Below, piece after piece: positions 1 through 64,000 of a stretch of 64,000 nt of DNA. Made by a program: the position numbers and the translations under genes. How positions within the stretch are numbered: position 1 is the stretch's first letter; each line of letters opens with the position of its first letter. The notes beneath the pieces were generated by a model. It did not search any database, had not been told where the DNA came from, and worked only from the letters and a program-made list of their open reading frames with translations. The stretch comes from an uncultured Candidatus Saccharibacteria bacterium (GTDB lineage Bacteria > Patescibacteriota > WWE3 > UBA101185 > UBA10185). The DNA lies in contig CAYLMU010000002.1 of the NCBI GenBank assembly GCA_964385105.1, forward strand, positions 53,672-117,671, written 5' to 3'.

Positions 1-1449
1 AGAATCGTACTTTCCAGTTTTTGGACGATGTGAAAAAGTCAATTGTATTTCCTCCCACTTCTATTAAGGCGTCTGTGTTGTCATCTACGGGTTCTGAAAG
101 CATATCAATGTAAGAGTTAGACCTTACCGTACCACCTCCGCTTAATCGAATCCAGGGGCCGTTTATGCAAAAATCTTTAGTTTCCGAGTTTCCTGCCAAG
201 TCTTCTGCATAAAACCTTACAACCTTACAAACTTTCCAGTTGCTATTACAAAAATCAGTTTTTGGTGTTATTAAGTAGGCCGAATTAGCGCCGGGTGAAA
301 ACGGTGGAGTAATTAAGAAAACCCATTGATTCTGCTGCCATGTTCCGTTACAAGAAAGAATATTAGGATAATGACCAAATGTAGGCTGTGCATCTACTTT
401 GTATTGATATCTATCTGTAAATACAGACAAGCCCGACATATCATCTTCAACATTTGTATAAACATACAGCTCGTGACTGGATCCGAAAAGCCCTCTATAA
501 GCTCCGGAGTTATTCCAGTTTCCGGGTGGGGTTTGGTCGAGTTTAAATGACACGCAATTTGTAATCGGGGATAAACACGAATGAAACTCAATATTGTTGT
601 TGTTGTCTACGCTATAGTATTCTAGAGTATTAGGTTCCCGGTCAGTGGCAATTGTTAATGAGGTTTGAGTGGAGGTTGCTGATGAGCTTATGTTAACAGC
701 ATCAACCCATATACTGCCCGGACCTGATAATCCAAGGTCAATGTAAACCCCAACTGCGTTAGCCGCCGTAACGGTATAGTTTAAAGAAACCTTTGTCCAA
801 CCATTGGAACCTTTGAGTGTGTTACTTTGAGCAAGTTCCTGATAAGTAAATGTATTTTCGCCGCTTGGAATTACTGCATATATTTTAAAATAAGCACTTC
901 CTGTTACATCTTGTGTTCTAAACCATGCAGATGCCGTCATGTTATCGTATGGAACTGCAGGAGCATAACTATTTTTGTTATTTATTCCATGCCATGAACC
1001 ACCTAAAGCAGTGATTTTCGCTGAATGGTTTGGGAATGAAGGCGCACTTGTTGAATCTTGTTGGTACGCACCTTCTGGGTCAATAACCGTAGCTTCCCAG
1101 TTCTCAATGCCCGTGCTTGTGTTTCCGGTAGTTTCCAACGAAGGATTTTGCACAAGGTTTTCAGTATTTGAAAATGATGTGGTTACCCAATTTCCGCCAT
1201 TTATTCGATAATTAATTTCTTTTACACCGCTTTCAAGGTCGGTGGCTTGAAGTGTAAAGTGTACAGGTGTAACATACCAACCATTTTTACCGTTTGGGGA
1301 TGATGGGTTTTGCAAAAGTGAAGTTACCGGCGGGGCTGTATCACCTGACTGACCAAAAGCCGTGTTTATAAAAAAAGTGATGCTTAACAAAAACACTAAA
1401 GAGAATGTAAAAATGAGCAGATTTTTGACCTTACGAAATGAGGGCATGT
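1..1449 (-). CDS. Secreted protein, 5'-truncated by the window edge. N-terminal signal peptide followed by an OmpL47-type/Ig-like beta-sandwich segment (motif NGWYvtPVhftLqAtDleSGVkeInYRinGGnW)
   Basis: My own translation of the minus strand from the ATG at 1449: MPSFRKVKNLLIFTFSLVFLLSITFFINTAFGQSGDTAPPVTS... The ORF stays open to position 1, so it is missing from the supplied ORF track. It ends 12 nt from the hisS stop, co-directional with hisS. Confidence 0.55.
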
Positions 1450-1461
1450 ATAAATAATAAC

Positions 1462-2724
1462 TTAAATATTTTCGGTTGTCTGTGTTCCTTGTGACATGTC
1501 TTTTATTGTAATTGTATTGTTCTTTAGCTCTTCGTCGCCGATTATAATAACTTTTTCATAACCTCTTTTGTTTGCTGCGCGTAAAGCACTTGTTAATGAT
1601 TGTTCGTTTAAATCAAGTTCAATTTGAAAACCTTTGCTTCTAAGCACATTGGCTACTTTCAATACTTGTAAATATTGAGACTCGTTAAGCAAAGGCATAA
1701 AATACATTTTTTTATATTTGTTGAGGTCGGGGATTAAATTCCAGTTTTCAAGAAATATACGCAAAGTTTCATTACCAGGGGCAAATCCTACAGCAGGAAA
1801 GTTTTGTGCACCAAAAATGTTTGCGAGACCATTATATCTGCCACCTCCAAATAAAGATCTTTTATTCTCCGGGTTTTCATCAAACACTTCAAAAATCATT
1901 CCATCGTAGTAGTCAAAACCTCTAATTATACTGGTTTTGCACTTGGCATTATTGTCATAACCAAGTGTGGTCATTGCATTTTGTAAATATTGAATATCCT
2001 GAAAACCAGCTGTTTCTTTGAGATTACTAATATCGCCGTTTAAAAAGTTTAAAATACTATCTATGGATTGTGCATTTAAACGGTTATCGCTTAATAACCC
2101 CTTAAAATCATCTTTATTCTCGAATTTCTCAAATTTATCCAGTAATCGTGAAATTTTAATTTTTTCATCTTGATCTGTGATGTTTAGGATTTTTTCAAAA
2201 AAGTCATTTAATAGTTTTCGACTGCTGTAGTTTAGCACAAATGAATTGTTTGGGGCATTAAAAGCTTTCATAAGTTCAATTGCTAATGAAAGTACTTCAA
2301 CATCAGCATTTAATGAATCTTCACCAAAAATATCTGCATTTAATTGCCAAAACTCACGGTTACGACCCTTTTGGGGACGTTCATTACGATAAAAGCTTGA
2401 AATGTTAAAAAGTCTAATAGGCTTTTCTTGTTCTTTATAAATACTTGCAACAAGTCTTGTTACAGAGGGTGTCATTTCAGGTCTTAACGCAAGTTCCCTG
2501 TTTGAAAGGTCGGTTAGTGTGAATAGTTCTTTATTGCCCACATCTTCACCTGATTTTGCTTTATAAATTTCGGAAGATTCAAGAAGAGGTGTCTGGTACT
2601 CTTTGTACCCAAACTTAAGGCATACATCTCTCCAAACGCTAAAAATATAATCTAAAGTTAAGTACTCGTTTGGTAAATAGTCTTTGGTTCCTTTATATGG
2701 TTGTGTTGAGATGGTGTTTGCCAT
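1462..2724 (-). CDS. hisS: Histidine--tRNA ligase (class II aaRS)
   Basis: 420-aa ORF; N-terminal YKGTKDYLP, motif-2-like ELALRPEMTPSVTR, motif 3 GGGRYNGL, C-terminal anticodon-binding domain. Confidence 0.9.
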   Translation of the reverse strand: MANTISTQPYKGTKDYLPNEYLTLDYIFSVWRDVCLKFGYKEYQTPLLESSEIYKAKSGEDVGNKELFTLTDLSNRELALRPEMTPSVTRLVASIYKEQEKPIRLFNISSFYRNERPQKGRNREFWQLNADIFGEDSLNADVEVLSLAIELMKAFNAPNNSFVLNYSSRKLLNDFFEKILNITDQDEKIKISRLLDKFEKFENKDDFKGLLSDNRLNAQSIDSILNFLNGDISNLKETAGFQDIQYLQNAMTTLGYDNNAKCKTSIIRGFDYYDGMIFEVFDENPENKRSLFGGGRYNGLANIFGAQNFPAVGFAPGNETLRIFLENWNLIPDLNKYKKMYFMPLLNESQYLQVLKVANVLRSKGFQIELDLNEQSLTSALRAANKRGYEKVIIIGDEELKNNTITIKDMSQGTQTTENI

Positions 2725-2821
2725 GGGTTTATTATAGCTTAAAAACGGGTGATTTTAAGAAATTTACTTTGCAGCCAATTATTTGACAGGGCAAATGTTA
2801 TAGGTTATAATTCTAAATTGT

Positions 2822-3068
2822 AAAGGCTGCACTTTTCCCGAGGAGACCTAGAGAGTCGCTCTCACTAGGTGAGTGAACAGCCAAAAAAGTAACATCCGAG
2901 GGCCTTGCGGGGCATTTTGGAGACGTCCAATTCAGCAAGGTTTAAAAATTCTTGAGCCTGAGGTTTGCGCAAACTTTGGGTTCGGCGGATACTAATGTGG
3001 ATAAAGGTAGATTAGGTGATGTTAGAGCCCCTGCCAAAATCTCCTCCATGTTAGTATCCGTTTTTTTT
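2822..3068 (+). ncRNA. Candidate structured small RNA of unknown class. GC-rich, with multiple nested hairpins, ending in a long stem plus T9
   Basis: GC content is visibly higher than the flanks. Helices include cctagagag/ctctcactagg and ccttgc...gcaagg. A terminal stem cggatactaatgtgg/ccatgttagtatccg is followed by ttttttttt at 3060-3068. The region holds no ORF of 60 aa or more. Confidence 0.3.
2988..3068 (+). terminator. Intrinsic terminator-like element: long imperfect hairpin with G-U pairs, followed by a T9 run
   Basis: ggatactaatgtgg ... ccatgttagtatccg ttttttttt. Confidence 0.4.
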
Positions 3069-3251
3069 TCACATATAACTCACTTTTTAATCAAATAGCA
3101 GCAGTTTTTATAGATATTAAACACACAGTACTTAAAAATATAGGCTTAAATATTTTTGGAGATATTTATATGAACGCCTTGATAAAAGACCTATAGCATT
3201 TTAAAATAACGCCATATTTTTAGTTTCATCAAATGCCAAAAGGAGGGCATT

Positions 3252-4364
3252 GTGAAAAGAGTTTTTGTGGCGGTGGTGTGTGTTGTGCTTTTTCTGTTAG
3301 GCTCAGTGACTCAAGCGGCACAGATTGAGGACTCCTGGGAATGGATTTTGGATGATGAAAGGAGCGAAGTGCGAGAGTTGGAAAACCGCGCGGAGCTTGT
3401 TTTTAATCTTGTTCCTTCGAGTAAAGAAGGATTTCCAAGATTTGAAGCTCAGCGGGAGTTGATGTCGATTAAGAGGAATCTTGAAATTGGTTGTGTTGAG
3501 GTTAATGACCTAACTATGGTTAATTTCGGTGATTCTGCAGCCTTTGTTTTGAGGGCGAGCCAGCAATTTTCAAAGCAGTGTTTGCTCGTCTTGCAAGGCT
3601 TGGGAATTGAAATTGCCGGTGGGTTAGAGTTAACCGCGGAGATCTTGCGGAATCTTGATACCTTTACGCTCGTGGCCACTAATCGGGTGAGCCCGAGGAC
3701 TTACTGGGTTTATTTTAAGGATGAACCAGTGGGCATCTGGCATGGGATTCTCCCTGACAGGCTGAGCGACGGTACCGTGCATGATTGTATCAAGCGCGGC
3801 ATTAGCGCTATTTCTGGGTATACCGGACACACTGGGATTTCTATATTTGAACCCACGCTGAATGCCAATGCAAGATTTGTTCGACGCTATGACATTCAGC
3901 AGCCTGGTGTAAAGGTGCCCAACCTCTGTCAAGATGGAAACTTATCCAGGCAGGATTACTCTCCGAACTGGATTGGTTATTATGACAATGGGAATGGTGC
4001 CCATTTCATCCACTGGATTGCCAGTGGTAATGAAACGCACATCAAAGTGGTGAAGAACAATGCCACATTTGTTGTGTATGAGCGTATTGGTTTTGACCAG
4101 TACGAAGAGATAGCGACACTTTCCGAAGGGTCGCTGGTGAACATTCATCGGTCCGATAGGCTTTTTGTTTTCGTAACAATAAGCAATGGACAACTGGTGT
4201 GGTTACGACCTGCATCATATGATGGATTGTTTTACACTGATATCTCTTCCCTGAGTTTGAGGTCCGATGAGCCGGGCTTGGGGCTGTCTTACGTGTTTAA
4301 TTTTGACGCTCCTCCCTGGTGGTTCGGTCATGGCCCGACTTACCGCCAGCAAATTGTGAACTAA
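3252..4364 (+). CDS. Secreted hypothetical protein with signal peptide MKRVFVAVVCVVLFLLGSVTQAA. The gene is compositionally GC-rich relative to the window
   Basis: GTG start with AAGGAGGG SD 5 nt upstream; 370-aa ORF. The high GC content generates spurious antisense ORFs at 3449-4193. Confidence 0.6.
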   Translation: MKRVFVAVVCVVLFLLGSVTQAAQIEDSWEWILDDERSEVRELENRAELVFNLVPSSKEGFPRFEAQRELMSIKRNLEIGCVEVNDLTMVNFGDSAAFVLRASQQFSKQCLLVLQGLGIEIAGGLELTAEILRNLDTFTLVATNRVSPRTYWVYFKDEPVGIWHGILPDRLSDGTVHDCIKRGISAISGYTGHTGISIFEPTLNANARFVRRYDIQQPGVKVPNLCQDGNLSRQDYSPNWIGYYDNGNGAHFIHWIASGNETHIKVVKNNATFVVYERIGFDQYEEIATLSEGSLVNIHRSDRLFVFVTISNGQLVWLRPASYDGLFYTDISSLSLRSDEPGLGLSYVFNFDAPPWWFGHGPTYRQQIVN

Positions 4365-4371
4365 ACTATGA

Positions 4372-4418
4372 GGGCGACGATTGTATGTCTGTACGAATGC
4401 AATTGCCGCCCTTTTTTA
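4372..4418 (+). terminator. Rho-independent terminator
   Basis: ggcgacgattg ...loop... caattgccgcc with G-U pairs, followed by cttttttatttg. Confidence 0.5.
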
Positions 4419-4469
4419 TTTGTCTTACCTTTTCATATTGTACAATTTATATTAGTATGTTAAAAATAA

Positions 4470-4727
4470 ATGATGTCATTAACCAAAGATGATTTAAAGA
4501 AAATTAGCGATATGATTGATGCAAAGATAGATTTAAGAATAGAACCTCGTTTAACAGCATTAGAAGAGCGCATTGATTTCCTACCCACAAAAGACGAATT
4601 TTATACCATGATGGACAAACTTTTAGGTGTAATGAATAGAATAGAGCAAGAAAATGAGTTTTGGAAAGCTCGGATTTTAAATCATGAAGATAGATTGCGC
4701 ACTGTTGAAGACGCTTTAGAGTTGTAA
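4470..4727 (+). CDS. Small coiled-coil hypothetical protein (85 aa)
   Basis: ORF with heptad-like charged repeats; no recognisable domain; weak SD. Confidence 0.4.
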   Translation: MMSLTKDDLKKISDMIDAKIDLRIEPRLTALEERIDFLPTKDEFYTMMDKLLGVMNRIEQENEFWKARILNHEDRLRTVEDALEL

Positions 4728-4776
4728 AGTTACTTTTATTTACTATTTTAATTATTTAAACTAAACTACATTAGTT

Positions 4777-5877
4777 ATGTCACTGGCTCTTGGTATAGTA
4801 GGCCTTCCCAATGTAGGCAAATCAACACTTTTTAATGCGCTTTTAAAGCGTGAGGCAGCGCTTGCAGCAAATTATCCGTTTGCAACAATTGAACCTAATA
4901 TAGGAGTTGTTGATGTGCCCGATAATCGCCTTGAGGTACTTGCCAACCATGTCGAACACGACTACAAGCAATATCCTGAAAAAATAATTCCGGCTACAGT
5001 TAAATTTTATGATATTGCAGGTTTAGTTAAAGGTGCGTCAGAAGGGGAGGGTTTGGGCAACAAGTTTTTAAGTCATATTCGTGAGGTAGATGCTGTAGTA
5101 CATTTAGTTAGGGCATTTACGGATACAAATGTTGTTCGAGAAGGTTCGGTGTCGCCTAAGGATGATATTCAAATAATAAATACAGAGTTAATTCTTGCTG
5201 ATTTGCAAACTTTAGAGTCAAGAATGGAAAAACACCAAAAAAATTTAAAAAGTGATAAAAATGCAGAAAATCTAAAAAAGGCTCAGTTGTATGAAGTTAT
5301 CTATAAAAAATTGAGCGAAGGAAATCTTGCCCTTGAGGCGAATTTGTCAGATGATGAATCACTATTGGTAAAAGACCTTAATCTGCTTACACTAAAACCT
5401 GTACTTTATGTATACAATGTGGATGAGTCTGCTTTAGCTATACCGTTTGAAAATTTGGAAGCTGTTAAAGGATTACCTTATGGAACTATAATCTCAGCCA
5501 AAATTGAGTCAGAATTGAGTTCATTGTCAAAAGATGATCAGGAATTATATATGAAAGATTTGGGTATATCTGAGAGCGGCTTAGACAAGGTAATTAAAAA
5601 AGGGTATGAGTTATTGCAATTACAAACTTTCTTAACTGCTGGGCCTAAAGAAGTACGTGCCTGGACAATAAAAAGAGGTATGAAAGCTCCACAGGCTGCA
5701 GGTGTAATACATACGGATTTTGAAAGAGGATTTATTAAAGCTGAAATTTTATCGTTTGATGACTTAATTAAGGCGCAGGGTTTTAAAAATGCCAAAGAAC
5801 AAGGTCTATTGAGACTAGAAGGTAAAGACTACGTAATGAAAGAAGGAGATATAGTTGAGTTTAAATTTAATGTGTAG
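4777..5877 (+). CDS. ychF: Ribosome-binding ATPase YchF (Obg-like GTPase family)
   Basis: N-terminal LGIVGLPNVGKSTLFNAL P-loop; TGS-like C-terminus DFERGFIKAEI. Confidence 0.9.
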   Translation: MSLALGIVGLPNVGKSTLFNALLKREAALAANYPFATIEPNIGVVDVPDNRLEVLANHVEHDYKQYPEKIIPATVKFYDIAGLVKGASEGEGLGNKFLSHIREVDAVVHLVRAFTDTNVVREGSVSPKDDIQIINTELILADLQTLESRMEKHQKNLKSDKNAENLKKAQLYEVIYKKLSEGNLALEANLSDDESLLVKDLNLLTLKPVLYVYNVDESALAIPFENLEAVKGLPYGTIISAKIESELSSLSKDDQELYMKDLGISESGLDKVIKKGYELLQLQTFLTAGPKEVRAWTIKRGMKAPQAAGVIHTDFERGFIKAEILSFDDLIKAQGFKNAKEQGLLRLEGKDYVMKEGDIVEFKFNV

Positions 5878-5961
5878 AAAGTTTGTTTAATATCTATTCT
5901 AAATAGTGTTGTAGGTATAGACAAATATGGACACTTCTGTATAATAATGATTGCTATGACA

Positions 5962-6237
5962 CAGTATGAGTTAATGACAATAACAGATTTGAATGTGGGA
6001 GAAGATGGAGCCCGATCTATTTCCAATCAAATTAAAGATATAATAACTGCAAAGAAGGGCAAAATCCTTGATAGTGATTTTTGGGGAAAGCGTAAGTTTT
6101 CTTATGAAATAGATCACAAAGATGAAGGATTTTATGAAGTTATTAAGTTTGAGCTTGACTCTGAAGAAGTCCCTGATGTTAAATTACGGCTCAATTTAAT
6201 AAATGGTTTAACAAGGTATTTAGTTACTACTGAGTAA
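5962..6237 (+). CDS. rpsF: 30S ribosomal protein S6
   Basis: MTQYELMTI... aligns with the S6 N-terminus MRHYEIVF; a DWGKRKFSYEI motif is present. The track ORF starts 15 nt earlier at 5947. The rpsF-ssb-rpsR gene order is conserved. Confidence 0.8.
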   Translation, partial: QYELMTITDLNVGEDGARSISNQIKDIITAKKGKILDSDFWGKRKFSYEIDHKDEGFYEVIKFELDSEEVPDVKLRLNLINGLTRYLVTTE

Positions 6238-6278
6238 AGTAGTTTATTGATAGGCAAGACCTATCGGAAGGAATAGCA

Positions 6279-6719
6279 ATGGCTAACAGAAATGTAAATA
6301 AAGTAATACTAGTAGGAAATTTAACAAAAGATCCTGAACTAAGATACACACCACAGGGTAATGCAGTTTGTAACTTTACAATTGCTACAAACAGATCATG
6401 GACTGTAGATGGGGAAGAAAAAGAAGCTGTGGACTTTCACAATGTGGTTTCATGGAATAAACTTGCTGAAATCTGCGGACAGCTGTTAACAAAAGGCTCG
6501 ATGGTATATGTAGAAGGTAGACTTCAAACCAGAAACTGGATGGGCGATGACAATATTAAAAGATACAAAACTGAAGTAAGTATCGATGAAATGATATTGC
6601 TTAGAAATCCAAAAGATGGAGATCGAGTTGAAGGTGAAGAAATGATGTCACAAGAAGATGATGGCATAGAAGAAATGGGCGATGTTAATATTGACGATCT
6701 CTTAAATGAGATTGAATAA
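6279..6719 (+). CDS. ssb: Single-stranded DNA-binding protein
   Basis: OB fold with VNKVILVGNLTKDPELRYTPQGNAVCNFTIATN; acidic C-terminal tail; AAGGAA SD. Confidence 0.9.
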   Translation: MANRNVNKVILVGNLTKDPELRYTPQGNAVCNFTIATNRSWTVDGEEKEAVDFHNVVSWNKLAEICGQLLTKGSMVYVEGRLQTRNWMGDDNIKRYKTEVSIDEMILLRNPKDGDRVEGEEMMSQEDDGIEEMGDVNIDDLLNEIE

Positions 6720-6733
6720 TTTAAACAAATATT

Positions 6734-6970
6734 ATGGCTAGAAAGAAAACAAGAAAAGTAAAGAGTCAGGAATGTTATTTTACTAAAACAGGTACTGAAC
6801 CTAATTATAAAGATGTACTTATCTTAAGACGGTTTATATCTGACAGAGGTAAGATACTTCCTCAGAGTGCTACCGGCGTGACTGCTAAAAATCAACGATT
6901 GTTGGCTGAGGCGATTAAACGCGCCAGGTACATGGCACTTTTGCCTTACACTGATAGACATATGATTTAA
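6734..6970 (+). CDS. rpsR: 30S ribosomal protein S18
   Basis: 78 aa; [12 protein letters not shown] and [13 protein letters not shown] motifs. Confidence 0.9.
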
Positions 6971-6988
6971 AGATGCTATCATAATAAT

Positions 6989-7942
6989 ATGCCCGTCTTG
7001 TCCTTTCATGAAGGTATTTCAGAGTTGTCATTTTTGCTGTTAGAGAACCCCGGTGATCTTGAGAACAGTAAAAAGTTAAGCTATCCATATACATATTCTG
7101 AAAAATTATTTGGTAGGTCATTTACCAAACAGGAATACTACAATACATTATTTCAAACCGTTGCAAATGAGTTTGGAATTAAGCTATCTGATGTTGAAAT
7201 TTTTGCAAGCGGAGTTTTGAGTGTACCGGAAGTACCAATTGAACCAACAAAAAAAGCATACTTAATAAACTCGATTCCTGAAAATTATATTTATTTAAGT
7301 TCAAACATTTTTGCGGTTGGAAACGACTATATATTTGCCTATCCTCTTAGCGATATTGACCCGGAAGATAATAGTAAGGCCAATCTAGCTATTTACTCGA
7401 ATGTTAACTATCACGAAACAAGTGATGTTTTAGCAAAAGATAGTATTTTGAGAAATTTTTCTACAAATTTTGTTCTAGAACCCCGTGAAGTTGTAATTAC
7501 CGGTGAGAGATGTTCAGACAAACGCATATCCGCTGCAATTACACACTTGCTTATAATAGATATTTTGAGAGAATCCGGGATTTTTAACATTAAACTTGAT
7601 GAAGAAAACAATTTTGTACATTCATTTATGTTTGAGAGCTTTGAACCTCAATCAATATCTATAGGTACGCTAATAAATTCCCCAGGAAAAACTGAATGTT
7701 TGTATGAGACTGATGTAGGAACTAAACAGCTTATTGATTTAGATGCAGGAAAACTTTTCATAATACCTTTAGATGCAGGTTCGACGGCTCGTGTTATGGT
7801 AAAGAGTTCGGGATGGAAAGGAGAAAAAGTGGTTTATGGCGGTGAACTGGGGGTAATTCTTGATACGCGCGAAAAATCTAACGGAGGAGTATTTAAAGAG
7901 ATGTATGCCGATGTAGTAAATAAATCACTTCATAGATTATGA
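6989..7942 (+). CDS. Hypothetical cytoplasmic protein (317 aa). It is translationally coupled to the next gene through an ATGA overlap
   Basis: Long ORF with coding-like composition; no motif I can assign. Confidence 0.5.
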   Translation: MPVLSFHEGISELSFLLLENPGDLENSKKLSYPYTYSEKLFGRSFTKQEYYNTLFQTVANEFGIKLSDVEIFASGVLSVPEVPIEPTKKAYLINSIPENYIYLSSNIFAVGNDYIFAYPLSDIDPEDNSKANLAIYSNVNYHETSDVLAKDSILRNFSTNFVLEPREVVITGERCSDKRISAAITHLLIIDILRESGIFNIKLDEENNFVHSFMFESFEPQSISIGTLINSPGKTECLYETDVGTKQLIDLDAGKLFIIPLDAGSTARVMVKSSGWKGEKVVYGGELGVILDTREKSNGGVFKEMYADVVNKSLHRL

Positions 7943-8931
7943 GCACATATATTCCTGTTTACAAAAAAATGAAATATTCACCCAACTCTTTAATAACAAG
8001 GAAATTGCCTGTTCAAGGGGATTTGGTCGTAAAAGAGGGGGATACTGTAGTTCCGTTTACCAAAATCGGAAGGTCAAAAGTATCTGCAGATTCATTTATA
8101 CTGCCACAAAAAATAAAGCTAGACAAACGTATAGACTTAGATTCATATATTTATAAAGATGAGGTTATAGGCAAGGTAGGATTTAAAAAGTTTTTGGCGC
8201 CATATAATGGCTTTGTAACAAAAAACAACAACGGCGAACTAGTATATTTTCAAGAAATGCATGATGTTTGGATTTTATCGGGAGTGTGGGGTACAGTAAA
8301 ACAGGTTGCTAAAGGGCTTTCAGTTACCATAGAAACAAAATCAATAGATATAAGCTTTGTGTCGTCATCATCCGAGTCTATTATGGGTGAGCTGATAGTG
8401 TTTCCGAATCCCTCAGATTTATTAGATGCAGAATATCTTCAGAAATTTGCCGGTAACACAAAAAATAAAATAATTTACATTGGTAATCATATTAGAAAAC
8501 AAATAGTTGACTTGGCAGCAGAACTAAAAACAGGAGCTCTCATTGCAGGCAGTATAGACAAGTCAACATATAACTATGCTAAAAAGCTAGGTGTCTCGGT
8601 TTCAATAACAACAGGATTTGGGCATTTTGATACACCGGACTATATTTTTGAGTTTCTGAAAAATGTTTCAAACAGGCACGTGTTTGTAAATGGGAGTGAC
8701 GGATTATTGCAAGTACCAATGCCTGAGGATAATAAATTTATACAAGCGAATGATTCTGAAAAATGTTTAAAAATGGTAGAACAGGGTCTTAAGGTTATGA
8801 TATTCAATAAAACTGATTTTGGGGAAGTAGGTATTGTAGAAAAAATGCAGGACGAAATCATTTATGTTAAACTCAACAAGTCTGAAAAAATTGCAGAGGT
8901 TAAAATACCTAATATATTTGCAATAGAATAA
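7939..8931 (+). CDS. Hypothetical protein (330 aa)
   Basis: Start codon overlaps the stop of the upstream gene (ATGA at 7939-7942); no recognisable motif. Confidence 0.5.
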   Translation: MSTYIPVYKKMKYSPNSLITRKLPVQGDLVVKEGDTVVPFTKIGRSKVSADSFILPQKIKLDKRIDLDSYIYKDEVIGKVGFKKFLAPYNGFVTKNNNGELVYFQEMHDVWILSGVWGTVKQVAKGLSVTIETKSIDISFVSSSSESIMGELIVFPNPSDLLDAEYLQKFAGNTKNKIIYIGNHIRKQIVDLAAELKTGALIAGSIDKSTYNYAKKLGVSVSITTGFGHFDTPDYIFEFLKNVSNRHVFVNGSDGLLQVPMPEDNKFIQANDSEKCLKMVEQGLKVMIFNKTDFGEVGIVEKMQDEIIYVKLNKSEKIAEVKIPNIFAIE

Positions 8932-8934
8932 CAA

Positions 8935-10152
8935 ATGTCACGATTTACGAAATTTCAAATTATACTTGTAACTTTTTTAATAGGCGTAAGCACGTTTTAT
9001 GGCGGCTATTACCTAGGTAAGAGGGGATTTGTTTATGAGGTTAAGAAAAACCCTCCATCAATACAGGTTCATAATCAATATCCAGGTGATCAGGAAATAG
9101 ATTTTGCATTGTTTTGGGAAGTTTGGGATTTAGTCGGAAAGACATATCTTGAAAGGCCGGTTGATGGCCAAAAAATGATGTATGGAGCAATCCAAGGTAT
9201 GGTAGCTGCACTAGAAGACCCATACACTTCATTTTTACCCCCACAATTAAACGAAACGGTTATGAATTCCATAAACGGTACATATTATGGAATAGGCGCA
9301 GAGCTTGATATTAGAGATAATCAATTAATGATTGTTGCACCGCTTGATGGATCTCCGGCTGAAGAAGCAGGTGTACAGGCAGGTGACTTTATTCTAAAAA
9401 TAGAAGATGAATCAACTGCAGGAATCACTTTAACTGAAGCCGTATCAAAAATTCGTGGTGAAATAGGCACAATTAGCACACTTACACTTCAAAGAGTAAA
9501 CTCGGACCCTTTTGTTGTACAAATTAAAAGAGGTGCTATAAATATTGAGGGTGTAACATGGGAAGATAAAGGCGAAGGAACAGTTTATATGCGTATAAGT
9601 ACTTTTGGTGCTGATACAAATGAAGAATGGACAAAGGCAGTAAAAGAAATAAATGCCAAAGTAACAGAACTTGACGCAATAATTTTGGACGTAAGGGGAA
9701 ATCCCGGCGGGTATCTGCAAGCAGCTGTTTATATAGCCGAAGAGTTTTTTAGAGGTGAACCGGTACTTTATCAGGAAACTGCAACAGGTGAGCAAATTGT
9801 TTATGAGGCAAAAAGAACAGGGTCATTTGAGAGTGTACCAAGAGTTATTGTTCTTATAGATGAGGGTAGTGCTTCAGCATCAGAAATTCTTGCTGCAGCA
9901 CTTAAAACAAACAAAGATGCCATATTAGTTGGTGAAAAAAGTTTTGGTAAAGGAACTATACAGGATGCACAGGACTTTGAAGACGGGTCGGGAGTTCATA
10001 TTACAGTTGCAAAGTGGCTAACCCCAAATAAAGAATGGGTACATAAAGCAGGTATAACTCCAGATGAGATTGTTGAGAGAACAATTGAACATTTTAATGA
10101 AGGAGTTGACCCTCAACTTGATAAGGCAATTGAACTTGCCAACGAAATTTAG
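8935..10152 (+). CDS. ctpA: Carboxy-terminal processing protease (S41 family) with PDZ domain and N-terminal membrane anchor
   Basis: PDZ-like GIGAELDIRDNQLMIVAPLDGSPAEEAGVQAGDFILKI; S41 catalytic region VIVLIDEGSASASEILAAALK. Confidence 0.85.
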   Translation: MSRFTKFQIILVTFLIGVSTFYGGYYLGKRGFVYEVKKNPPSIQVHNQYPGDQEIDFALFWEVWDLVGKTYLERPVDGQKMMYGAIQGMVAALEDPYTSFLPPQLNETVMNSINGTYYGIGAELDIRDNQLMIVAPLDGSPAEEAGVQAGDFILKIEDESTAGITLTEAVSKIRGEIGTISTLTLQRVNSDPFVVQIKRGAINIEGVTWEDKGEGTVYMRISTFGADTNEEWTKAVKEINAKVTELDAIILDVRGNPGGYLQAAVYIAEEFFRGEPVLYQETATGEQIVYEAKRTGSFESVPRVIVLIDEGSASASEILAAALKTNKDAILVGEKSFGKGTIQDAQDFEDGSGVHITVAKWLTPNKEWVHKAGITPDEIVERTIEHFNEGVDPQLDKAIELANEI

Positions 10153-10170
10153 GTATAATACCATTACTTT

Positions 10171-11298
10171 ATGAACAGAAAGCAGATATTGTCAGGAATA
10201 TTTTGGCTTGCAGTCTTTCTTGGAATTATACTTTTTGTTTCAGGCGTAAAGCCTACTGTAAATTTAAACTATTTAAACGAATTATCGGTATTTAAACGAA
10301 ATAACCAACCTAAAACCACAACCATTTTGCAAAATGAAATCTTGGATGAGGAATCTACAGTAATTGATGTTGTTGAAAATGTATCTCCTGCTGTTGTATC
10401 TATTGTTGTTAGAACAGTTGGTTTTGACAGGTTTACAGGGCCGTTTTCAACAGAGGATGGTATTGGTACAGGCTTTGTTGTTGATTCAGGCGGAATTATA
10501 GTTACAAACAGCCATGTTGTTGACAATATTGATGGTGAATATGCCGTTGTTACAAAAGAAGGCGAAACTTACGATGTTACAGCCGTACACCTTGATCAGT
10601 TAACTGATTTGGCCATATTAGAGGTTGATGCCGAAAATCTTACCGTGGCCAGCCTAGGTGATTCGGATACTATTAAAGTAGGTCAGTTGGCTATAGCTAT
10701 AGGAAATGCACTCGGAAGATTTAGCAACACCGTTACAACAGGTGTGGTTTCGGGTGTAACAAGAGAAGTTACAGCATCAGGTGGGCCATTTGGCGGTGAT
10801 GCAAAAACCTACGAAGATGTTATACAAACCGATGCAGCCTTAAACCCGGGTAACTCAGGTGGGCCATTGTTAAATTCATCAGGGCAAGTAATTGGAATAA
10901 ATGTTGCTACCACAAGAGGGGCGGATAATGTGGGTTTTGCTATACCTGTAAACACATTAAAACCTTTGCTTGAGTCGTTTTTGGCCGAAGGAAGAATAGT
11001 ACGGCCATATATTGGTATTGCTTATACAATAGTTTCTGAAGACATTGCTGAAATTAGGCGTATTCCACAAGGAGCTTTTATTAATCAGGTTGTAAACGAT
11101 TCACCCGCAGATGATGCCGGGTTGGAAGCAGGTGATATTATTACTAAACTTGATGGTGAAGATATAAATTCTCAAAATACCATAGCAAAATTTTTGTCTG
11201 GCAAAGACGTTGGAGATGTTGTGTCAGTTATTTTAGATAGAGGTGGTAGGGAATTAACTTTTTCATTGACTTTGGAAGAAGCACCTGAAGGTTTATAA
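10171..11298 (+). CDS. htrA: HtrA/DegP-family serine protease (trypsin-like S1C plus PDZ), membrane-anchored
   Basis: GTGFVVDSGGIIVTNSHVV (His), DLAILEV (Asp), GNSGGPLLNSSGQVIGIN (Ser) and a C-terminal PDZ. Confidence 0.85.
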   Translation: MNRKQILSGIFWLAVFLGIILFVSGVKPTVNLNYLNELSVFKRNNQPKTTTILQNEILDEESTVIDVVENVSPAVVSIVVRTVGFDRFTGPFSTEDGIGTGFVVDSGGIIVTNSHVVDNIDGEYAVVTKEGETYDVTAVHLDQLTDLAILEVDAENLTVASLGDSDTIKVGQLAIAIGNALGRFSNTVTTGVVSGVTREVTASGGPFGGDAKTYEDVIQTDAALNPGNSGGPLLNSSGQVIGINVATTRGADNVGFAIPVNTLKPLLESFLAEGRIVRPYIGIAYTIVSEDIAEIRRIPQGAFINQVVNDSPADDAGLEAGDIITKLDGEDINSQNTIAKFLSGKDVGDVVSVILDRGGRELTFSLTLEEAPEGL

Positions 11299-11317
11299 CT
11301 TTTTGCGTCTTTAGTCT

Positions 11318-12310
11318 TTAGTTATTTTCAGTGTTTTCGTTTTCGGTTGATACTTCTTCATCAAGCTTGGAAGTATCATTAAGTAGAGTTTCAATATTTC
11401 CCATCATTACAGACTCCATATTATGCCAGTTTTTTCCTAGTCTGTGATCTGTTATACGGTCCTGCGGAAAGTTATATGTACGTATTTTTTCGCTTCGATC
11501 ACCAGAGCCCACCTGATTTGACCTTAAATCCTCGATTTTTTGTACTTTTTGTTCATGCATTAATGTGTATAACCTGGATTCAAGCATTTTCATAGCTTTT
11601 TCGCGGTTTTTAAGCTGTTGTCTTTCTTCTTGGCATTCAACAACGAGTCCGGTAGGTAAGTGGGTAATTCGCACTGCGGTAGATACTTTATTTACATTTT
11701 GACCTCCGTGTCCTCCGGCTCTAAAAAAATCAAGCTTAATATCTTCAGGCTTAATTTCTATATTTGTTTTTTTCAGTTCCGGCAATACGGCCACAGTTGC
11801 TGTTGACGTGTGTATTCTGCCGGCTGACTCGGTTTTGGGAACTCTTTGTACTCTGTGTACACCGGACTCATTGTGAAGTAATTTATACACCCCTCTTCCG
11901 GATATTCTTACCGATGCAGTTTTAATTCCACCGGCTTCATTTTCTGAATAAAAGACTTCTTCTAATTTCCAGTTGGATTTTTCGGCAAACCTTGTGTACA
12001 TGTTATATAGATCTAAAGCAAATAATCCTGCTTCATCACCACCGGTACCTGCACGAACTTCTAAAATCACCACATTTTGATTTATATGGCTATTTACATC
12101 ATCACCATTATCGCTGTCTTCAAACTCACCATTCATGACTTTTATGCTATTTTGATAATTTTTAACCTGATTTTCAAGCGAAGTAATTTCTTCCTGAAAC
12201 ATCTTTTTCATATCGGCATCCTGCTCGTTTTCAAACAGCCTCTTATTTTCTTCAATTTGACCTTGAAGTGCCTTTATTTCGTTTTCTAAGTTTGTAATTA
12301 CTGAATCCAC
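11318..12310 (-). CDS. prfA: Peptide chain release factor 1 (PKT tripeptide plus GGQ), with N- and C-terminal extensions
   Basis: [26 protein letters not shown] and [24 protein letters not shown]. Confidence 0.85.
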
Positions 12311-12387
12311 GTTGGGAATTATATCATTTTTAGGGGTGATGGTAAGCCGAGTATGTGTATATTTTCCCGGCTTACCTTATGTTTTGC

Positions 12388-12495
12388 TTACTTTTTTGCT
12401 TTTTTTCGGGTGTCTAAAATAAAGCCGACCACAAATATGCCCAATAAAATCACAATTAAACCAGCACAAGTTAAATTAATAATCTCAGTTTCCAT
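12388..12495 (-). CDS. Unannotated small membrane peptide (35 aa), METEIINLTCAGLIVILLGIFVVGFILDTRKKAKK
   Basis: My own translation. GGAGGTG SD 7 nt upstream of the ATG (+ strand ttccatcagcgcacctcctcg); one predicted TM helix; TAA stop. It is below the 60-aa track cutoff. Confidence 0.45.
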   Translation of the reverse strand: METEIINLTCAGLIVILLGIFVVGFILDTRKKAKK

Positions 12496-12593
12496 CAGCG
12501 CACCTCCTCGCAACACATTTATGTAAATATGCAAAGACTAGAATTTTGTTGATTATATAACTTATAGGTTAGTTGGACAACTGTGGTAGTTTC

Positions 12594-12670
12594 TGGTGGG
12601 TCTGGATGGACTCGAACCATCGACCTTTCCCTTATCAGAGGAACGCTCTAACCGCCTGAGCTACAGACCC
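12594..12670 (-). tRNA. tRNA-Ile (anticodon GAU) with encoded CCA
   Basis: Reverse complement is gggtctgtagctcaggcggttagagcgttcctctgataagggaaaggtcgatggttcgagtccatccagacccacca. It shows a 7-bp acceptor stem, a D-arm, a TTCGAGT T-loop and the anticodon loop cuGAUaa. Confidence 0.85.
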
Positions 12671-12721
12671 TTGGTGACCCATTTTGCACCCTCTATCTTA
12701 TCATAAATTATAAAATTAAGG

Positions 12722-13795
12722 CTATATTTTAGCGAGTTTTTCGGTTAATCGCGTATAAAATCGCATATTGTGAATTGTTGCGAGACGGTAGGCAAGTGTG
12801 TCGTTTATTTTAAATAAATGATGTAAATATGCCCGTGTAAAGTTTTTGCACGAATGGCAGTCGCAGCTGGCATCAATAGGCGAGGTGTCAACTTCAAAAA
12901 TCTTTTTGTTAATGTAAATGTAGCTATAAAAATCACCAGCCAAGTCTTCACCGGTATAGATATATAGTCTTTTGTGTCTGGCATCACGTGTGGGTAATGT
13001 GCAGTCAAAAATTTCCCATCCTGATTTATGGCACCCAACTATGTCATCGGGTTTTCCGACTCCAAGTGCAAATTTATACTTATCGTCCGGTATTAAATTT
13101 GCCACAAAACCGGATAGTTCCATGTCGAGTTTATTTGTAACCTGGTCAACAACATATCCGCCATAACCGTAACCGTCAAATCCAATTTCAATTAATTTTT
13201 CTGCGCAATATGTTCGCAATTTTTTGTCCCAACCTCCTTGAATAACTGCAAAGAGCAGGGGACGGGTATTTTCGGTCATATTTTGAGCTTGTACAATTTT
13301 ATTGAATTCATTTTTTGAACGTTTGGCCCACAAAATAGTTCTTTCTACGCTCTCTTCAATTTCGGCTGTGCTTGCAAGGGGAGAGGTAAAGTCGTCTAAA
13401 CAAATAATAATATCCGAACCTATACTAAATTGTGTTTGAATGGATTTTTCAGGTGTAAAGATTTGGTTGTTTTTGTTGCTAATGGTAAATAAAACACCTT
13501 CGTCTGTAATTTCACCCGGCAAATTACTGCGATGTATTAAAGAAAAAACCTGCCAACCTCCTGAATCAGACACTACAAGCCCGTCAAAGTTCATTAAACC
13601 CTTTACCCCGCCTAATTGTTCCAAAGCTTCTGTCCCCGGCGTGTGCATTAAATGATATGTATTCACAACAACACCACGAATATGGGCATTTTTAGCGTCT
13701 ACTGAGTCTGCGCTTTTAATAACAGCACGTGTTGCATCCGGTAAAAATATAGGTAAATCATATGTTTTACCTTTAATATTTAAAGTTTTGTTCAT
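12722..13795 (-). CDS. tgt: Queuine tRNA-ribosyltransferase
   Basis: LPIFLPDATRAVIKS substrate pocket and a C-terminal CDCHSCKNFTRAYLHHL zinc site. Confidence 0.85.
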   Translation of the reverse strand: MNKTLNIKGKTYDLPIFLPDATRAVIKSADSVDAKNAHIRGVVVNTYHLMHTPGTEALEQLGGVKGLMNFDGLVVSDSGGWQVFSLIHRSNLPGEITDEGVLFTISNKNNQIFTPEKSIQTQFSIGSDIIICLDDFTSPLASTAEIEESVERTILWAKRSKNEFNKIVQAQNMTENTRPLLFAVIQGGWDKKLRTYCAEKLIEIGFDGYGYGGYVVDQVTNKLDMELSGFVANLIPDDKYKFALGVGKPDDIVGCHKSGWEIFDCTLPTRDARHKRLYIYTGEDLAGDFYSYIYINKKIFEVDTSPIDASCDCHSCKNFTRAYLHHLFKINDTLAYRLATIHNMRFYTRLTEKLAKI

Positions 13796-13798
13796 GAA

Positions 13799-14119
13799 TT
13801 ACTCTTCTGACGTGGTGGTTTGCGCTTCTTTAAGCATTTCTTTTAGAGAAACCGGTTTTGAGGTGGTTTCTTTTGCGGTTTTACTCTTTTTGCTTGATTT
13901 TTGTTCTGCAGCTTTTTTGGCCAAATCAAGTTTTTTGTTGTATTTGTCGATTCTACCTTCTGTGTCAATTAATTTTTGTTTACCGGTGTAAAGCGGGTGA
14001 CATGCACTGCATATATCTACCTGCAAGCTTTCACTTGTTGATTGTGTTACAAAAGTATTCCCGCAGGCACAAGTTACCGTAACCTGGTCATGTATTGTGG
14101 GATGAATTCCTTTTTTCAT
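13799..14119 (-). CDS. rpmE: 50S ribosomal protein L31 with a Lys/Glu-rich C-terminal extension
   Basis: MKKGIHPTIH...CACGN...CSACHPLYTGKQK. Confidence 0.85.
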   Translation of the reverse strand: MKKGIHPTIHDQVTVTCACGNTFVTQSTSESLQVDICSACHPLYTGKQKLIDTEGRIDKYNKKLDLAKKAAEQKSSKKSKTAKETTSKPVSLKEMLKEAQTTTSEE

Positions 14120-14145
14120 AGCGTGTGACAGTATAACAAAAATTA

Positions 14146-15153
14146 TTATTTATGGCTACTCTTGCTTTTTAGTTTATATTTTTCTGCTATGAATACACCA
14201 AATGCTATTATAGCCGAGCCAATAATATTAGTTTTGGTAGGAACCTCACCAAGTAAAAGATATGCGAATGGTAGAGTAAATAAAGGCATCAAATATCCAA
14301 ATATGGCGGTATCTACAGCATCTGCGTGTTTCAAACCCCATCCGAATGCAATGTATGCAATTATAGACGAAAATACAGACATATATAAAATACCAATTAT
14401 TGGAACTGCAGTTAAATTAGAAGGATCAAAACCTGAATATCCGAAAAAACCGGTTGATTCAAGAAACGCAAATGGAATAATGGTTACAAGTGCCACGTAA
14501 AATGTAAACGAAGTATGTAATATAGGTGAATAAGATTTTTTCATGGGTTTAATTCGTAGTTTTTTAAAAAAAGAACTTACTGTTTGAGTGTTTTTTCCCA
14601 TTACAACTTTTGAAAAAACCACATATGCCGTGAATGCAATAGAATAAAGAATTGCCATACTATTACCAAAAAGCCTGTTTTCGGCTAAAACCTGATTTTC
14701 AATAGAAAGCACCGGTACAACGGCAACAATTAAAGTACCAATTAGTGCGGTTATAATTCCTAATTCGGCGATTTTATTTAATTTTTCATTAAAAAAGTAA
14801 TGACCTGCAGCAATAACCAAAATAGGGGCTGCAGTTTCAATAAGAACAGTATCAATTGCAGTTGTGTATTTAAGACTGAAAAATACAAATATAATGCTGG
14901 TTTGACCAAGAATGCCAAGCCAAATTAAATTTTTAACATCATCCAAATGAATCGGATTTTTTTTAAGTTCAAAAACCATTATCGGAAGCACAAAAATACA
15001 TGCAATGACAAATCGGTAAAGTAAAAAGGCAAAAGGTGGAATGTAATCTAAAGTGAGCTTAATAACAGGTGTTGCACCGCCCCATAATAAAGTAGATAAA
15101 ATGAGTGCAATATAAGGTAAGTATAACGAATTGTGGGGCAGTTTCTTAGACAT
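14146..15153 (-). CDS. DMT-superfamily (EamA-like) transporter with about 10 TM helices
   Basis: Duplicated EamA-like halves; LLWGGATPVIK start. Confidence 0.65.
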   Translation of the reverse strand: MSKKLPHNSLYLPYIALILSTLLWGGATPVIKLTLDYIPPFAFLLYRFVIACIFVLPIMVFELKKNPIHLDDVKNLIWLGILGQTSIIFVFFSLKYTTAIDTVLIETAAPILVIAAGHYFFNEKLNKIAELGIITALIGTLIVAVVPVLSIENQVLAENRLFGNSMAILYSIAFTAYVVFSKVVMGKNTQTVSSFFKKLRIKPMKKSYSPILHTSFTFYVALVTIIPFAFLESTGFFGYSGFDPSNLTAVPIIGILYMSVFSSIIAYIAFGWGLKHADAVDTAIFGYLMPLFTLPFAYLLLGEVPTKTNIIGSAIIAFGVFIAEKYKLKSKSSHK

Positions 15154-15185
15154 ATAAACAATAGTTATGTTAACATATACCTGCT

Positions 15186-15833
15186 ATGGAAATCACCTAC
15201 ATTGGACATGCATGTTTTGAAATAAAAGGCGAAAAGACCACAATTGTAATAGACCCTTATGATAAACAAATAGGGTATGATATGCCAGAAATGAAAGCAG
15301 ATATACTTATTACTTCACATGATCACTTTGATCATTCAAACATTGATGCAGTTTCCGGATACAAATTATTAATAAACGGACCGGGTGAGTACGAGGTAGA
15401 CGGAACATTTATTTATGGTTTTTCAACATTTCATGACGCCAAAGGTGGGGAAGAGCGGGGTAAAAATACTGTTTATTTAATAGACATTGACGGATTTAGT
15501 TTGGTTCATTTAGGTGATTTGGGGCATGAGTTAAGTAAAGATACACTAGAAAAAATTTCAGAAGTTAGTGTTTTAATGGTTCCAGTAGGGGGAATATTTA
15601 CAATTGATGCAAAAACAGCCACAAAAGTAATTTCATCCCTTGAGCCGGGAATAGTTATTCCGATGCATTATCAAACAAAAGATTTGAAAATAGGTGAAAC
15701 ACTTGCCGGAGTTGATAAGTTTTTGGACGAAATGGGCATTGATGATGCAAAACAGGCAAAAAGCCTCAAATTGAAAAATCTTAAAGATGTTCCTGAAGAG
15801 ACAGAAGTTGTTGTTTTAAAGCCTTCTAGTTAA
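15186..15833 (+). CDS. Metallo-beta-lactamase-fold hydrolase (UPF0173-like)
   Basis: ITYIGHACFEI...ITSHDHFDHS metal-binding motif. Confidence 0.7.
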   Translation: MEITYIGHACFEIKGEKTTIVIDPYDKQIGYDMPEMKADILITSHDHFDHSNIDAVSGYKLLINGPGEYEVDGTFIYGFSTFHDAKGGEERGKNTVYLIDIDGFSLVHLGDLGHELSKDTLEKISEVSVLMVPVGGIFTIDAKTATKVISSLEPGIVIPMHYQTKDLKIGETLAGVDKFLDEMGIDDAKQAKSLKLKNLKDVPEETEVVVLKPSS

Positions 15834-15890
15834 GTTTTAAAAAAGAGAGTGACCCCAAACTGTTTTGTTTAAGGTCACATGAATATTATT

Positions 15891-16097
15891 TTACGTCAGG
15901 GCTTTTCGAGCAATTTCTACGCCAGCAATTACTCCCAAGCTAAACGCACTAACAATCCAAAATATTGTAAGTGCAGTAATAGCCTCAGGGGCTTGAGCCG
16001 TGAATATAATTGCAAATAGTGTGGATATAAAAAAGAATATCCTAACTGCAACTTGTGCAACTTGTAATCTAAGGTTTAACATTCTCTTGTCAATCAT
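15891..16097 (-). CDS. Small membrane protein (68 aa when started at MIDKRML)
   Basis: AAAGGAGAGGG SD upstream of the internal ATG at 16097. The track ORF runs on to 16193 but has no SD there. Two hydrophobic helices. Confidence 0.45.
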   Translation of the reverse strand: MIDKRMLNLRLQVAQVAVRIFFFISTLFAIIFTAQAPEAITALTIFWIVSAFSLGVIAGVEIARKALT

Positions 16098-16226
16098 CGG
16101 AACACCCTCTCCTTTTTGATCAGGTTTTTGTACATTATAGGCGTAATTAAGCCTATAGTCAATAAAAAGAAAAAAAAGAGCCCCAATCTTCACTTTGCTT
16201 TCGCATTGTGAAGTGAGGCTATATTT

Positions 16227-16421
16227 TTACCACTTATTTCTAAAAAGTGGCGATACTGCGTTTCTCAGTTCTACCTCTTTCATTTCTCCTGTGCCCTCCC
16301 CATTTTTTCCTGTTGCCCTTTCTAACCTGATTGTTCCATCTCTTCCCATATTTACACATAGTGTATTCCAGGCATGTAGGTTCTGTAACGCCTTTGATTT
16401 GGGGGTATCACGTTTTGCCAC
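16227..16421 (-). CDS. Small hypothetical protein (64 aa), GTG start
   Basis: TAAGGAGGT SD 5 nt upstream of the GTG; it lies upstream of, and in operon position with, the 15891-16097 gene. Confidence 0.45.
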   Translation of the reverse strand: MAKRDTPKSKALQNLHAWNTLCVNMGRDGTIRLERATGKNGEGTGEMKEVELRNAVSPLFRNKW

Positions 16422-16512
16422 AACAGACCTCCTTATGATTATGTGGGTATTTGGCGCAATTATATAACATCCTATAGGGTAGAATCAACTGATTAGAAAT
16501 AAAATCCATGCA

Positions 16513-17865
16513 GTGTATAATATGCGTATGCCCAGGCAAGAAGTAAAAAAAACAATGACAACAGGAGTTCCACCTCATGATCTTGAGGCTGAAAAATCAG
16601 TGCTTGGCGCGGTTTTAATAGACCGTGATGCAATTGTTAAAGTAGTTGAGTTTTTACGTCCAAGACATTTTTATAAAGACGCACACGCTAAAATTTTTGA
16701 GGCTATTTTAAATTTGTATGAAAAGCGAGAACCTGCTGACCTTATTACAGTTCCTAATGAGCTAAAAAAGATGAATGTTTTGGATAGTGTTGGCGGGGTT
16801 TCATATTTAACCGAGTTGGTGAATACGGTTCCCACGGCTGCAAATGTTGAGCATTATGCCCATTTAATAAGGGATGATTCTGTAAAACGTTCGCTTTTAA
16901 CAATTTCCGGTGAAATTGGAAGTATGGTATTTGAAGAACCGGAAGTTAGTTCTTTATTAGATAAAGCTGAACAGTTGTTGTTTTCGGTATCTCAAGATAG
17001 GGCTCATCAGGATTTTGTTGCGGTTAAAGAAACTTTAGAGGTTACATTTGAAAGGCTTGATGAATTAAGTAAGACCCGTGGAGCATTAAGAGGCGTACCC
17101 ACAGGGTTAAAAGGATTAGACAGGCTTTTATCGGGATTACAAAAAGAAGAGCTCATAATTTTGGCAGCACGACCGTCTGTAGGTAAATCCTCGTTTGCCA
17201 TAAATATTGCACAGCACGCAGCAACCAAGAAGAATGTTGGAATTGCTATTTTTTCTTTAGAAATGGGACGCGAGTCAATTGTAGATAGAATGATATCAGC
17301 ACAAGGCGAAATTGATAACTGGAGAATTACAACCGGTAATCTTGAAGAGGAAGATTTTGAAAAGTATTCTATGGCAGCGGGGGAACTTGCTGATGCTCCG
17401 ATATTTATTGACGATACCCCCGGCTTAAGTGTTTTAGAAATGAGAACAAAGGCCAGAAGATTACAACTTGAGCATGAAATTGGACTAATCGTTGTAGACT
17501 ACTTACAGCTTGTGAAAGCTCCAAATGCAGAAAGCCGAGTACAAGAGGTATCCAAAATATCACAAGGATTAAAAAATCTTGCCAGAGAGCTAAAAGTACC
17601 TGTTTTGGCATTGTCACAGTTATCAAGGGCGGTAGAACAGAGAGGTGGAGATAAAAGACCACAATTATCTGATTTACGTGATTCAGGATCTATTGAACAG
17701 GACGCCGATGTGGTTATGTTTTTGTATCGTCCAGATGAAGAAGATAGAGACAATTTACAATTATTGATTGCAAAACACCGAAATGGTCCAACTGGCGAGT
17801 TGCCATTATTTTTTAAGTCCGACCGCACCAGATTTTATGAGGCGGCTCAAGCCCCACAGCAATAA
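16513..17865 (+). CDS. dnaB: Replicative DNA helicase DnaB, with no intein
   Basis: N-terminal DLEAEKSVLGAVL; Walker A ARPSVGKSSFA; IVVDYLQL; RecA-like C-terminal domain. Confidence 0.9.
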   Translation: MYNMRMPRQEVKKTMTTGVPPHDLEAEKSVLGAVLIDRDAIVKVVEFLRPRHFYKDAHAKIFEAILNLYEKREPADLITVPNELKKMNVLDSVGGVSYLTELVNTVPTAANVEHYAHLIRDDSVKRSLLTISGEIGSMVFEEPEVSSLLDKAEQLLFSVSQDRAHQDFVAVKETLEVTFERLDELSKTRGALRGVPTGLKGLDRLLSGLQKEELIILAARPSVGKSSFAINIAQHAATKKNVGIAIFSLEMGRESIVDRMISAQGEIDNWRITTGNLEEEDFEKYSMAAGELADAPIFIDDTPGLSVLEMRTKARRLQLEHEIGLIVVDYLQLVKAPNAESRVQEVSKISQGLKNLARELKVPVLALSQLSRAVEQRGGDKRPQLSDLRDSGSIEQDADVVMFLYRPDEEDRDNLQLLIAKHRNGPTGELPLFFKSDRTRFYEAAQAPQQ

Positions 17866-17978
17866 TACTCATTATTTTATAATTGTTTGATATAATAGCT
17901 TTGCGCTAAATAAGGCCTCTAGGTTTGGCCTCTGGATATTGTAAAATGCCAAACTTTAAGTTTTTATTGTGCCTTTTT

Positions 17979-18067
17979 GCCGTGGTGGCGGAACCGGTAT
18001 ACGCGTTGGTCTCAAAAACCAATGGGAGTAATTTCCCATGTGGGTTCGACTCCCACCCACGGCACCA
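17979..18067 (+). tRNA. tRNA-Leu (anticodon CAA), class II with a long variable arm, encoded CCA
   Basis: gccgtgg...ttggtCUCAAaaaccaa...tgggagtaatttccca...gtgggttcgactcccac ccacggc acca. Confidence 0.8.
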
Positions 18068-18148
18068 GATACTTAATGAACGTAGTGAATTTAGTTAGCC
18101 CGAGTGCAATAGGAGCGTTAGCGACAAATTGCCACCAAAATATTACAT

Positions 18149-18700
18149 ATGCAAGCAAACGACTTAAAAACAGGAACAATATATAAAGAATCAGGAACAC
18201 CTTTATTGGTGTTAAAGTATACGCATACAAAAGTGGCACGGGGTGGAGCAACAGTGAAGGTTAAGGTAAGAAATTTACTCACTGACGCTGTTATTGAAAG
18301 AAACTATAAAGCAGGGGATCATGTTGAAGAAGCTGATGTTATGAGAAAAAATGCTCAGTACATTTACGAAGATAATGGGTATGTTTTTATGGACCCTGAT
18401 TCTTATGAGCAGTTTACTGTTAAACCAGATGCAATCGGTGAGAGTGCAAGATTTTTAAAGGAGGATACCAGGGTTCAAGTGATGTATTTTGAAGGTGAGC
18501 CCGTTTCAATTGAATTACCAATAAAAATGGAGTTTGAGGTTGTTTATACAGAACCCGGCTATAAGGGAAATACTGTTTCAAACGTGTTAAAGGATGCTGA
18601 GCTTGATAACGGTGCAACAGCAAAAGTACCATCATTTATAAAAAAGGGCGATAGGGTTATAATTGACACCAGAAGCGGTGAATATATTTCTAAAGCCTAG
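18149..18700 (+). CDS. efp: Elongation factor P. Arg occupies the loop position corresponding to the modified residue (loop TKVARGGAT)
   Basis: Aligns to EF-P along its whole length; KOW-like N-terminal domain plus two OB domains. Confidence 0.85.
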   Translation: MQANDLKTGTIYKESGTPLLVLKYTHTKVARGGATVKVKVRNLLTDAVIERNYKAGDHVEEADVMRKNAQYIYEDNGYVFMDPDSYEQFTVKPDAIGESARFLKEDTRVQVMYFEGEPVSIELPIKMEFEVVYTEPGYKGNTVSNVLKDAELDNGATAKVPSFIKKGDRVIIDTRSGEYISKA

Positions 18701-18712
18701 CTTTAAATTATA

Positions 18713-19699
18713 ATGAATTTATTACCCGAATATTTTGATATACAGTCATTTAGAATTAGCACTGCAGCAATCTTTTTTGGACTAAGCTTTTTTACCGCGC
18801 TTTTTGTTTATTGGCATGAAACACGTCGTGATGGATTTGAAGAAGAAAGAGCTTTTGACCTATTTATATTTTTGAGTATATTTTCTTTGATTTTTTCAAG
18901 AATTGTAGATGGACTATTAAGTAATATTCCAGTCTCAGCACTTGTTTTTCACGTTATATATTTTTGGCGAGATGGGTATAGCATATGGGGAGCAATTATT
19001 GGAAGTATGATTCCGCTTTTTTTTCTAACAAAAAAGTGGAAATGGTCAATTTTTAGAATTTCAGATACCTTGTCTTTATCTTTATCTATTGGGTTGGCAG
19101 TTTATTTGTTGGGGTCTGCTGTTACTTACAATTATCCAAAATACATAGTTTTGTCTTTTGTTTTTTTTACACTTTATATAATCCTATCTAAAATAAGACT
19201 AAAATATAAATCCGGTTTGGCAACATCGGTGTTTTTGGCAATAAACGCAGTAATTTGGCCCGCATATAACTTGGAGTATTTGCCATTTTCAGCAGTATTA
19301 ATTACAATTAGCGTAGTAAATCTTTACTATAGAGAAAAGAAAAATCCTATGAACTCCAAATTACCGGCAAATTTTATAAAAAATATCAAAAATATATTAA
19401 AGAAAAAAGAAGCAGAAATTGAAACTGAGCAAACTCAGTTATTAAGTGAAGACCCATACTTAGCAGAAGGAAGAGACTCTGTAGATGAATATCTTGACGA
19501 TGCAAAAGAGGATGAGTTTAAAGCTGTAAATGATTTGAGACTGGCTTCTTTGGCTACAATAAAAAGACAAGTAAGAAAAGCATTAGGTAAAATTAATATT
19601 GGTTCTTATGGAATTTGTGAAGTTTGCGGTGAGCCTATTAATAAAGAACGTTTAATTGCATACCCTGAAGCTACAACCTGTGTTAAACACGGTGAATAA
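18713..19699 (+). CDS. Polytopic membrane protein with a C-terminal DksA/TraR-type C4 zinc finger
   Basis: About 230 aa of TM helices, then ...LGKINIGSYGICEVCGEPINKERLIAYPEATTCVKHGE. Confidence 0.55.
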   Translation: MNLLPEYFDIQSFRISTAAIFFGLSFFTALFVYWHETRRDGFEEERAFDLFIFLSIFSLIFSRIVDGLLSNIPVSALVFHVIYFWRDGYSIWGAIIGSMIPLFFLTKKWKWSIFRISDTLSLSLSIGLAVYLLGSAVTYNYPKYIVLSFVFFTLYIILSKIRLKYKSGLATSVFLAINAVIWPAYNLEYLPFSAVLITISVVNLYYREKKNPMNSKLPANFIKNIKNILKKKEAEIETEQTQLLSEDPYLAEGRDSVDEYLDDAKEDEFKAVNDLRLASLATIKRQVRKALGKINIGSYGICEVCGEPINKERLIAYPEATTCVKHGE

Positions 19700-20111
19700 A
19701 AAGCTTTTATTATACTTTTTAGTTTCACTTGCACAAATTACATTGTTAGCATTAATACTTAGAAATCTTTCGCTTAGGCTATTGTGGGAGCAAAAGCTAA
19801 ATTGTACGTTCAGTGATGAGAAAAATATAATTGTTTTTTTGATGATTATAGTTGTGGGGTTGTTTTTGTTTTCAATCAAAAAATATATAAAAAATTCTTT
19901 AAGCTCATATATGGCAGGTATTATTGTTGGGGGAGGGTTATTTCATTCACTTGAGCGGTTTTTAACGGGATGTGTTGTGGATTATTTTAAATTTAGTGGG
20001 CTGTATTTTAATATAATTGACGTATTTATAGTAATATCTGTTATGTACTTTATTTATATAGTGCTAGAATTAAAGAGCCAAAATGAAAAAAATATTACTA
20101 ATCGAAGATGA
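19656..20111 (+). CDS. lspA: Probable lipoprotein signal peptidase (signal peptidase II), divergent; start uncertain
   Basis: C-terminal GCVVDYFKF and FNIIDVFIVISVMYFI resemble the LspA catalytic Asp regions; 4 TM segments. The ORF start overlaps the upstream gene by 44 nt. Confidence 0.4.
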   Translation: MHTLKLQPVLNTVNKKLLLYFLVSLAQITLLALILRNLSLRLLWEQKLNCTFSDEKNIIVFLMIIVVGLFLFSIKKYIKNSLSSYMAGIIVGGGLFHSLERFLTGCVVDYFKFSGLYFNIIDVFIVISVMYFIYIVLELKSQNEKNITNRR

Positions 20112-20457
20112 AGTTGATATAAAAGATTTATATACTGAATTTTTAGAGTATGCGGGTTTTAAGGTAATTTCTGCGACAGATGGAGAAGAGGGAATAGCAT
20201 TGGCTCGATCTGAAATATGGGATTTGATGCTGCTTGATATTATGATTCCAAAAGTTAATGGTGTGGATTTACTAAAAAATTTAAACGAAAACTATTTAAT
20301 TAATTCCCGGCCAATTATTATGTTAACCAATTTAGGAGAAGAGAATTTAATAACAGAATGTTTAGAAAATGGTGCAACCGGCTACTTAATAAAGGCAGAA
20401 ATTACTCCCGATAAGATACTTAATGAAGTACAAAGTTATTTAAATCAGGAGAATTAA
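20083..20457 (+). CDS. Stand-alone response-regulator receiver (CheY-like) protein
   Basis: ILLIEDE...D at LLDIMIP...LTN...K; no output domain. Confidence 0.75.
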   Translation: MKKILLIEDEVDIKDLYTEFLEYAGFKVISATDGEEGIALARSEIWDLMLLDIMIPKVNGVDLLKNLNENYLINSRPIIMLTNLGEENLITECLENGATGYLIKAEITPDKILNEVQSYLNQEN

Positions 20458-20458
20458 T

Positions 20459-20830
20459 ATGGTAAAGGTTTTAATTGTAGAAGATGAAACAAGTTTGCTT
20501 GAACTATATGCAGAATTTTTGAAATCAGAAGGATATGATGTAATACAAGCTATAGATGGAGAAATGGGTGTTGAGAAAGCTATAAATGAAGACTGGGACA
20601 TCATGTTTTTAGACATAATGTTGCCTAAGCTTGATGGGCTAGAAGTACTTAAGAAAGTAAAAACACAAGTAGATATTACAAAAAAGCCTATCGTTATGCT
20701 GACGAATTTGGATAATCCTGATGTAGTAAAAGAATGTATTTCAGAGGGCGCAAAAGAATATTTATCAAAAGCAGACATTATACCCCAAACCATCGCTGGA
20801 ACTGTTAGAAAGTATGTTTCCAAAGAGTAA
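20459..20830 (+). CDS. Second stand-alone receiver-domain protein, paralog of the upstream gene
   Basis: VLIVEDE...FLDIMLP...MLTNLD; CAGGAGA SD; starts 2 nt after the stop of the previous gene. Confidence 0.75.
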   Translation: MVKVLIVEDETSLLELYAEFLKSEGYDVIQAIDGEMGVEKAINEDWDIMFLDIMLPKLDGLEVLKKVKTQVDITKKPIVMLTNLDNPDVVKECISEGAKEYLSKADIIPQTIAGTVRKYVSKE

Positions 20831-20838
20831 TACTTTTT

Positions 20839-21537
20839 ATGGATTTAAAAATCATTTTTGAAGATGAGAAAATTTTAGTAGTTAATAAACCTACAGGATT
20901 AATTGTTAATAAATCTCATACAGCTCCGGTAAATACGTTGCAGCAAATGCTTTCTAATTATATTGATGTATCAAGATTTGGTGATGAAAATAGTGATTTT
21001 GTAAACCGTAATGGAATTGTACACAGGTTGGATAAAGATACATCCGGCGTGTTATTAGTTGCCAAAAATCCTGATACTTTTTCAAATCTTCAAGCGCAGT
21101 TTAAAAACAGAAAAGTTAAAAAAGAATACATTGCGTTAGTTTTTGACAAGATTAATAATGACAAAATTCACATTGACGCTCCAATAGCTCGTGACCCAAA
21201 AAACAGAGTTCGTTTCACAATTTCACAAAGTGGCAAAGAGTCTATAACCAAAATAAAGTTACTCAACACATTGCAGATTAATGATAAATGGTTGAGTTTG
21301 GTAAATGTTCAGCCGCTAACGGGCAGAACACATCAAATAAGAATACACATGTTGGCAATAAATCATCCTGTTGTAGGAGATTTCATATATTCCGGAAAGG
21401 GTCGATTAGCTTGGGCAAAGGAGCATGGTTTTGATAGATTAATGCTTCACGCACATAAAATTGGAATTTTGTATCCAAATAATGAATACACCTGGTATGA
21501 AACAGAACTTCCTAAACAGTTTCATGATTTTGTATGA
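20839..21537 (+). CDS. RluA-family pseudouridine synthase
   Basis: HRLDKDTSGVLLVAKN catalytic Asp motif. Confidence 0.8.
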   Translation: MDLKIIFEDEKILVVNKPTGLIVNKSHTAPVNTLQQMLSNYIDVSRFGDENSDFVNRNGIVHRLDKDTSGVLLVAKNPDTFSNLQAQFKNRKVKKEYIALVFDKINNDKIHIDAPIARDPKNRVRFTISQSGKESITKIKLLNTLQINDKWLSLVNVQPLTGRTHQIRIHMLAINHPVVGDFIYSGKGRLAWAKEHGFDRLMLHAHKIGILYPNNEYTWYETELPKQFHDFV

Positions 21538-21604
21538 AACAGATTTAAAAAATATAACTTTCTACTTGATTTCCCACGAATAAATATGCACAATAAACAA
21601 TAGA

Positions 21605-22738
21605 ATGCCCCATAAAACTGCCAAAAAGCCTTTAAAAAAAAGAACATCTAAATCTTTATCCTCAACAAGAAAAGCAAAAAAGCAAGCGCATAGTAAAACT
21701 TGGAGGAAGGCTGCAAAAGTACGAAGAGCAAAGAATGCTAGAAAAGAACTTGTTTTGAAATATGTGTCTATTTTTGCACTTTTTACAATATCGTTTTTGT
21801 TTTTATTCGCAGTTGTGTCATACAAAAAGTTGACACTTCCATTTGCTTCAGCATCCTCAAACACATCATCTGACATAAAAAATGAAGAATTATATGTTAT
21901 TTCACTTCTTGTCGTTGACAATTTTGAATCTGATACTCTACAAACAAATACCGCATACAAAATCTTTCTAAATTTTGAAAACAATTTGGTACATGTTTAT
22001 AAATTGGACGGTAATTTACAACTGGATGTAATGGGTAAATATACATATGAACCACTTTCAAAAATTGCATTGCTTGGAAAGAGTATAAATAACAATACTA
22101 ATGAGAAAGGATTTGAAATGACTGATCAAACCATGCAAAATCTTTTTGGATATGCGAGCAATAGATATATTGTAGTAGATGAAAATATGAGATTAACAGC
22201 TGAGAGGCTATTTCTTGAAGGTAAGTCCGAAATTCCACTTAGTCTGGACTTTTTAAATATGCTTAATAAGTCTGTAATTACCGACTTTTCAGCGTCAGAA
22301 ATGTATTATGTTTATCAATTTATGACATCGTTACCTGCAGGAAGTATTGTGATTTCTGAAGTAAAAGAATCTCATGTTGATGAGCCTGAAATTCTTGATA
22401 AACAAATTAGAGATATCACGTTTGATTCTATTGTAGCCCGAGAAAAGAAAAATATAGCTGTTTTAAATGGCACGTCACTGCCGGGATTAGCAACTTTTGG
22501 CTCACGGGTAATAACTAACTTAGGCGGTCGTGTAATTTCTTCGGATAACGCAACGAAACACTATGAAGAAAGTGTATTAATAGTAGATGATAAAAATTCT
22601 GAAAGTGTGAAACAAATACAGCAATTTTTTGATGTGGCAAAAGTAGTAGAGAAGGATAATTCTAATTATTATGAAAACGAAGTGATTCGAGCAGACATTG
22701 TTTTGATTTTAGGTCTTGACATGGAAAATAGGCTGTGA
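21605..22738 (+). CDS. LytR-CpsA-Psr (LCP) family envelope protein: basic N-terminal tail, TM anchor, LCP core and LytR_C domain
   Basis: LYVISLLVVDN...SDT resembles the LCP LLGsD motif. C-terminal KKNIAVLNGTSLPGLATFGSRV resembles LytR_C. Confidence 0.55.
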   Translation: MPHKTAKKPLKKRTSKSLSSTRKAKKQAHSKTWRKAAKVRRAKNARKELVLKYVSIFALFTISFLFLFAVVSYKKLTLPFASASSNTSSDIKNEELYVISLLVVDNFESDTLQTNTAYKIFLNFENNLVHVYKLDGNLQLDVMGKYTYEPLSKIALLGKSINNNTNEKGFEMTDQTMQNLFGYASNRYIVVDENMRLTAERLFLEGKSEIPLSLDFLNMLNKSVITDFSASEMYYVYQFMTSLPAGSIVISEVKESHVDEPEILDKQIRDITFDSIVAREKKNIAVLNGTSLPGLATFGSRVITNLGGRVISSDNATKHYEESVLIVDDKNSESVKQIQQFFDVAKVVEKDNSNYYENEVIRADIVLILGLDMENRL

Positions 22739-22804
22739 GAATATATGTATTAGCGTAGTCTCTCTCCTTTTTCAACCCCCGTCCCAAATTAGGGCGGGGG
22801 TTAT

Positions 22805-25294
22805 ATGATTTTATATGTAGTTTTGCCGGTAATTTTAATAGGTGGTATTTTAGGGGGTTTTTATAAGCTTAAGAAAAAAAGCGTCACTATAACATTAGAA
22901 GATCAGGAAATAGTGATTTTAGAAATACAAGTTCCTAAAATAGAAGAGGAAAGTTTAACAGACACACATATTTTTTCACTTTCTGCAGAACATTTATTTG
23001 CATCACTTCATGGATTACTTCAAGACAATACGGTAGAGCAGGAATGTTTCTCTTTTGAAATCAGCTCAGATTCAACCGGAATACGTTTTTTTATGACAGC
23101 ACCAAGAGGCATAATAAAATTTGTAGAAAGTCAGCTTTATGCCCAATATCCAAAAGCGCAACTAAAAATTATTGATGATTATGTAAAAACCGAACTATTG
23201 GAACATAGATTCTATGAAGTAGGTACTTTTTCGTTGAGAAAAGATTACTTTTTTCCTATAAAAGTATTTAGAAATTTTGAAATAGACCCATTGGCAAATG
23301 TTATGGCAAGTTTATCGGAAATTAATGAGAGTGAGTCAATTTGGATTCAATATGTAATAAAACCAATATCCGACGGTTGGCAGCAACCGGGACATGATTA
23401 TATTGACATGATTAAAACAGGAACTCAGCCGAGAAGTGAGTCGCTTTTTACCTGGTTTATTACAGGACTGATTAGAGAGCTAAGTTTAGTTATAACAGAA
23501 ATTCCTACAGCACTTTTTAGGCCAAGTGAGCCTACTGTTCGAGCTCCTGCAAAACCTGCCGGAAGTGAAGAAGTTAGGTTAACCACTTTTCAGGAACTTG
23601 AAATTTCATCAATTGAAGAAAAGCTGGCTAGACTAGGTTTTGAAGTGGTAATAAGAGTTGTATCAACAGCAGAAGATGAAGCCCGTGTAAAAAGCAATTT
23701 AAGGTCAATTAATGCCTCATTTAAGCAGTTTACAGGAACAAATTTAAACGAATTGGTTTTAAACATTTCAGACAGCAAGGAAGCAGCAATAGAAAAATAC
23801 AAAAAACGTTATTTAGATGTAGAAGAAGCTATAACCTTAAGCAATGAAGAAATCGCAACCGTGTTTCATTTACCTTCAACAAGAGCTAAAGCCCCAAATG
23901 TGTCATGGGTTTATTCAAAACAAGGTGAGCCGCCGTCAATGCTTCCAACCGAAGATGTGACTTATATCGGCGAAACCATATTTAGAGGGAAAAAAGTTCG
24001 ATTTGGATTACGCAACGGTGATGATCGATTAAGACATATGTACTTAATAGGTAAAACCGGAAGCGGTAAATCAACTTTACTTGAAACCATGATTTATCAG
24101 GATATATTAAATGGCCATGGTGTAGGCGTTCTTGATCCGCATGGCGAAACAATTGACCACATTTTAGAAAGAATACCTGATGAGCGTGTTGATGATGTTA
24201 TTTTATTTGATCCATCCGATACAGAAATGCCCATCGGATTAAACTTGCTTGAGATAGATGACCAGTCACAAAAAAATCTTATGACTTCAGCTTTGTTATC
24301 GGCAATTAAACAGCATTTTGATTTTTCATGGGGTCCCAGACTTGAATACTTGCTTAATTACGCACTCTTAACTCTAGTAGAAGTTCCGGGTACCTCAATG
24401 TTAGGTATAACCAGATTATTAGAAGACAGAAATTATCAAAACTACATTTTACATAAAGTACAAGATCCAATTATAAGACGCTTTTGGGAAGAAGAATTTA
24501 AAGAAATGCGCGGAAATCAAAAACTAGTAACAGAAGCAATTGCTCCGATTCAAAACAAAGTAAACAGATTTTTAGCTTCAACAACAATTAGAAATATTTT
24601 GGGGCAGAGAAATTCCACATTTAGTATCTGGGATGTCATGCAAGGCCGCAAGATTCTATTAATGAACTTATCAAAAGGTAAAATAGGGGAGGATAATGCA
24701 AATTTGTTGGGGGCGCTATTGGTTTCAAGAATACAATTTATGTCATTGCAAAGAGCAAGAATTGCGCCTGAAGAGCGTGTTCCTTTTTATTTATATGTAG
24801 ATGAATTTCAAAACTTTGCAACCGGAAGCTTTGAATCTGTGTTATCGGAGTCAAGAAAATATAAACTGGGGCTGTATCTAACTCACCAATACACCTCACA
24901 GCTTCCTGATGAGCTCTTAAAGGCCGTTTTTGGTAACGTGGGTACAATTGCGTCTTTTTCACTTGGCGCTCCTGATGCACGGGTTTTATCAAGTGAGTTT
25001 GCTCCATATTTTGATGAAGAAGACATAATATCTTTGGAAAGATTCCATATTTATATTAAACTTATGATAGACGGCATGACATCGCTTCCTTTTTCGGCTA
25101 AAATATTATTGCCGTGGAACGAAGAAACATCAGTCGCTCCAAAAACAGGCAATAAAGAACTGGTTATAGAAAGAAGCAGACAAAGATATGGTAGAGATAG
25201 GGCATATGTGGAAGAAGTGATTAAACGCTGGGTAGAAAGACCGTTTGATAAGGGAATGGCAATTGCCGAAGAGCACAAAGAAAAGCAAAATTAA
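22805..25294 (+). CDS. Membrane-anchored P-loop ATPase of the FtsK/HerA/VirB4-VirD4 (DUF87-like) superfamily
   Basis: N-terminal TM helix, a 400-aa N-domain, Walker A YLIGKTGSGKSTLLE...VLDPHGE, Walker B YLYVDEFQNF, and SRKYKLGLYLTHQYTSQL. Confidence 0.6.
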   Translation: MILYVVLPVILIGGILGGFYKLKKKSVTITLEDQEIVILEIQVPKIEEESLTDTHIFSLSAEHLFASLHGLLQDNTVEQECFSFEISSDSTGIRFFMTAPRGIIKFVESQLYAQYPKAQLKIIDDYVKTELLEHRFYEVGTFSLRKDYFFPIKVFRNFEIDPLANVMASLSEINESESIWIQYVIKPISDGWQQPGHDYIDMIKTGTQPRSESLFTWFITGLIRELSLVITEIPTALFRPSEPTVRAPAKPAGSEEVRLTTFQELEISSIEEKLARLGFEVVIRVVSTAEDEARVKSNLRSINASFKQFTGTNLNELVLNISDSKEAAIEKYKKRYLDVEEAITLSNEEIATVFHLPSTRAKAPNVSWVYSKQGEPPSMLPTEDVTYIGETIFRGKKVRFGLRNGDDRLRHMYLIGKTGSGKSTLLETMIYQDILNGHGVGVLDPHGETIDHILERIPDERVDDVILFDPSDTEMPIGLNLLEIDDQSQKNLMTSALLSAIKQHFDFSWGPRLEYLLNYALLTLVEVPGTSMLGITRLLEDRNYQNYILHKVQDPIIRRFWEEEFKEMRGNQKLVTEAIAPIQNKVNRFLASTTIRNILGQRNSTFSIWDVMQGRKILLMNLSKGKIGEDNANLLGALLVSRIQFMSLQRARIAPEERVPFYLYVDEFQNFATGSFESVLSESRKYKLGLYLTHQYTSQLPDELLKAVFGNVGTIASFSLGAPDARVLSSEFAPYFDEEDIISLERFHIYIKLMIDGMTSLPFSAKILLPWNEETSVAPKTGNKELVIERSRQRYGRDRAYVEEVIKRWVERPFDKGMAIAEEHKEKQN

Positions 25295-25302
25295 GAATTA
25301 AT

Positions 25303-26034
25303 ATGTCTGAAATACAAAAACTAAAAGAACAATTAGCCCAAATAAAAAAAAGTGTAGAAAGAATTGAGAAAGAGTTAGCAAGGCTGGAGAAGGGAAGTGG
25401 TAATGGGTCGGCAAAGAAGCCGGCAGTAGCAGAACAGGATAACGAACCTGGTGTTGTTGGAACATTTGATGGGTTTAACATGCTCACTGATTCAGGTGAA
25501 AAGTTTGAAGTACCGTCTAACTATGCAGCTAAATCCAGACTTGTTTATGGCGATAAGTTAAAAATGACCGAAACTGACGGGAAGAAGTTTTTTAAACAAA
25601 TCGAAAAAATTCCGCGTCGAAAGATAGAAGGGATAATAAATAAAAAAGAAGGGAAATGGTACTTTTTATCTCATGCCGGTTCATATAGAATTTCTGACAC
25701 AGCTGCTGAGTACAATTCGGTAAGGCTTAATGACGAGGCAATTGCACTTATTCCGGAAAATAACATAAATGCACCTTTTGCTACACTTGATAAGGTAGTA
25801 ACACCTGCATCACAACCACAACCGGCACAACAAAAGCCTAATCAACCAAAGCTTAAAAATAATAATGAATCAAATGAGCCAAAATCTGCTGCTCCGGCGA
25901 ATCCAGCCCCTCAAAAAGGTTTACCCACAGAATCACCCGAAGCAGAAATAAATTTAAAAACTGAAGACACCAAACCGCAAGCCCCTGAATTACCTGACAA
26001 CCCAAGAATTATTGCAGAAGAAGACCTTCGTTAG
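25303..26034 (+). CDS. Hypothetical protein: N-terminal coiled coil with a Pro/Gln/Asn-rich low-complexity C-terminus
   Basis: 243-aa ORF immediately after the ATPase gene. Confidence 0.45.
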   Translation: MSEIQKLKEQLAQIKKSVERIEKELARLEKGSGNGSAKKPAVAEQDNEPGVVGTFDGFNMLTDSGEKFEVPSNYAAKSRLVYGDKLKMTETDGKKFFKQIEKIPRRKIEGIINKKEGKWYFLSHAGSYRISDTAAEYNSVRLNDEAIALIPENNINAPFATLDKVVTPASQPQPAQQKPNQPKLKNNNESNEPKSAAPANPAPQKGLPTESPEAEINLKTEDTKPQAPELPDNPRIIAEEDLR

Positions 26035-26132
26035 TATCAATCGTACTTGGCGCCGTAATGGAAAATTTTAGATAAATAAAAAAAGTAAATTCAAAGTTTG
26101 CTATTAGTCTTTTGCTATTAGACTGTAGTCAA

Positions 26133-26813
26133 CTATTCAACTTCCTCAGTTTCGTCATCATAACTCTCAACTTCAAGTTCAGGTTCATCAATTGAGCCTT
26201 TTCTCATATATGGTGTCACGTCTTGCTTTTCGCCTTTAAATACAGGTATAGTGGTTTGAATAAATAATGTCATTTCTTTTTCGCTTCCTTTTAAAAAGTA
26301 AGCTTTCGAGCTGCCACCCTCACGTTTTACTTTATTTAATGATTTTAACAAGTGTGCGTCTTTAATTTCTGTAACCTTTTTTCCGTTATATGATGCGCTT
26401 ATGAATGAGGTGTTTACTTTAAGTTCCAATTCTTCGCCATAGCTCATGTGGTTTGCTGTAATTCCTTTTTCAGTGATTACAGTTTTTATTTCAGTAGTTG
26501 TACCCGGTTCTTTAATAAATGATCTACTGTTTGCTGTTTTTATTCCATTTGTTGTTTTGTGGCTCTTTGCAAGTTCTAAATTCTTTTGGGCTACGGAGTT
26601 AATGGGATCTATCTTCAAGACTTCCTGGTATAGTTTTTTTGCTTTATCAAATTCTTTTGTTTTAAGATAAGCGTTTGCAAGTCTTACCTTTGCTTTTATG
26701 TTTAAGGGGTCTGTTTTTAAAATCTCCTTATTTATTTCAATAGCATCTTTCCAGCTTTCGCTGAGGGCAAGTTTTATCGCTTTTTTTTCTAACTGAGGTG
26801 TATTATTTCTCAT
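26133..26813 (-). CDS. TPR-repeat protein
   Basis: Three TPR-like units, e.g. AKVRLANAYLKTKEFDKAKKLYQEVLKIDPIN. Confidence 0.6.
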   Translation of the reverse strand: MRNNTPQLEKKAIKLALSESWKDAIEINKEILKTDPLNIKAKVRLANAYLKTKEFDKAKKLYQEVLKIDPINSVAQKNLELAKSHKTTNGIKTANSRSFIKEPGTTTEIKTVITEKGITANHMSYGEELELKVNTSFISASYNGKKVTEIKDAHLLKSLNKVKREGGSSKAYFLKGSEKEMTLFIQTTIPVFKGEKQDVTPYMRKGSIDEPELEVESYDDETEEVE

Positions 26814-26892
26814 TTCAACTAGTAAAACTTTACCGAAATTTGAAACTTTGTCAATATGAAATTTTTATAATCCCCATGATACAATGTTGAAC

Positions 26893-27432
26893 ATGGCAGG
26901 ACATTCCAAGTGGCATAATATAAAAAGAAAAAAAGAAGCAACGGACGCAAAAAAAGGCCAGCAGTTTACAAAAGTCAGCCGATTAATTACTGTTGCAGCA
27001 AGAAATGGTGGGGGAGATCCTGATTCTAACCCTTCACTAAGGTTGGCTATTGAAAAGGCAAAATCCGTAAATATGCCAAAAGATAATATTGAGAGGGCAA
27101 TTCAAAAGGGGACAGGCGGCTCAGACGGGGCAGGTTATGATGAAATTGTTTATGAAGGTTATGGTCCTGAGGGTGTGGCATTTATGGTATTTGCGCTTAC
27201 AGACAACAGAAACAGAACCGTGGCTGAAATAAAAAATATATTTGATAAACACGGGGGAACACTTGGTAATCCGGGTAGTGCCTCTTATATATTTGATGCA
27301 AAAACAAAAGAGCCTCTATTTTCTGTGCCCGTGTCTGATAAGTCGGTCATTGACACTTTAGAAAGCTTAACTGAGTCACTTGAAGAAAATGAGGATGTAC
27401 AAGATGTTTACTTTAATTACACAGAAGCTTAA
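26893..27432 (+). CDS. yebC: YebC/PmpR-family (DUF28) probable transcriptional regulator, shorter than typical
   Basis: [14 protein letters not shown]...[12 protein letters not shown]...[10 protein letters not shown]. Confidence 0.75.
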
Positions 27433-28231
27433 CGCTTTAATTAACAACAAAAAATTACGATATTTACTTTTATCTATTGTTACTGTTTTAGCATTGTACG
27501 TAATGACTATGTCGGCAGAAACTCCAACCGATCTATTTTATTTAATTGGCTTTGTTTTGCTGTTTGCAGTAGGAAGCGTATTGGTTGCACAATTTACAAG
27601 TTTAATAAGCACTTCGTATGTTCTTTTTATGGTTTTACCTGTGCACCTTGTGATTGGGTTTATGACCTCATTTTACTTTTTCCCTAATTTAAGCGTACTA
27701 ATTAAGATGATTGCGTTTATATTAGCCGGAATAATAATTTATGTATTGTTTTTAATTAATAATGTTTTCTTGGTTGTAGAAGAAAAGGGGACACTTATAC
27801 CTTTATATAATGCAGCTATTTCATGGGTTCAGATGATTATTGTTATTATTGCGATTCCGTACTTTTCAGGGATATTTAAAGTACCGAGCAACTATATTTC
27901 TCAAAATGTTTTTGTTATGGTATCAAGTTTTATGTTTTATTTTTATATGATTTGGGCAGTAACTTTTGATCCGGATATAAAAAAGACTTCTGTTTCAGAG
28001 AGAACTATTTTAGCAACTTTATTGTCTTTTATTACTTTTTGTTGTGGAATGGCGGTTTCTTTTGTACCTACCGAATCATTTTTACGAGCGTTGTTTTTAG
28101 TATCTGTAGTGCTATTTTCATTGGCTTATATACAGGCTCATTATAAAAACCGATTAAATACCCGCATGATTATGGAATATGGATTTATATCATTAATATT
28201 TTTTTTAATTTTGCTTGCTTTTAATCCGTAG
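27380..28231 (+). CDS. Polytopic membrane protein (about 8 TM); start uncertain (27380 or 27404)
   Basis: Hydrophobic ORF; overlaps the yebC end. Confidence 0.5.
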
Positions 28232-28239
28232 ATTTTTAT

Positions 28240-29100
28240 TTACATTTAGGCTAGGGAAGAGCGGCGTATCAACAAATAGTCGCTACAGATGTAGAGAAGT
28301 GGAGCAGGAGAGTAGCAGCCTATAGTTTACAGTGCTAAAAGTGGTTAAACTATAGGGTACATTTGTCATACATATTGCGACGCGTTTGTCATAGTTTTTT
28401 AACAATTGCTTTGTTGATACGTGAGAATATGTTAGTACAACAATAAATAATGGCTGTCATATATTTGCATAACATAGGTTGTCATACTTTTTGATGGGGA
28501 GTATAGTTACTGCCTGTGGATAACCTGCGGTTATTATTCAAACATACCGAAGAAGCCTGGGTTCATCTTTGTTCGTGAATTAATTAAATATTAAATTAAA
28601 TAGAGTAATTAATACAAAAAATTGTTGTTAATTTATACAGACACCAAAGCCATTCCCTTTTTTAGTACAGAACTCTAACTTATTGATGTTATAAATCATA
28701 ACGTGTTTAGAAGTCGTTAAACATACATTATACGACGTCAAATATTTTGAGTTTTGTACTTCTCTTTCAAGAGCTTTGTATATAAAAATTAATCTTTTTA
28801 ATGCACACGATTTTTTGTTTTATTTTTTGATAATTTCATTTCTCCACACTTTCTACTTCTCTATTTTTTATTTCTCTTTTACCGCATTCATTTCTTTATA
28901 ATTCCCGCATTTCTTATATTATAAAATTGCATTATACCTCCTATCTTTTGCATATCCTTTTGTTACAGCTAAAAGCACATTCAAGGCCACAGAATGCCCT
29001 AGGAAGCATTTTATTTTATTTGATAACATCTAGTACCTCCAAAATAAATAAATCCACATACATTTTTGCTCGTTTATCATAAAGTGGTAAAATTATACTT
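28240..29100. promoter_or_regulatory. An 870-bp AT-rich gene-free region containing DnaA-box-like 9-mers, four TGTCATA elements, an 11-bp perfect inverted repeat and long AT tracts. I flag it as a candidate replication origin or large regulatory region
   Basis: Perfect TTATCCACA on the minus strand at 28515-28523; TTCTCCACA at 28840-28848; AAATCCACA at 29050-29058. A tract of more than 80% AT at 28580-28660. Inverted repeat cctatagttta/taaactatagg at 28319-28356. No ORF of 60 aa or more on either strand. Confidence 0.35.
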
Positions 29101-29105
29101 ATAGT

Positions 29106-30137
29106 ATGAACCTGTCCATCCAAACACATTTAATAAATTACCTTGAACATTGTGAAATAGAAAAAAATCTTTCTCAAAGCACTATTAAAATGTATCACTT
29201 TTATTTAAGTGATTTTATAGAATGGTTAAAAGAATACTTGGGTCGTGATGATGTTTCTGTTGACGATATAACTTATGAAATCATTAAAAAGTACCGTTTA
29301 AATTTAAATCGAAGAATAAGTTATAAATCAAATGAAGAGCTTAAGAAATCAACTCAAAAAACCTTTTTGGTGGCACTGAGAGCCTTTTTAAAGTATTTAG
29401 TGGTTGAGGAAGATGTAAATGCCATCTCACCGGATAAAATCATCCTAGGAAAGCCTGAGGCCCGCGTACCTAAAGTATTGGATGAAGAGCAGCTTGAGAG
29501 GCTTTTTGCCGTACAAAATTTAAATAAACGTTCTGGAATTCGTGACAGAGCAATTTTAGAAACTTTGTTTAGCACAGGATTACGAGTTTCGGAGCTTGTA
29601 GCACTTAATGTGGCTGATGTTAATTTAAATTCCGGTGAGTTCACTGTTGTTGGTAAAGGAAGAAAAGTTCGTACAGTGTATTTGAGCGATTCTGCACGCG
29701 AATGGATACGTCGTTATATTCAAACCCGACGCGACGAGTTTGCTCCACTTTTTTTAAGATATTCGGGTAAGAAAATGGAGGAGGAAGACGTAGATGGTGA
29801 ATCATTAAGATTGTCTGAAAGAAGTGTTCAACGTATGGTTAAAAAATACGTAACCAGAGCCGGAATCAGTATAGATGCTACTCCCCACACTTTAAGACAT
29901 TCTTTTGCAACAGGTTTGTTACGAGAGGGCGCAGATTTAAGAAGTGTGCAGGAACTTTTAGGTCACAGCAGTGTTTCAACAACTCAAATATATACGCATA
30001 TTACAAGCCATCAGTTACGAGAGACGCATAAAAAGTTTCATAAAGATTTGGATATTTCACAAAATGAAGTTACTAATGAGGTTTCTGTTGATGTTGATTT
30101 AGATTTTGAAAATGGCGAGATAGAGTCTTTATTTTAA
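29106..30137 (+). CDS. xerC: Tyrosine site-specific recombinase, XerC/XerD family
   Basis: N-terminal core-binding domain; RDRAILETLFSTGLRVSEL; catalytic RHSFAT...LGHSS...Y tetrad. Confidence 0.85.
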   Translation: MNLSIQTHLINYLEHCEIEKNLSQSTIKMYHFYLSDFIEWLKEYLGRDDVSVDDITYEIIKKYRLNLNRRISYKSNEELKKSTQKTFLVALRAFLKYLVVEEDVNAISPDKIILGKPEARVPKVLDEEQLERLFAVQNLNKRSGIRDRAILETLFSTGLRVSELVALNVADVNLNSGEFTVVGKGRKVRTVYLSDSAREWIRRYIQTRRDEFAPLFLRYSGKKMEEEDVDGESLRLSERSVQRMVKKYVTRAGISIDATPHTLRHSFATGLLREGADLRSVQELLGHSSVSTTQIYTHITSHQLRETHKKFHKDLDISQNEVTNEVSVDVDLDFENGEIESLF

Positions 30138-30188
30138 GAATATTAAAAAAAGGGATAATCTTCATAATGAAAGACTATCCCCATATGT

Positions 30189-30596
30189 TTATTCATCCAT
30201 TGCAGTGACAATTTGATCAAGGAAGGACATTCCCAGAAAAAGTCCATAAATCATGCAAAAAAGTAATGTTATTTTGGCATGATATATACCTTCAAAAACA
30301 ATTCCCAGGAAATTTCTTTGTACTACGACTAATGTTGCTACCATAATAATCACATAAGTTCCCGGCAAAAAATAAGACGTGACACCTTTTGTTGTAAATA
30401 CAACGTTTTTGTGGATAAGTTGAATACTGCATAGTACCATTTCGCTAAAAAAAATAACAAAGGCATAAGTCATTATTCCCCACACTTCGCCATATGGATA
30501 CACTACTCCACTTGTAACAAGATAAAATCCAAAACTTCCCATAATCGGCAAAAAAATCAAAAACAAAAAGATTCTAATGCCCACATAGAATCGCAT
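30189..30596 (-). CDS. Small polytopic membrane protein
   Basis: 135 aa with 4 hydrophobic helices. Confidence 0.45.
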   Translation of the reverse strand: MRFYVGIRIFLFLIFLPIMGSFGFYLVTSGVVYPYGEVWGIMTYAFVIFFSEMVLCSIQLIHKNVVFTTKGVTSYFLPGTYVIIMVATLVVVQRNFLGIVFEGIYHAKITLLFCMIYGLFLGMSFLDQIVTAMDE

Positions 30597-30675
30597 TTTA
30601 TGTCTCCTTTGATATACGCGTATTTAATCTTTTAAGATAAATTTATGGTTACTTTAAATCTTTGAGTACCTAAAG

Positions 30676-31797
30676 TCAATTTATAACAACAATATCGTGA
30701 GCTCCGCTTTCTACTTTCCCTTGCGACGTAATTTGCACAAATTCGGCATTGCTCCAAAGTTCATTTAAATTTCTAGCTCCTGAATAACTGAATCCAGATT
30801 TCACACCTGCAAGCAAAAGCTCAACCAATTCTTCTACAGAACCTTTATATGGCACATACCCGGATACCCCTTCAATGTGCTTGTTATAAGACTCCGACTT
30901 ATTTTGAGGTTCCGATTGAATGTGGTAATTTTTTTCTTCTACCGATGTTGATCCGTTGTATTTTTTGTACTTTTTGCCTTCAATCTCAATAATTTCACCG
31001 GGAGTTTCATCCGTGCCTGCAAGCATACTACCCACAGCAACAGCCGATGCACCTGCAGCCAAGGATTTAACTATATCCCCTGAATTTTTTAGTCCGGCAC
31101 AAGGTATAAAAGTTTTATTATACTTTCTTGCAACCGCGCTAATTCTAAGTAACGAATCAAATGTCGGGAGACCACTCCCGGTTTGGATTCTTGTTGTGCA
31201 TATTGAGCCACCGCCTACTCCAACAAAAACACTGTCTGCACCGGCATTAAATAAATCGTTTGCACATTCGCCTGTTGCACAAATTCCTGAAATTAAAGTG
31301 ATATTATCCATAAATTTGTTTTTTATCTCTCTGGTAAAGTTTATATTTTGTTCCATGTGGCCGTGTGCAACGTCTATGTTTAATACTTTTGCTCCGGCGT
31401 TTACAAGCAGTTCTGCTCTTTCCATGCTTCCCGGTTTAATACCTATGCTTGCGGCAGCTATTGCTCCTTTTGAAGCAATTTGTGCGACTTTCTCTGCTTG
31501 CTGTTCTGCGGCTTCAAAACGTGGAAGTATGCCCATTCCACCCAGTTCACTCATTTTTATAGCCATAGCAAGACCTGTTACTGAATTCATATTTGTGCTT
31601 ATTATTGGCATTTTAAGCGTTAAATTAGATGATATTTTAGTTTCCAAGTTCACTTCTGATCTTGAATTTATTGTGGAATATTTTGGTACCAGAAGTACAT
31701 CGTCAAATGAAAGCGCTAGTTTAAAGGTATTTGGGCTTGGGTTGTGTTGTGACGCAAACACGAGTTTAAGAATACCCCCTAAGTGATATTTAATCAA
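30676..31797 (-). CDS. IMP dehydrogenase/GMP reductase family protein (TIM barrel, no CBS pair)
   Basis: LSFDDVLLVP...PIISTNMNSVTG...GICATGE...GVGGGSICTTR catalytic Cys loop. Confidence 0.75.
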   Translation of the reverse strand: MIKYHLGGILKLVFASQHNPSPNTFKLALSFDDVLLVPKYSTINSRSEVNLETKISSNLTLKMPIISTNMNSVTGLAMAIKMSELGGMGILPRFEAAEQQAEKVAQIASKGAIAAASIGIKPGSMERAELLVNAGAKVLNIDVAHGHMEQNINFTREIKNKFMDNITLISGICATGECANDLFNAGADSVFVGVGGGSICTTRIQTGSGLPTFDSLLRISAVARKYNKTFIPCAGLKNSGDIVKSLAAGASAVAVGSMLAGTDETPGEIIEIEGKKYKKYNGSTSVEEKNYHIQSEPQNKSESYNKHIEGVSGYVPYKGSVEELVELLLAGVKSGFSYSGARNLNELWSNAEFVQITSQGKVESGAHDIVVIN

Positions 31798-32464
31798 TAC
31801 CTTTAATCTTAAAGCTTGTTCTGTGAGCTGAGCACCTGCCGTATTTTTGAATCATTTGCTTATGAAGCTTTGTGCCGTATCCTTTATGCCTGTTAAATCC
31901 ATATTGAGGAAATTCTTGATGCGTTTTTTGCATTAAATTGTCACGATACACTTTTGCCAAAATTGACGCGGCAGCAACCGATAAACTTAAAGAATCACCT
32001 TTTGTAAGATTGAGTTGTTTGTTATGGTAATCTGCCATGTTGAGCTTAAAGTAATCTGTTATTACATATTGCGGAGATATACCCATTTCATTTATTGCTT
32101 TTGCAAATCCGGATGAATTAGCCATTCCTACCCCACTTTTATCTATTTCATCTGTATCTATAACAACAATAGAATAGCAAAGTGCGTTTAATGTGATAAA
32201 TTCAAATAATTTCTTTCTAGCATTGGGACGCATTTTTTTTGAATCATTTATGTGTGTATATTCAGCTAAAATTTCAGACGAGACGTCGTTATTTCTGGAT
32301 ATGCTTGATTCGCTATATAGTCTGTTATACAAATGATTTTTGTCTAAAATCACTGAAGCTACAACTAAAGGCCCAGCCAATGGTCCTCTACCTGCCTCGT
32401 CTACGCCGGCAATATAATCAATTCCTGATGACCATATTTTATTTTCGTATTCAAGCAAACGCAT
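31790..32464 (-). CDS. rnhB: Ribonuclease HII
   Basis: IAGVDEAGRGPLAGPLVVASV and DSKK motifs. Confidence 0.85.
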   Translation of the reverse strand: MRLLEYENKIWSSGIDYIAGVDEAGRGPLAGPLVVASVILDKNHLYNRLYSESSISRNNDVSSEILAEYTHINDSKKMRPNARKKLFEFITLNALCYSIVVIDTDEIDKSGVGMANSSGFAKAINEMGISPQYVITDYFKLNMADYHNKQLNLTKGDSLSLSVAAASILAKVYRDNLMQKTHQEFPQYGFNRHKGYGTKLHKQMIQKYGRCSAHRTSFKIKGID

Positions 32465-32487
32465 TAATTAATATTATATTGAATAGT

Positions 32488-35085
32488 TTAGCTTTCGCTT
32501 TCAGCCGCTTCTTCCTCTAGTACGGCTACTGATGACACATAATCACTGCTATCAAGCCTCATTAATCTAACACCCATCGTTGACCTACCCAACTGCGGAA
32601 TTTCTTTTTTTTGTAATCGAATAAATTTACCGGTACCTGTTGCAACCAAAATATCCCCTTCTACATTTTCATGTAATAATTTGGCGGTTACAATGTCACC
32701 TGTTTTTGCAGTTACTTTATAGGTTAATATTCCTGAACCTCCCCGATTTTGTACTTTATATTCCTCAAGATCGGTTTTTTTACCGTATCCTGATTCGGAA
32801 ACTACAAGAAGATTAATGTTTTTACTCGTTTCAGGAATTATTTCCATAGCTACAACCTTATCGTCTGATTTTAATGAAATTCCCCGAACTCCGGCTGCAC
32901 TTCTACCCATTGGTCTTGCATGGGATTCTTTAAATCTTATAGACTGTCCTTTGGCGGTTATTAAAATTACATCGTTATTACCGTCTGTATATCCAGCACC
33001 AATCAGGTTGTCTCCGCTATTTATACCAATTGCAATTATTCCGCTTGTTCGAATATTTCTAAAGTCTTCTACAGGAGTTTTTTTGATAATGCCATGTTCT
33101 GTACTAAAAACAACAAATCCTCGGTTCTCGTCCAATATTTCAGGTGTTAATACCAAAAAGGCTTGTACTTTTTCATCTTGGCTCAAGCTTAAAAAGTTTA
33201 CTACAGCTGTACCTTTTGAGGTTCTGCTTGTTTCAGGTATTTCCCAAATTCTCATCTTGTACGCTCTGCCTTTGTTTGTAAAAAACAGAGCAAAATCATG
33301 AGTATTGCAAAGTTTAATTGTATCTACACCGTCTTCTTCTTTTAATTCCTGGCCTTTCACACCTTTTCCTCCCCTACCCTGTCTTTTATATGTTCCCTCT
33401 TTAAGTCTTTTAATGTAGCCACTCTCTGAAAATGTAATAATGCACTTTTCATTTACAATTAAGTCACTTTCTTCAAGTTGTCCGACCTTTGTTTTTACAA
33501 CTTTTGTTCTTCTTTCATCACCGTATTTGTCTTTTAACTCCAATAATTCATTTTTTACTTCATTTATGATTTTTTTAGGTGAAATTAGTAAATCCTCATA
33601 GCCGGCAATAGTTTTCACAATTTGCTCAAGTTCGTCTTCAATCTTTTTTCTTTCAAGTGCAGCCAGTTTTCTAAGTTGCATGTCTAAAATTGCCTGTGCT
33701 TGTATTTCGCTAAGGTCAAAATTTTTCATAAGGCCTGTTTTTGCAGTTTCTGCATCAGCGCTGTTTCGAATAAGTTTTATAACTTCATCCAAGTGATCTA
33801 AAGCAATTTTGAGACCTAAGAGTATATGTTCACGGTCTTTAGCCTTTTTGAGGAAGTAAATTGTTCTTTTTACCACAATCTGTTGCCGGTGCTTAACAAA
33901 CTCTTCCAAAACTACTGTTAATGTCATTAATTTCGGTTCGCCGTCCAGTAAAGCCACCATGTTTGTGTTAAAGGTGTTTTGTAATTGGGTATGTTTATAA
34001 AGCTGGTTTTGAACTTTTTTGACAATTGCATCTCTTTTGAGCTCGATTACTATTCTCATGCCTTGTCTATTTGATTCGTCTCTTAAATCTGATATTCCAT
34101 CAATTTTTTTATCTTTTACGGAGTCGGCAATTTTGGATATAAGTGTGGATTTGTTGACCTGGTATGGTATTTCAGTAACAATAATTCGCGTTTTTCCACC
34201 TTTTACTTCCTCTGTTTCCATTTTTGCTCGTGTGATTACTCTTCCCTTACCTGTTGCATACATTTGCATAATTTCTTTTTGGTCATAAATAATTCCTCCT
34301 GTAGGAAAATCAGGCCCTTTTATATGTTCAATTAAGTCTTCAACCGTTGCATTTGAAGAAAAACCTATTTCAGCAATTTTAACTTTATAACCCGGGATAA
34401 TTTCTTGTGCCGTTTCATCACTGCCATCAACACCAATTTCATCCGCCATATCAATCATTAAAGCTAACCCGTCTACGACTTCATTCAAATTATGAGGCGG
34501 AATGTTTGTAGCCATACCAACCGCAATTCCAGAAGCGCCGTTTAATAGCATGTTTGGCAATAAAGAAGGCAAATAAAGAGGTTCTTCATTTTGAAGGTCG
34601 TTTAACACAAAATCTACTGTTTCGTTGCCGATATCCTTAAATAATTCTTCTGAAATTTTATTTAGCTTTGCTTCTGTGTACCTCATTGCAGCAGGAGGGT
34701 CGCCGTCTATGCTTCCAAAATTACCTTGTGGGGCAATTAAGGGGTATCTTAAAGAAAAGTTTTGAGCCATTCGTACCATGGCGTCATAAACGGATGTATC
34801 ACCGTGAGGGTGATATTTTTTAAGAACTTCACCAACAACTGCTGCTGATTTATGGAATTTACCCGAAAATGTCATTCCCTGATCTTGCATAGCATAAATA
34901 ATTCTTCGCTGAACGGGTTTTAGCCCATCCCTAACATCAGGAAGCGCTCGGGATACAATTACGCTCATAGCATAATCCAGATACGCTTTTTGCATTTCAT
35001 CAACAATATTGGATTGTATTATATTTGGATTATCTGTTTCTTCGGGCTCGGCCAATGAAGTGATTTTGTCGGTAGTATCTGCCAT
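32488..35085 (-). CDS. gyrA: DNA gyrase subunit A (contains the GyrA box QGRGGKG)
   Basis: [27 protein letters not shown]; active-site Tyr region; GyrA box [13 protein letters not shown]; beta-pinwheel C-terminal domain. Confidence 0.9.
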
Positions 35086-35168
35086 AGCCCATTAATAATA
35101 GCAGTTTTACCGGCATGTTTCAATGCAATGTTTCGCTTAATATTGCGAAATTGTCATAAAATAGCACA

Positions 35169-35198
35169 TTGACGTTACAATTATGATTGGTGTAATAT
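35169..35198 (+). promoter_or_regulatory. Candidate sigma70-type promoter placed so as to give a leaderless mRNA for the 35206 gene
   Basis: TTGACG (35169-35174), an 18-nt spacer, TAATAT (35193-35198), then the ATG 7 nt later at 35206; no SD. Confidence 0.35.
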
Positions 35199-35205
35199 AT
35201 AACCC

Positions 35206-35505
35206 ATGGACAGAGAAACTATAAACTTATTTCTTGAAAAATTTAATCAAATTGATAAAAGATTTGACCAGCTCGATGAGAGATTTAATCAGATAGACGA
35301 AAGGTTTAACCAAATGGATGAGCGTTTTAACCAAATGGAAAGAAGATTTAACAATATTGACGAAAGATTGGAAAGAATGGAATTTAAGATTGACGACACA
35401 CGCTATATTGTTGAAGGACTTGTATCATTTAACTATGTTACAGAACCAAAATTAGATGACCGTCTAAAACGATTTGCTGAGGAAAACGATTTAAAATACG
35501 TATAA
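35206..35505 (+). CDS. Small protein with tandem 7-aa repeats (ERFNQxD, at least 5 copies)
   Basis: MDRETINLFLEKFNQIDKRFDQLDERFNQIDERFNQMDERFNQMERRFNNIDERLERME...; the 21-nt repeats are visible in the DNA. Confidence 0.5.
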   Translation: MDRETINLFLEKFNQIDKRFDQLDERFNQIDERFNQMDERFNQMERRFNNIDERLERMEFKIDDTRYIVEGLVSFNYVTEPKLDDRLKRFAEENDLKYV

Positions 35506-35527
35506 ATTGCACTGTTTGGACATTAAA

Positions 35528-36466
35528 TTATTGTAATGCCTTTTCGATTGCGGGGGCTATATCTTTTTTGCGGCTCATTTTTGGCCCGATATCTGCCAAA
35601 TTTTCATTAGCTTCTGTGTTAAAGGCTTTTTCCACTATTTTCTCTTCAAGGTCACTTGGATATATCATTTGTGAATTTACTTTAAGAATGTCTGTAACAG
35701 CCAAAAAAGCATATTCTGTTTCAAATTTGGCTTTTAAAGAATTTAAAGCTTGTACAAGTGAGTCTTTTTGTTCAACAATAACTTGCGGCTCAACCGTTTC
35801 TACTTGATTAATAAATACCTTGTGTCCGTTAAATTCAAAAATTTTGTAGTCTTTTGTTGAAATTTCTTCCGGACCTAAACCTGTTATATCTGATTTAGCT
35901 TTAAAGAGTTCAAAAATAAATGTATCAAGTTCAATGTTGAGGTTTTCAGATATTTCATTGGCATACTCTGCGTCATAGCCTGTGGTCGTGCTGGATTTTA
36001 AGCCTTGAGTGTCAGATAGTATGGCTGCCAATGTTATTCCCATTACCCCTTTTGATGGTATAAGGCCTTGGGTTTTAAAGTGTTCATATACTAAGGTACT
36101 TGTTGAACCCAATGGTTTAACATCCACGCGCAATGGAGTAATAAAACTCAAATTTACTCTATGGTGATCCAAGATTTCTAAAATATTCTCACTATTAACA
36201 CTTGGATGTCTTTGAAAGTCTTCGTGGTGATCAGTGAGAATGAACCAGTCATCAGAATTGACTTCAAATTCTTCAATATGTTTGGGCAATGCTACTTCAA
36301 AAGTGTCAAAAACAAACACAGTTTCAGGGTTAGGCTCTCCTGCTCTAACCGGAATTAACTCACTGCCTTCATATCTTTTGTATTTTCTCAAAAATTCGGC
36401 ATAAGCAATTGGAGAAGCTATAGCATCTAAATCCGGTGATGTATGACCGATTATGAATATTCGCAT
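35528..36466 (-). CDS. ppaC: DHH-family manganese-dependent inorganic pyrophosphatase (family II PPase)
   Basis: IIGHTSPDLDAIASPIAYA...DHHE motifs; about 310 aa. Confidence 0.65.
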   Translation of the reverse strand: MRIFIIGHTSPDLDAIASPIAYAEFLRKYKRYEGSELIPVRAGEPNPETVFVFDTFEVALPKHIEEFEVNSDDWFILTDHHEDFQRHPSVNSENILEILDHHRVNLSFITPLRVDVKPLGSTSTLVYEHFKTQGLIPSKGVMGITLAAILSDTQGLKSSTTTGYDAEYANEISENLNIELDTFIFELFKAKSDITGLGPEEISTKDYKIFEFNGHKVFINQVETVEPQVIVEQKDSLVQALNSLKAKFETEYAFLAVTDILKVNSQMIYPSDLEEKIVEKAFNTEANENLADIGPKMSRKKDIAPAIEKALQ

Positions 36467-36985
36467 AGATTATAAGTTTAGCATGTGAGATTTAAAGAAA
36501 AAAGGTAAAAAAAGGCGCAACGGTCATGTCCAGAAATAATTCGACTGTATTACAACTGAGCTTTTGCTCTAGTCACAATCGAAAAAGCCTGTAGGGCTCT
36601 GTTTTTCTAGTCATTACGCAGCGCCAAATCGGAAACGTGGGTGTCAAGTTTGAAAGATGTATATATCAAACAAAAAAAATACCTGACACCCACGTGTTGT
36701 TTTTGCGGGAAGAGGACGTTTGGAAGCTTATTGTCGTCGTGGTGCTTCCGGGAATTTGTGGTTGTCCTCTTCCCTTACCTGCAGATGATGCTTCTAGAAT
36801 TTCTCGCTGATAGTTTGCGAGTGCAATCATCCGCACACAATCGCGATATAGCTTATTGCCGTTTTTGGTCACCCCGGCCTGTTTAAGCAAGGGTCGGCAA
36901 GGCTCCATCGCGAGTAATGTTGGAAAGTATACAAAACTATGGGATACTTGTCAAGTAGTAATCTTAGATATAAGAGCAACATACT

Positions 36986-38974
36986 TTAAGTCATATCAAC
37001 TTCGGCGTCTTTGGCGTGGGTTTGTATAAATCGTTTTCGAGGGGCAACTTCTGAGCCCATTAAGGTGCTAAACACTTCTTCTGAGCGTGACATGTCTTCA
37101 ATTGTGATTTTTTTCAAACGGCGGGTTTCAGGATTCATTGTGGTTTCCCATAATTCCTCGTCATTCATTTCACCCAAACCTTTAAATCTTTGTATAACTG
37201 CCTTTTGCCCGTCTGATGTTTTTAAAAATGCTTTTAGCTCTTTATCATCAAACAAGTATTTTTTGTTTTTACCCCAAGTTGCTTTAAAAAGCGGAGGTGC
37301 AGCTAAATATATGTATCCGTCTTCAATAAGTTCTTTCATGTGACGGTAAAAAAACGTTAAATGTAGAGTTGCAATGTGATTTCCGTCAGAGTCGGCATCT
37401 GCCATGATAATAATTTTGTGGTATCTTAAATTGTCTGCGTCGTAGTGTTCGCCTATTCCTGTACCAAGGGCAAGTATAAGGTTTTTAAATTTTTCCGAAT
37501 CAACTATTTTATCAAGTCTTGCCCGTTCGGTGTTAAGTACTTTACCAAATAACGGTAAAATAGCTTGAGTTTCTCGGTCTCTACCCTGTTTTGCCGAACC
37601 TCCTGCAGAATCCCCTTCTACTATAAAGATTTCTGCTTTTTTAGGATCTTTTTCTGAACAGTCAGCCAATTTTCCGGGTAATACTCCCCCGCCATCCATT
37701 GCGCTTTTTCTAATAACTGTGTCACGTGCCGCCTTTGCAGCCATTCTTGCTTTTAATGCCAATACGTTCTTTTCTATTATGTTTTGTGCCACTTTAGGAT
37801 TTTCTTCAAAAAATGTAGCTAATGAGTCACGCGTAATATTCTCGACTGCTGTTCTAACTATTGAATTACCTAGTTTTCCTTTTGTTTGGCCTTCAAACTG
37901 TAGTTTGTCGGCATCAAGTTTTACTGAAATAACAGCAGTTAAACCTTCTTTTAAATCATCACCGGATAAATTGGGCATATTGTCTTTAATTAAATTATTG
38001 TTTCGGGCATAATCGTTAACAACTTTTGTTAAGGCGGTTCTGAAACCTGTTAAGTGTGTTCCACCTTCATTTGTTTTGATGTGGTTTGCAAAAGTTAATA
38101 TATTTTCTGCAAATGAGTCATTGTACTGAAAAGCTATTTCTACGTTTACATTGTCGTGTTCTTTGTTTATATAAAAAATCTGGTCGTGAACAGGTTTTTT
38201 GTTTCGATTTAATGATTTGATGTAAGATTTTATTCCACCATCAAAATAGAAAAAATAAGTTTCATTAGCGCGATTATCTACAATCTCAAATTTTATGTTT
38301 GCCGTCAAATAGGCATATTCTCTAAGCTGTGCTATAAAAAAGTTTAATTTAAAATCGGTTGTTTCAAAAATTGTACCGTCTGGCTTAAAGTGAATAATAG
38401 AACCTGATTCAGCATTCCAGGAATCAAAATTTAAATTAAGCTTTGCATTTTTTATTTTAGTTTTTAAATCACCGGGTTTGAACTTTTCAACAGGGCGAAG
38501 TACTTTTCCTCCGTTTTCATATTCTTGAATGACCCACTCATCCCCTCTTTTAACAATTACTCTTAGCCAGTCAGACAGTGCGTTCACAACAGATGCTCCA
38601 ACACCATGTAAACCGCTTGATACCTTATAACCAGAATCATCACCGCCAAATTTTCCTCCGGCATGAAGCTTTGTAAATGCAAGTTCAAGTGCTGATACGT
38701 TGTAACCTTGTTTTAATTCATATGGAATACCTCGGCCGTTGTCATAAACTGCAACAGAACCGTCGTCAAAAAATTCAACCTTAATGGTGTTTGCATAACC
38801 GGCAATGGCCTCATCCATTGAGTTATTAACAATTTCCGTAACCAAATGATGAAGTCCGGCCTGGCTGGTTGAGCCAATATACATTCCGGGGCGTTTTCTA
38901 ACGGGTTCAAGACCTTCTAAAACCTGTATCTGATCTGCGCCGTAATTACTCTTTTTGTTAGTGTCTTTTGCCAT
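36986..38974 (-). CDS. gyrB: DNA gyrase subunit B
   Basis: GLHHLVTEIVNNSMDEA ATPase lid; EGDSAGGSAKQGRDR Toprim; C-terminal tail. Confidence 0.9.
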   Translation of the reverse strand: MAKDTNKKSNYGADQIQVLEGLEPVRKRPGMYIGSTSQAGLHHLVTEIVNNSMDEAIAGYANTIKVEFFDDGSVAVYDNGRGIPYELKQGYNVSALELAFTKLHAGGKFGGDDSGYKVSSGLHGVGASVVNALSDWLRVIVKRGDEWVIQEYENGGKVLRPVEKFKPGDLKTKIKNAKLNLNFDSWNAESGSIIHFKPDGTIFETTDFKLNFFIAQLREYAYLTANIKFEIVDNRANETYFFYFDGGIKSYIKSLNRNKKPVHDQIFYINKEHDNVNVEIAFQYNDSFAENILTFANHIKTNEGGTHLTGFRTALTKVVNDYARNNNLIKDNMPNLSGDDLKEGLTAVISVKLDADKLQFEGQTKGKLGNSIVRTAVENITRDSLATFFEENPKVAQNIIEKNVLALKARMAAKAARDTVIRKSAMDGGGVLPGKLADCSEKDPKKAEIFIVEGDSAGGSAKQGRDRETQAILPLFGKVLNTERARLDKIVDSEKFKNLILALGTGIGEHYDADNLRYHKIIIMADADSDGNHIATLHLTFFYRHMKELIEDGYIYLAAPPLFKATWGKNKKYLFDDKELKAFLKTSDGQKAVIQRFKGLGEMNDEELWETTMNPETRRLKKITIEDMSRSEEVFSTLMGSEVAPRKRFIQTHAKDAEVDMT

Positions 38975-39144
38975 GCTTTGTTATTGTAGCGAAATTGGTT
39001 ATGTGTTTCAACCGTAGAATTAATACTTGATTCGGGTTTTATTCGCTACCTTTAGTATAGCATTTGGTGAGGTAATTTCAATGGGTAAAAAACAGATACA
39101 CAATAAATCTGATTGTCACAGACCTTCGGCTTTTTTTACTCTTC

Positions 39145-39825
39145 TCACTTAATGAGCGTCATCAAATACTCTAAACCAAGTTTTAAATTAACATTTGTAT
39201 TTTCAAAATCATTCTTAATTTCTAAAATTGCATCAATATTTTCGGTGGCTCCGGATATTTCAGCAAGTAATTCCCTTTCTTGAATAATCCAGCTTTCTAA
39301 CATGTTAATAACTTCGTCTTTTTCTTCTTTTGATGCGTCTGCGGCCCATGCAAGTCGTTCGCCTAGTGTCATTTTTTTAATTTCGTCTATAGCAATTGGT
39401 GTGTTTTCACCTGGTTGTTGGCTGATTTCTTTAAATTTTACCTCAACTCGTTGGCACCTTGATATAACTGTTGGCAATAAAGACTTTAAATTTTTTGCCT
39501 CCAAAATTATGGTGGCGTATGTGGGAGGCTCTTCTAATATTTTTAAGAGTGCGTTTTGTGCCTCGGGTGTTAAAAGATGTGCTTCTTTAATAATTACATA
39601 CTTATAGCGTGAAGAAAAAGGCTTTTGAGTAATGTATTTAATCAAACCCCTAGTTTGGTCTATTCCTATTGAGTTTTTGTCTTCCAAACGTTCAATAAAC
39701 AACACATCCGGGTTGTCATGTATCTTAGTTTCGGTTTGTAAAATTATATCTTCGATTTTTTTAACCCGGTCTTCGCGTAATCCGCCATAAACCAAAATTG
39801 AACCCTTCATAAATTCATTATACAT
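39145..39825 (-). CDS. holB: DNA polymerase III clamp-loader subunit (delta-prime-like); start uncertain (track 39903)
   Basis: SRC motif PTVISRCQRVEV in an AAA+ fold; degenerate P-loop. Confidence 0.5.
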   Translation of the reverse strand: MYNEFMKGSILVYGGLREDRVKKIEDIILQTETKIHDNPDVLFIERLEDKNSIGIDQTRGLIKYITQKPFSSRYKYVIIKEAHLLTPEAQNALLKILEEPPTYATIILEAKNLKSLLPTVISRCQRVEVKFKEISQQPGENTPIAIDEIKKMTLGERLAWAADASKEEKDEVINMLESWIIQERELLAEISGATENIDAILEIKNDFENTNVNLKLGLEYLMTLIK

Positions 39826-39878
39826 TGCATATGTAGCGTGAAGATTGATACAATAAATCTGCATAGCTATTGCTGCCC

Positions 39879-41657
39879 ATGTTAGATACAAAAATTGATA
39901 CAAACAAAGGAATAGAAGATGTACTGTATGAGCGTAACCTTATTAATGCCGACCAGTTGTCTGCCATTAAATTTGAACACGTTAATACCGGTAAAAATAC
40001 TCAGCAAATTATTAAAGAGCGCGGTTACGTAACAAATGAGGATTTTGTTAAAGCGTATGCGGAAGTATATGGAATTGAGTATATTAATCTGGAAGAAACC
40101 AAATTTGATAATACTGTATTAGATATTTTAAGCATTCAAATTGAAAAAAGGTATCAGGTTGTGCCATATAGGCTTGAAGGGGATATTTTGCATGTGGCAA
40201 TGGCTGACCCCTTAGATTTACAAACTATTGAGTTTTTAGAGCAAAAATCCGGATATCAGATAAAACCTTACGTTTCAACAGTTAAAGAAATAGAAAAAGT
40301 ATTAAGTGAGCAGCAAGGAAAAGCAATAACTCAAGAAATAAGTGCTGCAATGGAGGAGATTTCGCAGACTACCTTAAAGCTTAAGGGTGACTCGGGAGAT
40401 ATTGAAGCTGATGAAGCAACAATTAGAGATGCCCCGATTGCAAGAATTGTTGGAATGATACTTGAAACGGCAGTAAAAATAGGTGCATCCGACATTCACA
40501 TAGAACCTTTAGAAACTTTAACAAGACTGCGCTACCGAGTTGACGGTGTTTTGCTTGAAAAAAGGACTTTTCCTAGAGAAATGCACGATTCTATTGTTGC
40601 CCGTATAAAAATCCTGGGAAACATGAAAATTGATGAGAAAAGAATTCCTTTGGACGGCAGGTTTAAGGTTCAGGTGGGTGAAACAAGTACAGACCTTAGA
40701 ATTTCAACTCTACCTTCGGTTTATGGTGAAAAAGTTGTTATCAGGTTGTTAAAAGAAGAAGGAAATGTTTACACATTTAAAGATTTGGGGTTGCGTGGTT
40801 TGTCGCTAAAAAGATTTGAAGAAGCATTAATTAAACCGGTTGGGATGGTTTTGGTAACAGGGCCTACGGGTTCGGGTAAAACGGTTACAAATGCTACTGC
40901 TTTAAATAAATTAAATACAATAAAAGTAAATATTGTGTCAATTGAAGACCCTGTTGAAATTAGGGTGCCCGGTGTAACACATGTTCAGGTAAATCCTCAG
41001 GCAGGTTTAACATTTGCAACAGGATTAAGGTCATTTTTGCGACAAGACCCAAACATTATAATGGTGGGAGAGATACGAGACCAGGAAACTGCTGAACTTG
41101 CAGTACATGCCGCGTTAACGGGGCATTTAGTTATATCCACATTACACACAAATTCCGCAGCCGGTGCTCTACCCCGTTTACTTGATATGGAAGTAGAAAA
41201 CTTTTTATTGGCGTCTACTGTAAATGCTGTTTTAGCACAAAGACTTGTTAGAAGAATTTGTGAGTTTTGCAAAGAATCATATGAGGCTCCCGTAGAAGTT
41301 GTTGCAGAGATTAAGAAAGTTTTTGAAGATATTGAACCAAGCTCAACCATAATGCACAAAGACAAAGAAATTGCCGAAGCTATTAAAAAGATTAAAACCG
41401 ACAGTAAAATTGATTTATATAGAGGTAAAGGTTGTGATAAATGTGGGGGTAAAGGTTATAAAGGCCGAGTTGGAATATTTGAAGTTCTTGAAATGTCAGG
41501 CACAATTGCTCATTTAACATTAGAAAGTGCCCCTGCCGACAAAATTGAGAAAGCAGCAAAAGATGAAGGCATGATAACATTAATGCAAGATGGATATTTG
41601 CGTGTTGTTGAGGGTGTTACAACGCTTGAAGAAGTTATGAGAGTAGCAAAAAGTTAG
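39879..41657 (+). CDS. pilB: Type IV pilus assembly ATPase PilB (GspE family) with N-terminal MshEN-like domain and zinc finger
   Basis: Walker A GPTGSGKTVT; Asp box; His box; CDKCGGKGYKGRVGIFEVLE tetra-Cys motif. Confidence 0.9.
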   Translation: MLDTKIDTNKGIEDVLYERNLINADQLSAIKFEHVNTGKNTQQIIKERGYVTNEDFVKAYAEVYGIEYINLEETKFDNTVLDILSIQIEKRYQVVPYRLEGDILHVAMADPLDLQTIEFLEQKSGYQIKPYVSTVKEIEKVLSEQQGKAITQEISAAMEEISQTTLKLKGDSGDIEADEATIRDAPIARIVGMILETAVKIGASDIHIEPLETLTRLRYRVDGVLLEKRTFPREMHDSIVARIKILGNMKIDEKRIPLDGRFKVQVGETSTDLRISTLPSVYGEKVVIRLLKEEGNVYTFKDLGLRGLSLKRFEEALIKPVGMVLVTGPTGSGKTVTNATALNKLNTIKVNIVSIEDPVEIRVPGVTHVQVNPQAGLTFATGLRSFLRQDPNIIMVGEIRDQETAELAVHAALTGHLVISTLHTNSAAGALPRLLDMEVENFLLASTVNAVLAQRLVRRICEFCKESYEAPVEVVAEIKKVFEDIEPSSTIMHKDKEIAEAIKKIKTDSKIDLYRGKGCDKCGGKGYKGRVGIFEVLEMSGTIAHLTLESAPADKIEKAAKDEGMITLMQDGYLRVVEGVTTLEEVMRVAKS

Positions 41658-41682
41658 TATTTAAGTTTTAGGAGCCCTGCCC

Positions 41683-42762
41683 ATGGCTTTAAACACATCA
41701 CAAATATTAGAAAAAATTATTGAGCTGAGTGCATCAGACTTGCATTTAACTGTTGGAATGCCTCCTGTTATTAGAGTTAACACAAAATTAATGGTTCTTA
41801 AAGACCATAGTGTGTTAACTATTGATGAAATCTCACAATTTTTAACAAAAGTTTTAACACCTGAACAAAAAAATGTATTTGAAGTAAACAAAGAAGTGGA
41901 CTTTTCAGTAGCTCTTGGTAATAAAGCAAGGTTTAGGGTAAATGCTTTTTATCAAAAGGGTTACCCTTCGGTAGCGTTAAGAACAATACCAATGGTAGTT
42001 CCCTCTTTAGAAAGTTTACATTTACCTCCGGTACTTACAAAACTCACGCTTTTAAAGCAAGGGCTTGTTTTAGTTGTTGGACCCACCGGGCATGGTAAAT
42101 CTACCACAATTGCGTCAATGATTGACCACATTAATGAAACACGCTCTGAACATATTCTTACAATTGAAGACCCTATTGAATATATTTTTACAAATAAAAG
42201 ATCACTGGTTGAGCAAAGAGAAATGTATCTTGATACCCATTCATGGGATGCGGCTTTACGTTCTATTTTAAGGCAAGATCCAAATGTTGTATTTATTGGC
42301 GAGATGCGTGACACCGAAACAATTCAGTCAACATTAACAATTGCAGAAACGGGCCATTTGGTATTTGCAACACTTCATACAAATTCAGCGTCTCAAAGTG
42401 TAGACAGAATTATTAGTTCGTTTCCCGAAATTAAGCAACTTCAAATAAAAATGCAGCTTTCACAAGCTTTGGAAGCAGTTGTATCTCAGCGATTAATCGA
42501 ATCCCCCAACAAAGGAATGATTCCTGCAATTGAATTATTGTTAGCCAGCGACGCGGTTAAAAGTACAATAAGAGAAGGTAAAACACATCAGCTTGAAAAT
42601 ATTATAAGTACAAGCTCAAACATTGGAATGATAAATATGGAATCAAGTTTGGCACTTTTGGTTCAAAAAGGCGATATAACCATGGATAATGCATTAAAGT
42701 TTGCAATGAATCCTGAGTTATTGCGTCGCCTGTTAAAAAGTTATAGTTCAACAGAAAAATAA
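41683..42762 (+). CDS. pilT: Twitching-motility (retraction) ATPase PilT
   Basis: GPTGHGKSTT, GEMRD and AIRNLIRE-like motifs; 359 aa; AGGAG SD. Confidence 0.9.
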   Translation: MALNTSQILEKIIELSASDLHLTVGMPPVIRVNTKLMVLKDHSVLTIDEISQFLTKVLTPEQKNVFEVNKEVDFSVALGNKARFRVNAFYQKGYPSVALRTIPMVVPSLESLHLPPVLTKLTLLKQGLVLVVGPTGHGKSTTIASMIDHINETRSEHILTIEDPIEYIFTNKRSLVEQREMYLDTHSWDAALRSILRQDPNVVFIGEMRDTETIQSTLTIAETGHLVFATLHTNSASQSVDRIISSFPEIKQLQIKMQLSQALEAVVSQRLIESPNKGMIPAIELLLASDAVKSTIREGKTHQLENIISTSSNIGMINMESSLALLVQKGDITMDNALKFAMNPELLRRLLKSYSSTEK

Positions 42763-42768
42763 AACAAT

Positions 42769-43971
42769 ATGGCCGAATTTAACTACATTGCAATGGATAA
42801 TAAAGGTACAAGAAAATCAGGTACCGTTGATGCCCGTTCACGGGATACAGCTGTTTCACTTTTAAAAGAGCAAGGATACTACGTTTTATCACTTGAAGAA
42901 AAAAAATCTACATTTATGGATTCGTTTATAGAATTACGAGGTGTGCCGTTTGGTGACGTTGTTTCATTTACAAGGCAGTTTTCTACAATGATAGGAGCCG
43001 GTTTGGCTATTTCAAAAGCATTAAATGTACTGGCCGCACAAACTACAAATAATAAATTCAGAGGAATATTAAATGATGTATTGCGCGATGTAGAAGGAGG
43101 AGCGTCGTTAGCCGGGGCTTTGGGAAGGTTTCCTGACACTTTTTCTACAACATATCAGTCCTTGGTGGCTGCGGGTGAAGCGTCTGGCCGTCTGGATGAG
43201 ATTTTAAAAAGGCTTGCAGATACAATGGAGGCTGAGAGAGCCTTAAGGGCTAAATTTAAATCTGCAATGATTTATCCGGTAATAGTTTTAATTGCAATGG
43301 GAGGTGTTTTTATTATTTTAATGGTGTCTGTTGTACCTAAGCTTGCACAACTTTACGAAAGCATGAATATAGACCTTCCTTTAACCACTAAAATGATGAT
43401 TGCAGTATCGGAATTTATGTCTAATAATCTTATTTTGGTGATTTTAGGCATTTTTGGAACAATTCTTGGAATTCGATACTTTTTGCACACTCCCGGCGGC
43501 GAACTATTAAAATCAAGACTTTCACTTTCTATGCCTGTTTTTGGAAAGATAAATAAAAAGAAAGAATTAACCGAATTTACACGAACATTAGGTTTATTGG
43601 TAAATTCAGCAGTACCCATTGTAGATGCTTTAAATATTGTTAGTTCAGTTGTTACAAGCGAGGCGTATCGTGAAGGTGCAAAACAGGCAGCCGTGAGTAT
43701 AGAAAAAGGCGGAACTTTATCAAATTATTTAAAGCAAAATGAAAATTTTCCTCCAATTCTAGGAAACATGGTAGCCACAGGTGAAGAAACAGGAAAACTT
43801 GATGAAATTTTAGAAAGACTAGCCGACTTTTTTGACGAAGAAACAGAACATGCGGTTGAGAGTTTATCTGCCGCACTTGAGCCTGTGATATTAATTTTAC
43901 TTGGTGCAATGGTTGGATTTTTGATCATTTCGATTATTACACCTATTTACAAAATTACTGCTTCTATATAG
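42769..43971 (+). CDS. pilC: Type IV pilus platform protein PilC (GspF family)
   Basis: Two GspF repeats and 3 TM helices; N-terminal MAEFNYIAMDNKGTRKSGTVDA. Confidence 0.9.
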   Translation: MAEFNYIAMDNKGTRKSGTVDARSRDTAVSLLKEQGYYVLSLEEKKSTFMDSFIELRGVPFGDVVSFTRQFSTMIGAGLAISKALNVLAAQTTNNKFRGILNDVLRDVEGGASLAGALGRFPDTFSTTYQSLVAAGEASGRLDEILKRLADTMEAERALRAKFKSAMIYPVIVLIAMGGVFIILMVSVVPKLAQLYESMNIDLPLTTKMMIAVSEFMSNNLILVILGIFGTILGIRYFLHTPGGELLKSRLSLSMPVFGKINKKKELTEFTRTLGLLVNSAVPIVDALNIVSSVVTSEAYREGAKQAAVSIEKGGTLSNYLKQNENFPPILGNMVATGEETGKLDEILERLADFFDEETEHAVESLSAALEPVILILLGAMVGFLIISIITPIYKITASI

Positions 43972-44001
43972 CAAAATTACTGAAAGGGGGTGACAGAGAA
44001 A

Positions 44002-44511
44002 ATGAGAAATGGAAATAAAGGTTTTACGTTAGTTGAGCTTTTGATTGTTGTTGCAATTATTGGTATTTTAGCCGGTGCTGTGTTAATTGTTATTAACCCT
44101 ACCGAATTAATTAGAAGAAGCAATGACTCAAAAAGATTATCTGAGCTTGATACATTGAATAAAGCTCTTATTTTAGCAACAACCGATGGTGAAATAGTAT
44201 TAACAGCATGTGCTTCAAACTGTACTAGCGCAACAGGAACACAATCTATTGCCGGTTCGGGTTATGTCACATTCACAATTAATACAGGTATGACCGGATT
44301 AGGAAAATATCTTTCTACACTGCCTGTTGATCCGGTTAATGACACTGCAAGAGGTTTGTACTACTCTTACCAGGCAGATGCAACCAACCAGACATTTGAG
44401 TTAAACGCAGTTCTTGAGTCTTCACAGAACAGTGGAAGAATGGCAGCAGATGGTGGTAACGATAACGCAGTATTTGAGATTGGAACAGATCCCGGTCTTG
44501 ATTTACTATAA
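44002..44511 (+). CDS. pilA: Type IV pilin (class III signal: MRNGNKG|FTLVELLIVVAIIGILA)
   Basis: Prepilin cleavage site G/FTLVE with Glu at +5; AAAGGGGG SD; own terminator downstream. Confidence 0.8.
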   Translation: MRNGNKGFTLVELLIVVAIIGILAGAVLIVINPTELIRRSNDSKRLSELDTLNKALILATTDGEIVLTACASNCTSATGTQSIAGSGYVTFTINTGMTGLGKYLSTLPVDPVNDTARGLYYSYQADATNQTFELNAVLESSQNSGRMAADGGNDNAVFEIGTDPGLDLL

Positions 44512-44546
44512 AGCGTTATTATAAAGCTTAGCTTTGTATTAAAGCA

Positions 44547-44586
44547 AAAAGACCTGCTTATTTAATAAGCAGGTCTTTTGTTATAC
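44547..44586 (+). terminator. Rho-independent terminator after pilA
   Basis: aaaagacctgcttatttaataagcaggtcttttgtt. Confidence 0.6.
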
Positions 44587-44594
44587 TTTAAAGT

Positions 44595-45476
44595 ATGGAA
44601 ATTTTATTCTATGGGCTAGTATTTATTGCCGGTTTATTTATAGGTTCTTTTTTAAACGTAGTTTCAGACCGAGTGGTAAACGGTAAAAAACTTTTACTTG
44701 GACGCTCTGAATGTGATGAATGCCGCACCACACTTGGTTCAAAAGACCTTGTTCCCCTACTCTCTTTTATATCTTTGCGTGGCAAGTGCCGGTATTGTAA
44801 AGCAAAACTTTCATACTACTACCCTATTTCAGAAATTCTAACCGGATTAGTATTTGTTGGAATTGCACATTTACTCAACTTTTTTGAAAACGCCAACAAT
44901 TATTATGCGTGGGTTATGCTGGCATATTTAATTTTTATCGGAAGTGTTTACATTGTGCTATTTTTAACTGATATTAAATATACGCTAATACCCAATAAAG
45001 TGGTCTATCCTGCTATAGCCGTAATTGTATTATTCCTAATCGGAAACTTTTTGTACATAGTTTATAGTTCTTACAATAGTTTGCAAAGTGATGCTTTAGG
45101 CCCTTATTTAATCGAATCCGGTTTTTGGCAATTGCAAATGAGGCGAATGTTTATGGGGCTGGTTTACACTTTTATAAGTACTGTTGTAATTGCAGGGTTT
45201 TTTTGGGTATTGACGCGTATTAAAAATGGTGAAGCAATGGGCGGAGGAGACTTAAAACTTGCTATTTTAATTGGTTTGTTTAACGGATACCCGCGCAATA
45301 TTTTGGCAATTTTTTTGGGATTTTTATTTGGAGCTATAGCTAGTGTGCTGCTAATGTTCTTAAGGCGTAAAGGTATGAAGGATACTATTCCTTTTGGGCC
45401 GTTTTTGATTTTAGGAAGTGTTATTGCGTTTGTTTTTGGTAATAGGTTGATTGAGCTATATTGGGGGTTGTTTTAG
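44595..45476 (+). CDS. pilD: Prepilin peptidase PilD (A24 family) with N-terminal tetra-Cys zinc motif
   Basis: CDECRTTL...CRYCKAKL; 8 TM helices; catalytic Asp regions. Confidence 0.85.
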   Translation: MEILFYGLVFIAGLFIGSFLNVVSDRVVNGKKLLLGRSECDECRTTLGSKDLVPLLSFISLRGKCRYCKAKLSYYYPISEILTGLVFVGIAHLLNFFENANNYYAWVMLAYLIFIGSVYIVLFLTDIKYTLIPNKVVYPAIAVIVLFLIGNFLYIVYSSYNSLQSDALGPYLIESGFWQLQMRRMFMGLVYTFISTVVIAGFFWVLTRIKNGEAMGGGDLKLAILIGLFNGYPRNILAIFLGFLFGAIASVLLMFLRRKGMKDTIPFGPFLILGSVIAFVFGNRLIELYWGLF

Positions 45477-46251
45477 GGTTTGTTTTTTAAGGAGTAGTGT
45501 TTACTTAGTACTGTAGCTACTATTTTATGAAGCACTTCGTCTTCCACTATTTTCATTGAATACGTCCTAAAAAAGTCTGCAAGATGGTATGAAGCATACA
45601 TTAATGGGTCATCTCCATATTTATGACCGACTTCAATATATTTTTTAAGTCCGTAGTTTAATCCGTGTATGGGTATATCCCCCATTTCTACATCGTCAAA
45701 AAATTCTTTGTTGAAAACTTTTACTAAATCTAATGCTGCTTTTTCGTGTTCGGGAGTTGCGTTTTTATATTGATAAAGATAGTAAGCAGTATTTAAATTT
45801 TGGAGTAGGTGTTTTTTAAGTATAGATGCATTATAAACTACATAATTATATTGAATAATTGAAATATTCTTTAAGCTAGAGGTATAGTTTCTGGGGTCCT
45901 TAAAAACCCATACTAAGTGCTTAAAATTAACATGTCCCAGTCATACGCGCGACTACAAGTAACTGTGCTACTTGATGTAAATTTATAAATGGGAATAGAT
46001 TTTTGCCCCTATCTATTCTCATAAGATGCGTTTACTAGGGGCTTAGAGTTGTATACCAAGAATAATGAAACTTCAAATTTAGGAGCATATGTAAATTATT
46101 TTATTGTTAGCTTTTGAACGTGAGTTTGGTGTAGAATTTGATGGGGATTTTAAAGGCAGGACACCCCATAGTTGCATTACTTTACTGATACTGTATAATA
46201 GTCCGTAATTTAGAAATAACCGGCATAAGCCGGATAGCTCCTGGAGAGAAA

Positions 46252-46629
46252 ATGATGAAAAGATTAACCCTTTTAGTTCTGGTAGTGGTAGGGATGATTG
46301 TTACTTTGGGAATCAATGGTAGTGCTTTGTCATCGCCAGATGTTTCTGGCGGAGCACTTGAAATTGGGACTCCGGTAATCGTAATCCGTTATGATGGGGG
46401 GCAGTTAACAGTTGCTACGCTTGAACCATCCTCAAGAGTTTTTGACTTTGAGGTGGATGTAGCATCTGTTACTTTCCTAGAGTGTGGAGCCGTTGAACAC
46501 GTCCCCGTGTTTGCAGGTGATACAGGACTATTTGCCGGAATTTCCGAGGAAGTGTGGAGTAACGAACGTGTTGCAAGATTTAATCTTCAACAGCCGTTTG
46601 ATGCCTGCAACATCCTATACGGTAGATAG
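46252..46629 (+). CDS. Small secreted protein (125 aa) with signal peptide; GC-rich gene
   Basis: MMKRLTLLVLVVVGMIVTLGINGSALS; GGAGAG SD; hairpin terminator at about 46645-46690. Confidence 0.5.
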   Translation: MMKRLTLLVLVVVGMIVTLGINGSALSSPDVSGGALEIGTPVIVIRYDGGQLTVATLEPSSRVFDFEVDVASVTFLECGAVEHVPVFAGDTGLFAGISEEVWSNERVARFNLQQPFDACNILYGR

Positions 46630-46712
46630 CACTTTGTTTGTAAATCCGGATCGGTTTGTTTGCTTATGGTAAACATAGCCGATCCGTTTCATTCCGATTT
46701 AGCTAAATATCA

Positions 46713-46741
46713 TTGACATGTAAAAAAATCATTGTCATAAT
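46713..46741 (+). promoter_or_regulatory. Candidate promoter (TTGACA, 17 nt, CATAAT with an upstream TGT) that would give a leaderless or very short-leader mRNA for the 46750 gene
   Basis: cattgacatgtaaaaaaatcattgtcataatttattgtaATG. Confidence 0.35.
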
Positions 46742-46749
46742 TTATTGTA

Positions 46750-47376
46750 ATGTCCAATTATAGCCCCGAAATAAATTTGAATCTTAGTGAAAGTAGACGT
46801 GGGAATAGAAATTTGATCCTTGTTTCACTCCTAATAATTTTTGTTTTTGCTGTCACTTTATTGCTAATTTATACATATTATTTAAATTCAACAACTGAAA
46901 ATCAGGCCAAAGAAGACTCAGATATGTTGTTAAATACAGTTCCGCAGGATAGCTATAATGTAGTGTTTCCCAATGTTTCCTATTCAATTGATGCTGATGG
47001 AATGTGGAGACTAAAAGTATTTCAACCTATACTTAAAGAATTCGTATCTGAAAACGGGAATAATTATTTAGTGGTGGAATATGATGAAGGCAGTACAAAA
47101 GTTTCAAAAAGAGTGTTTGTAACGTCTAATAATACGGAATATTTGGATAGGATATCATTTAAAGAAGGTGATAACTTAAAACTTGTAACATTCGATGAAT
47201 TAAAGCAATTATTAAATACTGAAGGGCGGATTAGTATAAGTTATTTTGAAACAACCCCCACTATTGAATCGCTTACGGATGATTTTTGTTCCAATTTAGT
47301 TAGAAGATGCGCTTTAGCACGTTTGGATGTGGAGTATAAAAGCTATTTCATATCAAGTGAGGTTATAGAGCAATAA
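46750..47376 (+). CDS. Hypothetical N-terminally membrane-anchored protein (208 aa)
   Basis: TM helix LILVSLLIIFVFAVTLLLIYTYY; its stop overlaps the start of the next gene. Confidence 0.5.
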   Translation: MSNYSPEINLNLSESRRGNRNLILVSLLIIFVFAVTLLLIYTYYLNSTTENQAKEDSDMLLNTVPQDSYNVVFPNVSYSIDADGMWRLKVFQPILKEFVSENGNNYLVVEYDEGSTKVSKRVFVTSNNTEYLDRISFKEGDNLKLVTFDELKQLLNTEGRISISYFETTPTIESLTDDFCSNLVRRCALARLDVEYKSYFISSEVIEQ

Positions 47377-50354
47377 TGAAGAAAATTAAGTTTATTATTT
47401 TTTTTACAATTTTTTTACTTACATTTTTATATATTAACAAAAGCAATGTATTAAATGCTTATAGTGATATATTTTGTTCTGCTGGACAATATTGTTCTGG
47501 TGTAGGTACATATCAGAAACGCGTTGGATGTGTTACGGTTCCAGATAACGACAACTATGCAAGTTGTGTCACTCAGTACTCATCACAACCTGTTGTGTGT
47601 CTACAAAGTGACTGTACATATGAAGGTTTTGAGACAGGGAGTTGGTGCCGAGAAAGTGTAATTCACATTGATAGGCAGGGTGCGTGTACTACAATAACTG
47701 ATGATTACTATGTGTCGGGTACCTGTTGTCAGCAAGCCGGAGGATCTACTGGATACTGTGGTGATGGGGTGTGTCGTGCTGGAGAAAGTAATTCGAGTTG
47801 TCCTGCAGATTGTCCTCCCCCACCGCCTCCTCCTGATCCGGAAGCCTATTGTGGAGATGGTACCATAGACCCTGGCGAAACATGCAGTAATTGTCCGGCA
47901 GATGTTGGTGCTTGTCAAAATTTCTGCGGGTGTCTTCCTGATCGGTGCAATAGAGACGAATCGCAATGGCCCGGTAATGGCAGTTGCATAAGAACACCTG
48001 ATTGTGGAGCAAATATTTGCCCGGGGGGCGCACATGGTTGGTACTGTGCCTGGCCAAATAGTAACGCCTGTAACAATCCGGGTCCAGCTACAGAAAATGT
48101 TGTAGGTTATGTGAAAGATCAAAACGGCAGTCCGGTAAGTGGTGTGCCTATGACAATTCTTTACAAAAACAGTAGTGGTACCACAATATCTGGTACAGAC
48201 ACTAGAGTGACAGACTCTAATGGTAGGTTTGTATTTGAGAATTTGATAAATAGGCAACATTATGAAGTCAAACCAGGCCTCACCGCCGACCAAATGTTAG
48301 CATGGGGTTTCACAAGTGCTGGAACTGCCGAAGCATGCGGTAATGATTACAACTGCAAAAACCACTTTAATGGAGGTGCTCAGGTACCGGTAGGTTCGCC
48401 ATCATATAATGGCCAAAGAGTTGGGGAAATTGGGTTTGACGGTACTATGCACGGTGATGGTTGTGGTGCAAGAAAATGTTATGTTGGACCAAACTCCACC
48501 GGTGTCTGTAATGATGGCAACCGTGGAAGTTATTCGGGATCAATCGTACACCACTCAGAATGGCCATCCGGTGGGCACTGTAACTTTGTATTCAACAGGC
48601 AAACAAACAACCCTCCTACCGGTTACTTTCACTATTTAGCACATTACAGGGGTACAACACTTCTTGGTGTATGGGGAAACAATAGTAATATTGGTAATGG
48701 TGTTGTTATATACCCACCTGCTCCGCCAGCTCCCATTGGTCAAATATTTGTACAGCCGGGAGATCATATTTTAATGTATGGTACCGGCCATGATTCCGAT
48801 GCTAACTTAGGGCGTATAAGATTTATAAAACAAAAATTCAATCCTGAAACAAATGCCGTAATCGGAACTTATTCATATATGCCTGCAACAACTCAAACCA
48901 ACTGTTCTCCAAGTTCAACATGTTATGAAAATGGCGGTGAGGTTTGGAATATTACTGCAGCAGACGTAGGTACCTGGTCAGTAAGCATTGAAGTTGGCGA
49001 TCGTACAATGGTTAATTATGATTTGAATAATTTAAATAGTACATTCAACAGCAGATGCTCCGGTCATAGATGGGTAAACCCATTAAAATGGAGTGACTGC
49101 GGAAACGGTGATACATTTACCGTTCATGTAAGAATTCCTCCTACTTATACAATTTCCGGAGAAATAAGAGAAATTGTGCCACTACCTACAGGGCATCAAT
49201 GTGCATCGCACAATTTAGATTTTATGAATAACTCAAAAATAAGTAATGATGGCAGTTTAGATTCAACCGGTAATGATGACCCTCGCGAACAGTTTTATTC
49301 GACTAATCAGTCGGCTCCACCAAATCCGGATGATGGGGATTGGGAAAGTACGCCTGGTAACGGCTTTGAAATTAGGGGTGTTCCACCAGGAACGGGAAGG
49401 TTTCTGGCCGCAAGTACACTTCATGTGGATCGTCACAATGGTATAGGATATAGGTTAAAGTGTATATCTGTTCCCGGATTCGGCGTACATGACCTTTCTA
49501 GTGGTACAACACCCAACTTTGTTAACATCACACAAAATTTAAGTGGAGTAAGATTTGGTTACGAATACTTTCTTACATACAACAGCGGATGGCTACAAGG
49601 TTGGGACGGTGACGTTTTTGGAGGATCTACCGTTAACTTTAATATCCATCCGGATCAGAGATTAGGCAGGGGTCTTGCCACTGCATTCTCGGGTAACTTT
49701 GTGTCCGGAGTGGCTCCGGCGAAAAGAGCAGAATCAAACCGCTGGGCAAACAATGTTTCAGACTCATTTTGGCCTCCACAATTCAGCACTGAAGCTCCTG
49801 CAGGAGCCATTCAAATTTCAAACTTAAGTAACTTGGCTGAAAACACTATTTATAAAATAACGGCTACAGAACTTAATGCAATATTAAATCAGCAGGGACG
49901 GTTAGATTACACTATTGCTAATATAGCCGGAAGTCCGGGGGGCGTTGCACTTGTTTATGTAACCGGTACAAATACAGTAACAGTTAACAGAAGTATGGTA
50001 AGTGCAGATGACCCGCGCGATAGAATTTTATTTATATCAGAAGCACCATTTGTATATGCTGTACCTACAGTCCCAACTCAACCTGGTTCGGCACAGATTC
50101 AGTTTGGTTTGATTACCACAAGTTCAATTACATTTCCAACCCTAGTAGCAGAAAACAGTCCATTTCCTGACACGTCGGTATCTGTTGAAGGGCCGTTAAT
50201 TGCTAAAGGAGACATTGTAGTTGAAAGAAATCTTAAAGAAGGAAATGCTCAAACTCCTGCAGTAAGAGTATTATATAGCCGGGTTTATCTTGATAGTATA
50301 AGAAGATTTGAAAATCCGTTAAGGCAGTATAGTGTTAGATGGGAGACAAATTAA
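47376..50354 (+). CDS. Large secreted Cys-rich protein (992 aa) with a poly-Pro linker and a CarboxypepD_reg-like/Cna-B-like beta-sandwich segment. By position it is a candidate pilus-associated adhesin
   Basis: Signal peptide MKKIKFIIFFTIFLLTFLYI; more than 30 Cys in the first 280 aa; PPPPPPPDPEAYCGDG; VVGYVKDQNGSPVSGVPMTILYKNSSG...TDSNGRFVFENL. Confidence 0.6.
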   Translation: MKKIKFIIFFTIFLLTFLYINKSNVLNAYSDIFCSAGQYCSGVGTYQKRVGCVTVPDNDNYASCVTQYSSQPVVCLQSDCTYEGFETGSWCRESVIHIDRQGACTTITDDYYVSGTCCQQAGGSTGYCGDGVCRAGESNSSCPADCPPPPPPPDPEAYCGDGTIDPGETCSNCPADVGACQNFCGCLPDRCNRDESQWPGNGSCIRTPDCGANICPGGAHGWYCAWPNSNACNNPGPATENVVGYVKDQNGSPVSGVPMTILYKNSSGTTISGTDTRVTDSNGRFVFENLINRQHYEVKPGLTADQMLAWGFTSAGTAEACGNDYNCKNHFNGGAQVPVGSPSYNGQRVGEIGFDGTMHGDGCGARKCYVGPNSTGVCNDGNRGSYSGSIVHHSEWPSGGHCNFVFNRQTNNPPTGYFHYLAHYRGTTLLGVWGNNSNIGNGVVIYPPAPPAPIGQIFVQPGDHILMYGTGHDSDANLGRIRFIKQKFNPETNAVIGTYSYMPATTQTNCSPSSTCYENGGEVWNITAADVGTWSVSIEVGDRTMVNYDLNNLNSTFNSRCSGHRWVNPLKWSDCGNGDTFTVHVRIPPTYTISGEIREIVPLPTGHQCASHNLDFMNNSKISNDGSLDSTGNDDPREQFYSTNQSAPPNPDDGDWESTPGNGFEIRGVPPGTGRFLAASTLHVDRHNGIGYRLKCISVPGFGVHDLSSGTTPNFVNITQNLSGVRFGYEYFLTYNSGWLQGWDGDVFGGSTVNFNIHPDQRLGRGLATAFSGNFVSGVAPAKRAESNRWANNVSDSFWPPQFSTEAPAGAIQISNLSNLAENTIYKITATELNAILNQQGRLDYTIANIAGSPGGVALVYVTGTNTVTVNRSMVSADDPRDRILFISEAPFVYAVPTVPTQPGSAQIQFGLITTSSITFPTLVAENSPFPDTSVSVEGPLIAKGDIVVERNLKEGNAQTPAVRVLYSRVYLDSIRRFENPLRQYSVRWETN

Positions 50355-50355
50355 C

Positions 50356-51327
50356 ATGAATAAAAAAATAGTCAACAATTCAGAAAAAGGACAAGTTTTA
50401 CTTTTTGTAATAGTAGCGATGACTATTGTGTTGGCACTGGGTGTTGGTGTATCGCTTGATACTATTTCATCAATAACACAGGTAAGCAACACTGATACGT
50501 CTCAAAGGTCACTTGCGGCAGCAGAAGGCGGAGTTGAGAAGTTTTTGGTACTTGATAATTCTTTGTTACGACAGTTTGCTGATATTGCCGGGAGTCCTAA
50601 TGACGGTAGATGGCCATTATTATGTGCCAATATACCTGGTGTGACAACAGAACCTTTAGAAGGTGGGGGCTATGCCGGTTGTAAAGTAACTTACCAGGGT
50701 GCAACAGGAGCAAATGGAGATCCCATTGACGCTAAAGCTGTAGTTAAAGTTGAGGAATATACAACTAATACTACTACCGGAAATGGGTCAGAGATAAATA
50801 TTTTGAGAAATGATGTAGGTGAATTTGATTTACGAGGATATACACATTCTAACTTAACAATGTGTTGGAATCATAATAATGCAATTGACCTTTATGTAAC
50901 CGGCCATACCTATGTAGCCCCACAAACAACAAAAATCATATTAAGATGTCAAAACTGTGGTAATGGTTCACAATGGGATTTTGGAACAGCAAACGTACTT
51001 ACTGCAACTAGTTCTGGCAATGGATATACATCTTGCAGACAGCTCCAAATAAGCCAGGGTCATTTTCCTAGCAACCCAGCTTTTATAAGAGTAAGACCAT
51101 TATTTAAAGCTTCTCCACCTGTACAAAGCGTTGAGGTTGCAATATTCCCGCAGGGAGGTCACAGTTTACCTGTTCAAGGCTACAAAATCACATCTGTAGG
51201 GTCACTTACCGACAATACAAACGTTCAGGTCACACGAACTGTAACAGTATATAAATCAAATCCCACTCCTATAGGATTATTTGATTTTTCTGTGTATTCC
51301 GGTGAAGACCTTTACTCGATTTTATAG
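50356..51327 (+). CDS. PilX-like minor pilin/pilus-associated protein (non-cleaved hydrophobic N-terminus)
   Basis: MNKKIVNNSEKGQVLLFVIVAMTIVLALGVGVSL; paralog of the 54645 gene. Confidence 0.5.
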   Translation: MNKKIVNNSEKGQVLLFVIVAMTIVLALGVGVSLDTISSITQVSNTDTSQRSLAAAEGGVEKFLVLDNSLLRQFADIAGSPNDGRWPLLCANIPGVTTEPLEGGGYAGCKVTYQGATGANGDPIDAKAVVKVEEYTTNTTTGNGSEINILRNDVGEFDLRGYTHSNLTMCWNHNNAIDLYVTGHTYVAPQTTKIILRCQNCGNGSQWDFGTANVLTATSSGNGYTSCRQLQISQGHFPSNPAFIRVRPLFKASPPVQSVEVAIFPQGGHSLPVQGYKITSVGSLTDNTNVQVTRTVTVYKSNPTPIGLFDFSVYSGEDLYSIL

Positions 51328-51457
51328 CTTAATAAATGTTTGATTATTGACAGTATATAATTGCTGGTTCATACTTAAATATAGTAAGTCTGCCCATGTT
51401 AAACATTAAACAAATTTTAAAAAAATTTCATATACAAAACTTAAATAACGAAGGGAG

Positions 51458-51901
51458 GTGCAGAGCATGTTAAAGAGAACTAATGAAAAAGGTTTTACGT
51501 TAGTTGAGCTTTTGATCGTTATTGTAATTATTGGTATCTTGGCAGGATTAGTTATTACAATTATTAATCCTCGAAGAATGCAAATGAGATCAGGCCATTC
51601 AATTATAAGGGCTAATGTCGGTAGGGCTTGTCAAGCGATTATTGCATGTGCTTCTTCAACAACAACACCTGAAACATCTTGTAACACTGGTGCTTTAGCT
51701 GGATTTAATCAACCAAATACACCTAATGGTCAACCGTATCCAGTTAACCCTACTGTTAGTGCGCAAACGATTACATATGCAAATACACCTGTTGCTGCAT
51801 GGGATAACTGTCAATATACTTGCACATACTATAGGACTACTGTTGGTGGAAACCAAGGTGGTTCAAGCACTTTAGTAGGAACAAACTGTATCGACAACTA
51901 A
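51458..51901 (+). CDS. Type IV pilin and major-pilin candidate (MLKRTNEKG|FTLVELLIVIVIIGILAG)
   Basis: GAAGGGAGGTG SD; candidate upstream promoter (TTGACA at about 51345); strong terminator immediately downstream; 4 Cys in the C-terminal half. Confidence 0.8.
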   Translation: MQSMLKRTNEKGFTLVELLIVIVIIGILAGLVITIINPRRMQMRSGHSIIRANVGRACQAIIACASSTTTPETSCNTGALAGFNQPNTPNGQPYPVNPTVSAQTITYANTPVAAWDNCQYTCTYYRTTVGGNQGGSSTLVGTNCIDN

Positions 51902-51923
51902 CAACTTGCAAGAATTATTTTCA

Positions 51924-51953
51924 ACCGCCCCGGATATTCCGGGGCTTTTTTTT
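51924..51953 (+). terminator. Rho-independent terminator
   Basis: gccccggatattccggggc tttttttt. Confidence 0.7.
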
Positions 51954-51992
51954 AGCCTTGACACAAAAATAACATACAGCCATACTATAAAT

Positions 51993-52508
51993 ATGAAAAA
52001 ACTGCCCCGAGGTTTTACTATTATTGAGCTTTTAATTGCTGTTGTACTTATTGGAATACTTTCAGGACTCGTTATTGCAGTTATTAATCCCCGTACGTTT
52101 CAAGGCAGGGGTCGTGACGCTCAAAGAGTTAGCGACTTAAAAACAATTCAATCTGCACTTGAACTTTATTTTTCGGATAATAGACGTTACCCTATTTCCG
52201 CTTGGACAAGAATACGTGGCAACGATACTGTAACAAATGCGCTCACAAGCGGAAACTATATAAACTCAGTACCTGTTGATCCCATGGCTTCTGGCTCACA
52301 AGATAATCCATGCGGGGGCGGTATAACCGGTTACAATTACCGATACAGATCTACCGAAACTGGCACAGCATACGTGTTAACAGCTACAATGGAGAATGCT
52401 AATTCAAATCAGGGTAATGAATGTAACGGATTAAATAGATGGAGTGCGTTAGGATGTTCATTATCTGCGCGAATGGCTGATGTGTGCTATGGAGTTGAAA
52501 ATCCTTAA
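51993..52508 (+). CDS. Pseudopilin/minor pilin (MKKLPRG|FTIIELLIAVVLIGILSG), GspG/PilE-like
   Basis: Class III signal with Glu at +5; the track ORF begins at 51906 but the pilin leader begins at the ATG at 51993. Confidence 0.7.
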   Translation: MKKLPRGFTIIELLIAVVLIGILSGLVIAVINPRTFQGRGRDAQRVSDLKTIQSALELYFSDNRRYPISAWTRIRGNDTVTNALTSGNYINSVPVDPMASGSQDNPCGGGITGYNYRYRSTETGTAYVLTATMENANSNQGNECNGLNRWSALGCSLSARMADVCYGVENP

Positions 52509-53001
52509 AAAAACTGATTCAAACTATGACCAAGGTATATCCATAATTGAAGTCCTTGTAGTTATTACAATGGTTGCCTTACTATCTACTCTAGCATTTG
52601 TGTTAATAAATCCACAGGAACTCAAGGCTAAAGCACGCGATGAAAAGCGTTTATCTGATATATCAACATTAGAACGTGTTATAAGTGAATTTAGAGTTGA
52701 TAACGGGTATTTACCCGATGAATTGGGTGTAATTAGAACCAGTACTTCCCTACCCACAGGAGCTTTGGGCCCTCTTGTACAATCAAACGGCAACGGATGG
52801 ATTCCTGTAAATTTATCTGTATATAATTCTTTGCTTCCAATTGACCCGATTAATAATGAAACGTATCATTACAGCTACAGTAATAACGGTTATTCATTTG
52901 AACTAAATGCCCGTTTAGAAATTCTCACCGAGCATGCCCAGGATGACGGCGGTAATGACGGTACGCTTTATGAAGTAGGTGATGATTTGAGCATTATTTA
53001 G
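52489..53001 (+). CDS. Pseudopilin/minor pilin (QG|ISIIEVLVVITMVALLS)
   Basis: Prepilin-like N-terminus; overlaps the upstream gene. Confidence 0.6.
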   Translation: MELKILKKTDSNYDQGISIIEVLVVITMVALLSTLAFVLINPQELKAKARDEKRLSDISTLERVISEFRVDNGYLPDELGVIRTSTSLPTGALGPLVQSNGNGWIPVNLSVYNSLLPIDPINNETYHYSYSNNGYSFELNARLEILTEHAQDDGGNDGTLYEVGDDLSII

Positions 53002-53016
53002 TGTTATTATTTTAGT

Positions 53017-53580
53017 ATGAGTCTGCCCGATTTTAGTAATAATTCCCAAGGTTTCACAATTATTGAGATTCTAGTAGTAGTTTCACTAATTGCTATATTA
53101 ACCGGGCTCACAATACCAAACTTTACAAGTTATTTAAGGGCACAGGCGTTAAAACAAGCTCAAGATCAAATTGTTGTAGATTTAAGAAAAATTCAAAACA
53201 GAGCTTTATCGGGTGTTGGTTATCAGCCAAACGGAAATACAACTCACTGGGGTGTTTTGTTTAGAAATAACACTAATACATACCACTATTTTATTGCATC
53301 AAGAAACCCCATAAACTATTCTTCATCTTGTAACGATGCGTTAACAAATGTGGGTAGTCTTGAATCAAGTAGCCCACTTCCCGAAAACATAGTCATTAGA
53401 ATGGCAAGTGCCCCAATTCAGTGTATATATTTTGATTTTGAACGGGGTAATAGGGTGAGTCATCCATCAAGTTTGACTACCATTAGAGTTTCGCGTCCCG
53501 GAGATACACAATGTATTGGCATTGAAACAACTAATGTAGGCCGTATAGCAAGTCTTTCAAATCCTTTGTCATGCAACTAA
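53017..53580 (+). CDS. Pseudopilin/minor pilin, FimT/GspH-like (SQG|FTIIEILVVVSLIAILTG)
   Basis: Class III signal. Confidence 0.65.
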   Translation: MSLPDFSNNSQGFTIIEILVVVSLIAILTGLTIPNFTSYLRAQALKQAQDQIVVDLRKIQNRALSGVGYQPNGNTTHWGVLFRNNTNTYHYFIASRNPINYSSSCNDALTNVGSLESSSPLPENIVIRMASAPIQCIYFDFERGNRVSHPSSLTTIRVSRPGDTQCIGIETTNVGRIASLSNPLSCN

Positions 53581-54068
53581 AAAAACTAAACGAAAAAGGA
53601 ATAGGATTAGTAGAAACAATAATTGCACTTGGCGTTGCTGTAATTGTTATAACATCCCTTGTGTCACTTTCGGTTTATACCTTGCGTACCTCTAATCGCG
53701 GAAAATTATATTTACAAGGCTCAAAGCAGGCTAATGAGGGTTTAGAACTTGTGAGAGCATTTAGAGATCAACAGCCGACCTGGAACGATGTTATTGTTGC
53801 ATTTCAAAATTGCGATAATGGAGCATTGTGCCACATATCTACAAGCGGTTCTTCTTTGTCGCCGCGACCTGGAGAATTTATAAACACAAATGGTACGACC
53901 GCTACTGCTGACGACGTGTTTTGGTACTTTACTGCCAGGGGTTCAGGAAGTAATATAACCGCCACCGACAATGTAATAAGAATTCAGGTTAGATCCAGAT
54001 GGTTTGTTGGAGATGATGAAGTTGATGCTTATGTTTACACTGATCTTTCAAACTGGAGGAACAGGTAA
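53571..54068 (+). CDS. Pseudopilin/minor pilin, PilV/GspI-like (NEKG|IGLVETIIALGVAVIV)
   Basis: Class III signal; overlaps the neighbouring genes. Confidence 0.6.
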   Translation: MQLKKLNEKGIGLVETIIALGVAVIVITSLVSLSVYTLRTSNRGKLYLQGSKQANEGLELVRAFRDQQPTWNDVIVAFQNCDNGALCHISTSGSSLSPRPGEFINTNGTTATADDVFWYFTARGSGSNITATDNVIRIQVRSRWFVGDDEVDAYVYTDLSNWRNR

Positions 54069-54069
54069 C

Positions 54070-54642
54070 ATGAACCAAAAGGGTTTTACGCTTGTGGAAT
54101 TACTAGTGATCATTACACTTTTGGCTGTTACGGCCGGCGTTACTGCAGATATTGTATTAACACTGGTTAGAAGCTATAACAAAACCCGTGTTACTAATGA
54201 AGTTGAACAAGTAGGTAATTTTGCCATAACCAAAATAGAAAAAGAGCTAAGATCGGCAACAAGTGTAGTATCACCGAGCATTGGCGCAAGTAGCAATTCA
54301 ATATGTTTTTTAACAAAAATAGGAAATAATGATCGAAGTGTACAGTATGTGGTAGATCCGGTGTCGGGATTATTAAGAAGATCGGAGTTTACAAATTCAA
54401 GTGGTTGTACTGGTGGAACAGTACCTGCAGGTACTGATCCTGTGTTTAGCGTAGGTCAGGGAGGGGTAAGAATTTCAGGTGCCAGTGCTAATTCGGCATT
54501 TACCCGCTTAAGTACCTCACCAGATGTTGTAAAAATTAAATTTGAATTTACGCAATCTAGCGAAGATTCTGCAGGAGGAAGGGCATTTACCGGAAACGTA
54601 ATACTTGAACAAACAGTTGTAGTTCGTGGAACTTACAATTAA
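54070..54642 (+). CDS. Pseudopilin/minor pilin, PilW/GspJ-like (MNQKG|FTLVELLVIITLLAV)
   Basis: GGAGG SD upstream of the ATG at 54070; the track ORF starts earlier at 54004. Confidence 0.65.
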   Translation: MNQKGFTLVELLVIITLLAVTAGVTADIVLTLVRSYNKTRVTNEVEQVGNFAITKIEKELRSATSVVSPSIGASSNSICFLTKIGNNDRSVQYVVDPVSGLLRRSEFTNSSGCTGGTVPAGTDPVFSVGQGGVRISGASANSAFTRLSTSPDVVKIKFEFTQSSEDSAGGRAFTGNVILEQTVVVRGTYN

Positions 54643-54644
54643 CC

Positions 54645-55457
54645 ATGAAACAAGAAAATTCCCAAAAAGGACAAACTTTAATAATTATAGTTTTTATCAT
54701 GATTGCCGCCCTCGCAATTGGTGTGAGTGTATCAAACAGATTTATTACAACTTTATCTATTACAAGTGACGCTTATGCCGGTTATCAGGCTCAGGCTGTA
54801 GCAGAAGCAGCGATTGAAAATATTTTGACTTTAACATCTACACAGCTCAAAGAATTTATTCAATTTAATTCTTGTGGTTCATACTGCCAGCTTGAAATTG
54901 TGGGTCCTGACGGTGTTGTTCAAACCGCAACTGTTACATTAAGCACTTTAGGAACTGATTCTCAGCCTTTTACTACTCGTTTAAGTAGAGATGAAATTAC
55001 AGAAATTAATTTAAACGGGTATGGTAATAATAAAACACTAAGTGTTTGTTGGAATGCACCACCATCAGGAGAATTACCTTCGGTTTATGGAATTTTACTC
55101 AGAGGTACACAAGGCAATTATGTTGCAAATAACTATGCATATTACTCAGCAGGAAGCAGTCAAATTAATGGATTTTCACCGGCAGTAAGCGCTAACGGGT
55201 ATCAAAATTGCATGATTTTAAATACAGGAACAAACCCGCAGGCACTAAGAGTGAGGTCGATTTATAATGATGTTGAAGTCACAGTGATACCTGATTCAAG
55301 TGCTACATTGCCCACTCAAGGAATCTTAATAGAATCCGTTGGGCGTGTTCAAGACAGTGTAAAAACAGTTTCGGTTATAAAATCAGAAAACATGGTTCCG
55401 CTTGATTTTGACTACATTTTGTATCAAAAATCCGAATCAGAGCCTTTATCAAATTAA
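54645..55457 (+). CDS. PilX-like protein, paralog of 50356-51327
   Basis: MKQENSQKGQTLIIIVFIMIAALAIGVSVS. Confidence 0.5.
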   Translation: MKQENSQKGQTLIIIVFIMIAALAIGVSVSNRFITTLSITSDAYAGYQAQAVAEAAIENILTLTSTQLKEFIQFNSCGSYCQLEIVGPDGVVQTATVTLSTLGTDSQPFTTRLSRDEITEINLNGYGNNKTLSVCWNAPPSGELPSVYGILLRGTQGNYVANNYAYYSAGSSQINGFSPAVSANGYQNCMILNTGTNPQALRVRSIYNDVEVTVIPDSSATLPTQGILIESVGRVQDSVKTVSVIKSENMVPLDFDYILYQKSESEPLSN

Positions 55458-55479
55458 CCATGTGCTGTAAAATAAAGTT

Positions 55480-56505
55480 ATGCCCCAAATCGGACTTGAT
55501 ATTGGAAGAAGCTTTTTTAGAGCTGTAGAAATAAAAAAAGATAAAGATGTGAATATTCTTCAGAATTACGGTACTTATGATGGTCCTGACCTTGATTTAA
55601 ACTTTTCAAGCGAAGACAGTATAAATACTTATGCCTCAGAATTAAGCCATTTTTTTAAAGAACATAATTTTAGTACTTCTAAGGTAGTAGTGGCACTGCC
55701 CGAACAATATGTTTTTATAAGAACAATAAAAGCTCCAAATATGTCACATAAAGAATTGCGTGAGTTTGTGACCCTTGGTGCAGAAGAATACATTCCCCTG
55801 CCCTTAAATCAAGTTACTTTTGATGCACAAATTATTGAATCAAACGGCAAAGACGAAATGAGTGTGCTTTTGGTAGCCTCAAAAAATGAAATCTTAACAA
55901 AATATGTTGATTTAATAAAACGTGCCGGCCTCATACCTGTTGGTATGGAGCCTGAAACTTTATCTATTGAAAGAGTGTTGGGTGATACGGGTCAAAGACC
56001 AAGTGCCAGTATTATTGTAAATATCGGTACTGCATCAACACAAATTATAGTTACATACAAAGGTTTTGTAAGATTTACTAGAAGTTTGTCTGTTGGCGGC
56101 GATACCTTAACAAAAGCTATTGAAAAAAACCTTGAACTTGATTATCACCAGGCTGAAGAATATAAAAAAGCCTATGGTTTGGATGAGAGTCAGGTGGATG
56201 GCAAGGTTTTTAACGCGGTAAAAACAGTTTTTGACAACATTTTGCTTGAAATAAAGCGTTCCAAAACATACTATACAACTCACAATCCCGATGTTACTAT
56301 AAATAGAGTTATTATGTCTGGAGGTACTGCCCTAATGCCGGGACTATTACTTTATATAGCCAATAAACTTGATGTGGAAGTAGAATTGGCAAATCCGTGG
56401 CGAAACATTAAATTGGCGGAATCTCTCAAAAATCATCGAAATGACCTTATGGATGCAGGTCCTGTGTATGCAACAAGTGTAGGACTTTCGTTAAAGGAAA
56501 TCTAA
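55480..56505 (+). CDS. pilM: Type IV pilus assembly protein PilM (actin-like ATPase fold)
   Basis: IGLDIGRSFFRAVEI... FtsA/PilM-like with two RNase H-like subdomains. Confidence 0.8.
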   Translation: MPQIGLDIGRSFFRAVEIKKDKDVNILQNYGTYDGPDLDLNFSSEDSINTYASELSHFFKEHNFSTSKVVVALPEQYVFIRTIKAPNMSHKELREFVTLGAEEYIPLPLNQVTFDAQIIESNGKDEMSVLLVASKNEILTKYVDLIKRAGLIPVGMEPETLSIERVLGDTGQRPSASIIVNIGTASTQIIVTYKGFVRFTRSLSVGGDTLTKAIEKNLELDYHQAEEYKKAYGLDESQVDGKVFNAVKTVFDNILLEIKRSKTYYTTHNPDVTINRVIMSGGTALMPGLLLYIANKLDVEVELANPWRNIKLAESLKNHRNDLMDAGPVYATSVGLSLKEI

Positions 56506-56506
56506 A

Positions 56507-57091
56507 ATGGCACAAAGTATAAATCTTATTCCAAAAGAAGAAAAATTTGAACAACGCAAAGAAAAAGTAGTTAAGTTAAGCTCTGTAATTGCTGTTGTTA
56601 TTTTATTAGTTGTGATTGGAGTTAGCACCTACTATTGGTATACCGTAAATAATTTAAAAACATCCATTAAAACAGCAGAAACCCGCACTGAAGACCTAAG
56701 AACCGATATAAGAGGTTTATCTGAAATTGAAATCGTAGCAAGGTCACTTGATGCAAAATACAACATTTTAAATGACATCTTTACAAATCGAAAGAGATAT
56801 TCTGTTCTATTAAGCGAACTGCAAAGAAGAGTTCCTGAAGGTGTGACTATTGAGTCATTAACTATAACCGGAGTTGCCAATGAAAATGTAAATATTGCCG
56901 GACAAGGTCCAGATTATATTTCAATTGCACGTTTCATTAACACGCTTTCTGACACTCAGTTTTCAAGCGCCACGCCAGGTATGGAAGATATGTTTCATGA
57001 TGTAACGCTTAATACAGTCACTTTTGACTCTCAGGATTCAACGGTAAGCTATTTTATAGTTACAAAATTTAATGAGGCTTTACTTAAATAA
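56507..57091 (+). CDS. pilN: PilN-like bitopic protein
   Basis: INLIPKE...single TM...periplasmic domain; translationally coupled. Confidence 0.7.
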   Translation: MAQSINLIPKEEKFEQRKEKVVKLSSVIAVVILLVVIGVSTYYWYTVNNLKTSIKTAETRTEDLRTDIRGLSEIEIVARSLDAKYNILNDIFTNRKRYSVLLSELQRRVPEGVTIESLTITGVANENVNIAGQGPDYISIARFINTLSDTQFSSATPGMEDMFHDVTLNTVTFDSQDSTVSYFIVTKFNEALLK

Positions 57092-57963
57092 TGGATAATC
57101 AAGCACCACCAATACCACCTATTCAAGTTGAAGAGCATGAAAAGAAAAAATTAGATACATTAGCCTTTAAGAGGTTTATAGCAAATTTTCTTATTCCTAT
57201 AACTGCCCTGATAATTTCAGCACTCTTGTTTATTTTTGTAATTCTGCCTTCTATAAATGAAATACCACTGCTTCGTGCAGATTTGAATGAAAAACAAGCG
57301 CTTGTTGACCAGCTTGATGCAAAGCTATTAAAATTGCGCAATCTTACTGATTTTAAAGGTAGTGTTGATGAAAATAATGAATTACTATCAACGGTTTTGG
57401 TTGAAGAACCGCTTGTTCCTCAATTGCTGACCCAAATTGACCGGATTGCCGGTGAATCAGGAGTAACTATTACAAAAATTAACTATGCTACAAGCGAAAA
57501 CACAGGTCCGGCCGATCCGAATGCCGAGGTTGTTAAACCTCCATATAATGTTGTTACAATTAATGTTGGCAGTGACAGCACTTATGACCAAATCGTTACA
57601 TTTTTATCAAATCTTGAAAATGCAGGCAGAGTTGTTGATATTAACAGTATCAGATTTAACACACTCGAAGATGAAGAAAGATCCGGAATATTTTCATCCT
57701 CATTTGTTATTTCTTCACCATATGTAAAAGTTGAAACAAGTGCAGTAACAGATGATCCGATTTCTTTTGATTTAGCTAATGCCCAGTTTCAAAACCTAAT
57801 GAGTAAGCTCAAGGCTTTGAAAATATACGATATTTCAATAGATGAGGTTATTGACATTCAAAATCTTCCTAATGACGCTACAAATGAAGATGAAGAGCCT
57901 ACAGAAGTAAGCGACATTGAAGAAAGTGAAATAATGCCCGAGCAACCTGAGCCTGTATTTTAA
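57091..57963 (+). CDS. pilO: PilO-like bitopic protein with acidic C-terminal tail
   Basis: TM helix, then a coiled coil LLRADLNEKQALVDQLDAKLLKL. Confidence 0.65.
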   Translation: MDNQAPPIPPIQVEEHEKKKLDTLAFKRFIANFLIPITALIISALLFIFVILPSINEIPLLRADLNEKQALVDQLDAKLLKLRNLTDFKGSVDENNELLSTVLVEEPLVPQLLTQIDRIAGESGVTITKINYATSENTGPADPNAEVVKPPYNVVTINVGSDSTYDQIVTFLSNLENAGRVVDINSIRFNTLEDEERSGIFSSSFVISSPYVKVETSAVTDDPISFDLANAQFQNLMSKLKALKIYDISIDEVIDIQNLPNDATNEDEEPTEVSDIEESEIMPEQPEPVF

Positions 57964-57987
57964 AAGAATATCAGATAGTATAGATAT

Positions 57988-58653
57988 TTATTTACGGTGT
58001 TTTGTTCTCCATTCTTCGATTTGTTTATGATTGCCCGATAGCAAGATTTCCGGTACTCTTAAGCCCATAAAGTCTTCAGGGCGTGTGTATTGTGGATATT
58101 CAATGTCACTTCCCTTTGAAAATGATTCTATTTGAGTTGCGCTTTCTTTTTCAATAACACCGGGTAAAATTCTTGTTACCGATTCCATAATTACCAGTGC
58201 CGGAACTTCCCCGCCAGATAAAATGTAGTTACCTATTGAAATGGGCATTACTCTTACACCAATAAGATTTTCAAAATCTATAATTCTGTTATCTATTCCT
58301 TCATATCGGCCACAGATTAATGCAATTTGTTCAAGTTTAGTAAATTTACCGGCAAATTCTTGAGTATACACTTCTCCGCTTGGCATCAAAGGAACAATTA
58401 AGCTGTTTTCTTTGCTTTTATTTTTGTAAATGTCGTTTAAAGCATCATAAACAGGTTCAGGCCTAAGAATCATTCCCACACCGCCACCATAGGGTTTATC
58501 GTCTACTGTTCCATGTTTGTCTATAGCATAATTACGCAGATGATGCACTGTAACTTTAATTATTTGCTTTTCTATAGCTCGTTTAAACGGAAGTTCATTG
58601 AGATGGGGTTCTATTAACTGCGGAAAAAGTGTTATAACATCAAAATTTAGCAT
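57988..58653 (-). CDS. trmD: tRNA (guanine37-N1)-methyltransferase
   Basis: FDVITLFP...YGGGVGMIL...SGNH; SPOUT knot. Confidence 0.9.
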   Translation of the reverse strand: MLNFDVITLFPQLIEPHLNELPFKRAIEKQIIKVTVHHLRNYAIDKHGTVDDKPYGGGVGMILRPEPVYDALNDIYKNKSKENSLIVPLMPSGEVYTQEFAGKFTKLEQIALICGRYEGIDNRIIDFENLIGVRVMPISIGNYILSGGEVPALVIMESVTRILPGVIEKESATQIESFSKGSDIEYPQYTRPEDFMGLRVPEILLSGNHKQIEEWRTKHRK

Positions 58654-58874
58654 AATTCAAGGTATACTTTGACACCTTCTTTAATTGCTTTTGCTTTAGT
58701 AAGAGACCTTAAGCTGTTTATTGTTTTACCGTCTTTTCCAATTACAATGCCCATATCTTCTTGAGCGACACATGCTTTGAGATTAACAATTGTGCCTTCA
58801 ATTACTTCTTCAACTTTAACTTTATCGGGGTCATTTACTATCTGTTTTAATAAAAATTCAACAAAGTCTTTCAT
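58647..58874 (-). CDS. KH-domain RNA-binding protein (YlqC/UPF0109 family)
   Basis: IVIGKDGKTINSLRSL GXXG loop; lies between rpsP and trmD as in many bacteria. Confidence 0.75.
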   Translation of the reverse strand: MKDFVEFLLKQIVNDPDKVKVEEVIEGTIVNLKACVAQEDMGIVIGKDGKTINSLRSLTKAKAIKEGVKVYLELC

Positions 58875-59246
58875 TTATGCTTCTTCAGAAACTTCTTCTG
58901 CCTTTTCAACTTCTTCAGTAGCGTCGGCAACATCACTGGTTTCGGCGCTTTCAGACGGTTCAGTATTTACTGACTCTTGGTTTTTTTTATGAGGAGCATA
59001 AGGTTTGTGCACATAAGTTCCGTTTTTTAAATCTTCAACGGCTTTTGTTACATCTGCACCTTTACCAACCCATTCCTTATATTTATCTTCATTTAATGCA
59101 AATGATTCAGGATTTTGAGAGGGGTTGTAGTGCCCGATTATATCTAAAAATCTTCCATATCTTTTATCACGTGTGTTCATTACAACAATTTTATAAGCCG
59201 GGGCATTTTTCTTTCCTACTCTTGATAATCTGATGGTTATTGACAT
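58875..59246 (-). CDS. rpsP: 30S ribosomal protein S16 with acidic C-terminal extension
   Basis: MSITIRLSRVGKKNAPAYKIVV; the track ORF starts 8 codons earlier. Confidence 0.85.
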   Translation of the reverse strand: MSITIRLSRVGKKNAPAYKIVVMNTRDKRYGRFLDIIGHYNPSQNPESFALNEDKYKEWVGKGADVTKAVEDLKNGTYVHKPYAPHKKNQESVNTEPSESAETSDVADATEEVEKAEEVSEEA

Positions 59247-59259
59247 AGGTCGAATTGTA

Positions 59260-59952
59260 TCAGACGGCATTAAGCTTGTCCAATGCTTTTAAAGCCGCTT
59301 CCTGTTCGGCTTTTTGTTTACTACCGCCTTCTCCGACACCATAGAGTGTGTCATCTAAATAAACACCTACTTTAAAAATTTTTTCATGGTCAGGCCCCCA
59401 TGAATTCATTACTCTGTAATTTGGAGTAATTCCAATCTTTTCCTGGGCTTTTTCTTGAAATTTTGATTTAGCATCTTTATAAGATTGTTCGCTTATTATG
59501 TCGCCCATTTTGTACAAAAGCTCTTTTTCAATAAATTCTCTGCATTTGTCCAGGCCTTTATCTAAATACATTGCTCCAAGAACTGCTTCAAATGTGTTAG
59601 CTAAAATATATTCTCTTTCTCTACCCCCGGATGCTTCTTCACCTTTAGACAAGTACAATAATTCACCATAACCAAGTCGGCCTGCTTCTGCAGCCAAAGA
59701 CTGGGTGTTTACAATTGCAGATCTGTAGTTTGTTAAAACACCTTCAGGGTCAGTATAGTTTTTATACAAAAATTCAGATGATAACAGTTGCAATACAGCG
59801 TCACCCAAAAATTCCAACCTTTCATTTGACGGATTTTTATAATCGGTATGCTCATTTAAATAAGATCTGTGAGTAAAGGCTGTTTCAAAAAGTTCAGTGT
59901 TATTTATTTTTATCCCAAGGATTTTTTCAGCTTTGTTTAAGTCAAACCCCAT
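59260..59952 (-). CDS. rnc: Ribonuclease III
   Basis: ERLEFLGDAVLQLLSSEFLY signature plus a dsRBD. Confidence 0.9.
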   Translation of the reverse strand: MGFDLNKAEKILGIKINNTELFETAFTHRSYLNEHTDYKNPSNERLEFLGDAVLQLLSSEFLYKNYTDPEGVLTNYRSAIVNTQSLAAEAGRLGYGELLYLSKGEEASGGREREYILANTFEAVLGAMYLDKGLDKCREFIEKELLYKMGDIISEQSYKDAKSKFQEKAQEKIGITPNYRVMNSWGPDHEKIFKVGVYLDDTLYGVGEGGSKQKAEQEAALKALDKLNAV

Positions 59953-59956
59953 ATAA

Positions 59957-60199
59957 CTATTCTACCTTGTCTAACGCTATTTCCAAAAGCTGCTCTACAG
60001 TTTCAATCACATCTTTTTGTTCCAAAATACCTTCTACTTCCAATGCTTCTTCAACATCACTAAAAATTTCAACCTGCTCCATTGGACCTAAATTTAAGTC
60101 GTCTTCCAGATACATTTGTGAAGTAATTTCATTCGGTTCCATACCGGTTTTATCTGAAATAATTTCTTTTATTTGATCAAATATTTCGTTACGATCCAT
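59957..60199 (-). CDS. Acyl-carrier-protein-like protein lacking the conserved phosphopantetheine-attachment Ser (GADSLD is replaced by NLGPME)
   Basis: Aligns with ACP helices; AAGGAG SD 9 nt upstream of the ATG at 60199. Confidence 0.55.
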   Translation of the reverse strand: MDRNEIFDQIKEIISDKTGMEPNEITSQMYLEDDLNLGPMEQVEIFSDVEEALEVEGILEQKDVIETVEQLLEIALDKVE

Positions 60200-60629
60200 T
60201 TTTTGTTTTCTCCTTAATTTCAACGACAGTTCCTAAAACGCCATTTACAAATTTTTGTGCTGTATCGCCGCCAAATTCTTTTGCCAGTTCTACCGCTTCG
60301 TCAATTACAACTTTGTCAGGAACTTCATCGTTGTATAAAATTTCAAATACTGCGATTCTTAAAATTATTAAATCAACCTTGGATATTTTGTCAATAGGCC
60401 AGTCGGGAGCACAATCCTGAATAATCTTATCAATTTCTTCTCTATGTTCAGTAATTCCCTCAATAATTTTATTTGTTAGGCTTACATCAACTTCACTATC
60501 ATCAAACTCTAAAAGCTCTTTTGTTAAGTTCTGACACGATTGAAAATCAGGCTCCGAAAACAACCAGCAAAAAAGTGACCCTAAAGCAAGTTTTCTGGCA
60601 TTATGTCTTGGGTCACTGGTTGACTTCAT
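60189..60629 (-). CDS. nusB: Transcription antitermination factor NusB
   Basis: ARKLALGSLF...RIAVFEILY...AQKFVNGVLG. Confidence 0.85.
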   Translation of the reverse strand: MKSTSDPRHNARKLALGSLFCWLFSEPDFQSCQNLTKELLEFDDSEVDVSLTNKIIEGITEHREEIDKIIQDCAPDWPIDKISKVDLIILRIAVFEILYNDEVPDKVVIDEAVELAKEFGGDTAQKFVNGVLGTVVEIKEKTKNGS

Positions 60630-60669
60630 TTTTAAAAATATAAATTTAAAACGTACTTACGTTATTTTG

Positions 60670-60825
60670 TTACTTTTCGCTGCCACATTCTGCACAAACT
60701 CTATGAGGAAGCTTTTGAGCTCCGCATTGTTGACAAACTTGCGTATTAACTGCAGATTGCTGTAGCTTTTCATTTCTTTTTATTCTTGTTCTTTGTTTGC
60801 TATGTTTTCTTTTTGGTACCGGCAT
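60670..60825 (-). CDS. rpmF: 50S ribosomal protein L32 (51 aa); not in the ORF track
   Basis: My own translation: MPVPKRKHSKQRTRIKRNEKLQQSAVNTQVCQQCGAQKLPHRVCAECGSEK, with a CxxC...CxxC zinc ribbon. Confidence 0.8.
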   Translation of the reverse strand: MPVPKRKHSKQRTRIKRNEKLQQSAVNTQVCQQCGAQKLPHRVCAECGSEK

Positions 60826-60965
60826 TTTTAATTCCCTACTAAATCAGACTAACACTTAATTTAGGCTTAGGCAATATACATTAACGAGTAAAGATTTGTC
60901 AATAATTGTACTATGGGATATACTTTTTGAGTTAGAGACTATATAAGCTAATAGGAGAGTATAGC

Positions 60966-61238
60966 GTGAGATTCAGTAATAAGAGTGTGATGCAACTCAA
61001 AAGTGAAATTTCTAAGCAGGTTACTAAGGCAAAGACTTTTAGGGACACAGCTCTACAAAGCGCTGCACAATCAAGGCCTGAGGATTGGCTGGGTAGAATC
61101 AAAGTTTGCTTTGTAGTTATAGAGTTTAATATCCAATCTCTTAAGCGCAGTAACGCAAGTGAAGAAATAATGAAATGGGCTCAAGAGCAACTAAAGGTTG
61201 TGAAAGGATATTTTAATGAGGTGAAAGAGAAGGAATAA
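60966..61238 (+). CDS. Small hypothetical protein (90 aa), GTG start
   Basis: AGGAGAG SD upstream of the GTG. Confidence 0.4.
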   Translation: MRFSNKSVMQLKSEISKQVTKAKTFRDTALQSAAQSRPEDWLGRIKVCFVVIEFNIQSLKRSNASEEIMKWAQEQLKVVKGYFNEVKEKE

Positions 61239-61307
61239 TTTGCGGGACTGCTGGCGATGACAAATATTTTATCGCCAACAGTCTCTGTATTTTCTAATGA
61301 TATTAAG

Positions 61308-61853
61308 TTAATGAGTAAGTATTGAAACCAGGCTTTTTCCGAATTTTCTTTGGGTTACAAGTGTAAAATCGGTACCTTCTATTTGAGATTCGATCTCAAG
61401 GTCAGTTCCATGCAAAAAAGCTATAAACCCACCGACATTTAAAATTTCCTGAAGATTTTTCATTAAAAACCTGTGTTTTAAGTCGTCGTAAAAAGGGTCG
61501 GCAAAAATAACATCATATTTACTTCGGGTATCTGCAACATATCGCAAGACACTTTCTTGAATAACTTCTGCTTTGTCGTGCAAATTTGTAAGTTTAAGAT
61601 TCTCATTTATTGTATCAACAGCTTTTTTATTTTCGTCTACAAAGTCACACCAACTTGCTCCTCGGCTTAATGCTTCAAGCCCAAGACTTCCGCTTCCTGC
61701 ATATAGGTCAAGGCATTTGGCGTCTTTTACAGCCTCCTCGGTGATAATTGAAAATAAAGCAAGTTTCATAATGTCTTGAGGTAGACGAATGTTTTCTATG
61801 TCAGGAACTTTTATTTTTATGTTTTTGGCGCTGCCTGTTGTAATTCTTGGCAT
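61308..61853 (-). CDS. rsmD: 16S rRNA (guanine966-N2)-methyltransferase RsmD
   Basis: LDLYAGSGSLGLEALSRGA SAM motif; DPFY (DPPY-like) motif. Confidence 0.8.
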   Translation of the reverse strand: MPRITTGSAKNIKIKVPDIENIRLPQDIMKLALFSIITEEAVKDAKCLDLYAGSGSLGLEALSRGASWCDFVDENKKAVDTINENLKLTNLHDKAEVIQESVLRYVADTRSKYDVIFADPFYDDLKHRFLMKNLQEILNVGGFIAFLHGTDLEIESQIEGTDFTLVTQRKFGKSLVSILTH

Positions 61854-61876
61854 GGGAGTATTTTAGCAGAAAACCG

Positions 61877-63910
61877 TCAGTTGTTACCTATATATTTTAA
61901 ACCCATGGATTCCAGCTTTTGTTTTAATAGCTTGTGGTCGTTTAATTGCGGGTACAATACTTCTGCCTCGGTTTTTGCCCTTTCAAGAATTTTTATGTTT
62001 GTTATGTCAGCAACCTTAAATTGTTTAAATCCATGTTGCTGAGTTCCAAAAATATCACCTTGTCCGCGGTATTCCATGTCTATTTCTGCAAGCTGTAGGC
62101 CGTTATCTATTTGTTCAAGATTTTTTAGCCTTTCAAATGACGGCCTGGTAAATTGAGACATAAATATAAAACAAAATCCTTCTTTTTTACCACGGCCTAC
62201 CCTTCCCCTTAATTGGTGTAATGATGCCAAGCCATATCGTTCTGCGCTTTCAATTACAATTATTGTTGCCTCGGGAACATCAACTCCTACCTCAATAACC
62301 GGCGTAGACACCAAAATTTGAATTTTGCCTTCTCTAAAATCGTTCATAACCGTCTGTTTTTCGTCATTTTTCATTTTGCCGTGCAACAATCCCACATTTA
62401 AACCTTTAAAAACTCCATTTTTTAATTTTTCATATTCGGTTTGTGCAGCTTTTACGTTTTCAAAGGCCTCGTGGTCGGATTCTTCAATAAATGGGCAAAC
62501 AATAAAAGTTTGTTCACCTTTTTGCCTAATCCACTCAAACACTTTTTCTCGGTTTTTGTCATAAACAACTTTTGTAGTTATTTTTTTGTCTTTGTTTGGA
62601 ACAGCGTCTAATACCGAAATTTCAAGGTCGCCGTATAAAGTTAGTGCAAGTGTTCTTGGAATTGGAGTTGCAGTCATTGTTAAAAGGTTAGGTTTTTTGC
62701 CGTTTGCACCCATTTGAGCAATTTTGGTTCGCTGCTCTACCCCAAATCTGTGCTGTTCATCAATTATTACAAGGCCAACATTGGTAATTGGCTTTTTTTC
62801 AAATAAAAGGGCATGTGTGCCGATAATTATAGAGTCTTCATTTTCGTGAATATCTTCTTTTGTGGTACCGGTTGTTAGTTTTATGTCAACGTCAAAATCG
62901 CTTAAAAAGTTTTTAAATGTTTGGTAGTGTTGTTTTGCCAAAATTTCTGTTGGAGCCATGTAAAGTGTTTTGTAGCCTTCCAAATGTGATAAATATGCTA
63001 TGGCTATGGCTACGATTGTCTTCCCGGAACCTACGTCACCTTCAAGTAGCCTATTCATAGGATGTGCTTGTTCCAGGTCTTCCGCAATTTCTGCTATAGC
63101 CTTACTTTGTGTTTCTGTTAAAGCAAATGGTAAGTTTTGTATAAATTTTTCGATTTGTTTCTGATGTTTTTTGTAATCTAAGTGCAAGCCTTCATATTTT
63201 GTGTTCCAGGTTTCTTTACGCTCTTGAACCTTAAGAAGCTCAAGCAAAAGCTCGCCAAATGCTAATCTTTCTTTTGCGGTAAATATTTGCGCCTCGTTTT
63301 CAGGAAAGTGAATTTGATAAAGAGATTTATCTAAAGTAATTAATGAATGGCGATTTAAAGTAATTTCGGGTAAATATTCTTTGATTTCGTTTTTGTATTT
63401 TAAAACTTTTGTGACGTCGTTAATCCTAGACCTCAACCATTTTGAACTTATACCCTTAGTTTCACTATATACCGGAACAAGTCGCCCTGTATTTAACGTG
63501 TTTTCTTTTACTTCTTCAAAAACCGGCGCCACTAAAGTAATTTTTCGTGCAAATTCTTGGGTTTTTCCGCTAAAGTAATAGCTATTCCCCACTTTTAGCG
63601 TATTTTTTAAATAATGTTGATTAAACCAGGTCATTTCTATTTTACCGGTTAGGTCTGCTGCCCACGCTTTTGTTAATTTTTTGCCTGTTTTTGAATAAAT
63701 GTTTTCTATTTTTTCGAGTGTGGCTTCAATTGTGACTTCTTCATTTGGTATAAGGTCAGCAATACTTTTAACTTGTGAATAATCTTCATACCTAAAAGGA
63801 ATATGATACAAAAGGTCTTCCACAGTGTATATGTTTAGCTTATTTAGCAGCTTTTCAAATGTAGGACCAACTTTTGGCACTTTATTTATTGGCGAATCCA
63901 GGTTGAACAT
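61877..63910 (-). CDS. recG: ATP-dependent DNA helicase RecG
   Basis: Wedge domain; GDVGSGKT Walker A; DEQH; TATPIPRT. Confidence 0.9.
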   Translation of the reverse strand: MFNLDSPINKVPKVGPTFEKLLNKLNIYTVEDLLYHIPFRYEDYSQVKSIADLIPNEEVTIEATLEKIENIYSKTGKKLTKAWAADLTGKIEMTWFNQHYLKNTLKVGNSYYFSGKTQEFARKITLVAPVFEEVKENTLNTGRLVPVYSETKGISSKWLRSRINDVTKVLKYKNEIKEYLPEITLNRHSLITLDKSLYQIHFPENEAQIFTAKERLAFGELLLELLKVQERKETWNTKYEGLHLDYKKHQKQIEKFIQNLPFALTETQSKAIAEIAEDLEQAHPMNRLLEGDVGSGKTIVAIAIAYLSHLEGYKTLYMAPTEILAKQHYQTFKNFLSDFDVDIKLTTGTTKEDIHENEDSIIIGTHALLFEKKPITNVGLVIIDEQHRFGVEQRTKIAQMGANGKKPNLLTMTATPIPRTLALTLYGDLEISVLDAVPNKDKKITTKVVYDKNREKVFEWIRQKGEQTFIVCPFIEESDHEAFENVKAAQTEYEKLKNGVFKGLNVGLLHGKMKNDEKQTVMNDFREGKIQILVSTPVIEVGVDVPEATIIVIESAERYGLASLHQLRGRVGRGKKEGFCFIFMSQFTRPSFERLKNLEQIDNGLQLAEIDMEYRGQGDIFGTQQHGFKQFKVADITNIKILERAKTEAEVLYPQLNDHKLLKQKLESMGLKYIGNN

Positions 63911-64000
63911 GTGTTTATTTTAACAGGTAAAAAAATGGAACTTCCGTGGGAATGAAGTTCCAGTATTTTATGATTAAAATTTAGCCTTTTTCAACATAGA

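What the first reader, a model, noticed from the sequence alone, without database searches (positions are those of the whole stretch)
2822..3068. GC-rich, highly structured about 250-nt element ending in a stem plus T9: unclassified sRNA candidate
The segment stands out in GC content and holds no ORF. It folds into several helices (cctagagag/ctctcactagg, ccttgc/gcaagg, and a long terminal stem followed by nine T). It lies between hisS (minus strand) and a GC-rich secreted-protein gene (plus strand). I could not match RNase P (no AGGAAAGUCCGGGC), tmRNA (no UUCGAC 5' end, no tag ORF), SRP RNA or a T-box (no GGGTGG box on the hisS leader strand).
Basis: seen in the sequence. Interest (0 to 1): 0.5.

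Follow-up and report, generated by a model that had tools for sequence, protein, structure and literature searches.

The report
Orphan small RNA gene beside hisS
A roughly 250-base stretch next to the hisS gene of an uncultured Patescibacteria (CPR) bacterium looks like a self-contained small non-coding RNA gene, but no relative was found, so its function cannot be tested by comparison.

Summary
Window ~2818-3069 (+) is an ORF-free unit. It starts at the only perfect sigma-70 consensus promoter in the 64 kb (TTGACA-17-TATAAT, 2783-2811). It has four helical domains and ends in a 16-bp-stem hairpin followed by T9. The + strand folds at -86 kcal/mol (z = -3.7); the - strand does not (z = -0.9). 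Seventeen of the 83 predicted pairs are G-U, which points to an RNA read from the + strand. It matches no Rfam 15 family and carries no RNase P, tmRNA, SRP or T-box signature.

The host is a Patescibacteria (CPR) bacterium. In the nearest relative (hisS 74% identical) the hisS-ychF neighbourhood is conserved, but the RNA and the gene downstream of it are replaced by unrelated small ORFs. No homolog turned up in any collection searched, so covariation could not be tested. The downstream 370-aa secreted-looking protein is a compositionally foreign ORFan.

Best reading: a lineage-specific, stand-alone small RNA acting in trans. The main rival is a terminator-based leader for the ORFan, suggested by a 7-bp alternative helix that competes with the terminator base. 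A second orphan RNA of the same layout lies between gyrB and a DHH gene. This is an ordinary kind of object with modest interest.

The parts
2783..2811 (+). Sigma-70-type promoter of the RNA: TTGACA, 17-nt spacer, TATAAT. Predicted transcription start about 2817-2820.
   Evidence: 12 of 12 consensus matches. It is the only 12/12 site on either strand of the 64-kb window.
2818..3069 (+). Predicted RNA1 transcript, about 250 nt, non-coding.
   Evidence: The + strand folds at -86.2 kcal/mol with z = -3.7, against z = -0.9 for the - strand. No Rfam family matches. No credible ORF exists.
2825..2882 (+). Domain H1, a three-way junction. The outer stems are GGCUG/CAGCC and CACUU/GAGUG. It carries a small hairpin UUCC-CGA-GGAG and the hairpin ACCUAG.AGA...UCU.CUAGGU.
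   Evidence: Present in both the minimum-free-energy and centroid folds. The inner inverted repeat is reported (I6).
2883..2899 (+). Single-stranded A-rich linker AAAAAAGUAACAUCCGA, the most accessible segment. Bases 2888-2897 can alternatively pair with 2986-2992.
   Evidence: Unpaired probability is above 0.8 across the segment. The alternative helix appears in folds of 3'-truncated transcripts.
2900..2943 (+). Domain H2: lower stem GGCCUUGC/GCAAGGUU, internal loops, and apical stem UUGGA-GACG-UCCAA.
2953..2984 (+). Domain H3: a 14-bp hairpin rich in G-U pairs, around GAGCCUGAGGUUUG/CAAACUUUGGGUUC, with a 4-nt loop.
   Evidence: and 71 (I5). The G-U pairs make this helix specific to the + strand.
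2985..3069 (+). Domain H4, the intrinsic terminator: a 16-bp basal stem (2986-3001 / 3045-3060), a structured 43-nt interior with a C-rich segment GAGCCCCUGCC and UCUCCUCC, then T9 (3061-3069).
   Evidence: Inverted repeat reported (I22; I2). Hairpin free energy is -30.1 kcal/mol. T9 is the longest + strand T run in the window. The automatic terminator scan missed it only because its loop limit is 8 nt.
2731..2758 (-). Divergent promoter-like site of hisS (TTAAAA-16-TATAAT). Its -10 element ends 6 nt before the hisS ATG. This is context, not part of the RNA.
   Evidence: Sequence. The same arrangement occurs in relative L019.
3070..3251 (+). AT-rich spacer (GC 0.275) between the terminator and the downstream ORF. 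It holds a promoter-like site, TTGATA-17-TAAAAT (3179-3207), 45 nt before the GTG start.
   Evidence: Sequence.
3252..4364 (+). Downstream 370-aa ORFan with a signal-peptide-like N-terminus and foreign composition. It is a possible cis target if the RNA is a leader.
   Evidence: No Pfam, PHROGs or PADLOC family matches. The only full-length match in 5.8 billion proteins is itself. Exhaustive HMMER found one weak repeat match to a leucine-rich-repeat protein. GC3 is 0.49, against 0.27 +/- 0.04 for 60 ORFs of the window.

Best explanation
RNA1 is a stand-alone, lineage-specific small non-coding RNA gene of a Patescibacteria (CPR) bacterium.

Proposed working: RNA polymerase starts at about 2818 from a perfect sigma-70 promoter that diverges from the hisS promoter. 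It transcribes about 250 nt, which fold into four helical domains (H1 to H4). It stops at the H4 hairpin plus U9 intrinsic terminator, releasing a discrete, stable RNA.

What the sequence shows: the promoter and terminator signals, the strand-specific fold, the lack of coding capacity, and non-membership of any Rfam family.

What is inferred: that the RNA is expressed and stable, and that it acts in trans. The most likely mode is base pairing through its exposed segments. These are the 17-nt A-rich linker 2883-2899 and the C-rich interior of H4. Protein binding is the alternative. It lies in a variable gap between hisS and ychF, next to a horizontally acquired ORFan. This fits the usual picture of young, fast-turnover bacterial sRNAs in accessory intergenic DNA.

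The confidence of 0.45 applies to 'independent trans-acting sRNA'. My confidence that this is a genuine transcription unit producing a structured RNA of some function is higher, about 0.7.
For: - The promoter matches 12/12 and is unique in the 64 kb.
- The terminator has a 16-bp stem, -30 kcal/mol and U9.
- The + strand fold has z = -3.7 (0 of 200 shuffles), against z = -0.9 for the - strand. The centroid is close to the minimum-free-energy fold. 17 of 83 pairs are G-U.
- No credible ORF exists under code 11 or 4/25.
- GC is 0.48 against 0.36 for the genome, the same direction as the tRNAs at 0.55-0.57.
- Arguments for independence from the downstream gene: a 182-nt AT-rich spacer follows the terminator; a 10/12 promoter-like site lies 45 nt upstream of the ORFan start; and the terminator is far stronger and more elaborate than typical conditional terminators (established knowledge of riboswitch expression platforms).
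- A second unit with the same layout (RNA2, about 36919-36672 on the - strand, z = -5.4) shows that such units recur in this genome.
Against: - No homolog was found, so there is no covariation or conservation support of any kind.
- The syntenic gap of the nearest relative lacks the element.
- No expression data are available.
- No complementary target above chance exists within the 64 kb. The two ychF complementarity blocks (I8 and I16) are at chance level and not colinear.
- The anti-Shine-Dalgarno-like UCUCCUCC is paired in the predicted fold.
- A 7-bp all-Watson-Crick alternative helix (2888-2897 with 2986-2992) competes with the terminator base. This is what a cis-acting switch would show.
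- Whether this lineage has sRNA chaperones is unknown.
Confidence: 0.45

Rival explanations
1. RNA1 is a cis-acting 5' leader (a riboswitch-like or protein-dependent transcription attenuator) for the downstream ORFan. During transcription a P1-like helix forms between G2888-U-A[ACA]U-C-C-G2897 and C2986-G-G-A-U-A-C2992. This helix closes a three-way junction that contains H2 and H3. If a ligand or protein stabilises it, the 7 basal pairs of the terminator cannot form, and polymerase reads through into 3252-4364 (an ON switch). Otherwise the 16-bp terminator wins.
For: - Folds of transcripts truncated at 3005 and at 3044 adopt this helix, with a gain of about 5 kcal/mol.
- All 7 pairs are Watson-Crick and sit exactly at the H2/H3 junction and the terminator base. 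My rough estimate of the chance probability, 0.003-0.05, is a post hoc inference.
- The RNA has the same orientation as the ORFan and lies directly upstream of it.
- Both are absent together from the nearest relative.
Against: - 182 nt of AT-rich spacer separate the terminator from the start codon, and the spacer has its own 10/12 promoter-like site.
- The terminator (-30 kcal/mol) is about six times more stable than the competing helix.
- H1 has no role in this model.
- No known riboswitch or T-box family matches.
- The ORFan's composition (GC3 0.49) differs from the AT-rich spacer, which suggests separate histories.
- No homologs exist to test whether the alternative pairing is conserved.
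Confidence: 0.25
2. RNA1 is a non-functional or decaying remnant. It would be a piece of horizontally acquired DNA, for example the end of a mobile element, phage or degraded gene. On this reading it happens to carry promoter-like and terminator-like signals and a stable fold, with no selected RNA function.
For: - It lies in a gap whose content differs in every relative examined.
- It is adjacent to a compositionally foreign ORFan.
- It has no homologs in any collection searched.
- It is absent from a relative with 74% hisS identity.
Against: - The combination is unlikely without selection: a unique 12/12 promoter, a 250-nt strand-specific fold rich in G-U pairs (z = -3.7) and a U9 terminator, in the right order and spacing, in a small streamlined genome.
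- No flanking repeats, integrase, transposase or tRNA target site lie nearby.
- No residual reading frame exists.
Confidence: 0.15
3. RNA1 is a highly divergent housekeeping RNA (RNase P RNA, 6S RNA, SRP RNA or tmRNA) that the Rfam models fail to recognise in this CPR lineage.
For: - CPR lineages are divergent, and 6S RNA in particular is hard to detect by sequence (general knowledge).
- The size, about 250 nt, is in the range of these RNAs.
Against: - No Rfam hit appears even at E<=10 on a 261-nt search space. ARAGORN finds nothing.
- No CR-I/CR-V, SRP helix-8, tmRNA-end or T-arm motifs are present with mismatches allowed.
- The fold is four consecutive hairpins with no 5'/3' closing helix, which all four of these families have.
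- A housekeeping RNA would be conserved, yet the nearest relatives show no similar sequence in 31 loci by nhmmer and covariance-model search.
Confidence: 0.03

Closest known systems
Lineage-specific bacterial trans-acting sRNAs with their own promoter and a Rho-independent terminator (for example the staphylococcal Rsa RNAs or enterobacterial core and accessory sRNAs)
   Same: - It is an autonomous unit in an intergenic region.
- It has a consensus promoter, several stem-loops and a terminal hairpin plus U tract.
- It has no ORF.
- It has C-rich and A-rich exposed segments.
- Its phylogenetic distribution is narrow, and it lies in variable DNA.
   Different: - At about 250 nt it is at the long end of the range.
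- No seed-target pair was found.
- No chaperone is known for the host lineage.
- No expression data or homologs are available, so membership of any named sRNA family is excluded.
Transcription-terminating ON riboswitches built on a three-way junction (for example the pbuE/ydhL adenine riboswitch)
   Same: - A helix closes a junction of two hairpins (H2 and H3).
- The 3' strand of that helix is also the 5' base of an intrinsic terminator, so the two structures are mutually exclusive.
- The element lies upstream of a gene on the same strand.
   Different: - No match to any riboswitch family.
- The competing helix is weak and interrupted.
- The terminator is unusually long.
- An extra 5' domain (H1) is present.
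- 182 nt lie between the terminator and the start codon.
- The downstream gene is an ORFan, so no ligand logic can be proposed.
Group II intron domain V
   Same: H3 begins with GAGCC and ends with GGUUC. It is a hairpin of about 30 nt followed directly by another hairpin.
   Different: - It lacks the 2-nt bulge and the GNRA loop.
- No domain I-IV or VI features are present, and no intron-encoded protein.
- The total length is about 250 nt.
- Rfam Intron_gpII and group-II-D1D4 give no hit at E<=10.
The resemblance is superficial.

Membership tests
Bacterial RNase P RNA (Rfam RNaseP_bact_a/b) | Conserved regions CR-I (GAGGAAAGUCC) and CR-V (ACAGAAxxCGGCUUA) forming P4, with a 5'/3' P1 closing helix | tested here: not met
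   No Rfam hit at E<=10. No CR-I or CR-V match with up to 4 mismatches on either strand. The fold has no 5'/3' closing helix.
tmRNA | tRNA-like acceptor and T-arm formed by the 5' and 3' ends, plus a tag reading frame | tested here: not met
   ARAGORN finds nothing in 2500-3400. No T-arm or 5' motif is present. No Rfam hit.
SRP RNA (4.5S / large bacterial SRP) | Helix 8 with a GNRA loop and conserved symmetric and asymmetric loops (GGAAGCAGCC-type motif), within a long hairpin closed by the 5' and 3' ends | tested here: not met
   No motif with up to 2-3 mismatches. No Rfam hit. The H2 apical loop is GACG, not GNRA.
6S RNA | A single long irregular hairpin with a large central bubble and a closing stem formed by the 5' and 3' ends | tested here: not met
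   The predicted structure is four consecutive independent domains. The 3' end is taken up by a terminator hairpin. No Rfam 6S hit. RNA polymerase binding is not testable here.
T-box leader | The T-box sequence (AAUxxGGGUGGxACCGCG) in an antiterminator, a Stem I specifier loop, and a downstream aminoacyl-tRNA synthetase or amino-acid gene | tested here: not met
   No T-box motif with up to 3 mismatches on either strand. No Rfam hit. hisS is on the opposite strand and appears leaderless. The gene downstream on the + strand is an ORFan.
Known riboswitch classes (Rfam) | A match to a curated aptamer covariance model | tested here: not met
   None at gathering threshold or at E<=10.
Terminator-based cis-regulatory leader (generic mechanism, not a family) | Mutually exclusive terminator and antiterminator structures upstream of the regulated gene | tested here: inconclusive
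   A 7-bp Watson-Crick alternative helix overlapping the terminator base exists. It is weak (about -5 against -30 kcal/mol). Its conservation cannot be tested. A long spacer with a promoter-like site lies before the gene.
Stand-alone bacterial sRNA gene (generic kind) | Own promoter, intrinsic terminator, no ORF, in an intergenic location | tested here: met
Stand-alone bacterial sRNA gene (generic kind) | A discrete expressed transcript and a trans target or protein partner | not testable with these tools
   No transcriptome data are available. No complementarity above chance was found within the 64 kb.
Conserved structured RNA family (any) | Homologs in other genomes with covarying base pairs | tested here: not met
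   No homolog was found in 31 held loci by nhmmer or covariance model R1. None was found in the phage or plasmid collections, viral contigs or metagenome contigs. Sensitivity was limited, because the collection scans use exact patterns.
Type I toxin mRNA / small-protein gene | A short hydrophobic ORF with a ribosome-binding site inside a structured RNA of about 200-300 nt | tested here: not met
   Only 35-48-codon frames without usable Shine-Dalgarno spacing are present, and none is hydrophobic.
Diversity-generating retroelement template repeat, type III antitoxin repeats, TIGR or CRISPR-like arrays, MITE | A second diverged copy (VR), tandem repeats, or terminal inverted repeats with other copies in the genome | tested here: not met
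   No second copy exists in the 64 kb. No tandem repeats. The only flanking inverted repeat is weak, 14 nt at 79%. No reverse transcriptase, Cas or Tas gene lies nearby.

The most novel reading that the evidence does not exclude
RNA1, and the similarly built RNA2 between gyrB and the DHH gene, could be the first sighted members of a new class of self-contained structured-RNA cassettes. On this reading they insert between housekeeping genes of CPR bacteria. They might be ligand- or protein-responsive attenuators that bring a new promoter and switch to the gene downstream. They might instead be novel functional RNAs tied to the episymbiotic lifestyle. Their relatives would have been missed here only because exact-pattern scans cannot find diverged RNA homologs.
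Probability: 0.1. Interest if true: 0.6.

Novelty: new member of a known kind. Interest (0 to 1): 0.3.

Why it matters
Almost nothing is known about RNA-based regulation in Patescibacteria (CPR), whose roughly 1-Mb genomes have little non-coding DNA. A strongly promoted, well-folded 250-nt RNA would therefore be a useful entry point for transcriptomic work, and a second one of the same layout lies 34 kb away. Both are absent from relatives with 74-88% protein identity. This would show that even these streamlined genomes gain and lose sRNA genes quickly. If the leader model is right, RNA1 would be an unclassified switch controlling a horizontally acquired secreted protein. As it stands, it is a single-genome prediction without conservation or expression support.

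Tried and rejected
- **Rfam 15:** I scanned the whole window at gathering threshold, then 651-nt and 261-nt sub-windows at E<=10. This returned only two tRNAs elsewhere and chance eukaryotic hits.
- **tmRNA:** ARAGORN found nothing.
- **Housekeeping motifs:** scans for RNase P, tmRNA, SRP and T-box motifs with mismatches found none.
- **Syntenic homologs:**
  - A hisS-based scan of GTDB genomes gave 17 loci.
  - The hisS protein search plus contig look-ups covered relatives down from 74% identity.
  - nhmmer, blastn and a covariance model built from the single sequence found nothing but the same contig from Logan.
- **Positional check:** I tested whether the 364-368-aa genes and the 320-nt gaps next to pyrG in L020 and L021 are positional equivalents. 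The proteins are unrelated and the gaps are AT-rich.
- **Downstream ORFan as a handle:** it has no homolog except itself, plus one weak leucine-rich-repeat-like match. It matches no Pfam, PHROGs or PADLOC family. The single-sequence AlphaFold model was unusable at pLDDT 37.
- **DNA searches:**
  - Phage and plasmid blastn found nothing relevant.
  - Six viral-contig pattern scans found nothing.
  - Of two metagenome scans, the first found nothing. The second found 4 chance matches inside coding DNA.
- **Repeats:** no DGR template/variable repeat pair, tandem repeats, MITE-like ends or second copy in the window.
- **Target prediction:** RNAduplex against translation-initiation regions was uninformative because long duplexes with large loops dominated. 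Complements of the two accessible segments occur at chance frequency.
- **RNA1 versus RNA2:** they share no sequence similarity.
- **Group II intron domain V:** the resemblance of H3 was rejected (no bulge, no GNRA loop, no Rfam hit).
- **Literature:** no paper in the held library describes CPR sRNAs or RNase P variants of this kind.

Full report
**What is there**

The sequence at 2780-3070 holds a complete transcription unit on the + strand.
- TTGACA (2783-2788), a 17-nt spacer and TATAAT (2806-2811) match the sigma-70 consensus at 12 of 12 positions.
- A scan of both strands of the whole window found no other 12/12 site and six 11/12 sites.
- From a start at about 2817-2820 the sequence runs about 250 nt to a T9 tract at 3061-3069. 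This is the only T run of 9 or more on the + strand of the window.
- The tract follows a hairpin whose basal stem is 16 bp (2986-3001 / 3045-3060). The whole hairpin has a free energy of -30.1 kcal/mol.
- The automatic terminator scan missed this hairpin only because it allows loops of at most 8 nt.

**Fold**

The + strand folds at -86.2 kcal/mol, against -69.0 +/- 4.6 for dinucleotide shuffles. That gives z = -3.7, and none of 200 shuffles folds as well. The centroid is almost identical to the minimum-free-energy structure. The reverse complement has z = -0.9.

The structure has four domains:

| Domain | Coordinates | Description |
|---|---|---|
| Linker | 2883-2899 | 17-nt unpaired, A-rich |
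| H2 | 2900-2943 | Lower stem CCUUGC/GCAAGG |
| H3 | 2953-2984 | 14 bp, rich in G-U pairs |
| H4 | 2985-3061 | Terminator hairpin |

Of 83 pairs, 17 are G-U. These become A-C mismatches on the other strand, which explains the strand asymmetry and argues for selection at the RNA level on the + strand. GC is 0.48, against 0.36 for the window and 0.275 for the next 182 nt. There is no credible ORF under code 11 or code 4/25.

**What it is not**
- Rfam 15 gives nothing for this region at gathering thresholds. At E<=10 on 651-nt and 261-nt search spaces it gives only chance eukaryotic hits: snoRNA, miRNA and lncRNA.
- ARAGORN finds no tmRNA.
- RNase P CR-I/CR-V, tmRNA-end, SRP helix-8 and T-box motifs are absent even with several mismatches allowed.
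- The architecture is four hairpins in series, with the 3' end inside a terminator. It lacks the 5'/3' closing helix common to RNase P, SRP, 6S and tmRNA.
- There are no tandem repeats and no second, diverged copy in the window that could indicate a DGR template.
- No reverse transcriptase, Cas or transposase neighbour is present.
- H3 superficially recalls group II intron domain V (GAGCC...GGUUC). It lacks the bulge, the GNRA loop and everything else such an intron has.

**Genomic context**
- The upstream gene on the - strand is hisS (Pfam).
- hisS relatives place the organism in Patescibacteria (CPR). The best genome hit is 58% identical, a Patescibacteria single-cell genome, followed by WWE3 and Dojkabacteria.
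- The hisS promoter-like site (2758-2731) has its -10 element ending 6 nt before the ATG, with no Shine-Dalgarno sequence. The same is seen in the closest relative. hisS is therefore probably leaderless, and the two promoters are back to back.
- Downstream on the + strand, after 182 AT-rich nt holding a 10/12 promoter-like site (3179-3207), lies a 370-aa ORF with a signal-peptide-like N-terminus.
  - This ORF has no Pfam, PHROGs or PADLOC family.
  - It has no homolog but itself among 5.8 billion proteins.
  - Exhaustive HMMER found only a weak repeat match to a leucine-rich-repeat protein.
  - Its GC3 is 0.49, against 0.27 +/- 0.04 for 60 ORFs of the window. It is a compositionally foreign ORFan.

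**Comparative evidence**
- The closest hisS relative (74% identity, locus L019) keeps the neighbourhood: hisS, the 658-aa gene, ychF, S6, SSB and S18.
- In that relative, only two unrelated small ORFs lie between hisS and ychF, and just 135 nt separate hisS from the first of them.
- More distant relatives carry other genes there, such as pyrG and a PIN toxin. The gap is a variable island.
- nhmmer, blastn and a covariance model built from the RNA1 sequence plus its predicted structure (R1) found nothing in 31 loci (about 0.5 Mb) or elsewhere in the window. The only match was the identical Logan contig of the same organism.
- blastn against phages and plasmids found nothing relevant.
- Six exact-pattern scans of viral contigs found nothing.
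- Of two metagenome scans, one found nothing and the other found four chance matches inside coding DNA.
What can be said is that the element is not conserved at its locus in the nearest sampled relative.
Absence of homologs is not proven.

**How it most likely works**

The signals support a discrete RNA of about 250 nt that terminates efficiently. I favour a stand-alone, lineage-specific sRNA acting in trans (confidence 0.45), for three reasons:
- The terminator is very strong and elaborate.
- A long AT-rich spacer with its own promoter-like site separates it from the ORFan.
- Young sRNAs typically sit in variable intergenic DNA.

The exposed segments are the linker AAAAAAGUAACAUCCGA and the C-rich interior of H4. 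Neither has a complement above chance in the 64 kb, so the target is unknown.

The main rival (0.25) is a cis-acting attenuator. In folds of transcripts that lack the 3' arm of the terminator, bases 2888-2897 pair with 2986-2992. This gives 7 Watson-Crick pairs with a 3-nt bulge, for about -5 kcal/mol. The helix closes a three-way junction around H2 and H3 and sequesters the 5' base of the terminator. That is the layout of ON riboswitches such as pbuE. Here, however, the helix is weak, its conservation cannot be tested, and the gene is far downstream.

A non-functional remnant of acquired DNA (0.15) is hard to reconcile with the joint occurrence of a unique consensus promoter, a G-U-rich strand-specific fold and a U9 terminator. 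A divergent housekeeping RNA is very unlikely (0.03).

**A second unit**

Between gyrB (36986-38974, - strand) and a DHH/DHHA2 gene (35528-36466, - strand) lies a unit with the same layout on the - strand.
- Its promoter is TTGACA-17-TATACT (36954-36926, 11/12 matches).
- About 245 nt at GC 0.50 follow, folding at -87.4 kcal/mol (z = -5.4) and ending in T8. About 200 nt of AT-rich spacer then precede the next gene.
- It has no Rfam match and no similarity to RNA1.
- In relatives with 88% and 76% gyrB identity, the gyrB-DHH gap is only 70 and 20 nt.
- This genome therefore carries at least two private structured-RNA units inserted between conserved genes.

**Verdict**

RNA1 is a well-formed but orphan small-RNA gene. 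It belongs to a known kind (a lineage-specific bacterial sRNA or leader) and to no known family. Without homologs or expression data its function stays open. Interest is modest (0.3). It would rise if a full Infernal search or transcriptomics showed a family or a switch.

Noticed in passing
window 36672-36954, minus strand (between gyrB 36986-38974 and the DHH/DHHA2 gene 35528-36466): A second orphan structured-RNA candidate (RNA2) has the same layout as the finding. Its promoter is TTGACA-17-TATACT (11/12 matches). About 245 nt at GC 0.50 follow, folding at -87.4 kcal/mol (z = -5.4) and ending in T8, then about 200 nt of AT-rich spacer. It has no Rfam match and no similarity to RNA1. It is absent from relatives with 88% and 76% gyrB identity, where the gyrB-DHH gap is only 70 and 20 nt.
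   Followed up: partly
window 2722-2758, minus strand; L019 about 9975-10003: hisS appears to be leaderless. A TATAAT -10 element ends 6 nt before the ATG, and there is no Shine-Dalgarno sequence. The same TATAAT-N6-ATG arrangement occurs in the closest relative. Similar -10-to-ATG spacings occur at 46736-46752 and possibly before rpsF at 5940-5958.
   Followed up: partly
window 3252-4364, plus strand: This 370-aa ORF has a signal-peptide-like N-terminus and GC3 of 0.49, about 5.6 sd above the window mean of 0.27. It has no homolog in 5.8 billion proteins except itself, plus a weak match of residues 149-194 to repeats of a 2901-aa leucine-rich-repeat protein. It is likely a recent horizontal acquisition in the variable hisS-ychF gap. 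The single-sequence AlphaFold model was unusable.
   Followed up: partly
window 28232-29105 (874-nt gap upstream of a tyrosine recombinase gene at 29106-30137): This large AT-rich intergenic region has a perfect DnaA-box-like TGTGGATAA at 28516-28524. It carries four TTGTCATA repeats between 28354 and 28487, and a locally stable fold at 28632-28781 on the + strand (z = -4.5). It could be a replication-origin-like or recombination-related region. The cumulative GC skew shows no clear minimum here.
   Followed up: no
window 2928-2968 versus 5188-5225 (inside ychF): Two adjacent blocks of RNA1 (18 nt at 83% and 21 nt at 81%) are complementary to adjacent blocks of the ychF coding strand. They are in non-colinear order, and their individual E-values are at chance level.
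   Followed up: yes
window 3158-3197, plus strand: A tiny 8-codon ORF (MNALIKDL) has a GGAG 8 nt upstream of its start. It lies in the spacer between the RNA1 terminator and the ORFan and overlaps the promoter-like site at 3179-3207. It was seen by eye in the sequence and not evaluated further.
   Followed up: no

Follow-up and report, generated by a model that had tools for sequence, protein, structure and literature searches.

A membrane-anchored T4CP-family ATPase with a predicted VirB4-like N-terminal domain and its neighbours in Patescibacteria

The 64-kb stretch of DNA analysed here (the window) codes for an 829-aa protein that, taken as a whole, is best explained as a T4CP-family ATPase of unusual sub-type feeding a substrate to a membrane channel, a reading that we hold with moderate confidence. 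The ATPase family descends from coupling proteins of Gram-positive plasmids and, by profile alignment, the protein is homologous over its full length to a coupling-protein gene of a Gram-positive conjugative plasmid. The features of the locus are collected in Table 1. Both open reading frames lie where an earlier note had placed them, and the Walker A, Walker B and RKY...THQ motifs that it listed are all present in the translation of the ATPase.

Table 1 Features of the ATPase locus (positions in the window)
Feature	Position	Strand	Details
Envelope protein, LCP-like + LytR_C, 377 aa	21605..22738	+	Pfam LytR_C; ortholog profile
Conserved intergenic element, ~60 nt	22756..22818	+	CU-rich box GTCTCTCTCCTTT, GC hairpin, U-rich tail
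T4CP-family ATPase, membrane-anchored, CPR 'A-lineage'	22805..25294	+	829 aa; ORF, Pfam, NCBIfam, homologs, Foldseek, hhalign, tree
N-terminal transmembrane helix, residues 2-23	22808..22873	+	helix prediction and sequence reading
ATPase N-terminal domain, residues 28-385, Pfam DUF8128, predicted VirB4 N-terminal-domain-like fold	22886..23959	+	
P-loop motor domain, residues 386-771	23960..25117	+	Pfam TrwB_AAD_bind 410-701, DUF87 388-632
Walker A GKTGSGKS, residues 416-423	24050..24073	+	G416, K417, G419, G421, K422, S423 invariant, 37 sequences
Walker B FYLYVDE, residues 661-667	24785..24805	+	F661 to F671 invariant incl. D666, E667 (37 sequences)
RKY...THQ block, residues 684-695, motor motif after Walker B	24854..24889	+	R684, K685, Y686, T693, Q695 invariant
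C-terminal helical tail, conserved, residues 784-828	25154..25288	+	predicted helices 784-795, 799-811, 816-828
243-aa partner protein	25303..26034	+	start 8 nt past ATPase stop codon

Domain layout and family of the ATPase

The N-terminal transmembrane helix read in the earlier note is a hydrophobic helix followed by KLKKK and, according to the positive-inside rule, the protein beyond this point would be cytoplasmic. The next region had been described as a 400-aa domain of unknown function, and the N-terminal ~390 residues indeed gave zero matches in the local copy of Pfam. This description can be refined, as precomputed annotation assigns them to PF26449/DUF8128, and in the structural model the domain has a fold that resembles the VirB4 N-terminal domain. 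A profile search with the N-domain recovered no solved VirB4, and the likeness is one of predicted fold without support at the sequence level. In the motor, the predicted model places an all-helical block (~487-613) in the stretch that separates Walker A from Walker B; residues 669-771 are modelled poorly. A helical insertion is present in VirB4 C-terminal domains too. Across the 37-sequence alignment no variation was found in IGKTGSGKST...LDPHGE, in FYLYVDEFQNF or in the RKY...THQ block, which reads SRKYKLGLYLTHQ at residues 683-695 and lines up with the TrwB segment RKAGLRVVAGLQ. In the C-terminal tail S791, R792, E803, W809 and F814-G817 are invariant in the same alignment, and this tail may be a docking site for the 243-aa partner protein encoded downstream.

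Pfam matched the ATPase with TrwB_AAD_bind (1.2e-8), DUF87 (1.6e-8) and T4SS-DNA_transf (3.3e-6), of which TrwB_AAD_bind and T4SS-DNA_transf exceed their cut-offs, in agreement with the earlier note, which had read it as a membrane-anchored FtsK/HerA/VirD4-like ATPase; the protein is a membrane-anchored member of the VirD4/TrwB-HerA-FtsK superfamily. The NCBIfam matches were to TraD, VirD4-like and CedD models, with the DNA-import ATPase CedD on top by its P-loop only. TrwB was the closest PDB sequence, and Foldseek related the motor to TrwK/VirB4 (3e-10), DotL (2e-7), TrwB (1.6e-6), Cag-beta and HerA (4d2i, 1.5e-5). With hhalign, a protein of a B. subtilis plasmid was aligned at a probability of 99.9% (E 1.2e-35, 27% identity, 630 columns), covering residues 79-777 of the query and with them the N-domain. 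This plasmid homolog adjoins a Replic_Relax relaxase, TcpE and a VirB4 of the AAA_10 family (E 6e-107), and the arrangement in Embleya is alike. Since full-length homologs in the Bacillus and Embleya plasmids fill the coupling-protein slot between VirB4 and Replic_Relax, the ATPase is placed in the T4CP family with a VirB4-like N-domain. The resemblance to T4SS coupling proteins that had been proposed is borne out, as the nearest characterisable relatives fill the coupling-protein slot in conjugation operons of Gram-positive bacteria, and the best homology is not to an unrelated housekeeping ATPase.

As in T4CPs (VirD4, TrwB, TraD, DotL, Cag-beta), the ATPase combines an N-terminal anchor with a P-loop motor, in which the predicted helical block may correspond to the insertion that T4CPs have between Walker A and B. 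Its best scores are with the sequence of TrwB and with T4CP profiles, and its full-length homologs lie beside a relaxase in Gram-positive operons. However, T4CPs usually have two TM helices instead of one, the canonical ones are devoid of the ~360-aa VirB4-like domain found here between anchor and motor, and the Patescibacteria gene, carried on the chromosome, is duplicated, passed on vertically and unlinked to relaxase or T4SS genes.

Orphan "T4CP homologues" of Patescibacteria have already been catalogued in published work, with 5,713 VirD4-like T4CP homologues in 2,918 genomes, of which only 148 have virB4 in their vicinity (Quinonero-Coronel et al. 2025, PMC12102498), and the authors consider that exaptation cannot be excluded. 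The ATPase appears to belong there, the gene in the window being an ordinary, well-conserved member of the catalogued family. The Southlakia homologues SEML1_0293 and SEML1_0142 have the same Pfam pattern (TrwB_AAD_bind ~402-719, DUF87) and are likewise far from virB4. The VirB4-like N-domain, the small partner, the two-paralog structure and the RNA element are undescribed in that work. The stand-alone TrsD (pGO1-type MPF-FATA), a remote relative of the N-terminus of VirB4 that abounds in Patescibacteria, parallels by its description the stand-alone and split DUF8128 genes that occur among the relatives of the ATPase; TrsD homologs, however, are mostly beside virB4, whereas the DUF8128 genes come after a Sigma70_r4+HARE-HTH gene.

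Inheritance and genomic neighbourhood

Homologs of the ATPase are 56-68% identical among WWE3-type genomes and ~40% identical to those of Saccharibacteria, and in the tree the CPR sequences form a single clade against plasmid and phage members. On the sequence evidence, the family in Patescibacteria is vertically inherited, highly conserved and made up of two old paralogs, its gene being chromosomal and surrounded by housekeeping genes. Neither VirB4 nor Replic_Relax homologs were found in the window or in ~88 CPR loci, and T4SS genes of the VirB3, VirB6 or VirB8 types were recognised neither in the window nor in the neighbourhoods examined. A type IV pilus locus (PilB, PilT, PilC, pilins, PilM/N/O-like) is found in the window at ~39870-57963, and the earlier note had suggested that the ATPase could be its partner. 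This proposal is unsupported: 14.6 kb with gyrA/gyrB and other housekeeping genes separate the two, and none of ~88 other CPR loci has PilB/T/C homologs within 10 kb of the ATPase. As VirB4, relaxase and pilus genes are missing from the vicinity of the ATPase, both in the window and in these loci, the link with a T4SS is drawn entirely from homology.

The Sigma70_r4+HARE-HTH protein encoded upstream is a conserved partner in other CPR classes; its gene directly precedes DUF8128 genes that are intact, split or devoid of the ATPase part, and it does so in four distinct genomic contexts. Some ATPase homologs have a C-terminal S1 domain and some relatives have Arg/Gly-rich tails. In Saccharimonadia loci DprA is a few genes upstream of the ATPase and division genes are nearby on the opposite strand, while in the window a XerC/D-like recombinase is encoded 4 kb downstream.

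The gene of the conserved partner protein follows that of the ATPase immediately in WWE3-type loci. It sits between paralogs B and A in three loci (L014, L020, L028), and in P0133/L086 the ATPase carries the partner as a C-terminal fusion (40% identity, E 1.5e-21). The protein consists of an N-terminal coiled coil and a conserved core (F-DG, NYAxKS, GD-LK), which a linker of low complexity and an acidic tip (EEDLR/DDDLR) follow. No member of its family has a Pfam domain, the PDB sequence search gave no match, and a known fold could not be recognised in it. Comparison with the S1 domain was negative, so that the case for a nucleic-acid substrate comes from the fusions in other genomes.

Proposed function and rival explanations

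Like its relatives, the ATPase would assemble as a membrane-anchored hexamer and use ATP to pass its substrate to a membrane channel. The likeliest channel would be a chromosomal MPF-FATA-like T4SS encoded elsewhere in Patescibacteria, in its own cluster devoid of a coupling protein. Such T4SSs are widespread in Patescibacteria (PMC12102498), so that absence of T4SS scaffolds is not a general rule, and the T4SS cluster of Southlakia has no recognisable coupling protein (PMC10633639). The VirB4-like N-domain may serve as docking module and the 243-aa protein as adaptor. The substrate is presumed to be a nucleic acid or nucleoprotein because of the S1-domain fusions, the Arg/Gly-rich tails and the adjacent Sigma70_r4+HARE-HTH DNA-binding protein in relatives. 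Upstream, the LCP-like gene is a clade-specific neighbour, set off from the ATPase by the conserved terminator-like RNA element.

In Southlakia, SEML1_0293 is the counterpart by synteny only: the Sigma70_r4+HARE-HTH gene and TopA upstream of it match the Saccharibacteria loci, a correspondence that comes from annotation and synteny. In published Tn-seq data SEML1_0293 was scored non-essential, whereas the Southlakia T4SS is essential; its insertion reads went from 5817 to 2940 and 1372 over the time course. In the published Tn-seq data one paralog is essential and the other is not.

With its predicted layout of a VirB4-type N-terminal domain followed by an ATPase domain, the protein might instead function as a VirB4-type ATPase that assembles or energises a T4SS or its pilus and does not recruit substrate. 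We consider this improbable, as the profiles match T4CP and DUF87 and not the VirB4 signatures (CagE_TrbE_VirB zero; AAA_10 15.4 bits, below the cut-off of 27.5), and the plasmid homolog occupies the coupling-protein slot beside a relaxase while coexisting with a true VirB4. Southlakia also carries a separate true VirB4, SEML1_0008. VirB4/TrwK relies on VirB3, whereas the ATPase carries its own TM helix. Equally unlikely in our view is a ComFA-like DNA-uptake motor for natural transformation, which would draw incoming single-stranded DNA in by way of ComEC once the type IV pilus has captured it. The pilus locus within the window would fit, and so would the top NCBIfam match to CedD (P-loop only), the proximity of DprA in Saccharimonadia and the non-essentiality that comEC shares with the synteny-assigned Southlakia counterpart. 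However, no other locus has PilB/T/C homologs closer than 10 kb to the ATPase, the known relatives export DNA and do not import it, and among these loci the DprA-TopA adjacency is limited to one class. This adjacency is common across bacteria.

The motor belongs with HerA and FtsK/SpoIIIE in the ASCE P-loop superfamily, and weak profile and fold matches to both were obtained. A HerA-like role in a defence or DNA-repair system would agree with the PADLOC matches to mad8 (E 1.9e-13) and HerA models, and with the DUF87 (the HerA central domain) and 4d2i matches given above, but it is very unlikely: the NCBIfam model of HerA scores 17 (cut-off 970), the best fold match of the N-domain is the VirB4 N-domain and not a HAS-barrel, and in the neighbourhoods examined no nuclease gene adjoins the ATPase, NurA, Sir2 and methylase partners being absent nearby as well. 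The stable housekeeping surroundings and the vertical inheritance are also unlike those of defence islands. That the ATPase replaces FtsK as septal chromosome translocase is hardly credible, even with a membrane anchor, an FtsK/HerA-superfamily motor, the XerC/D-like recombinase downstream and the opposite-strand division genes of Saccharimonadia. FtsK_SpoIIIE reached only 19.4 bits (cut-off 24) over residues 389-431, and the 4TM, alpha and gamma domains of FtsK are missing. A canonical FtsK is separate in Saccharibacteria, and that of Southlakia (SEML1_0096, with 4TM, alpha, motor and gamma domains) is essential; this separate FtsK largely refutes the replacement.

Under the T4CP-family reading, the locus bears on a wider question. 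Patescibacteria (CPR) are ultrasmall, depend on host bacteria and have an essential relaxase-less T4SS whose cluster contains no coupling protein, and nearly every genome has about two orphan T4CP-like ATPases away from that cluster. The VirB4-like N-domain (which could dock on the T4SS platform), the partner protein, the HTH protein and the plasmid ancestry provide handles for asking whether these orphan motors feed the T4SS. A bolder version, which we regard as rather doubtful, is that a T4CP-derived motor, a VirB4-like docking domain, a small adaptor and, in most classes, a Sigma70_r4+HARE-HTH protein make up an ancient Patescibacteria-wide module acting as a dedicated nucleic-acid translocase, with the CU-box/hairpin RNA as a regulatory leader. 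Such a module would move DNA or RNA between epibiont and host via the essential chromosomal T4SS or another channel and, if real, would account for the existence of relaxase-less T4SSs.

The upstream LCP-like gene and the intergenic element

The protein encoded upstream has a basic tail at its N-terminus, followed by a single TM helix, a divergent LCP-like core (~90-280) and LytR_C (284-371), the same order of basic tail, TM helix, extracellular core and LytR_C as in the LCP phosphotransferases (TagT, TagU, TagV, LcpA). Its earlier description as an LCP-family protein stands in part. LytR_C (PF13399) was found by Pfam (E 1.3e-5, 26.5 bits, above the cut-off of 22.2) and is also called in the orthologs, but LytR_cpsA_psr, the catalytic LCP family of Pfam, gave no match and the core was seen only via a profile of 11 orthologs compared with solved structures (TagT 8.8e-6, LcpA/MsrR 1.3e-4, TagU 5.4e-4). 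In LCP phosphotransferases the pyrophosphate-lipid substrate is bound by conserved arginines (D-x-R, RSD and PRD of TagT), and these align to non-basic residues in the 11 orthologs. By its sequence, the protein is probably a degenerate LCP relative, inactive or with a different substrate. In 11 WWE3-type loci (25-36% identity) the gene stands immediately 5' of that for the ATPase, and this adjacency is restricted to the WWE3-type clade.

The hairpin noticed earlier upstream of the ATPase is real and belongs to a 60-nt element that is conserved and specific to this locus. It reads CCCCCGTCCC-AAATTA-GGGCGGGGG at 22776-22801, a 9-bp GC stem with one bulge and the loop AAATTA, and ends 3 nt 5' of the ATPase ATG, the U-rich tail overlapping the start codon. 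This is its sole exact copy in the window and the strongest terminator-like site in 20400-27000, with a fold of -21.7 kcal/mol (z = -2.95). A role of the element in controlling ATPase read-through or translation is probable. It is found at the identical place in 11 WWE3-type loci; in their alignment 99% of cells are paired and compensatory changes occur in 2 pairs. No Rfam family corresponds to it, and a covariance model, which scores 62-80 bits for the 11 copies, retrieved nothing further in 1.53 Mb. Two more copies were found in metagenomes, both in the same RluA-LCP context.

Domain anatomy of the ATPase and its plasmid and phage relatives

The earlier note had placed an LCP-family gene before that of an 829-aa membrane-anchored ATPase, and both ORFs were recovered at exactly those positions (see table). 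The ATPase motifs quoted there were all found, each without variation across 37 aligned homologs, and the catalytic residues are intact and strongly constrained. The proposed N-terminal transmembrane helix could be recognized as a hydrophobic helix (residues 2-23) followed by KLKKK, which by the positive-inside rule would leave the bulk of the protein in the cytoplasm. Sequence profiles assigned residues ~390-720 to the VirD4/TrwB-HerA superfamily, with Pfam matches to TrwB_AAD_bind (1.2e-8), DUF87 (1.6e-8) and T4SS-DNA_transf (3.3e-6), FtsK_SpoIIIE staying under its cut-off. The NCBIfam models gave only weak P-loop matches (CedD, TraD and VirD4-like models), and the closest solved relative by sequence was TrwB.

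What had been described as a 400-aa domain of unknown function does have a family name, the N-terminal ~390 residues being Pfam DUF8128 in precomputed annotation, although a literature search with this name retrieved no papers. Searched alone, this N-domain matched 1811 cluster representatives. An AlphaFold2 model of the full protein was of moderate quality (pLDDT 70, with residues 669-771 poor), and its top Foldseek matches in the PDB were TrwK/VirB4 chains (820-955 columns, E 3e-10), followed by DotL, TrwB, Cag-beta and HerA. The N-domain profile found no VirB4 by sequence among solved structures, the likeness of DUF8128 to VirB4 being one of fold only. The modelled anatomy is that of a transmembrane anchor, a VirB4-like N-domain and a T4CP/VirB4-type motor.

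Full-length relatives outside Patescibacteria were found by tblastn at 22-25% identity in Bacillus, Streptomycetaceae and archaeal plasmids. In a 24.7-kb plasmid of B. subtilis the genes after the homolog code for a Replic_Relax relaxase, a 'conjugal transfer protein', TcpE and a VirB4 (AAA_10, E 6e-107), and an Embleya plasmid carries, in this order, PrgI, a VirB4-like ATPase, the homolog, Replic_Relax and NlpC/P60. The CPR family profile aligned with the Bacillus protein at a probability of 99.9% (E 1.2e-35, 27% identity, 630 columns), spanning query residues 79-777 and including the N-domain. The plasmid homologs, as the second ATPase beside a relaxase, occupy the position of the coupling protein, indicating that the window protein belongs to a T4CP sub-family with a VirB4-like N-domain. 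The reading of the motor as T4CP-type was thus upheld by the T4CP profiles, by TrwB as nearest solved sequence and by this homology to plasmid coupling proteins.

Full-length relatives in this same identity range are also carried by SPO1-like Bacillus phages, phage G and the Geobacillus phages TP-84 and D6E (records H1-H15), and phrog_5156, a PHROG of unknown function, matched the ATPase end to end (E 7e-97). The gene surroundings in TP-84 and SP8 were uninformative.

Features of the window and of the comparison loci (residue numbers refer to the ATPase unless another ORF is named)
Feature	Location	Position	Strand	Remarks
Lgt/DksA ORF	window	18713-19699	+	328 aa; Lgt N-terminal region at residues 5-130 and C-terminal DksA/TraR zinc finger at 297-324 of this ORF
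Receiver domains	window	20083-20457, 20459-20830	+	124 and 123 aa
LCP-like gene	window	21605-22738	+	377 aa
RNA element	window	22756-22818	+	~60 nt, between LCP-like gene and ATPase
GC hairpin	window	22776-22801		ends 3 nt 5' of ATPase start codon
ATPase	window	22805-25294	+	829 aa
Walker A, GKTGSGKS	ATPase	416-423		invariant
Walker B, FYLYVDE	ATPase	661-667		invariant
SRKY...THQ	ATPase	683-695		invariant
Type IV pilus locus	window	about 39870-57963	+	complete-looking
992-aa protein	window	47376-50354		in pilus locus
RNA element copies	L002, L004, L007, L012, L013, others	9824-9886, 9843-9905, 162-224, 1416-1478, 2860-2918		
Sigma70_r4+HARE-HTH/DUF8128 regions	L082, L088, L019, L020	6915-9266, 4951-8796, 8770-12676, 8887-13192		
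Phage relatives	L095 (SP8), L094 (TP-84)	3770-6490, 4764-7028		

Gene context and partner proteins in Patescibacteria

The window stretch (~36% GC, from a WWE3-type CPR genome) codes for an ATPase that shares 56-68% identity with those of other WWE3-type genomes and about 40% with the Saccharibacteria and Berkelbacteria proteins. Two paralog groups, A and B, could be distinguished, which are neighbours in three comparison loci (L014, L020 and L028) in the order B, small protein, A, with an extra sigma-like gene before A in L020. The window protein, with 39-40% identity to A and 32-35% to B, is the closer to A, and no second paralog was found within the window. In a neighbor-joining tree, rough and without bootstraps, the CPR sequences formed one clade against the plasmid and phage members, with the B group sister to A plus the WWE3 type. 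The family has been inherited vertically within Patescibacteria.

About 15 kb of synteny is kept across the WWE3-type clade, running from DnaB, EF-P, Lgt/DksA, two response regulators, RluA and the LCP-like protein through the ATPase to the small protein, a TPR protein, YebC and a XerC-like recombinase. In Saccharimonadia the ATPase follows DprA, TopA and a Sigma70_r4+HARE-HTH protein, with FtsQ, MurG, FtsW and MraY nearby on the opposite strand. Within 10 kb of the ATPase, neither the window nor any of about 88 CPR loci has a homolog of PilB/T/C, VirB4 or Replic_Relax.

The small protein (243 aa) begins 8 nt past the ATPase stop codon. It lies directly 3' of the ATPase in WWE3-type loci and between B and A in three other lineages, and in P0133/L086 it continues the ATPase at its C-terminus as a single fusion protein (E 1.5e-21). 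Its coiled-coil head is followed by the conserved core (F-DG, NYAxKS, GD-LK), after which come a linker of low complexity and an acidic tip, DDDLR. No Pfam domain or informative name was found among its homologs, and no sequence match in the PDB. An S1/OB fold was not supported by hhalign against the S1 domain fused in P0103 (probability 0.5%).

Another conserved partner is the Sigma70_r4+HARE-HTH protein (336-366 aa), whose gene directly precedes that of DUF8128 in four settings: Saccharimonadia; the Berkelbacteria locus L020; L082, where DUF8128 stands alone (421 aa) between SMC and NusA; and L088, where SecA and SecDF are followed by DUF8128 and the motor as two adjoining genes. Across L082, L088, L019 and L020 the gene is always in this place, even with the motor split off (L088) or missing from the locus (L082). 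By tblastn it is absent from the window. An S1 domain is found at the C-terminus of some WWE3-type homologs, and long Arg/Gly-rich tails in the Saccharibacteria forms. Taken together, partners, S1 domains and tails point tentatively to a nucleic acid or nucleoprotein as substrate.

The RNA element and the upstream LCP-like gene

The hairpin noticed just upstream of the ATPase is indeed there, as part of a longer RNA element, in which a CU-rich box (GTCTCTCTCCTTT) comes first, then a GC stem of 9 bp capped by the conserved loop AAATTA, and last a U-rich tail. Eleven WWE3-type loci have this element in the same place, with adjoining LCP proteins that are just 25-36% identical, the element being better conserved than the protein that flanks it. 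In the alignment 99% of cells were paired, with compensatory changes at two pairs. A covariance model scored the known copies at 62-80 bits with no other match in 1.53 Mb, two metagenome matches were both in the same context, and no Rfam family matched above noise. The ATPase start lies anywhere from 3 to about 130 nt away from the element, which makes a conserved terminator, attenuator or protein-binding leader more likely than a simple mask of the ribosome-binding site.

The assignment of the upstream protein to the LCP family held only in part. Pfam detected LytR_C alone and a profile of 11 orthologs reached TagT (8.8e-6), as well as LcpA/MsrR, TagU and TagV. Non-basic residues stand where LCP proteins have the defining arginines of their active site. 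By sequence the upstream protein looks like an LCP-like envelope protein that has degenerated. It adjoins the ATPase in just one clade, in which synteny is generally kept over about 15 kb, and this adjacency therefore provides no evidence of a shared function; functional coupling of the two was rejected.

Further upstream, the Lgt and DksA/TraR parts form a single ORF in the window, the zinc-finger part being called as a short separate gene or a longer product in related loci. The tandem stand-alone receiver domains, without output domain or nearby kinase, are conserved across WWE3-type loci.

Possible role of the ATPase

A survey of 2,918 Patescibacteria genomes (Quinonero-Coronel et al. 2025, PMC12102498) catalogued 5,713 VirD4-like T4CP homologues, just 148 of them near virB4 and with relaxases almost absent; its authors could not exclude exaptation and discussed only one non-essential 't4cp homologue'. 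The window gene is a well-conserved member of this catalogued orphan family. In Southlakia the T4SS is essential and its cluster has no recognisable coupling protein (Wang et al. 2023, PMC10633639). The supplementary tables of that work include two family members. SEML1_0293 (TrwB_AAD_bind at 402-719), to which the window gene probably corresponds by synteny, has upstream TopA and SEML1_0294, the Sigma70_r4+HARE-HTH gene, which is essential. SEML1_0293 itself was scored non-essential, yet its insertion reads drop from 5817 to 2940 and 1372. The other member, SEML1_0142, and the upstream 139-aa SEML1_0141 were both scored essential (PMC10633639).

With the domain anatomy, the homology to plasmid coupling proteins and the fused or adjacent partner established, the ATPase may be pictured as a membrane-anchored hexamer that would use ATP to hand its substrate to a channel, most plausibly the MPF-FATA-like T4SS that the chromosome encodes at another site. 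The VirB4-like N-domain could dock on the inner-membrane platform, by analogy with that of VirB4 itself, and the small partner might act as adaptor. As far as we could find, the VirB4-like N-domain, the partner genes, the plasmid ancestry and the RNA element had no earlier description, and with them it becomes easier to test what feeds the essential CPR T4SS.

Competing with this delivery of substrate to a T4SS are a VirB4-like role in assembly (the true VirB4 of Southlakia is SEML1_0008, PMC10633639), a motor for DNA uptake, and a HerA-type ATPase of defence or repair, the last with a PADLOC match of the ATPase to mad8 (1.9e-13). Replacement of FtsK is largely excluded, since Southlakia already has a canonical and essential FtsK (SEML1_0096, PMC10633639). 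The partnership with the pilus locus of the same window, suggested in the earlier note, was rejected as unsupported because no pil genes surround the ATPase in any other locus. The pilus locus itself contains PilB, PilT, PilC, a pilin, a prepilin peptidase-like protein, several minor pilin-like ORFs and PilM/N/O-like proteins, together with a 992-aa protein that has weak Ig-like or prealbumin-like matches only.

Follow-up and report, generated by a model that had tools for sequence, protein, structure and literature searches.

A probable Xer recombination locus with a dif-type site, a single recombinase, and a KOPS-like polar motif in WWE3-type Patescibacteria

Comparative sequence analysis suggests that the largest ORF-poor gap in the studied 64-kb stretch of DNA (hereafter, the window) is probably the Xer recombination locus of the chromosome, in which a dif-type site, a single-recombinase module, and the polarity of a KOPS-like motif are combined. 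The architecture of this region is common to 17 related WWE3-type Patescibacteria genomes and 120 metagenome stretches, and is kept, with changed sequence, in Woesebacteria-type genomes (hereafter, Woese-type); the possibility of poor conservation among relatives, raised in a preliminary description of this DNA, was not borne out.

In the region (positions 28232-29105, 874 bp), ORFs do not exceed 51 aa, and the AT content is 69.6%, compared with 63.7% over the 64-kb window; the gene-free AT-rich stretch of about 870 bp that had been described earlier is therefore real. It indeed exceeds every other ORF-poor gap in the window, but the claim that it does so by far was overstated, as other gaps are 775, 527, and 519 bp long, the first of them shrinking to about 566 bp should a 70-aa ORF within it be genuine. 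The mean intergenic distance in a closed WWE3 genome is 66 bp (PMC3812714). Counterparts of the region in the relatives vary between 620 and 1440 bp in length, with the order of elements kept. The region is flanked by yebC, (ruvC), a membrane-protein gene, and xer, and in the relatives a yebC-ruvC operon is located immediately upstream. Small proteins were considered and dismissed, since the only ORFs are of 51 aa or less and no conserved coding signal was found beyond short blocks. The features of the region and the adjacent recombinase gene are as follows.

28232-29105, no strand: ORF-free intergenic region, flanked by a DUF5656-like membrane-protein gene and xer
28251-28259, plus strand: copy of the polar motif, CTAGGGAAG
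28291-28302, plus strand: member of the polar motif family, GTAGAGAAGTGG, found where the module begins on the left and directed toward the core
28319-28329 and 28346-28356, no strand: 11-bp perfect inverted repeat, CCTATAGTTTA/TAAACTATAGG
28356-28375, 28379-28398, 28447-28466, and 28472-28491, plus strand: four direct iteron-like units, consensus GTARGnTTGTCATAnTTTT
28496-28501, plus strand: copy of the polar motif, GGGGAG
28515-28523, minus strand: perfect DnaA box (TTATCCACA on the minus strand, TGTGGATAA on the plus strand), one repeat period past the last unit
28562-28640, no strand: AT-rich tract, 84-90% AT in 50-nt windows, between the DnaA box and the core
28710-28739, plus strand: dif-like core, a 30-bp imperfect palindrome of 12-6-12 layout, GAAGTCGTTAAA-CATACA-TTATACGACGTC
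28710-28721, plus strand: left arm of the core, GAAGTCGTTAAA
28722-28727, plus strand: 6-bp spacer of the core, CATACA
28728-28739, plus strand: right arm of the core, TTATACGACGTC
28753-28765, minus strand: inverted copy of the polar motif, AGAGAAGTACAAA, pointing back to the core
28850-28863, minus strand: inverted copy of the polar motif, TAGAGAAGTAGAAA, pointing back to the core
28989-29012, plus strand: conserved block ACAGAATGCCCTAGGAagcatttt (consensus YCTAGAATGCCCYAGGATCGATTTTT), 43-190 nt 5' of the xer start codon
29106-30137, plus strand: XerC/D-class tyrosine recombinase, 343 aa (Pfam PF00589, 7.8e-46)

The most conserved element of the region is the dif-like core, which was absent from the list of elements given earlier. 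Its arms are identical as inverted repeats at 9 of 12 positions, and in two relatives they are perfectly palindromic; the core thus has the layout of a dif site, two inverted arms of about 11 bp around a center of 6-8 bp. It lies 370 bp 5' of the XerC/D-class recombinase gene. A single copy was found in the 64-kb window, in the locus of each relative, and in each metagenome stretch (n = 120). The core is present in all 17 relatives, always in the same orientation relative to xer; it is identical in 10 of them and carries between one and five changes in the other 7. In closed or near-closed related genomes, the core is positioned at about 779,695 of 901,682 (CP055307.1), 236,353 of 982,852 (OY970314.1), 1,026,553 of 1,112,869 (JBMORU010000001.1), and 690,408 of 925,229 (JBPOHV010000001.1). 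Changes among lineages are restricted to the inner right arm. In Woese-type loci, a related site, GTCGCACAA-TGTAAC-TTTTGCGAC, is located 5' of xer, and comparison of the two lineages shows that both arms differ in concert (GTCGCACAA/GTCGCAAAA in Woese-type and GTCGTTAAA/GTCGTATAA in WWE3-type loci). Linkage of the core with the xer gene is preserved in both WWE3-type and Woesebacteria-type Patescibacteria, and the core is the probable target site of the adjacent recombinase. A dif site, which the preliminary description had mentioned as an alternative in view of the recombinase, is well supported, though it is placed at 28710-28739.

The recombinase neighbor, earlier labeled xerC/D, does belong to the XerC/D class of tyrosine recombinases, and no other tyrosine recombinase is encoded in the window. 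Its catalytic motifs are legible in the sequence (GLRVSE, GKGRK, HTLRHS, LLGHSS, and IYTH), so that the 343-aa protein has the intact motifs expected of a cognate Xer-family recombinase of a dif site. The NCBIfam models for XerC and XerD score the protein equally well (249.9 and 253.7 bits, respectively, both under the equivalog cut-offs), and the nearest PDB sequences are XerD and XerA. The conserved block upstream of the gene, in which a -10-like TAGAAT is accompanied by a GC-rich discriminator, would represent the xer promoter plus leader.

Convergence of a polar oligomer on the core is the other characteristic feature of the locus. The heptamer AGGGGAG was the top skewed 7-mer in an unbiased k-mer scan of WWE3-type loci, where 66 copies point toward the core and none away from it; the unbiased scan of an independent Woese-type set gave 62 copies toward and 1 away. 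In 120 metagenome loci, 176 plus-strand and 4 minus-strand copies are located to the left of the core, and 8 plus-strand and 90 minus-strand copies to the right (266 toward, 12 away). AGGGGA/GGGGAG in the window shows the same pattern, with 14 plus-strand and 1 minus-strand copies on the left and 1 and 12, respectively, on the right (26:2; Fisher p = 8e-6). The best polarity change point in the window falls between 28496 and 29886, and the polarity is near-total across at least 24 kb to the left and at least 33 kb to the right of the core. The motif family can be written as GTAGRGRAGTG, and most relatives have an equivalent inverted copy 45-57 bp to the right of the core. Gene orientation fails to explain the polarity, because in genes coding away from the core the motif occurs five times on the template strand and never on the coding strand, whereas approximately 19 coding-strand copies would be expected if it merely tracked coding strands. 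These template-strand copies, together with the positions of copies within genes, contradict an origin of the signal as a Shine-Dalgarno or coding-strand artefact. The core is hence located where polar oligomers of the KOPS/AIMS type converge, as is characteristic of dif. A nearby gene encodes an 829-aa ATPase that is VirD4/HerA-like; an FtsK with a gamma domain was not identified, which was counted against the dif reading.

To the left of the core, the region contains a module of direct repeats, a DnaA box, and an AT-rich tract. The four TGTCATA elements reported earlier in one orientation are all present on the plus strand (28364, 28387, 28455, and 28480), although the position 28489 given for one of them is off by about 9 nt. 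Repeat units (51 in 18 intergenic regions) have one orientation throughout, number between 2 and 5 per locus, follow each other with a period of 23-25 bp, and are located 200-450 bp to the left of the core. A PWM scan of the loci of the relatives found no units beyond this intergenic region, and this confinement led us to reject TGTCATA as a general promoter element. Analogous units, TATAGG..GTTTTCACGA, are present in Woese-type loci. The word TTGTCATA occurs 10 times in the window (3.3 expected), 3 of these copies being within 28232-29105. The 11-bp perfect inverted repeat reported at 28319-28356 is also present; its CTATAG(G) word corresponds to the 5' half of each repeat unit and occurs one to three times in the relatives.

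The perfect minus-strand DnaA box claimed at 28515-28523 was found as described (TTATCCACA), and its position is conserved: it is kept in 16 of 18 WWE3-type regions and 96 of 108 metagenome loci. The box TGTGGATAA is invariant over exactly 9 bp and lies 172-262 bp to the left of the core (155-185 bp in Woese-type loci), most commonly 25 bp past the last TGTCATA. Two near-match boxes had also been listed, and both exist (TTCTCCACA at 28840 with 1 mismatch and AAATCCACA at 29050 with 2 mismatches), but neither is conserved in the relatives. The AT-rich tract begins 40 bp from the DnaA box; its AT content of 84-90% agrees with the tracts of more than 80% AT noted earlier, and its AATTAAT-type words recur in the relatives. 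Two further arrangements were considered and rejected. A DnaA-trio/BUS arrangement has no conserved pattern in the relatives (the window has CCTGCGG followed by TTATTATT), and a symmetric fork trap, whose inverted units would stand on the right-hand side of the core, would require inverted TGTCATA, which is found in just 8 of 74 loci. The left module is a conserved set of protein-binding sites and not an RNA. Its retention in genomes that rank among the most compact known from bacteria makes it very likely that the module does something, and it is most likely a putative accessory nucleoprotein array involving DnaA that would control the site or the passage of the fork. The origin-like anatomy of this module would be superfluous for a plain dif site and was counted against the assignment.

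The locus shares features with several known systems. Like XerS/difSL of streptococci and lactococci and XerH/difH of Helicobacter and Campylobacter, it has one Xer-family recombinase and a near-palindromic site beside its gene. The location of dif beside the recombinase gene has been described as a hallmark of such single-recombinase Xer systems, in which recombination needs a translocase of the FtsK type that follows polar motifs (PMC5357621). Nonetheless, the recombinase studied here has the score of a generic XerC/D (~250 bits), which greatly exceeds its XerS score (136 bits), and its match to XerH is weak; the spacer is 6 bp long, in contrast to 11 bp in difSL; and, unlike in both systems, the core does not immediately adjoin the gene but lies 240-900 bp from it and is accompanied by the conserved repeat and DnaA-box module. 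With E. coli XerCD/dif-KOPS and B. subtilis SRS, the locus shares the 11-6-11-type geometry and a G-rich polar oligomer that converges from both arms. The KOPS sequence of E. coli is GGGNAGGG, whereas the motif found here is AGGGGAG; apparently one recombinase operates here, not two as in E. coli XerCD. The core is identical to E. coli dif at 15 of 28 positions and to B. subtilis dif at 16 of 28.

The core also resembles loxP of phage P1, to which it is identical at 22 of 30 positions, including a 14-nt run TCGTATAATGTATG that spans an arm and the spacer. As in Cre/loxP, one recombinase would act on a palindromic site with resolution of dimers, as is proposed here. Unlike loxP, with its 13-bp arms and 8-bp spacer, the core has the 12-6-12 layout, is chromosomal, and is syntenic across lineages; Cre is a distant member of the family of the recombinase described here. 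Finally, as in the plasmid sites cer and psi, an Xer core is flanked on one side by a few hundred base pairs of DNA that would bind accessory proteins, and this putative accessory DNA could likewise impose selectivity of resolution. The accessory proteins of cer and psi are PepA, ArgR, and ArcA, and their binding sites abut the core; the array described here, by contrast, is located 200-450 bp from the core and is made up of direct repeats, with a DnaA box at its end.

In the proposed reaction, two Xer monomers would bind the two arms of the core and exchange strands across the 6-bp spacer, and this exchange would convert chromosome dimers to monomers. A DNA translocase may use the polar motif in the way that FtsK uses KOPS and so be steered to the core.

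The headline of the preliminary description, an origin of replication, has to be weighed against this assignment. A classical bidirectional oriC, in which DnaA would bind the boxes and unwind the AT-rich tract and two forks would depart in opposite directions, would account for the perfect, position-conserved DnaA box beside that tract and the repeats, and dnaB, gyrA, gyrB, and holB are all within the window. However, most other features argue against it, and we regard it as highly improbable. An AT-rich unwinding element does stand beside the DnaA box, but the usual cluster of boxes is missing, as the region contains one perfect box plus another with a single mismatch. A scan of the window for DnaA boxes showed no enrichment (19 with at most one mismatch, 22 +/- 4.6 expected), with further perfect boxes at 2996 and 30410. 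Linkage to dnaA/dnaN, which is common for oriC though not obligatory, was not found either: no dnaA signature was detected in the window, as had been stated earlier, or in any of 201 related loci (1.8 Mb). Genes, skew, and polar motifs, which should diverge from a skew minimum at an origin, all converge on the locus. Within 15 kb, the plus strand carries approximately 90% of the coding DNA on the left, and the minus strand carries 83% on the right, and raw GC skew has a local peak at the locus in place of a minimum. At fourfold-degenerate sites, plus-strand GC skew in the window ranges from +0.12 to +0.19 on the left and from +0.01 to +0.11 on the right, and in 105 metagenome loci from +0.06 to +0.13 on the left, with about 0 on the right. 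The plus strand of the left flank is thus G-rich at synonymous sites in every data set, which means that this flank is replicated toward the core.

The convergence of genes and raw GC skew was counted in favor of the dif reading. In model bacteria, GC skew flips at dif. The fourfold-site skew falls by approximately 0.08-0.1 at the core but changes sign neither there nor anywhere across the 64 kb; in this the locus differs from those of E. coli and B. subtilis, and the unchanged sign was counted against the dif reading. Because the synonymous-site skew falls without a change of sign, a unidirectional origin of the iteron type beside dif is a conceivable, though unlikely, reading. In such an arrangement, a rightward fork would round the ~1-Mb chromosome and end beside the origin, and the region would serve as both ori and ter. 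Origins of the iteron type have at least three direct repeats, each 17-24 bp long. The left module, with its two to five repeats at a period of 23-25 bp (about two helical turns), DnaA box, and tract of 84-90% AT, shows as a whole the anatomy of an iteron origin, and a non-classical origin function is therefore conceivable. Similar direct repeats, flanked by a DnaA box and accompanied by an AT-rich tract, are found at ori2/dif2 of Pseudoalteromonas chromids, and these chromids, 0.64-1.39 Mb in size and unidirectionally replicated, provide a precedent with dif 4-27 kb from ori and non-flipping skew (PMC7858055). CPR origins have also been reported with short repeat arrays and DnaA-box-like sequences (PMC4736985; PMC7111523). 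Against a unidirectional origin, 83% of the coding DNA in the 15 kb to the right, including gyrA and gyrB, would be head-on to the rightward fork; there is a single good DnaA box; and the right-hand skew in the larger metagenome set is not clearly positive. Unlike at iteron plasmid and chromid origins, where the cognate Rep gene is usually adjacent, neither a Rep-like initiator nor dnaA is encoded nearby, and genes converge on the locus; a 243-aa neighbor considered as a Rep-like initiator had coiled-coil matches only. Moreover, correctly assembled bacterial genomes are expected to have a peaked cumulative GC skew, a sign of bidirectional replication (PMC7111523). The broader proposal, that the sole chromosome of Microgenomatia-type Patescibacteria (WWE3, Woesebacteria, and relatives) is replicated unidirectionally, like a giant iteron plasmid, from an origin of direct repeats and one DnaA box approximately 200 bp from dif, where the fork would also end, appears doubtful to a similar degree. 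To our knowledge, unidirectional replication has so far been shown for secondary replicons only, namely the Pseudoalteromonas chromids.

Two readings without replication or dimer resolution at the locus were also weighed. The palindrome could be a recombination site with some other role, e.g., an attachment site or a site of an Xer-like recombinase that acts elsewhere; the tyrosine-recombinase geometry of the core and its resemblance to loxP are compatible with this, and local sequence alone leaves the placement of the terminus unproven. We nevertheless find it very unlikely, since synteny is fixed in two deep lineages, mobile-element genes are absent from the site, each stretch has one core and no second copy that would permit inversion or excision, and a chromosome-scale switch of polarity at the core is unexpected for an attachment site. 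A phage attachment site, in particular, was rejected because none of the viral contigs searched carries the core. Least credible of all is the view that the conserved blocks are parts of a structured non-coding RNA or of an extended regulatory leader preceding xer. In its favor, the region folds somewhat better than shuffled sequences (z = -2.3 on the plus and -3.3 on the minus strand for 28236-28560), contains nested perfect inverted repeats, and has a promoter-like TTGTCA-17-TATAGT at 28479-28507. However, Rfam matched nothing in the region at gathering or permissive thresholds, in the window and in 11 related loci, and ARAGORN found no tmRNA or tRNA in the region. For the Woese-type alignment, RNAalifold gave a negligible consensus fold (-7.8 kcal/mol over 518 columns), essentially without covariation, and the fold analyses gave no support for an RNA-hairpin role of the inverted repeat at 28319-28356. 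It is short, sequence-specific blocks that are conserved, whereas the spacers between them are unconserved and variable in length, and a 12-nt outer inverted repeat is found in the window alone and not in the relatives.

In the literature searched, we found no account of dif sites or KOPS-like polar motifs in Patescibacteria; the locus gives a candidate dif site and a candidate steering motif, AGGGGAG, for this group. For the accompanying repeat and DnaA-box module, the candidate roles are control of Xer recombination, fork arrest, or initiation, and "major regulatory hub", a term applied to the region earlier, is a fair loose description. If the module were an origin, unidirectionally replicating main chromosomes would be new, and if that reading were true, origin and terminus would form one compact, deeply conserved locus. 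The core and the motif together provide a sequence-only landmark of chromosome architecture that applies to two or more deep lineages, as well as a check on the assembly and orientation of genomes that are known almost wholly from metagenomes.

The recombinase gene xer is preceded by an 874-bp region whose longest ORF is at most 51 aa and whose AT content is 69.6%, versus 63.7% for the window. The preliminary description had called this gap the largest by far; no ORF-poor gap in the window is larger, but others reach 500-775 bp. The features of the region are as follows.

28232-29105: ORF-free region, 874 bp, between a polytopic membrane-protein gene (27380-28231) and xer (29106-30137)
28319-28356: 11-bp inverted repeat
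28364, 28387, 28455 and 28480: four TGTCATA elements, same strand
28515-28523, minus strand: perfect DnaA box
28562-28640: AT-rich tract, 84-90% AT
28710-28739: core site, GAAGTCGTTAAA-CATACA-TTATACGACGTC, two 12-bp arms and a 6-bp spacer
28840 and 29050: near-match DnaA boxes TTCTCCACA and AAATCCACA, right of the core
28989-29012: conserved block, consensus YCTAGAATGCCCYAGGATCGATTTTT, 43-190 nt before the xer start codon; putative xer promoter and leader

The minus-strand DnaA box, both near-matches, the inverted repeat and the four TGTCATA elements had all been listed previously and are present, the last TGTCATA coordinate having been about 9 nt off.

Relatives were retrieved with the recombinase protein, yielding 80 loci from species-representative genomes, of which 17, labelled WWE3 or Patescibacteria, show 60-76% identity in this protein. 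All 17 share the gene order TPR gene (minus strand), yebC, usually ruvC, membrane-protein gene, gap, and xer, followed by mostly minus-strand genes. The ORF-free gap upstream of xer spans 620-1440 bp in these relatives, and the mean intergenic spacing of a closed WWE3 genome is only 66 bp (PMC3812714). Since a large gap recurs in the same gene order in every relative, it is a retained feature.

In the window, YebC (26884-27432) is shortened to 182 aa, matching only positions 1-137 of the 245-position model, and ruvC, which comes after yebC in the majority of relatives (e.g., at L001 3589-4068), is absent, so that the membrane-protein gene overlaps the yebC remnant. Two relatives (L010 and L012) have the same arrangement, which points to a subclade deletion and rules out an assembly error. 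The minus-strand genes at 30676-39903 (an IMPDH-family gene, RNase HII, gyrA, a DHH-family gene, gyrB, and holB) are all directed at the core. A type IV pilus set (PilB-like and PilT-like ATPases, a PilC-like platform protein, and a prepilin peptidase) occupies 39870-45476 and is followed by the second-largest ORF-poor gap (45477-46251; 775 bp, or ~566 bp if a 70-aa minus-strand ORF at 45473-45685 is real).

The element singled out by BLAST and k-mer conservation across the relatives, GTCGTTAAACATACATTATACGAC at 28713-28736, was absent from the preliminary description. It belongs to the core site, whose arms show an inverted-repeat identity of 9/12 and whose 12-6-12 layout is the geometry of a tyrosine-recombinase core site. 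The core occurs once in the 64-kb window and once in each of 120 metagenome stretches, and none of the viral contigs searched contained it. In all 17 relatives it lies 240-900 bp upstream of xer in constant orientation and varies only in the inner right arm; the arms are perfectly palindromic in two relatives, which would be expected of a site bound on both arms by a single protein. A related site, GTCGCACAA-TGTAAC-TTTTGCGAC, with both arms altered in parallel, was found upstream of xer in the same synteny in approximately 20 Woesebacteria-/Microgenomates-type (Woese-type) loci, whose Xer proteins are 41-50% identical. The core is identical to loxP at 22/30 positions, including a 14-nt run, and matches the dif sites of E. 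coli and B. subtilis at 15/28 and 16/28 positions, respectively.

In Woese-type loci, e.g., L049 4395-4815 (alignment A1), conserved blocks flank the core in direct orientation (CGAAGAAAAACCGAAC left, CCGAACAAATACCGAA right). An NT5C-like (5'-nucleotidase family) gene of 250-260 aa lies between the dif-like core and xer in these loci (L047 4102-4887, L049 5169-5918, and others), and none is found there in WWE3-type genomes. Downstream of xer, two Woese-type relatives have SAM riboswitches (RF00162) at a distance of a few kb (L047 9015-9134 and L051 7964-8058), and gyrA lies after xer in many relatives of both lineages.

The encoded protein is of the XerC/D class, scoring near-equally on the XerD and XerC models and below the equivalog cut-offs of both; among solved structures, XerD and XerA are closest to it in sequence. 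It is the sole tyrosine recombinase encoded in the window. A site adjoining the recombinase gene has been described as characteristic of Xer systems with one recombinase, XerS/difSL and XerH/difH (PMC5357621). Between the core and the block read as the xer promoter and leader lies a 14-codon minus-strand ORF (MQFYNIRNAGIIKK, 28888-28932); a perfect AGGAGG (28937-28942) precedes its ATG by 4 nt.

Purine-rich words of the GTAGAGAAGTGG type lie on either side of the core, inverted relative to each other. This prompted an unbiased k-mer scan, outside the intergenic region itself, for words that switch strand between the two sides of the core. The top 7-mers in the window and the 17 relatives form one family (toward:away counts of 66:0 for AGGGGAG, 58:0 for TAGGGGA, and 38:0 for GTAGGGG), and AGGGGAG was again the top word in the independent Woese-type set (62:1). 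The 120 metagenome loci contain 176 plus and 4 minus copies on the left, and 8 plus and 90 minus copies on the right. In the window, AGGGGA/GGGGAG sites number 14 plus and 1 minus left of the core versus 1 plus and 12 minus right of it (Fisher p = 8e-6), spread between window coordinates 5 kb (left) and 62 kb (right), with the best polarity change point between 28496 and 29886. Together with the core site, this switch supports the previously suggested alternative of a dif site next to the recombinase gene. Several sites right of the core are on the template strand of plus-strand genes. Genes coding away from the core carry the motif five times on the template strand and never on the coding strand, where ~19 copies would be expected if it tracked coding strands; a coding-strand effect is thus ruled out. 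KOPS-type motifs at dif are defined by just such near-absolute polarity converging on a recombination site, and we infer that the motif is read by a DNA translocase. An 829-aa ATPase of the VirD4/HerA/FtsK superfamily (22805-25294; DUF87, TrwB, DUF8128; one N-terminal hydrophobic helix) keeps its synteny with the yebC-xer locus among relatives. The search for an FtsK gamma domain gave no hit, including in this ATPase, which therefore cannot be named the reader.

The TGTCATA elements belong to direct repeat units with the consensus GTARGnTTGTCATAnTTTT (51 copies, all on one and the same strand, across 18 intergenic regions), which have a period of 23-25 bp and lie 200-450 bp left of the core; a PWM scan of the loci found none outside the intergenic region. 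The perfect DnaA box TGTGGATAA is constant in position in 16/18 WWE3-type regions and 96/108 metagenome loci, 172-262 bp left of the core and most commonly 25 bp (one repeat period) after the last unit. Exactly 9 bp are invariant and conservation stops there; this predicted box is not a chance match. In Woese-type loci, the identical 9-mer follows analogous units (TATAGG..GTTTTCACGA), 155-185 bp to the left of the core. Its identity across two lineages in which arms and repeat units differ points to a binder of fixed specificity, which would fit DnaA. The near-matches at 28840 and 29050 are not conserved in relatives. Repeats and DnaA box form a genuine and conserved module, probably an accessory of the site, and the literature search found no known dif locus with a comparable one.

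The CCTATAG inverted repeat is built from the 5' half of the repeat unit. A 12-nt perfect inverted repeat (CGTATCAACAAA at 28265-28276 and TTTGTTGATACG at 28410-28421) encloses the first two units and this palindrome and dominates the predicted fold of the region; none was seen in the aligned relatives. In Woese-type loci (alignment A1), the DnaA box is preceded, at ~45 nt, by GTATAGTTTGATATAGTT, which resembles an extended -10 element (TGnTATAGT). None of the conserved elements behaves as RNA.

A classical bidirectional oriC, the reading initially proposed, is not supported. There is no DnaA-box cluster, the box scan gave 19 DnaA-box-like 9-mers in the window versus 22 expected (no enrichment), and dnaA is absent from the window and from 201 loci. 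Gene strands, raw GC skew, and the polar motif all converge on the locus: over 15 kb, coding DNA is ~90% plus strand on the left and 83% minus strand on the right, and all 17 relatives have positive raw skew to the left, 15 of the 17 negative raw skew to the right. At fourfold-degenerate sites, the plus-strand component of GC skew, taken after separating the coding-strand effect, is +0.12 to +0.19 left of the core and +0.01 to +0.11 right of it (+0.06 to +0.13 and ~0, respectively, in 105 distinct metagenome loci), a noisy estimate resting on few gene families near the site. The drop at the core (~0.08-0.1) is reproducible and leaves the sign unchanged; in the window, plus- and minus-strand gene blocks each keep their value across the site. 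This differs from the textbook terminus pattern.

The non-flipping skew keeps alive a unidirectional, chromid-like origin adjoining dif. Unidirectionally replicating Pseudoalteromonas chromids are reported to show this signature, in which such skew accompanies iteron-like repeats, a DnaA box, and an AT-rich tract next to dif (PMC7858055), and short repeat arrays with DnaA-box-like sequences have been reported for CPR bacterial origins (PMC4736985; PMC7111523). However, the fork would run head-on into the 15 kb to the right of the site, gyrA and gyrB among them, and no initiator gene lies nearby; we regard such an origin as unlikely.

No description of dif or KOPS in Patescibacteria was found in the literature searched. 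The locus is probably the Xer/dif locus of the chromosome, a module that combines a single recombinase with a KOPS-like polar motif and is conserved across at least two deep lineages of Patescibacteria.
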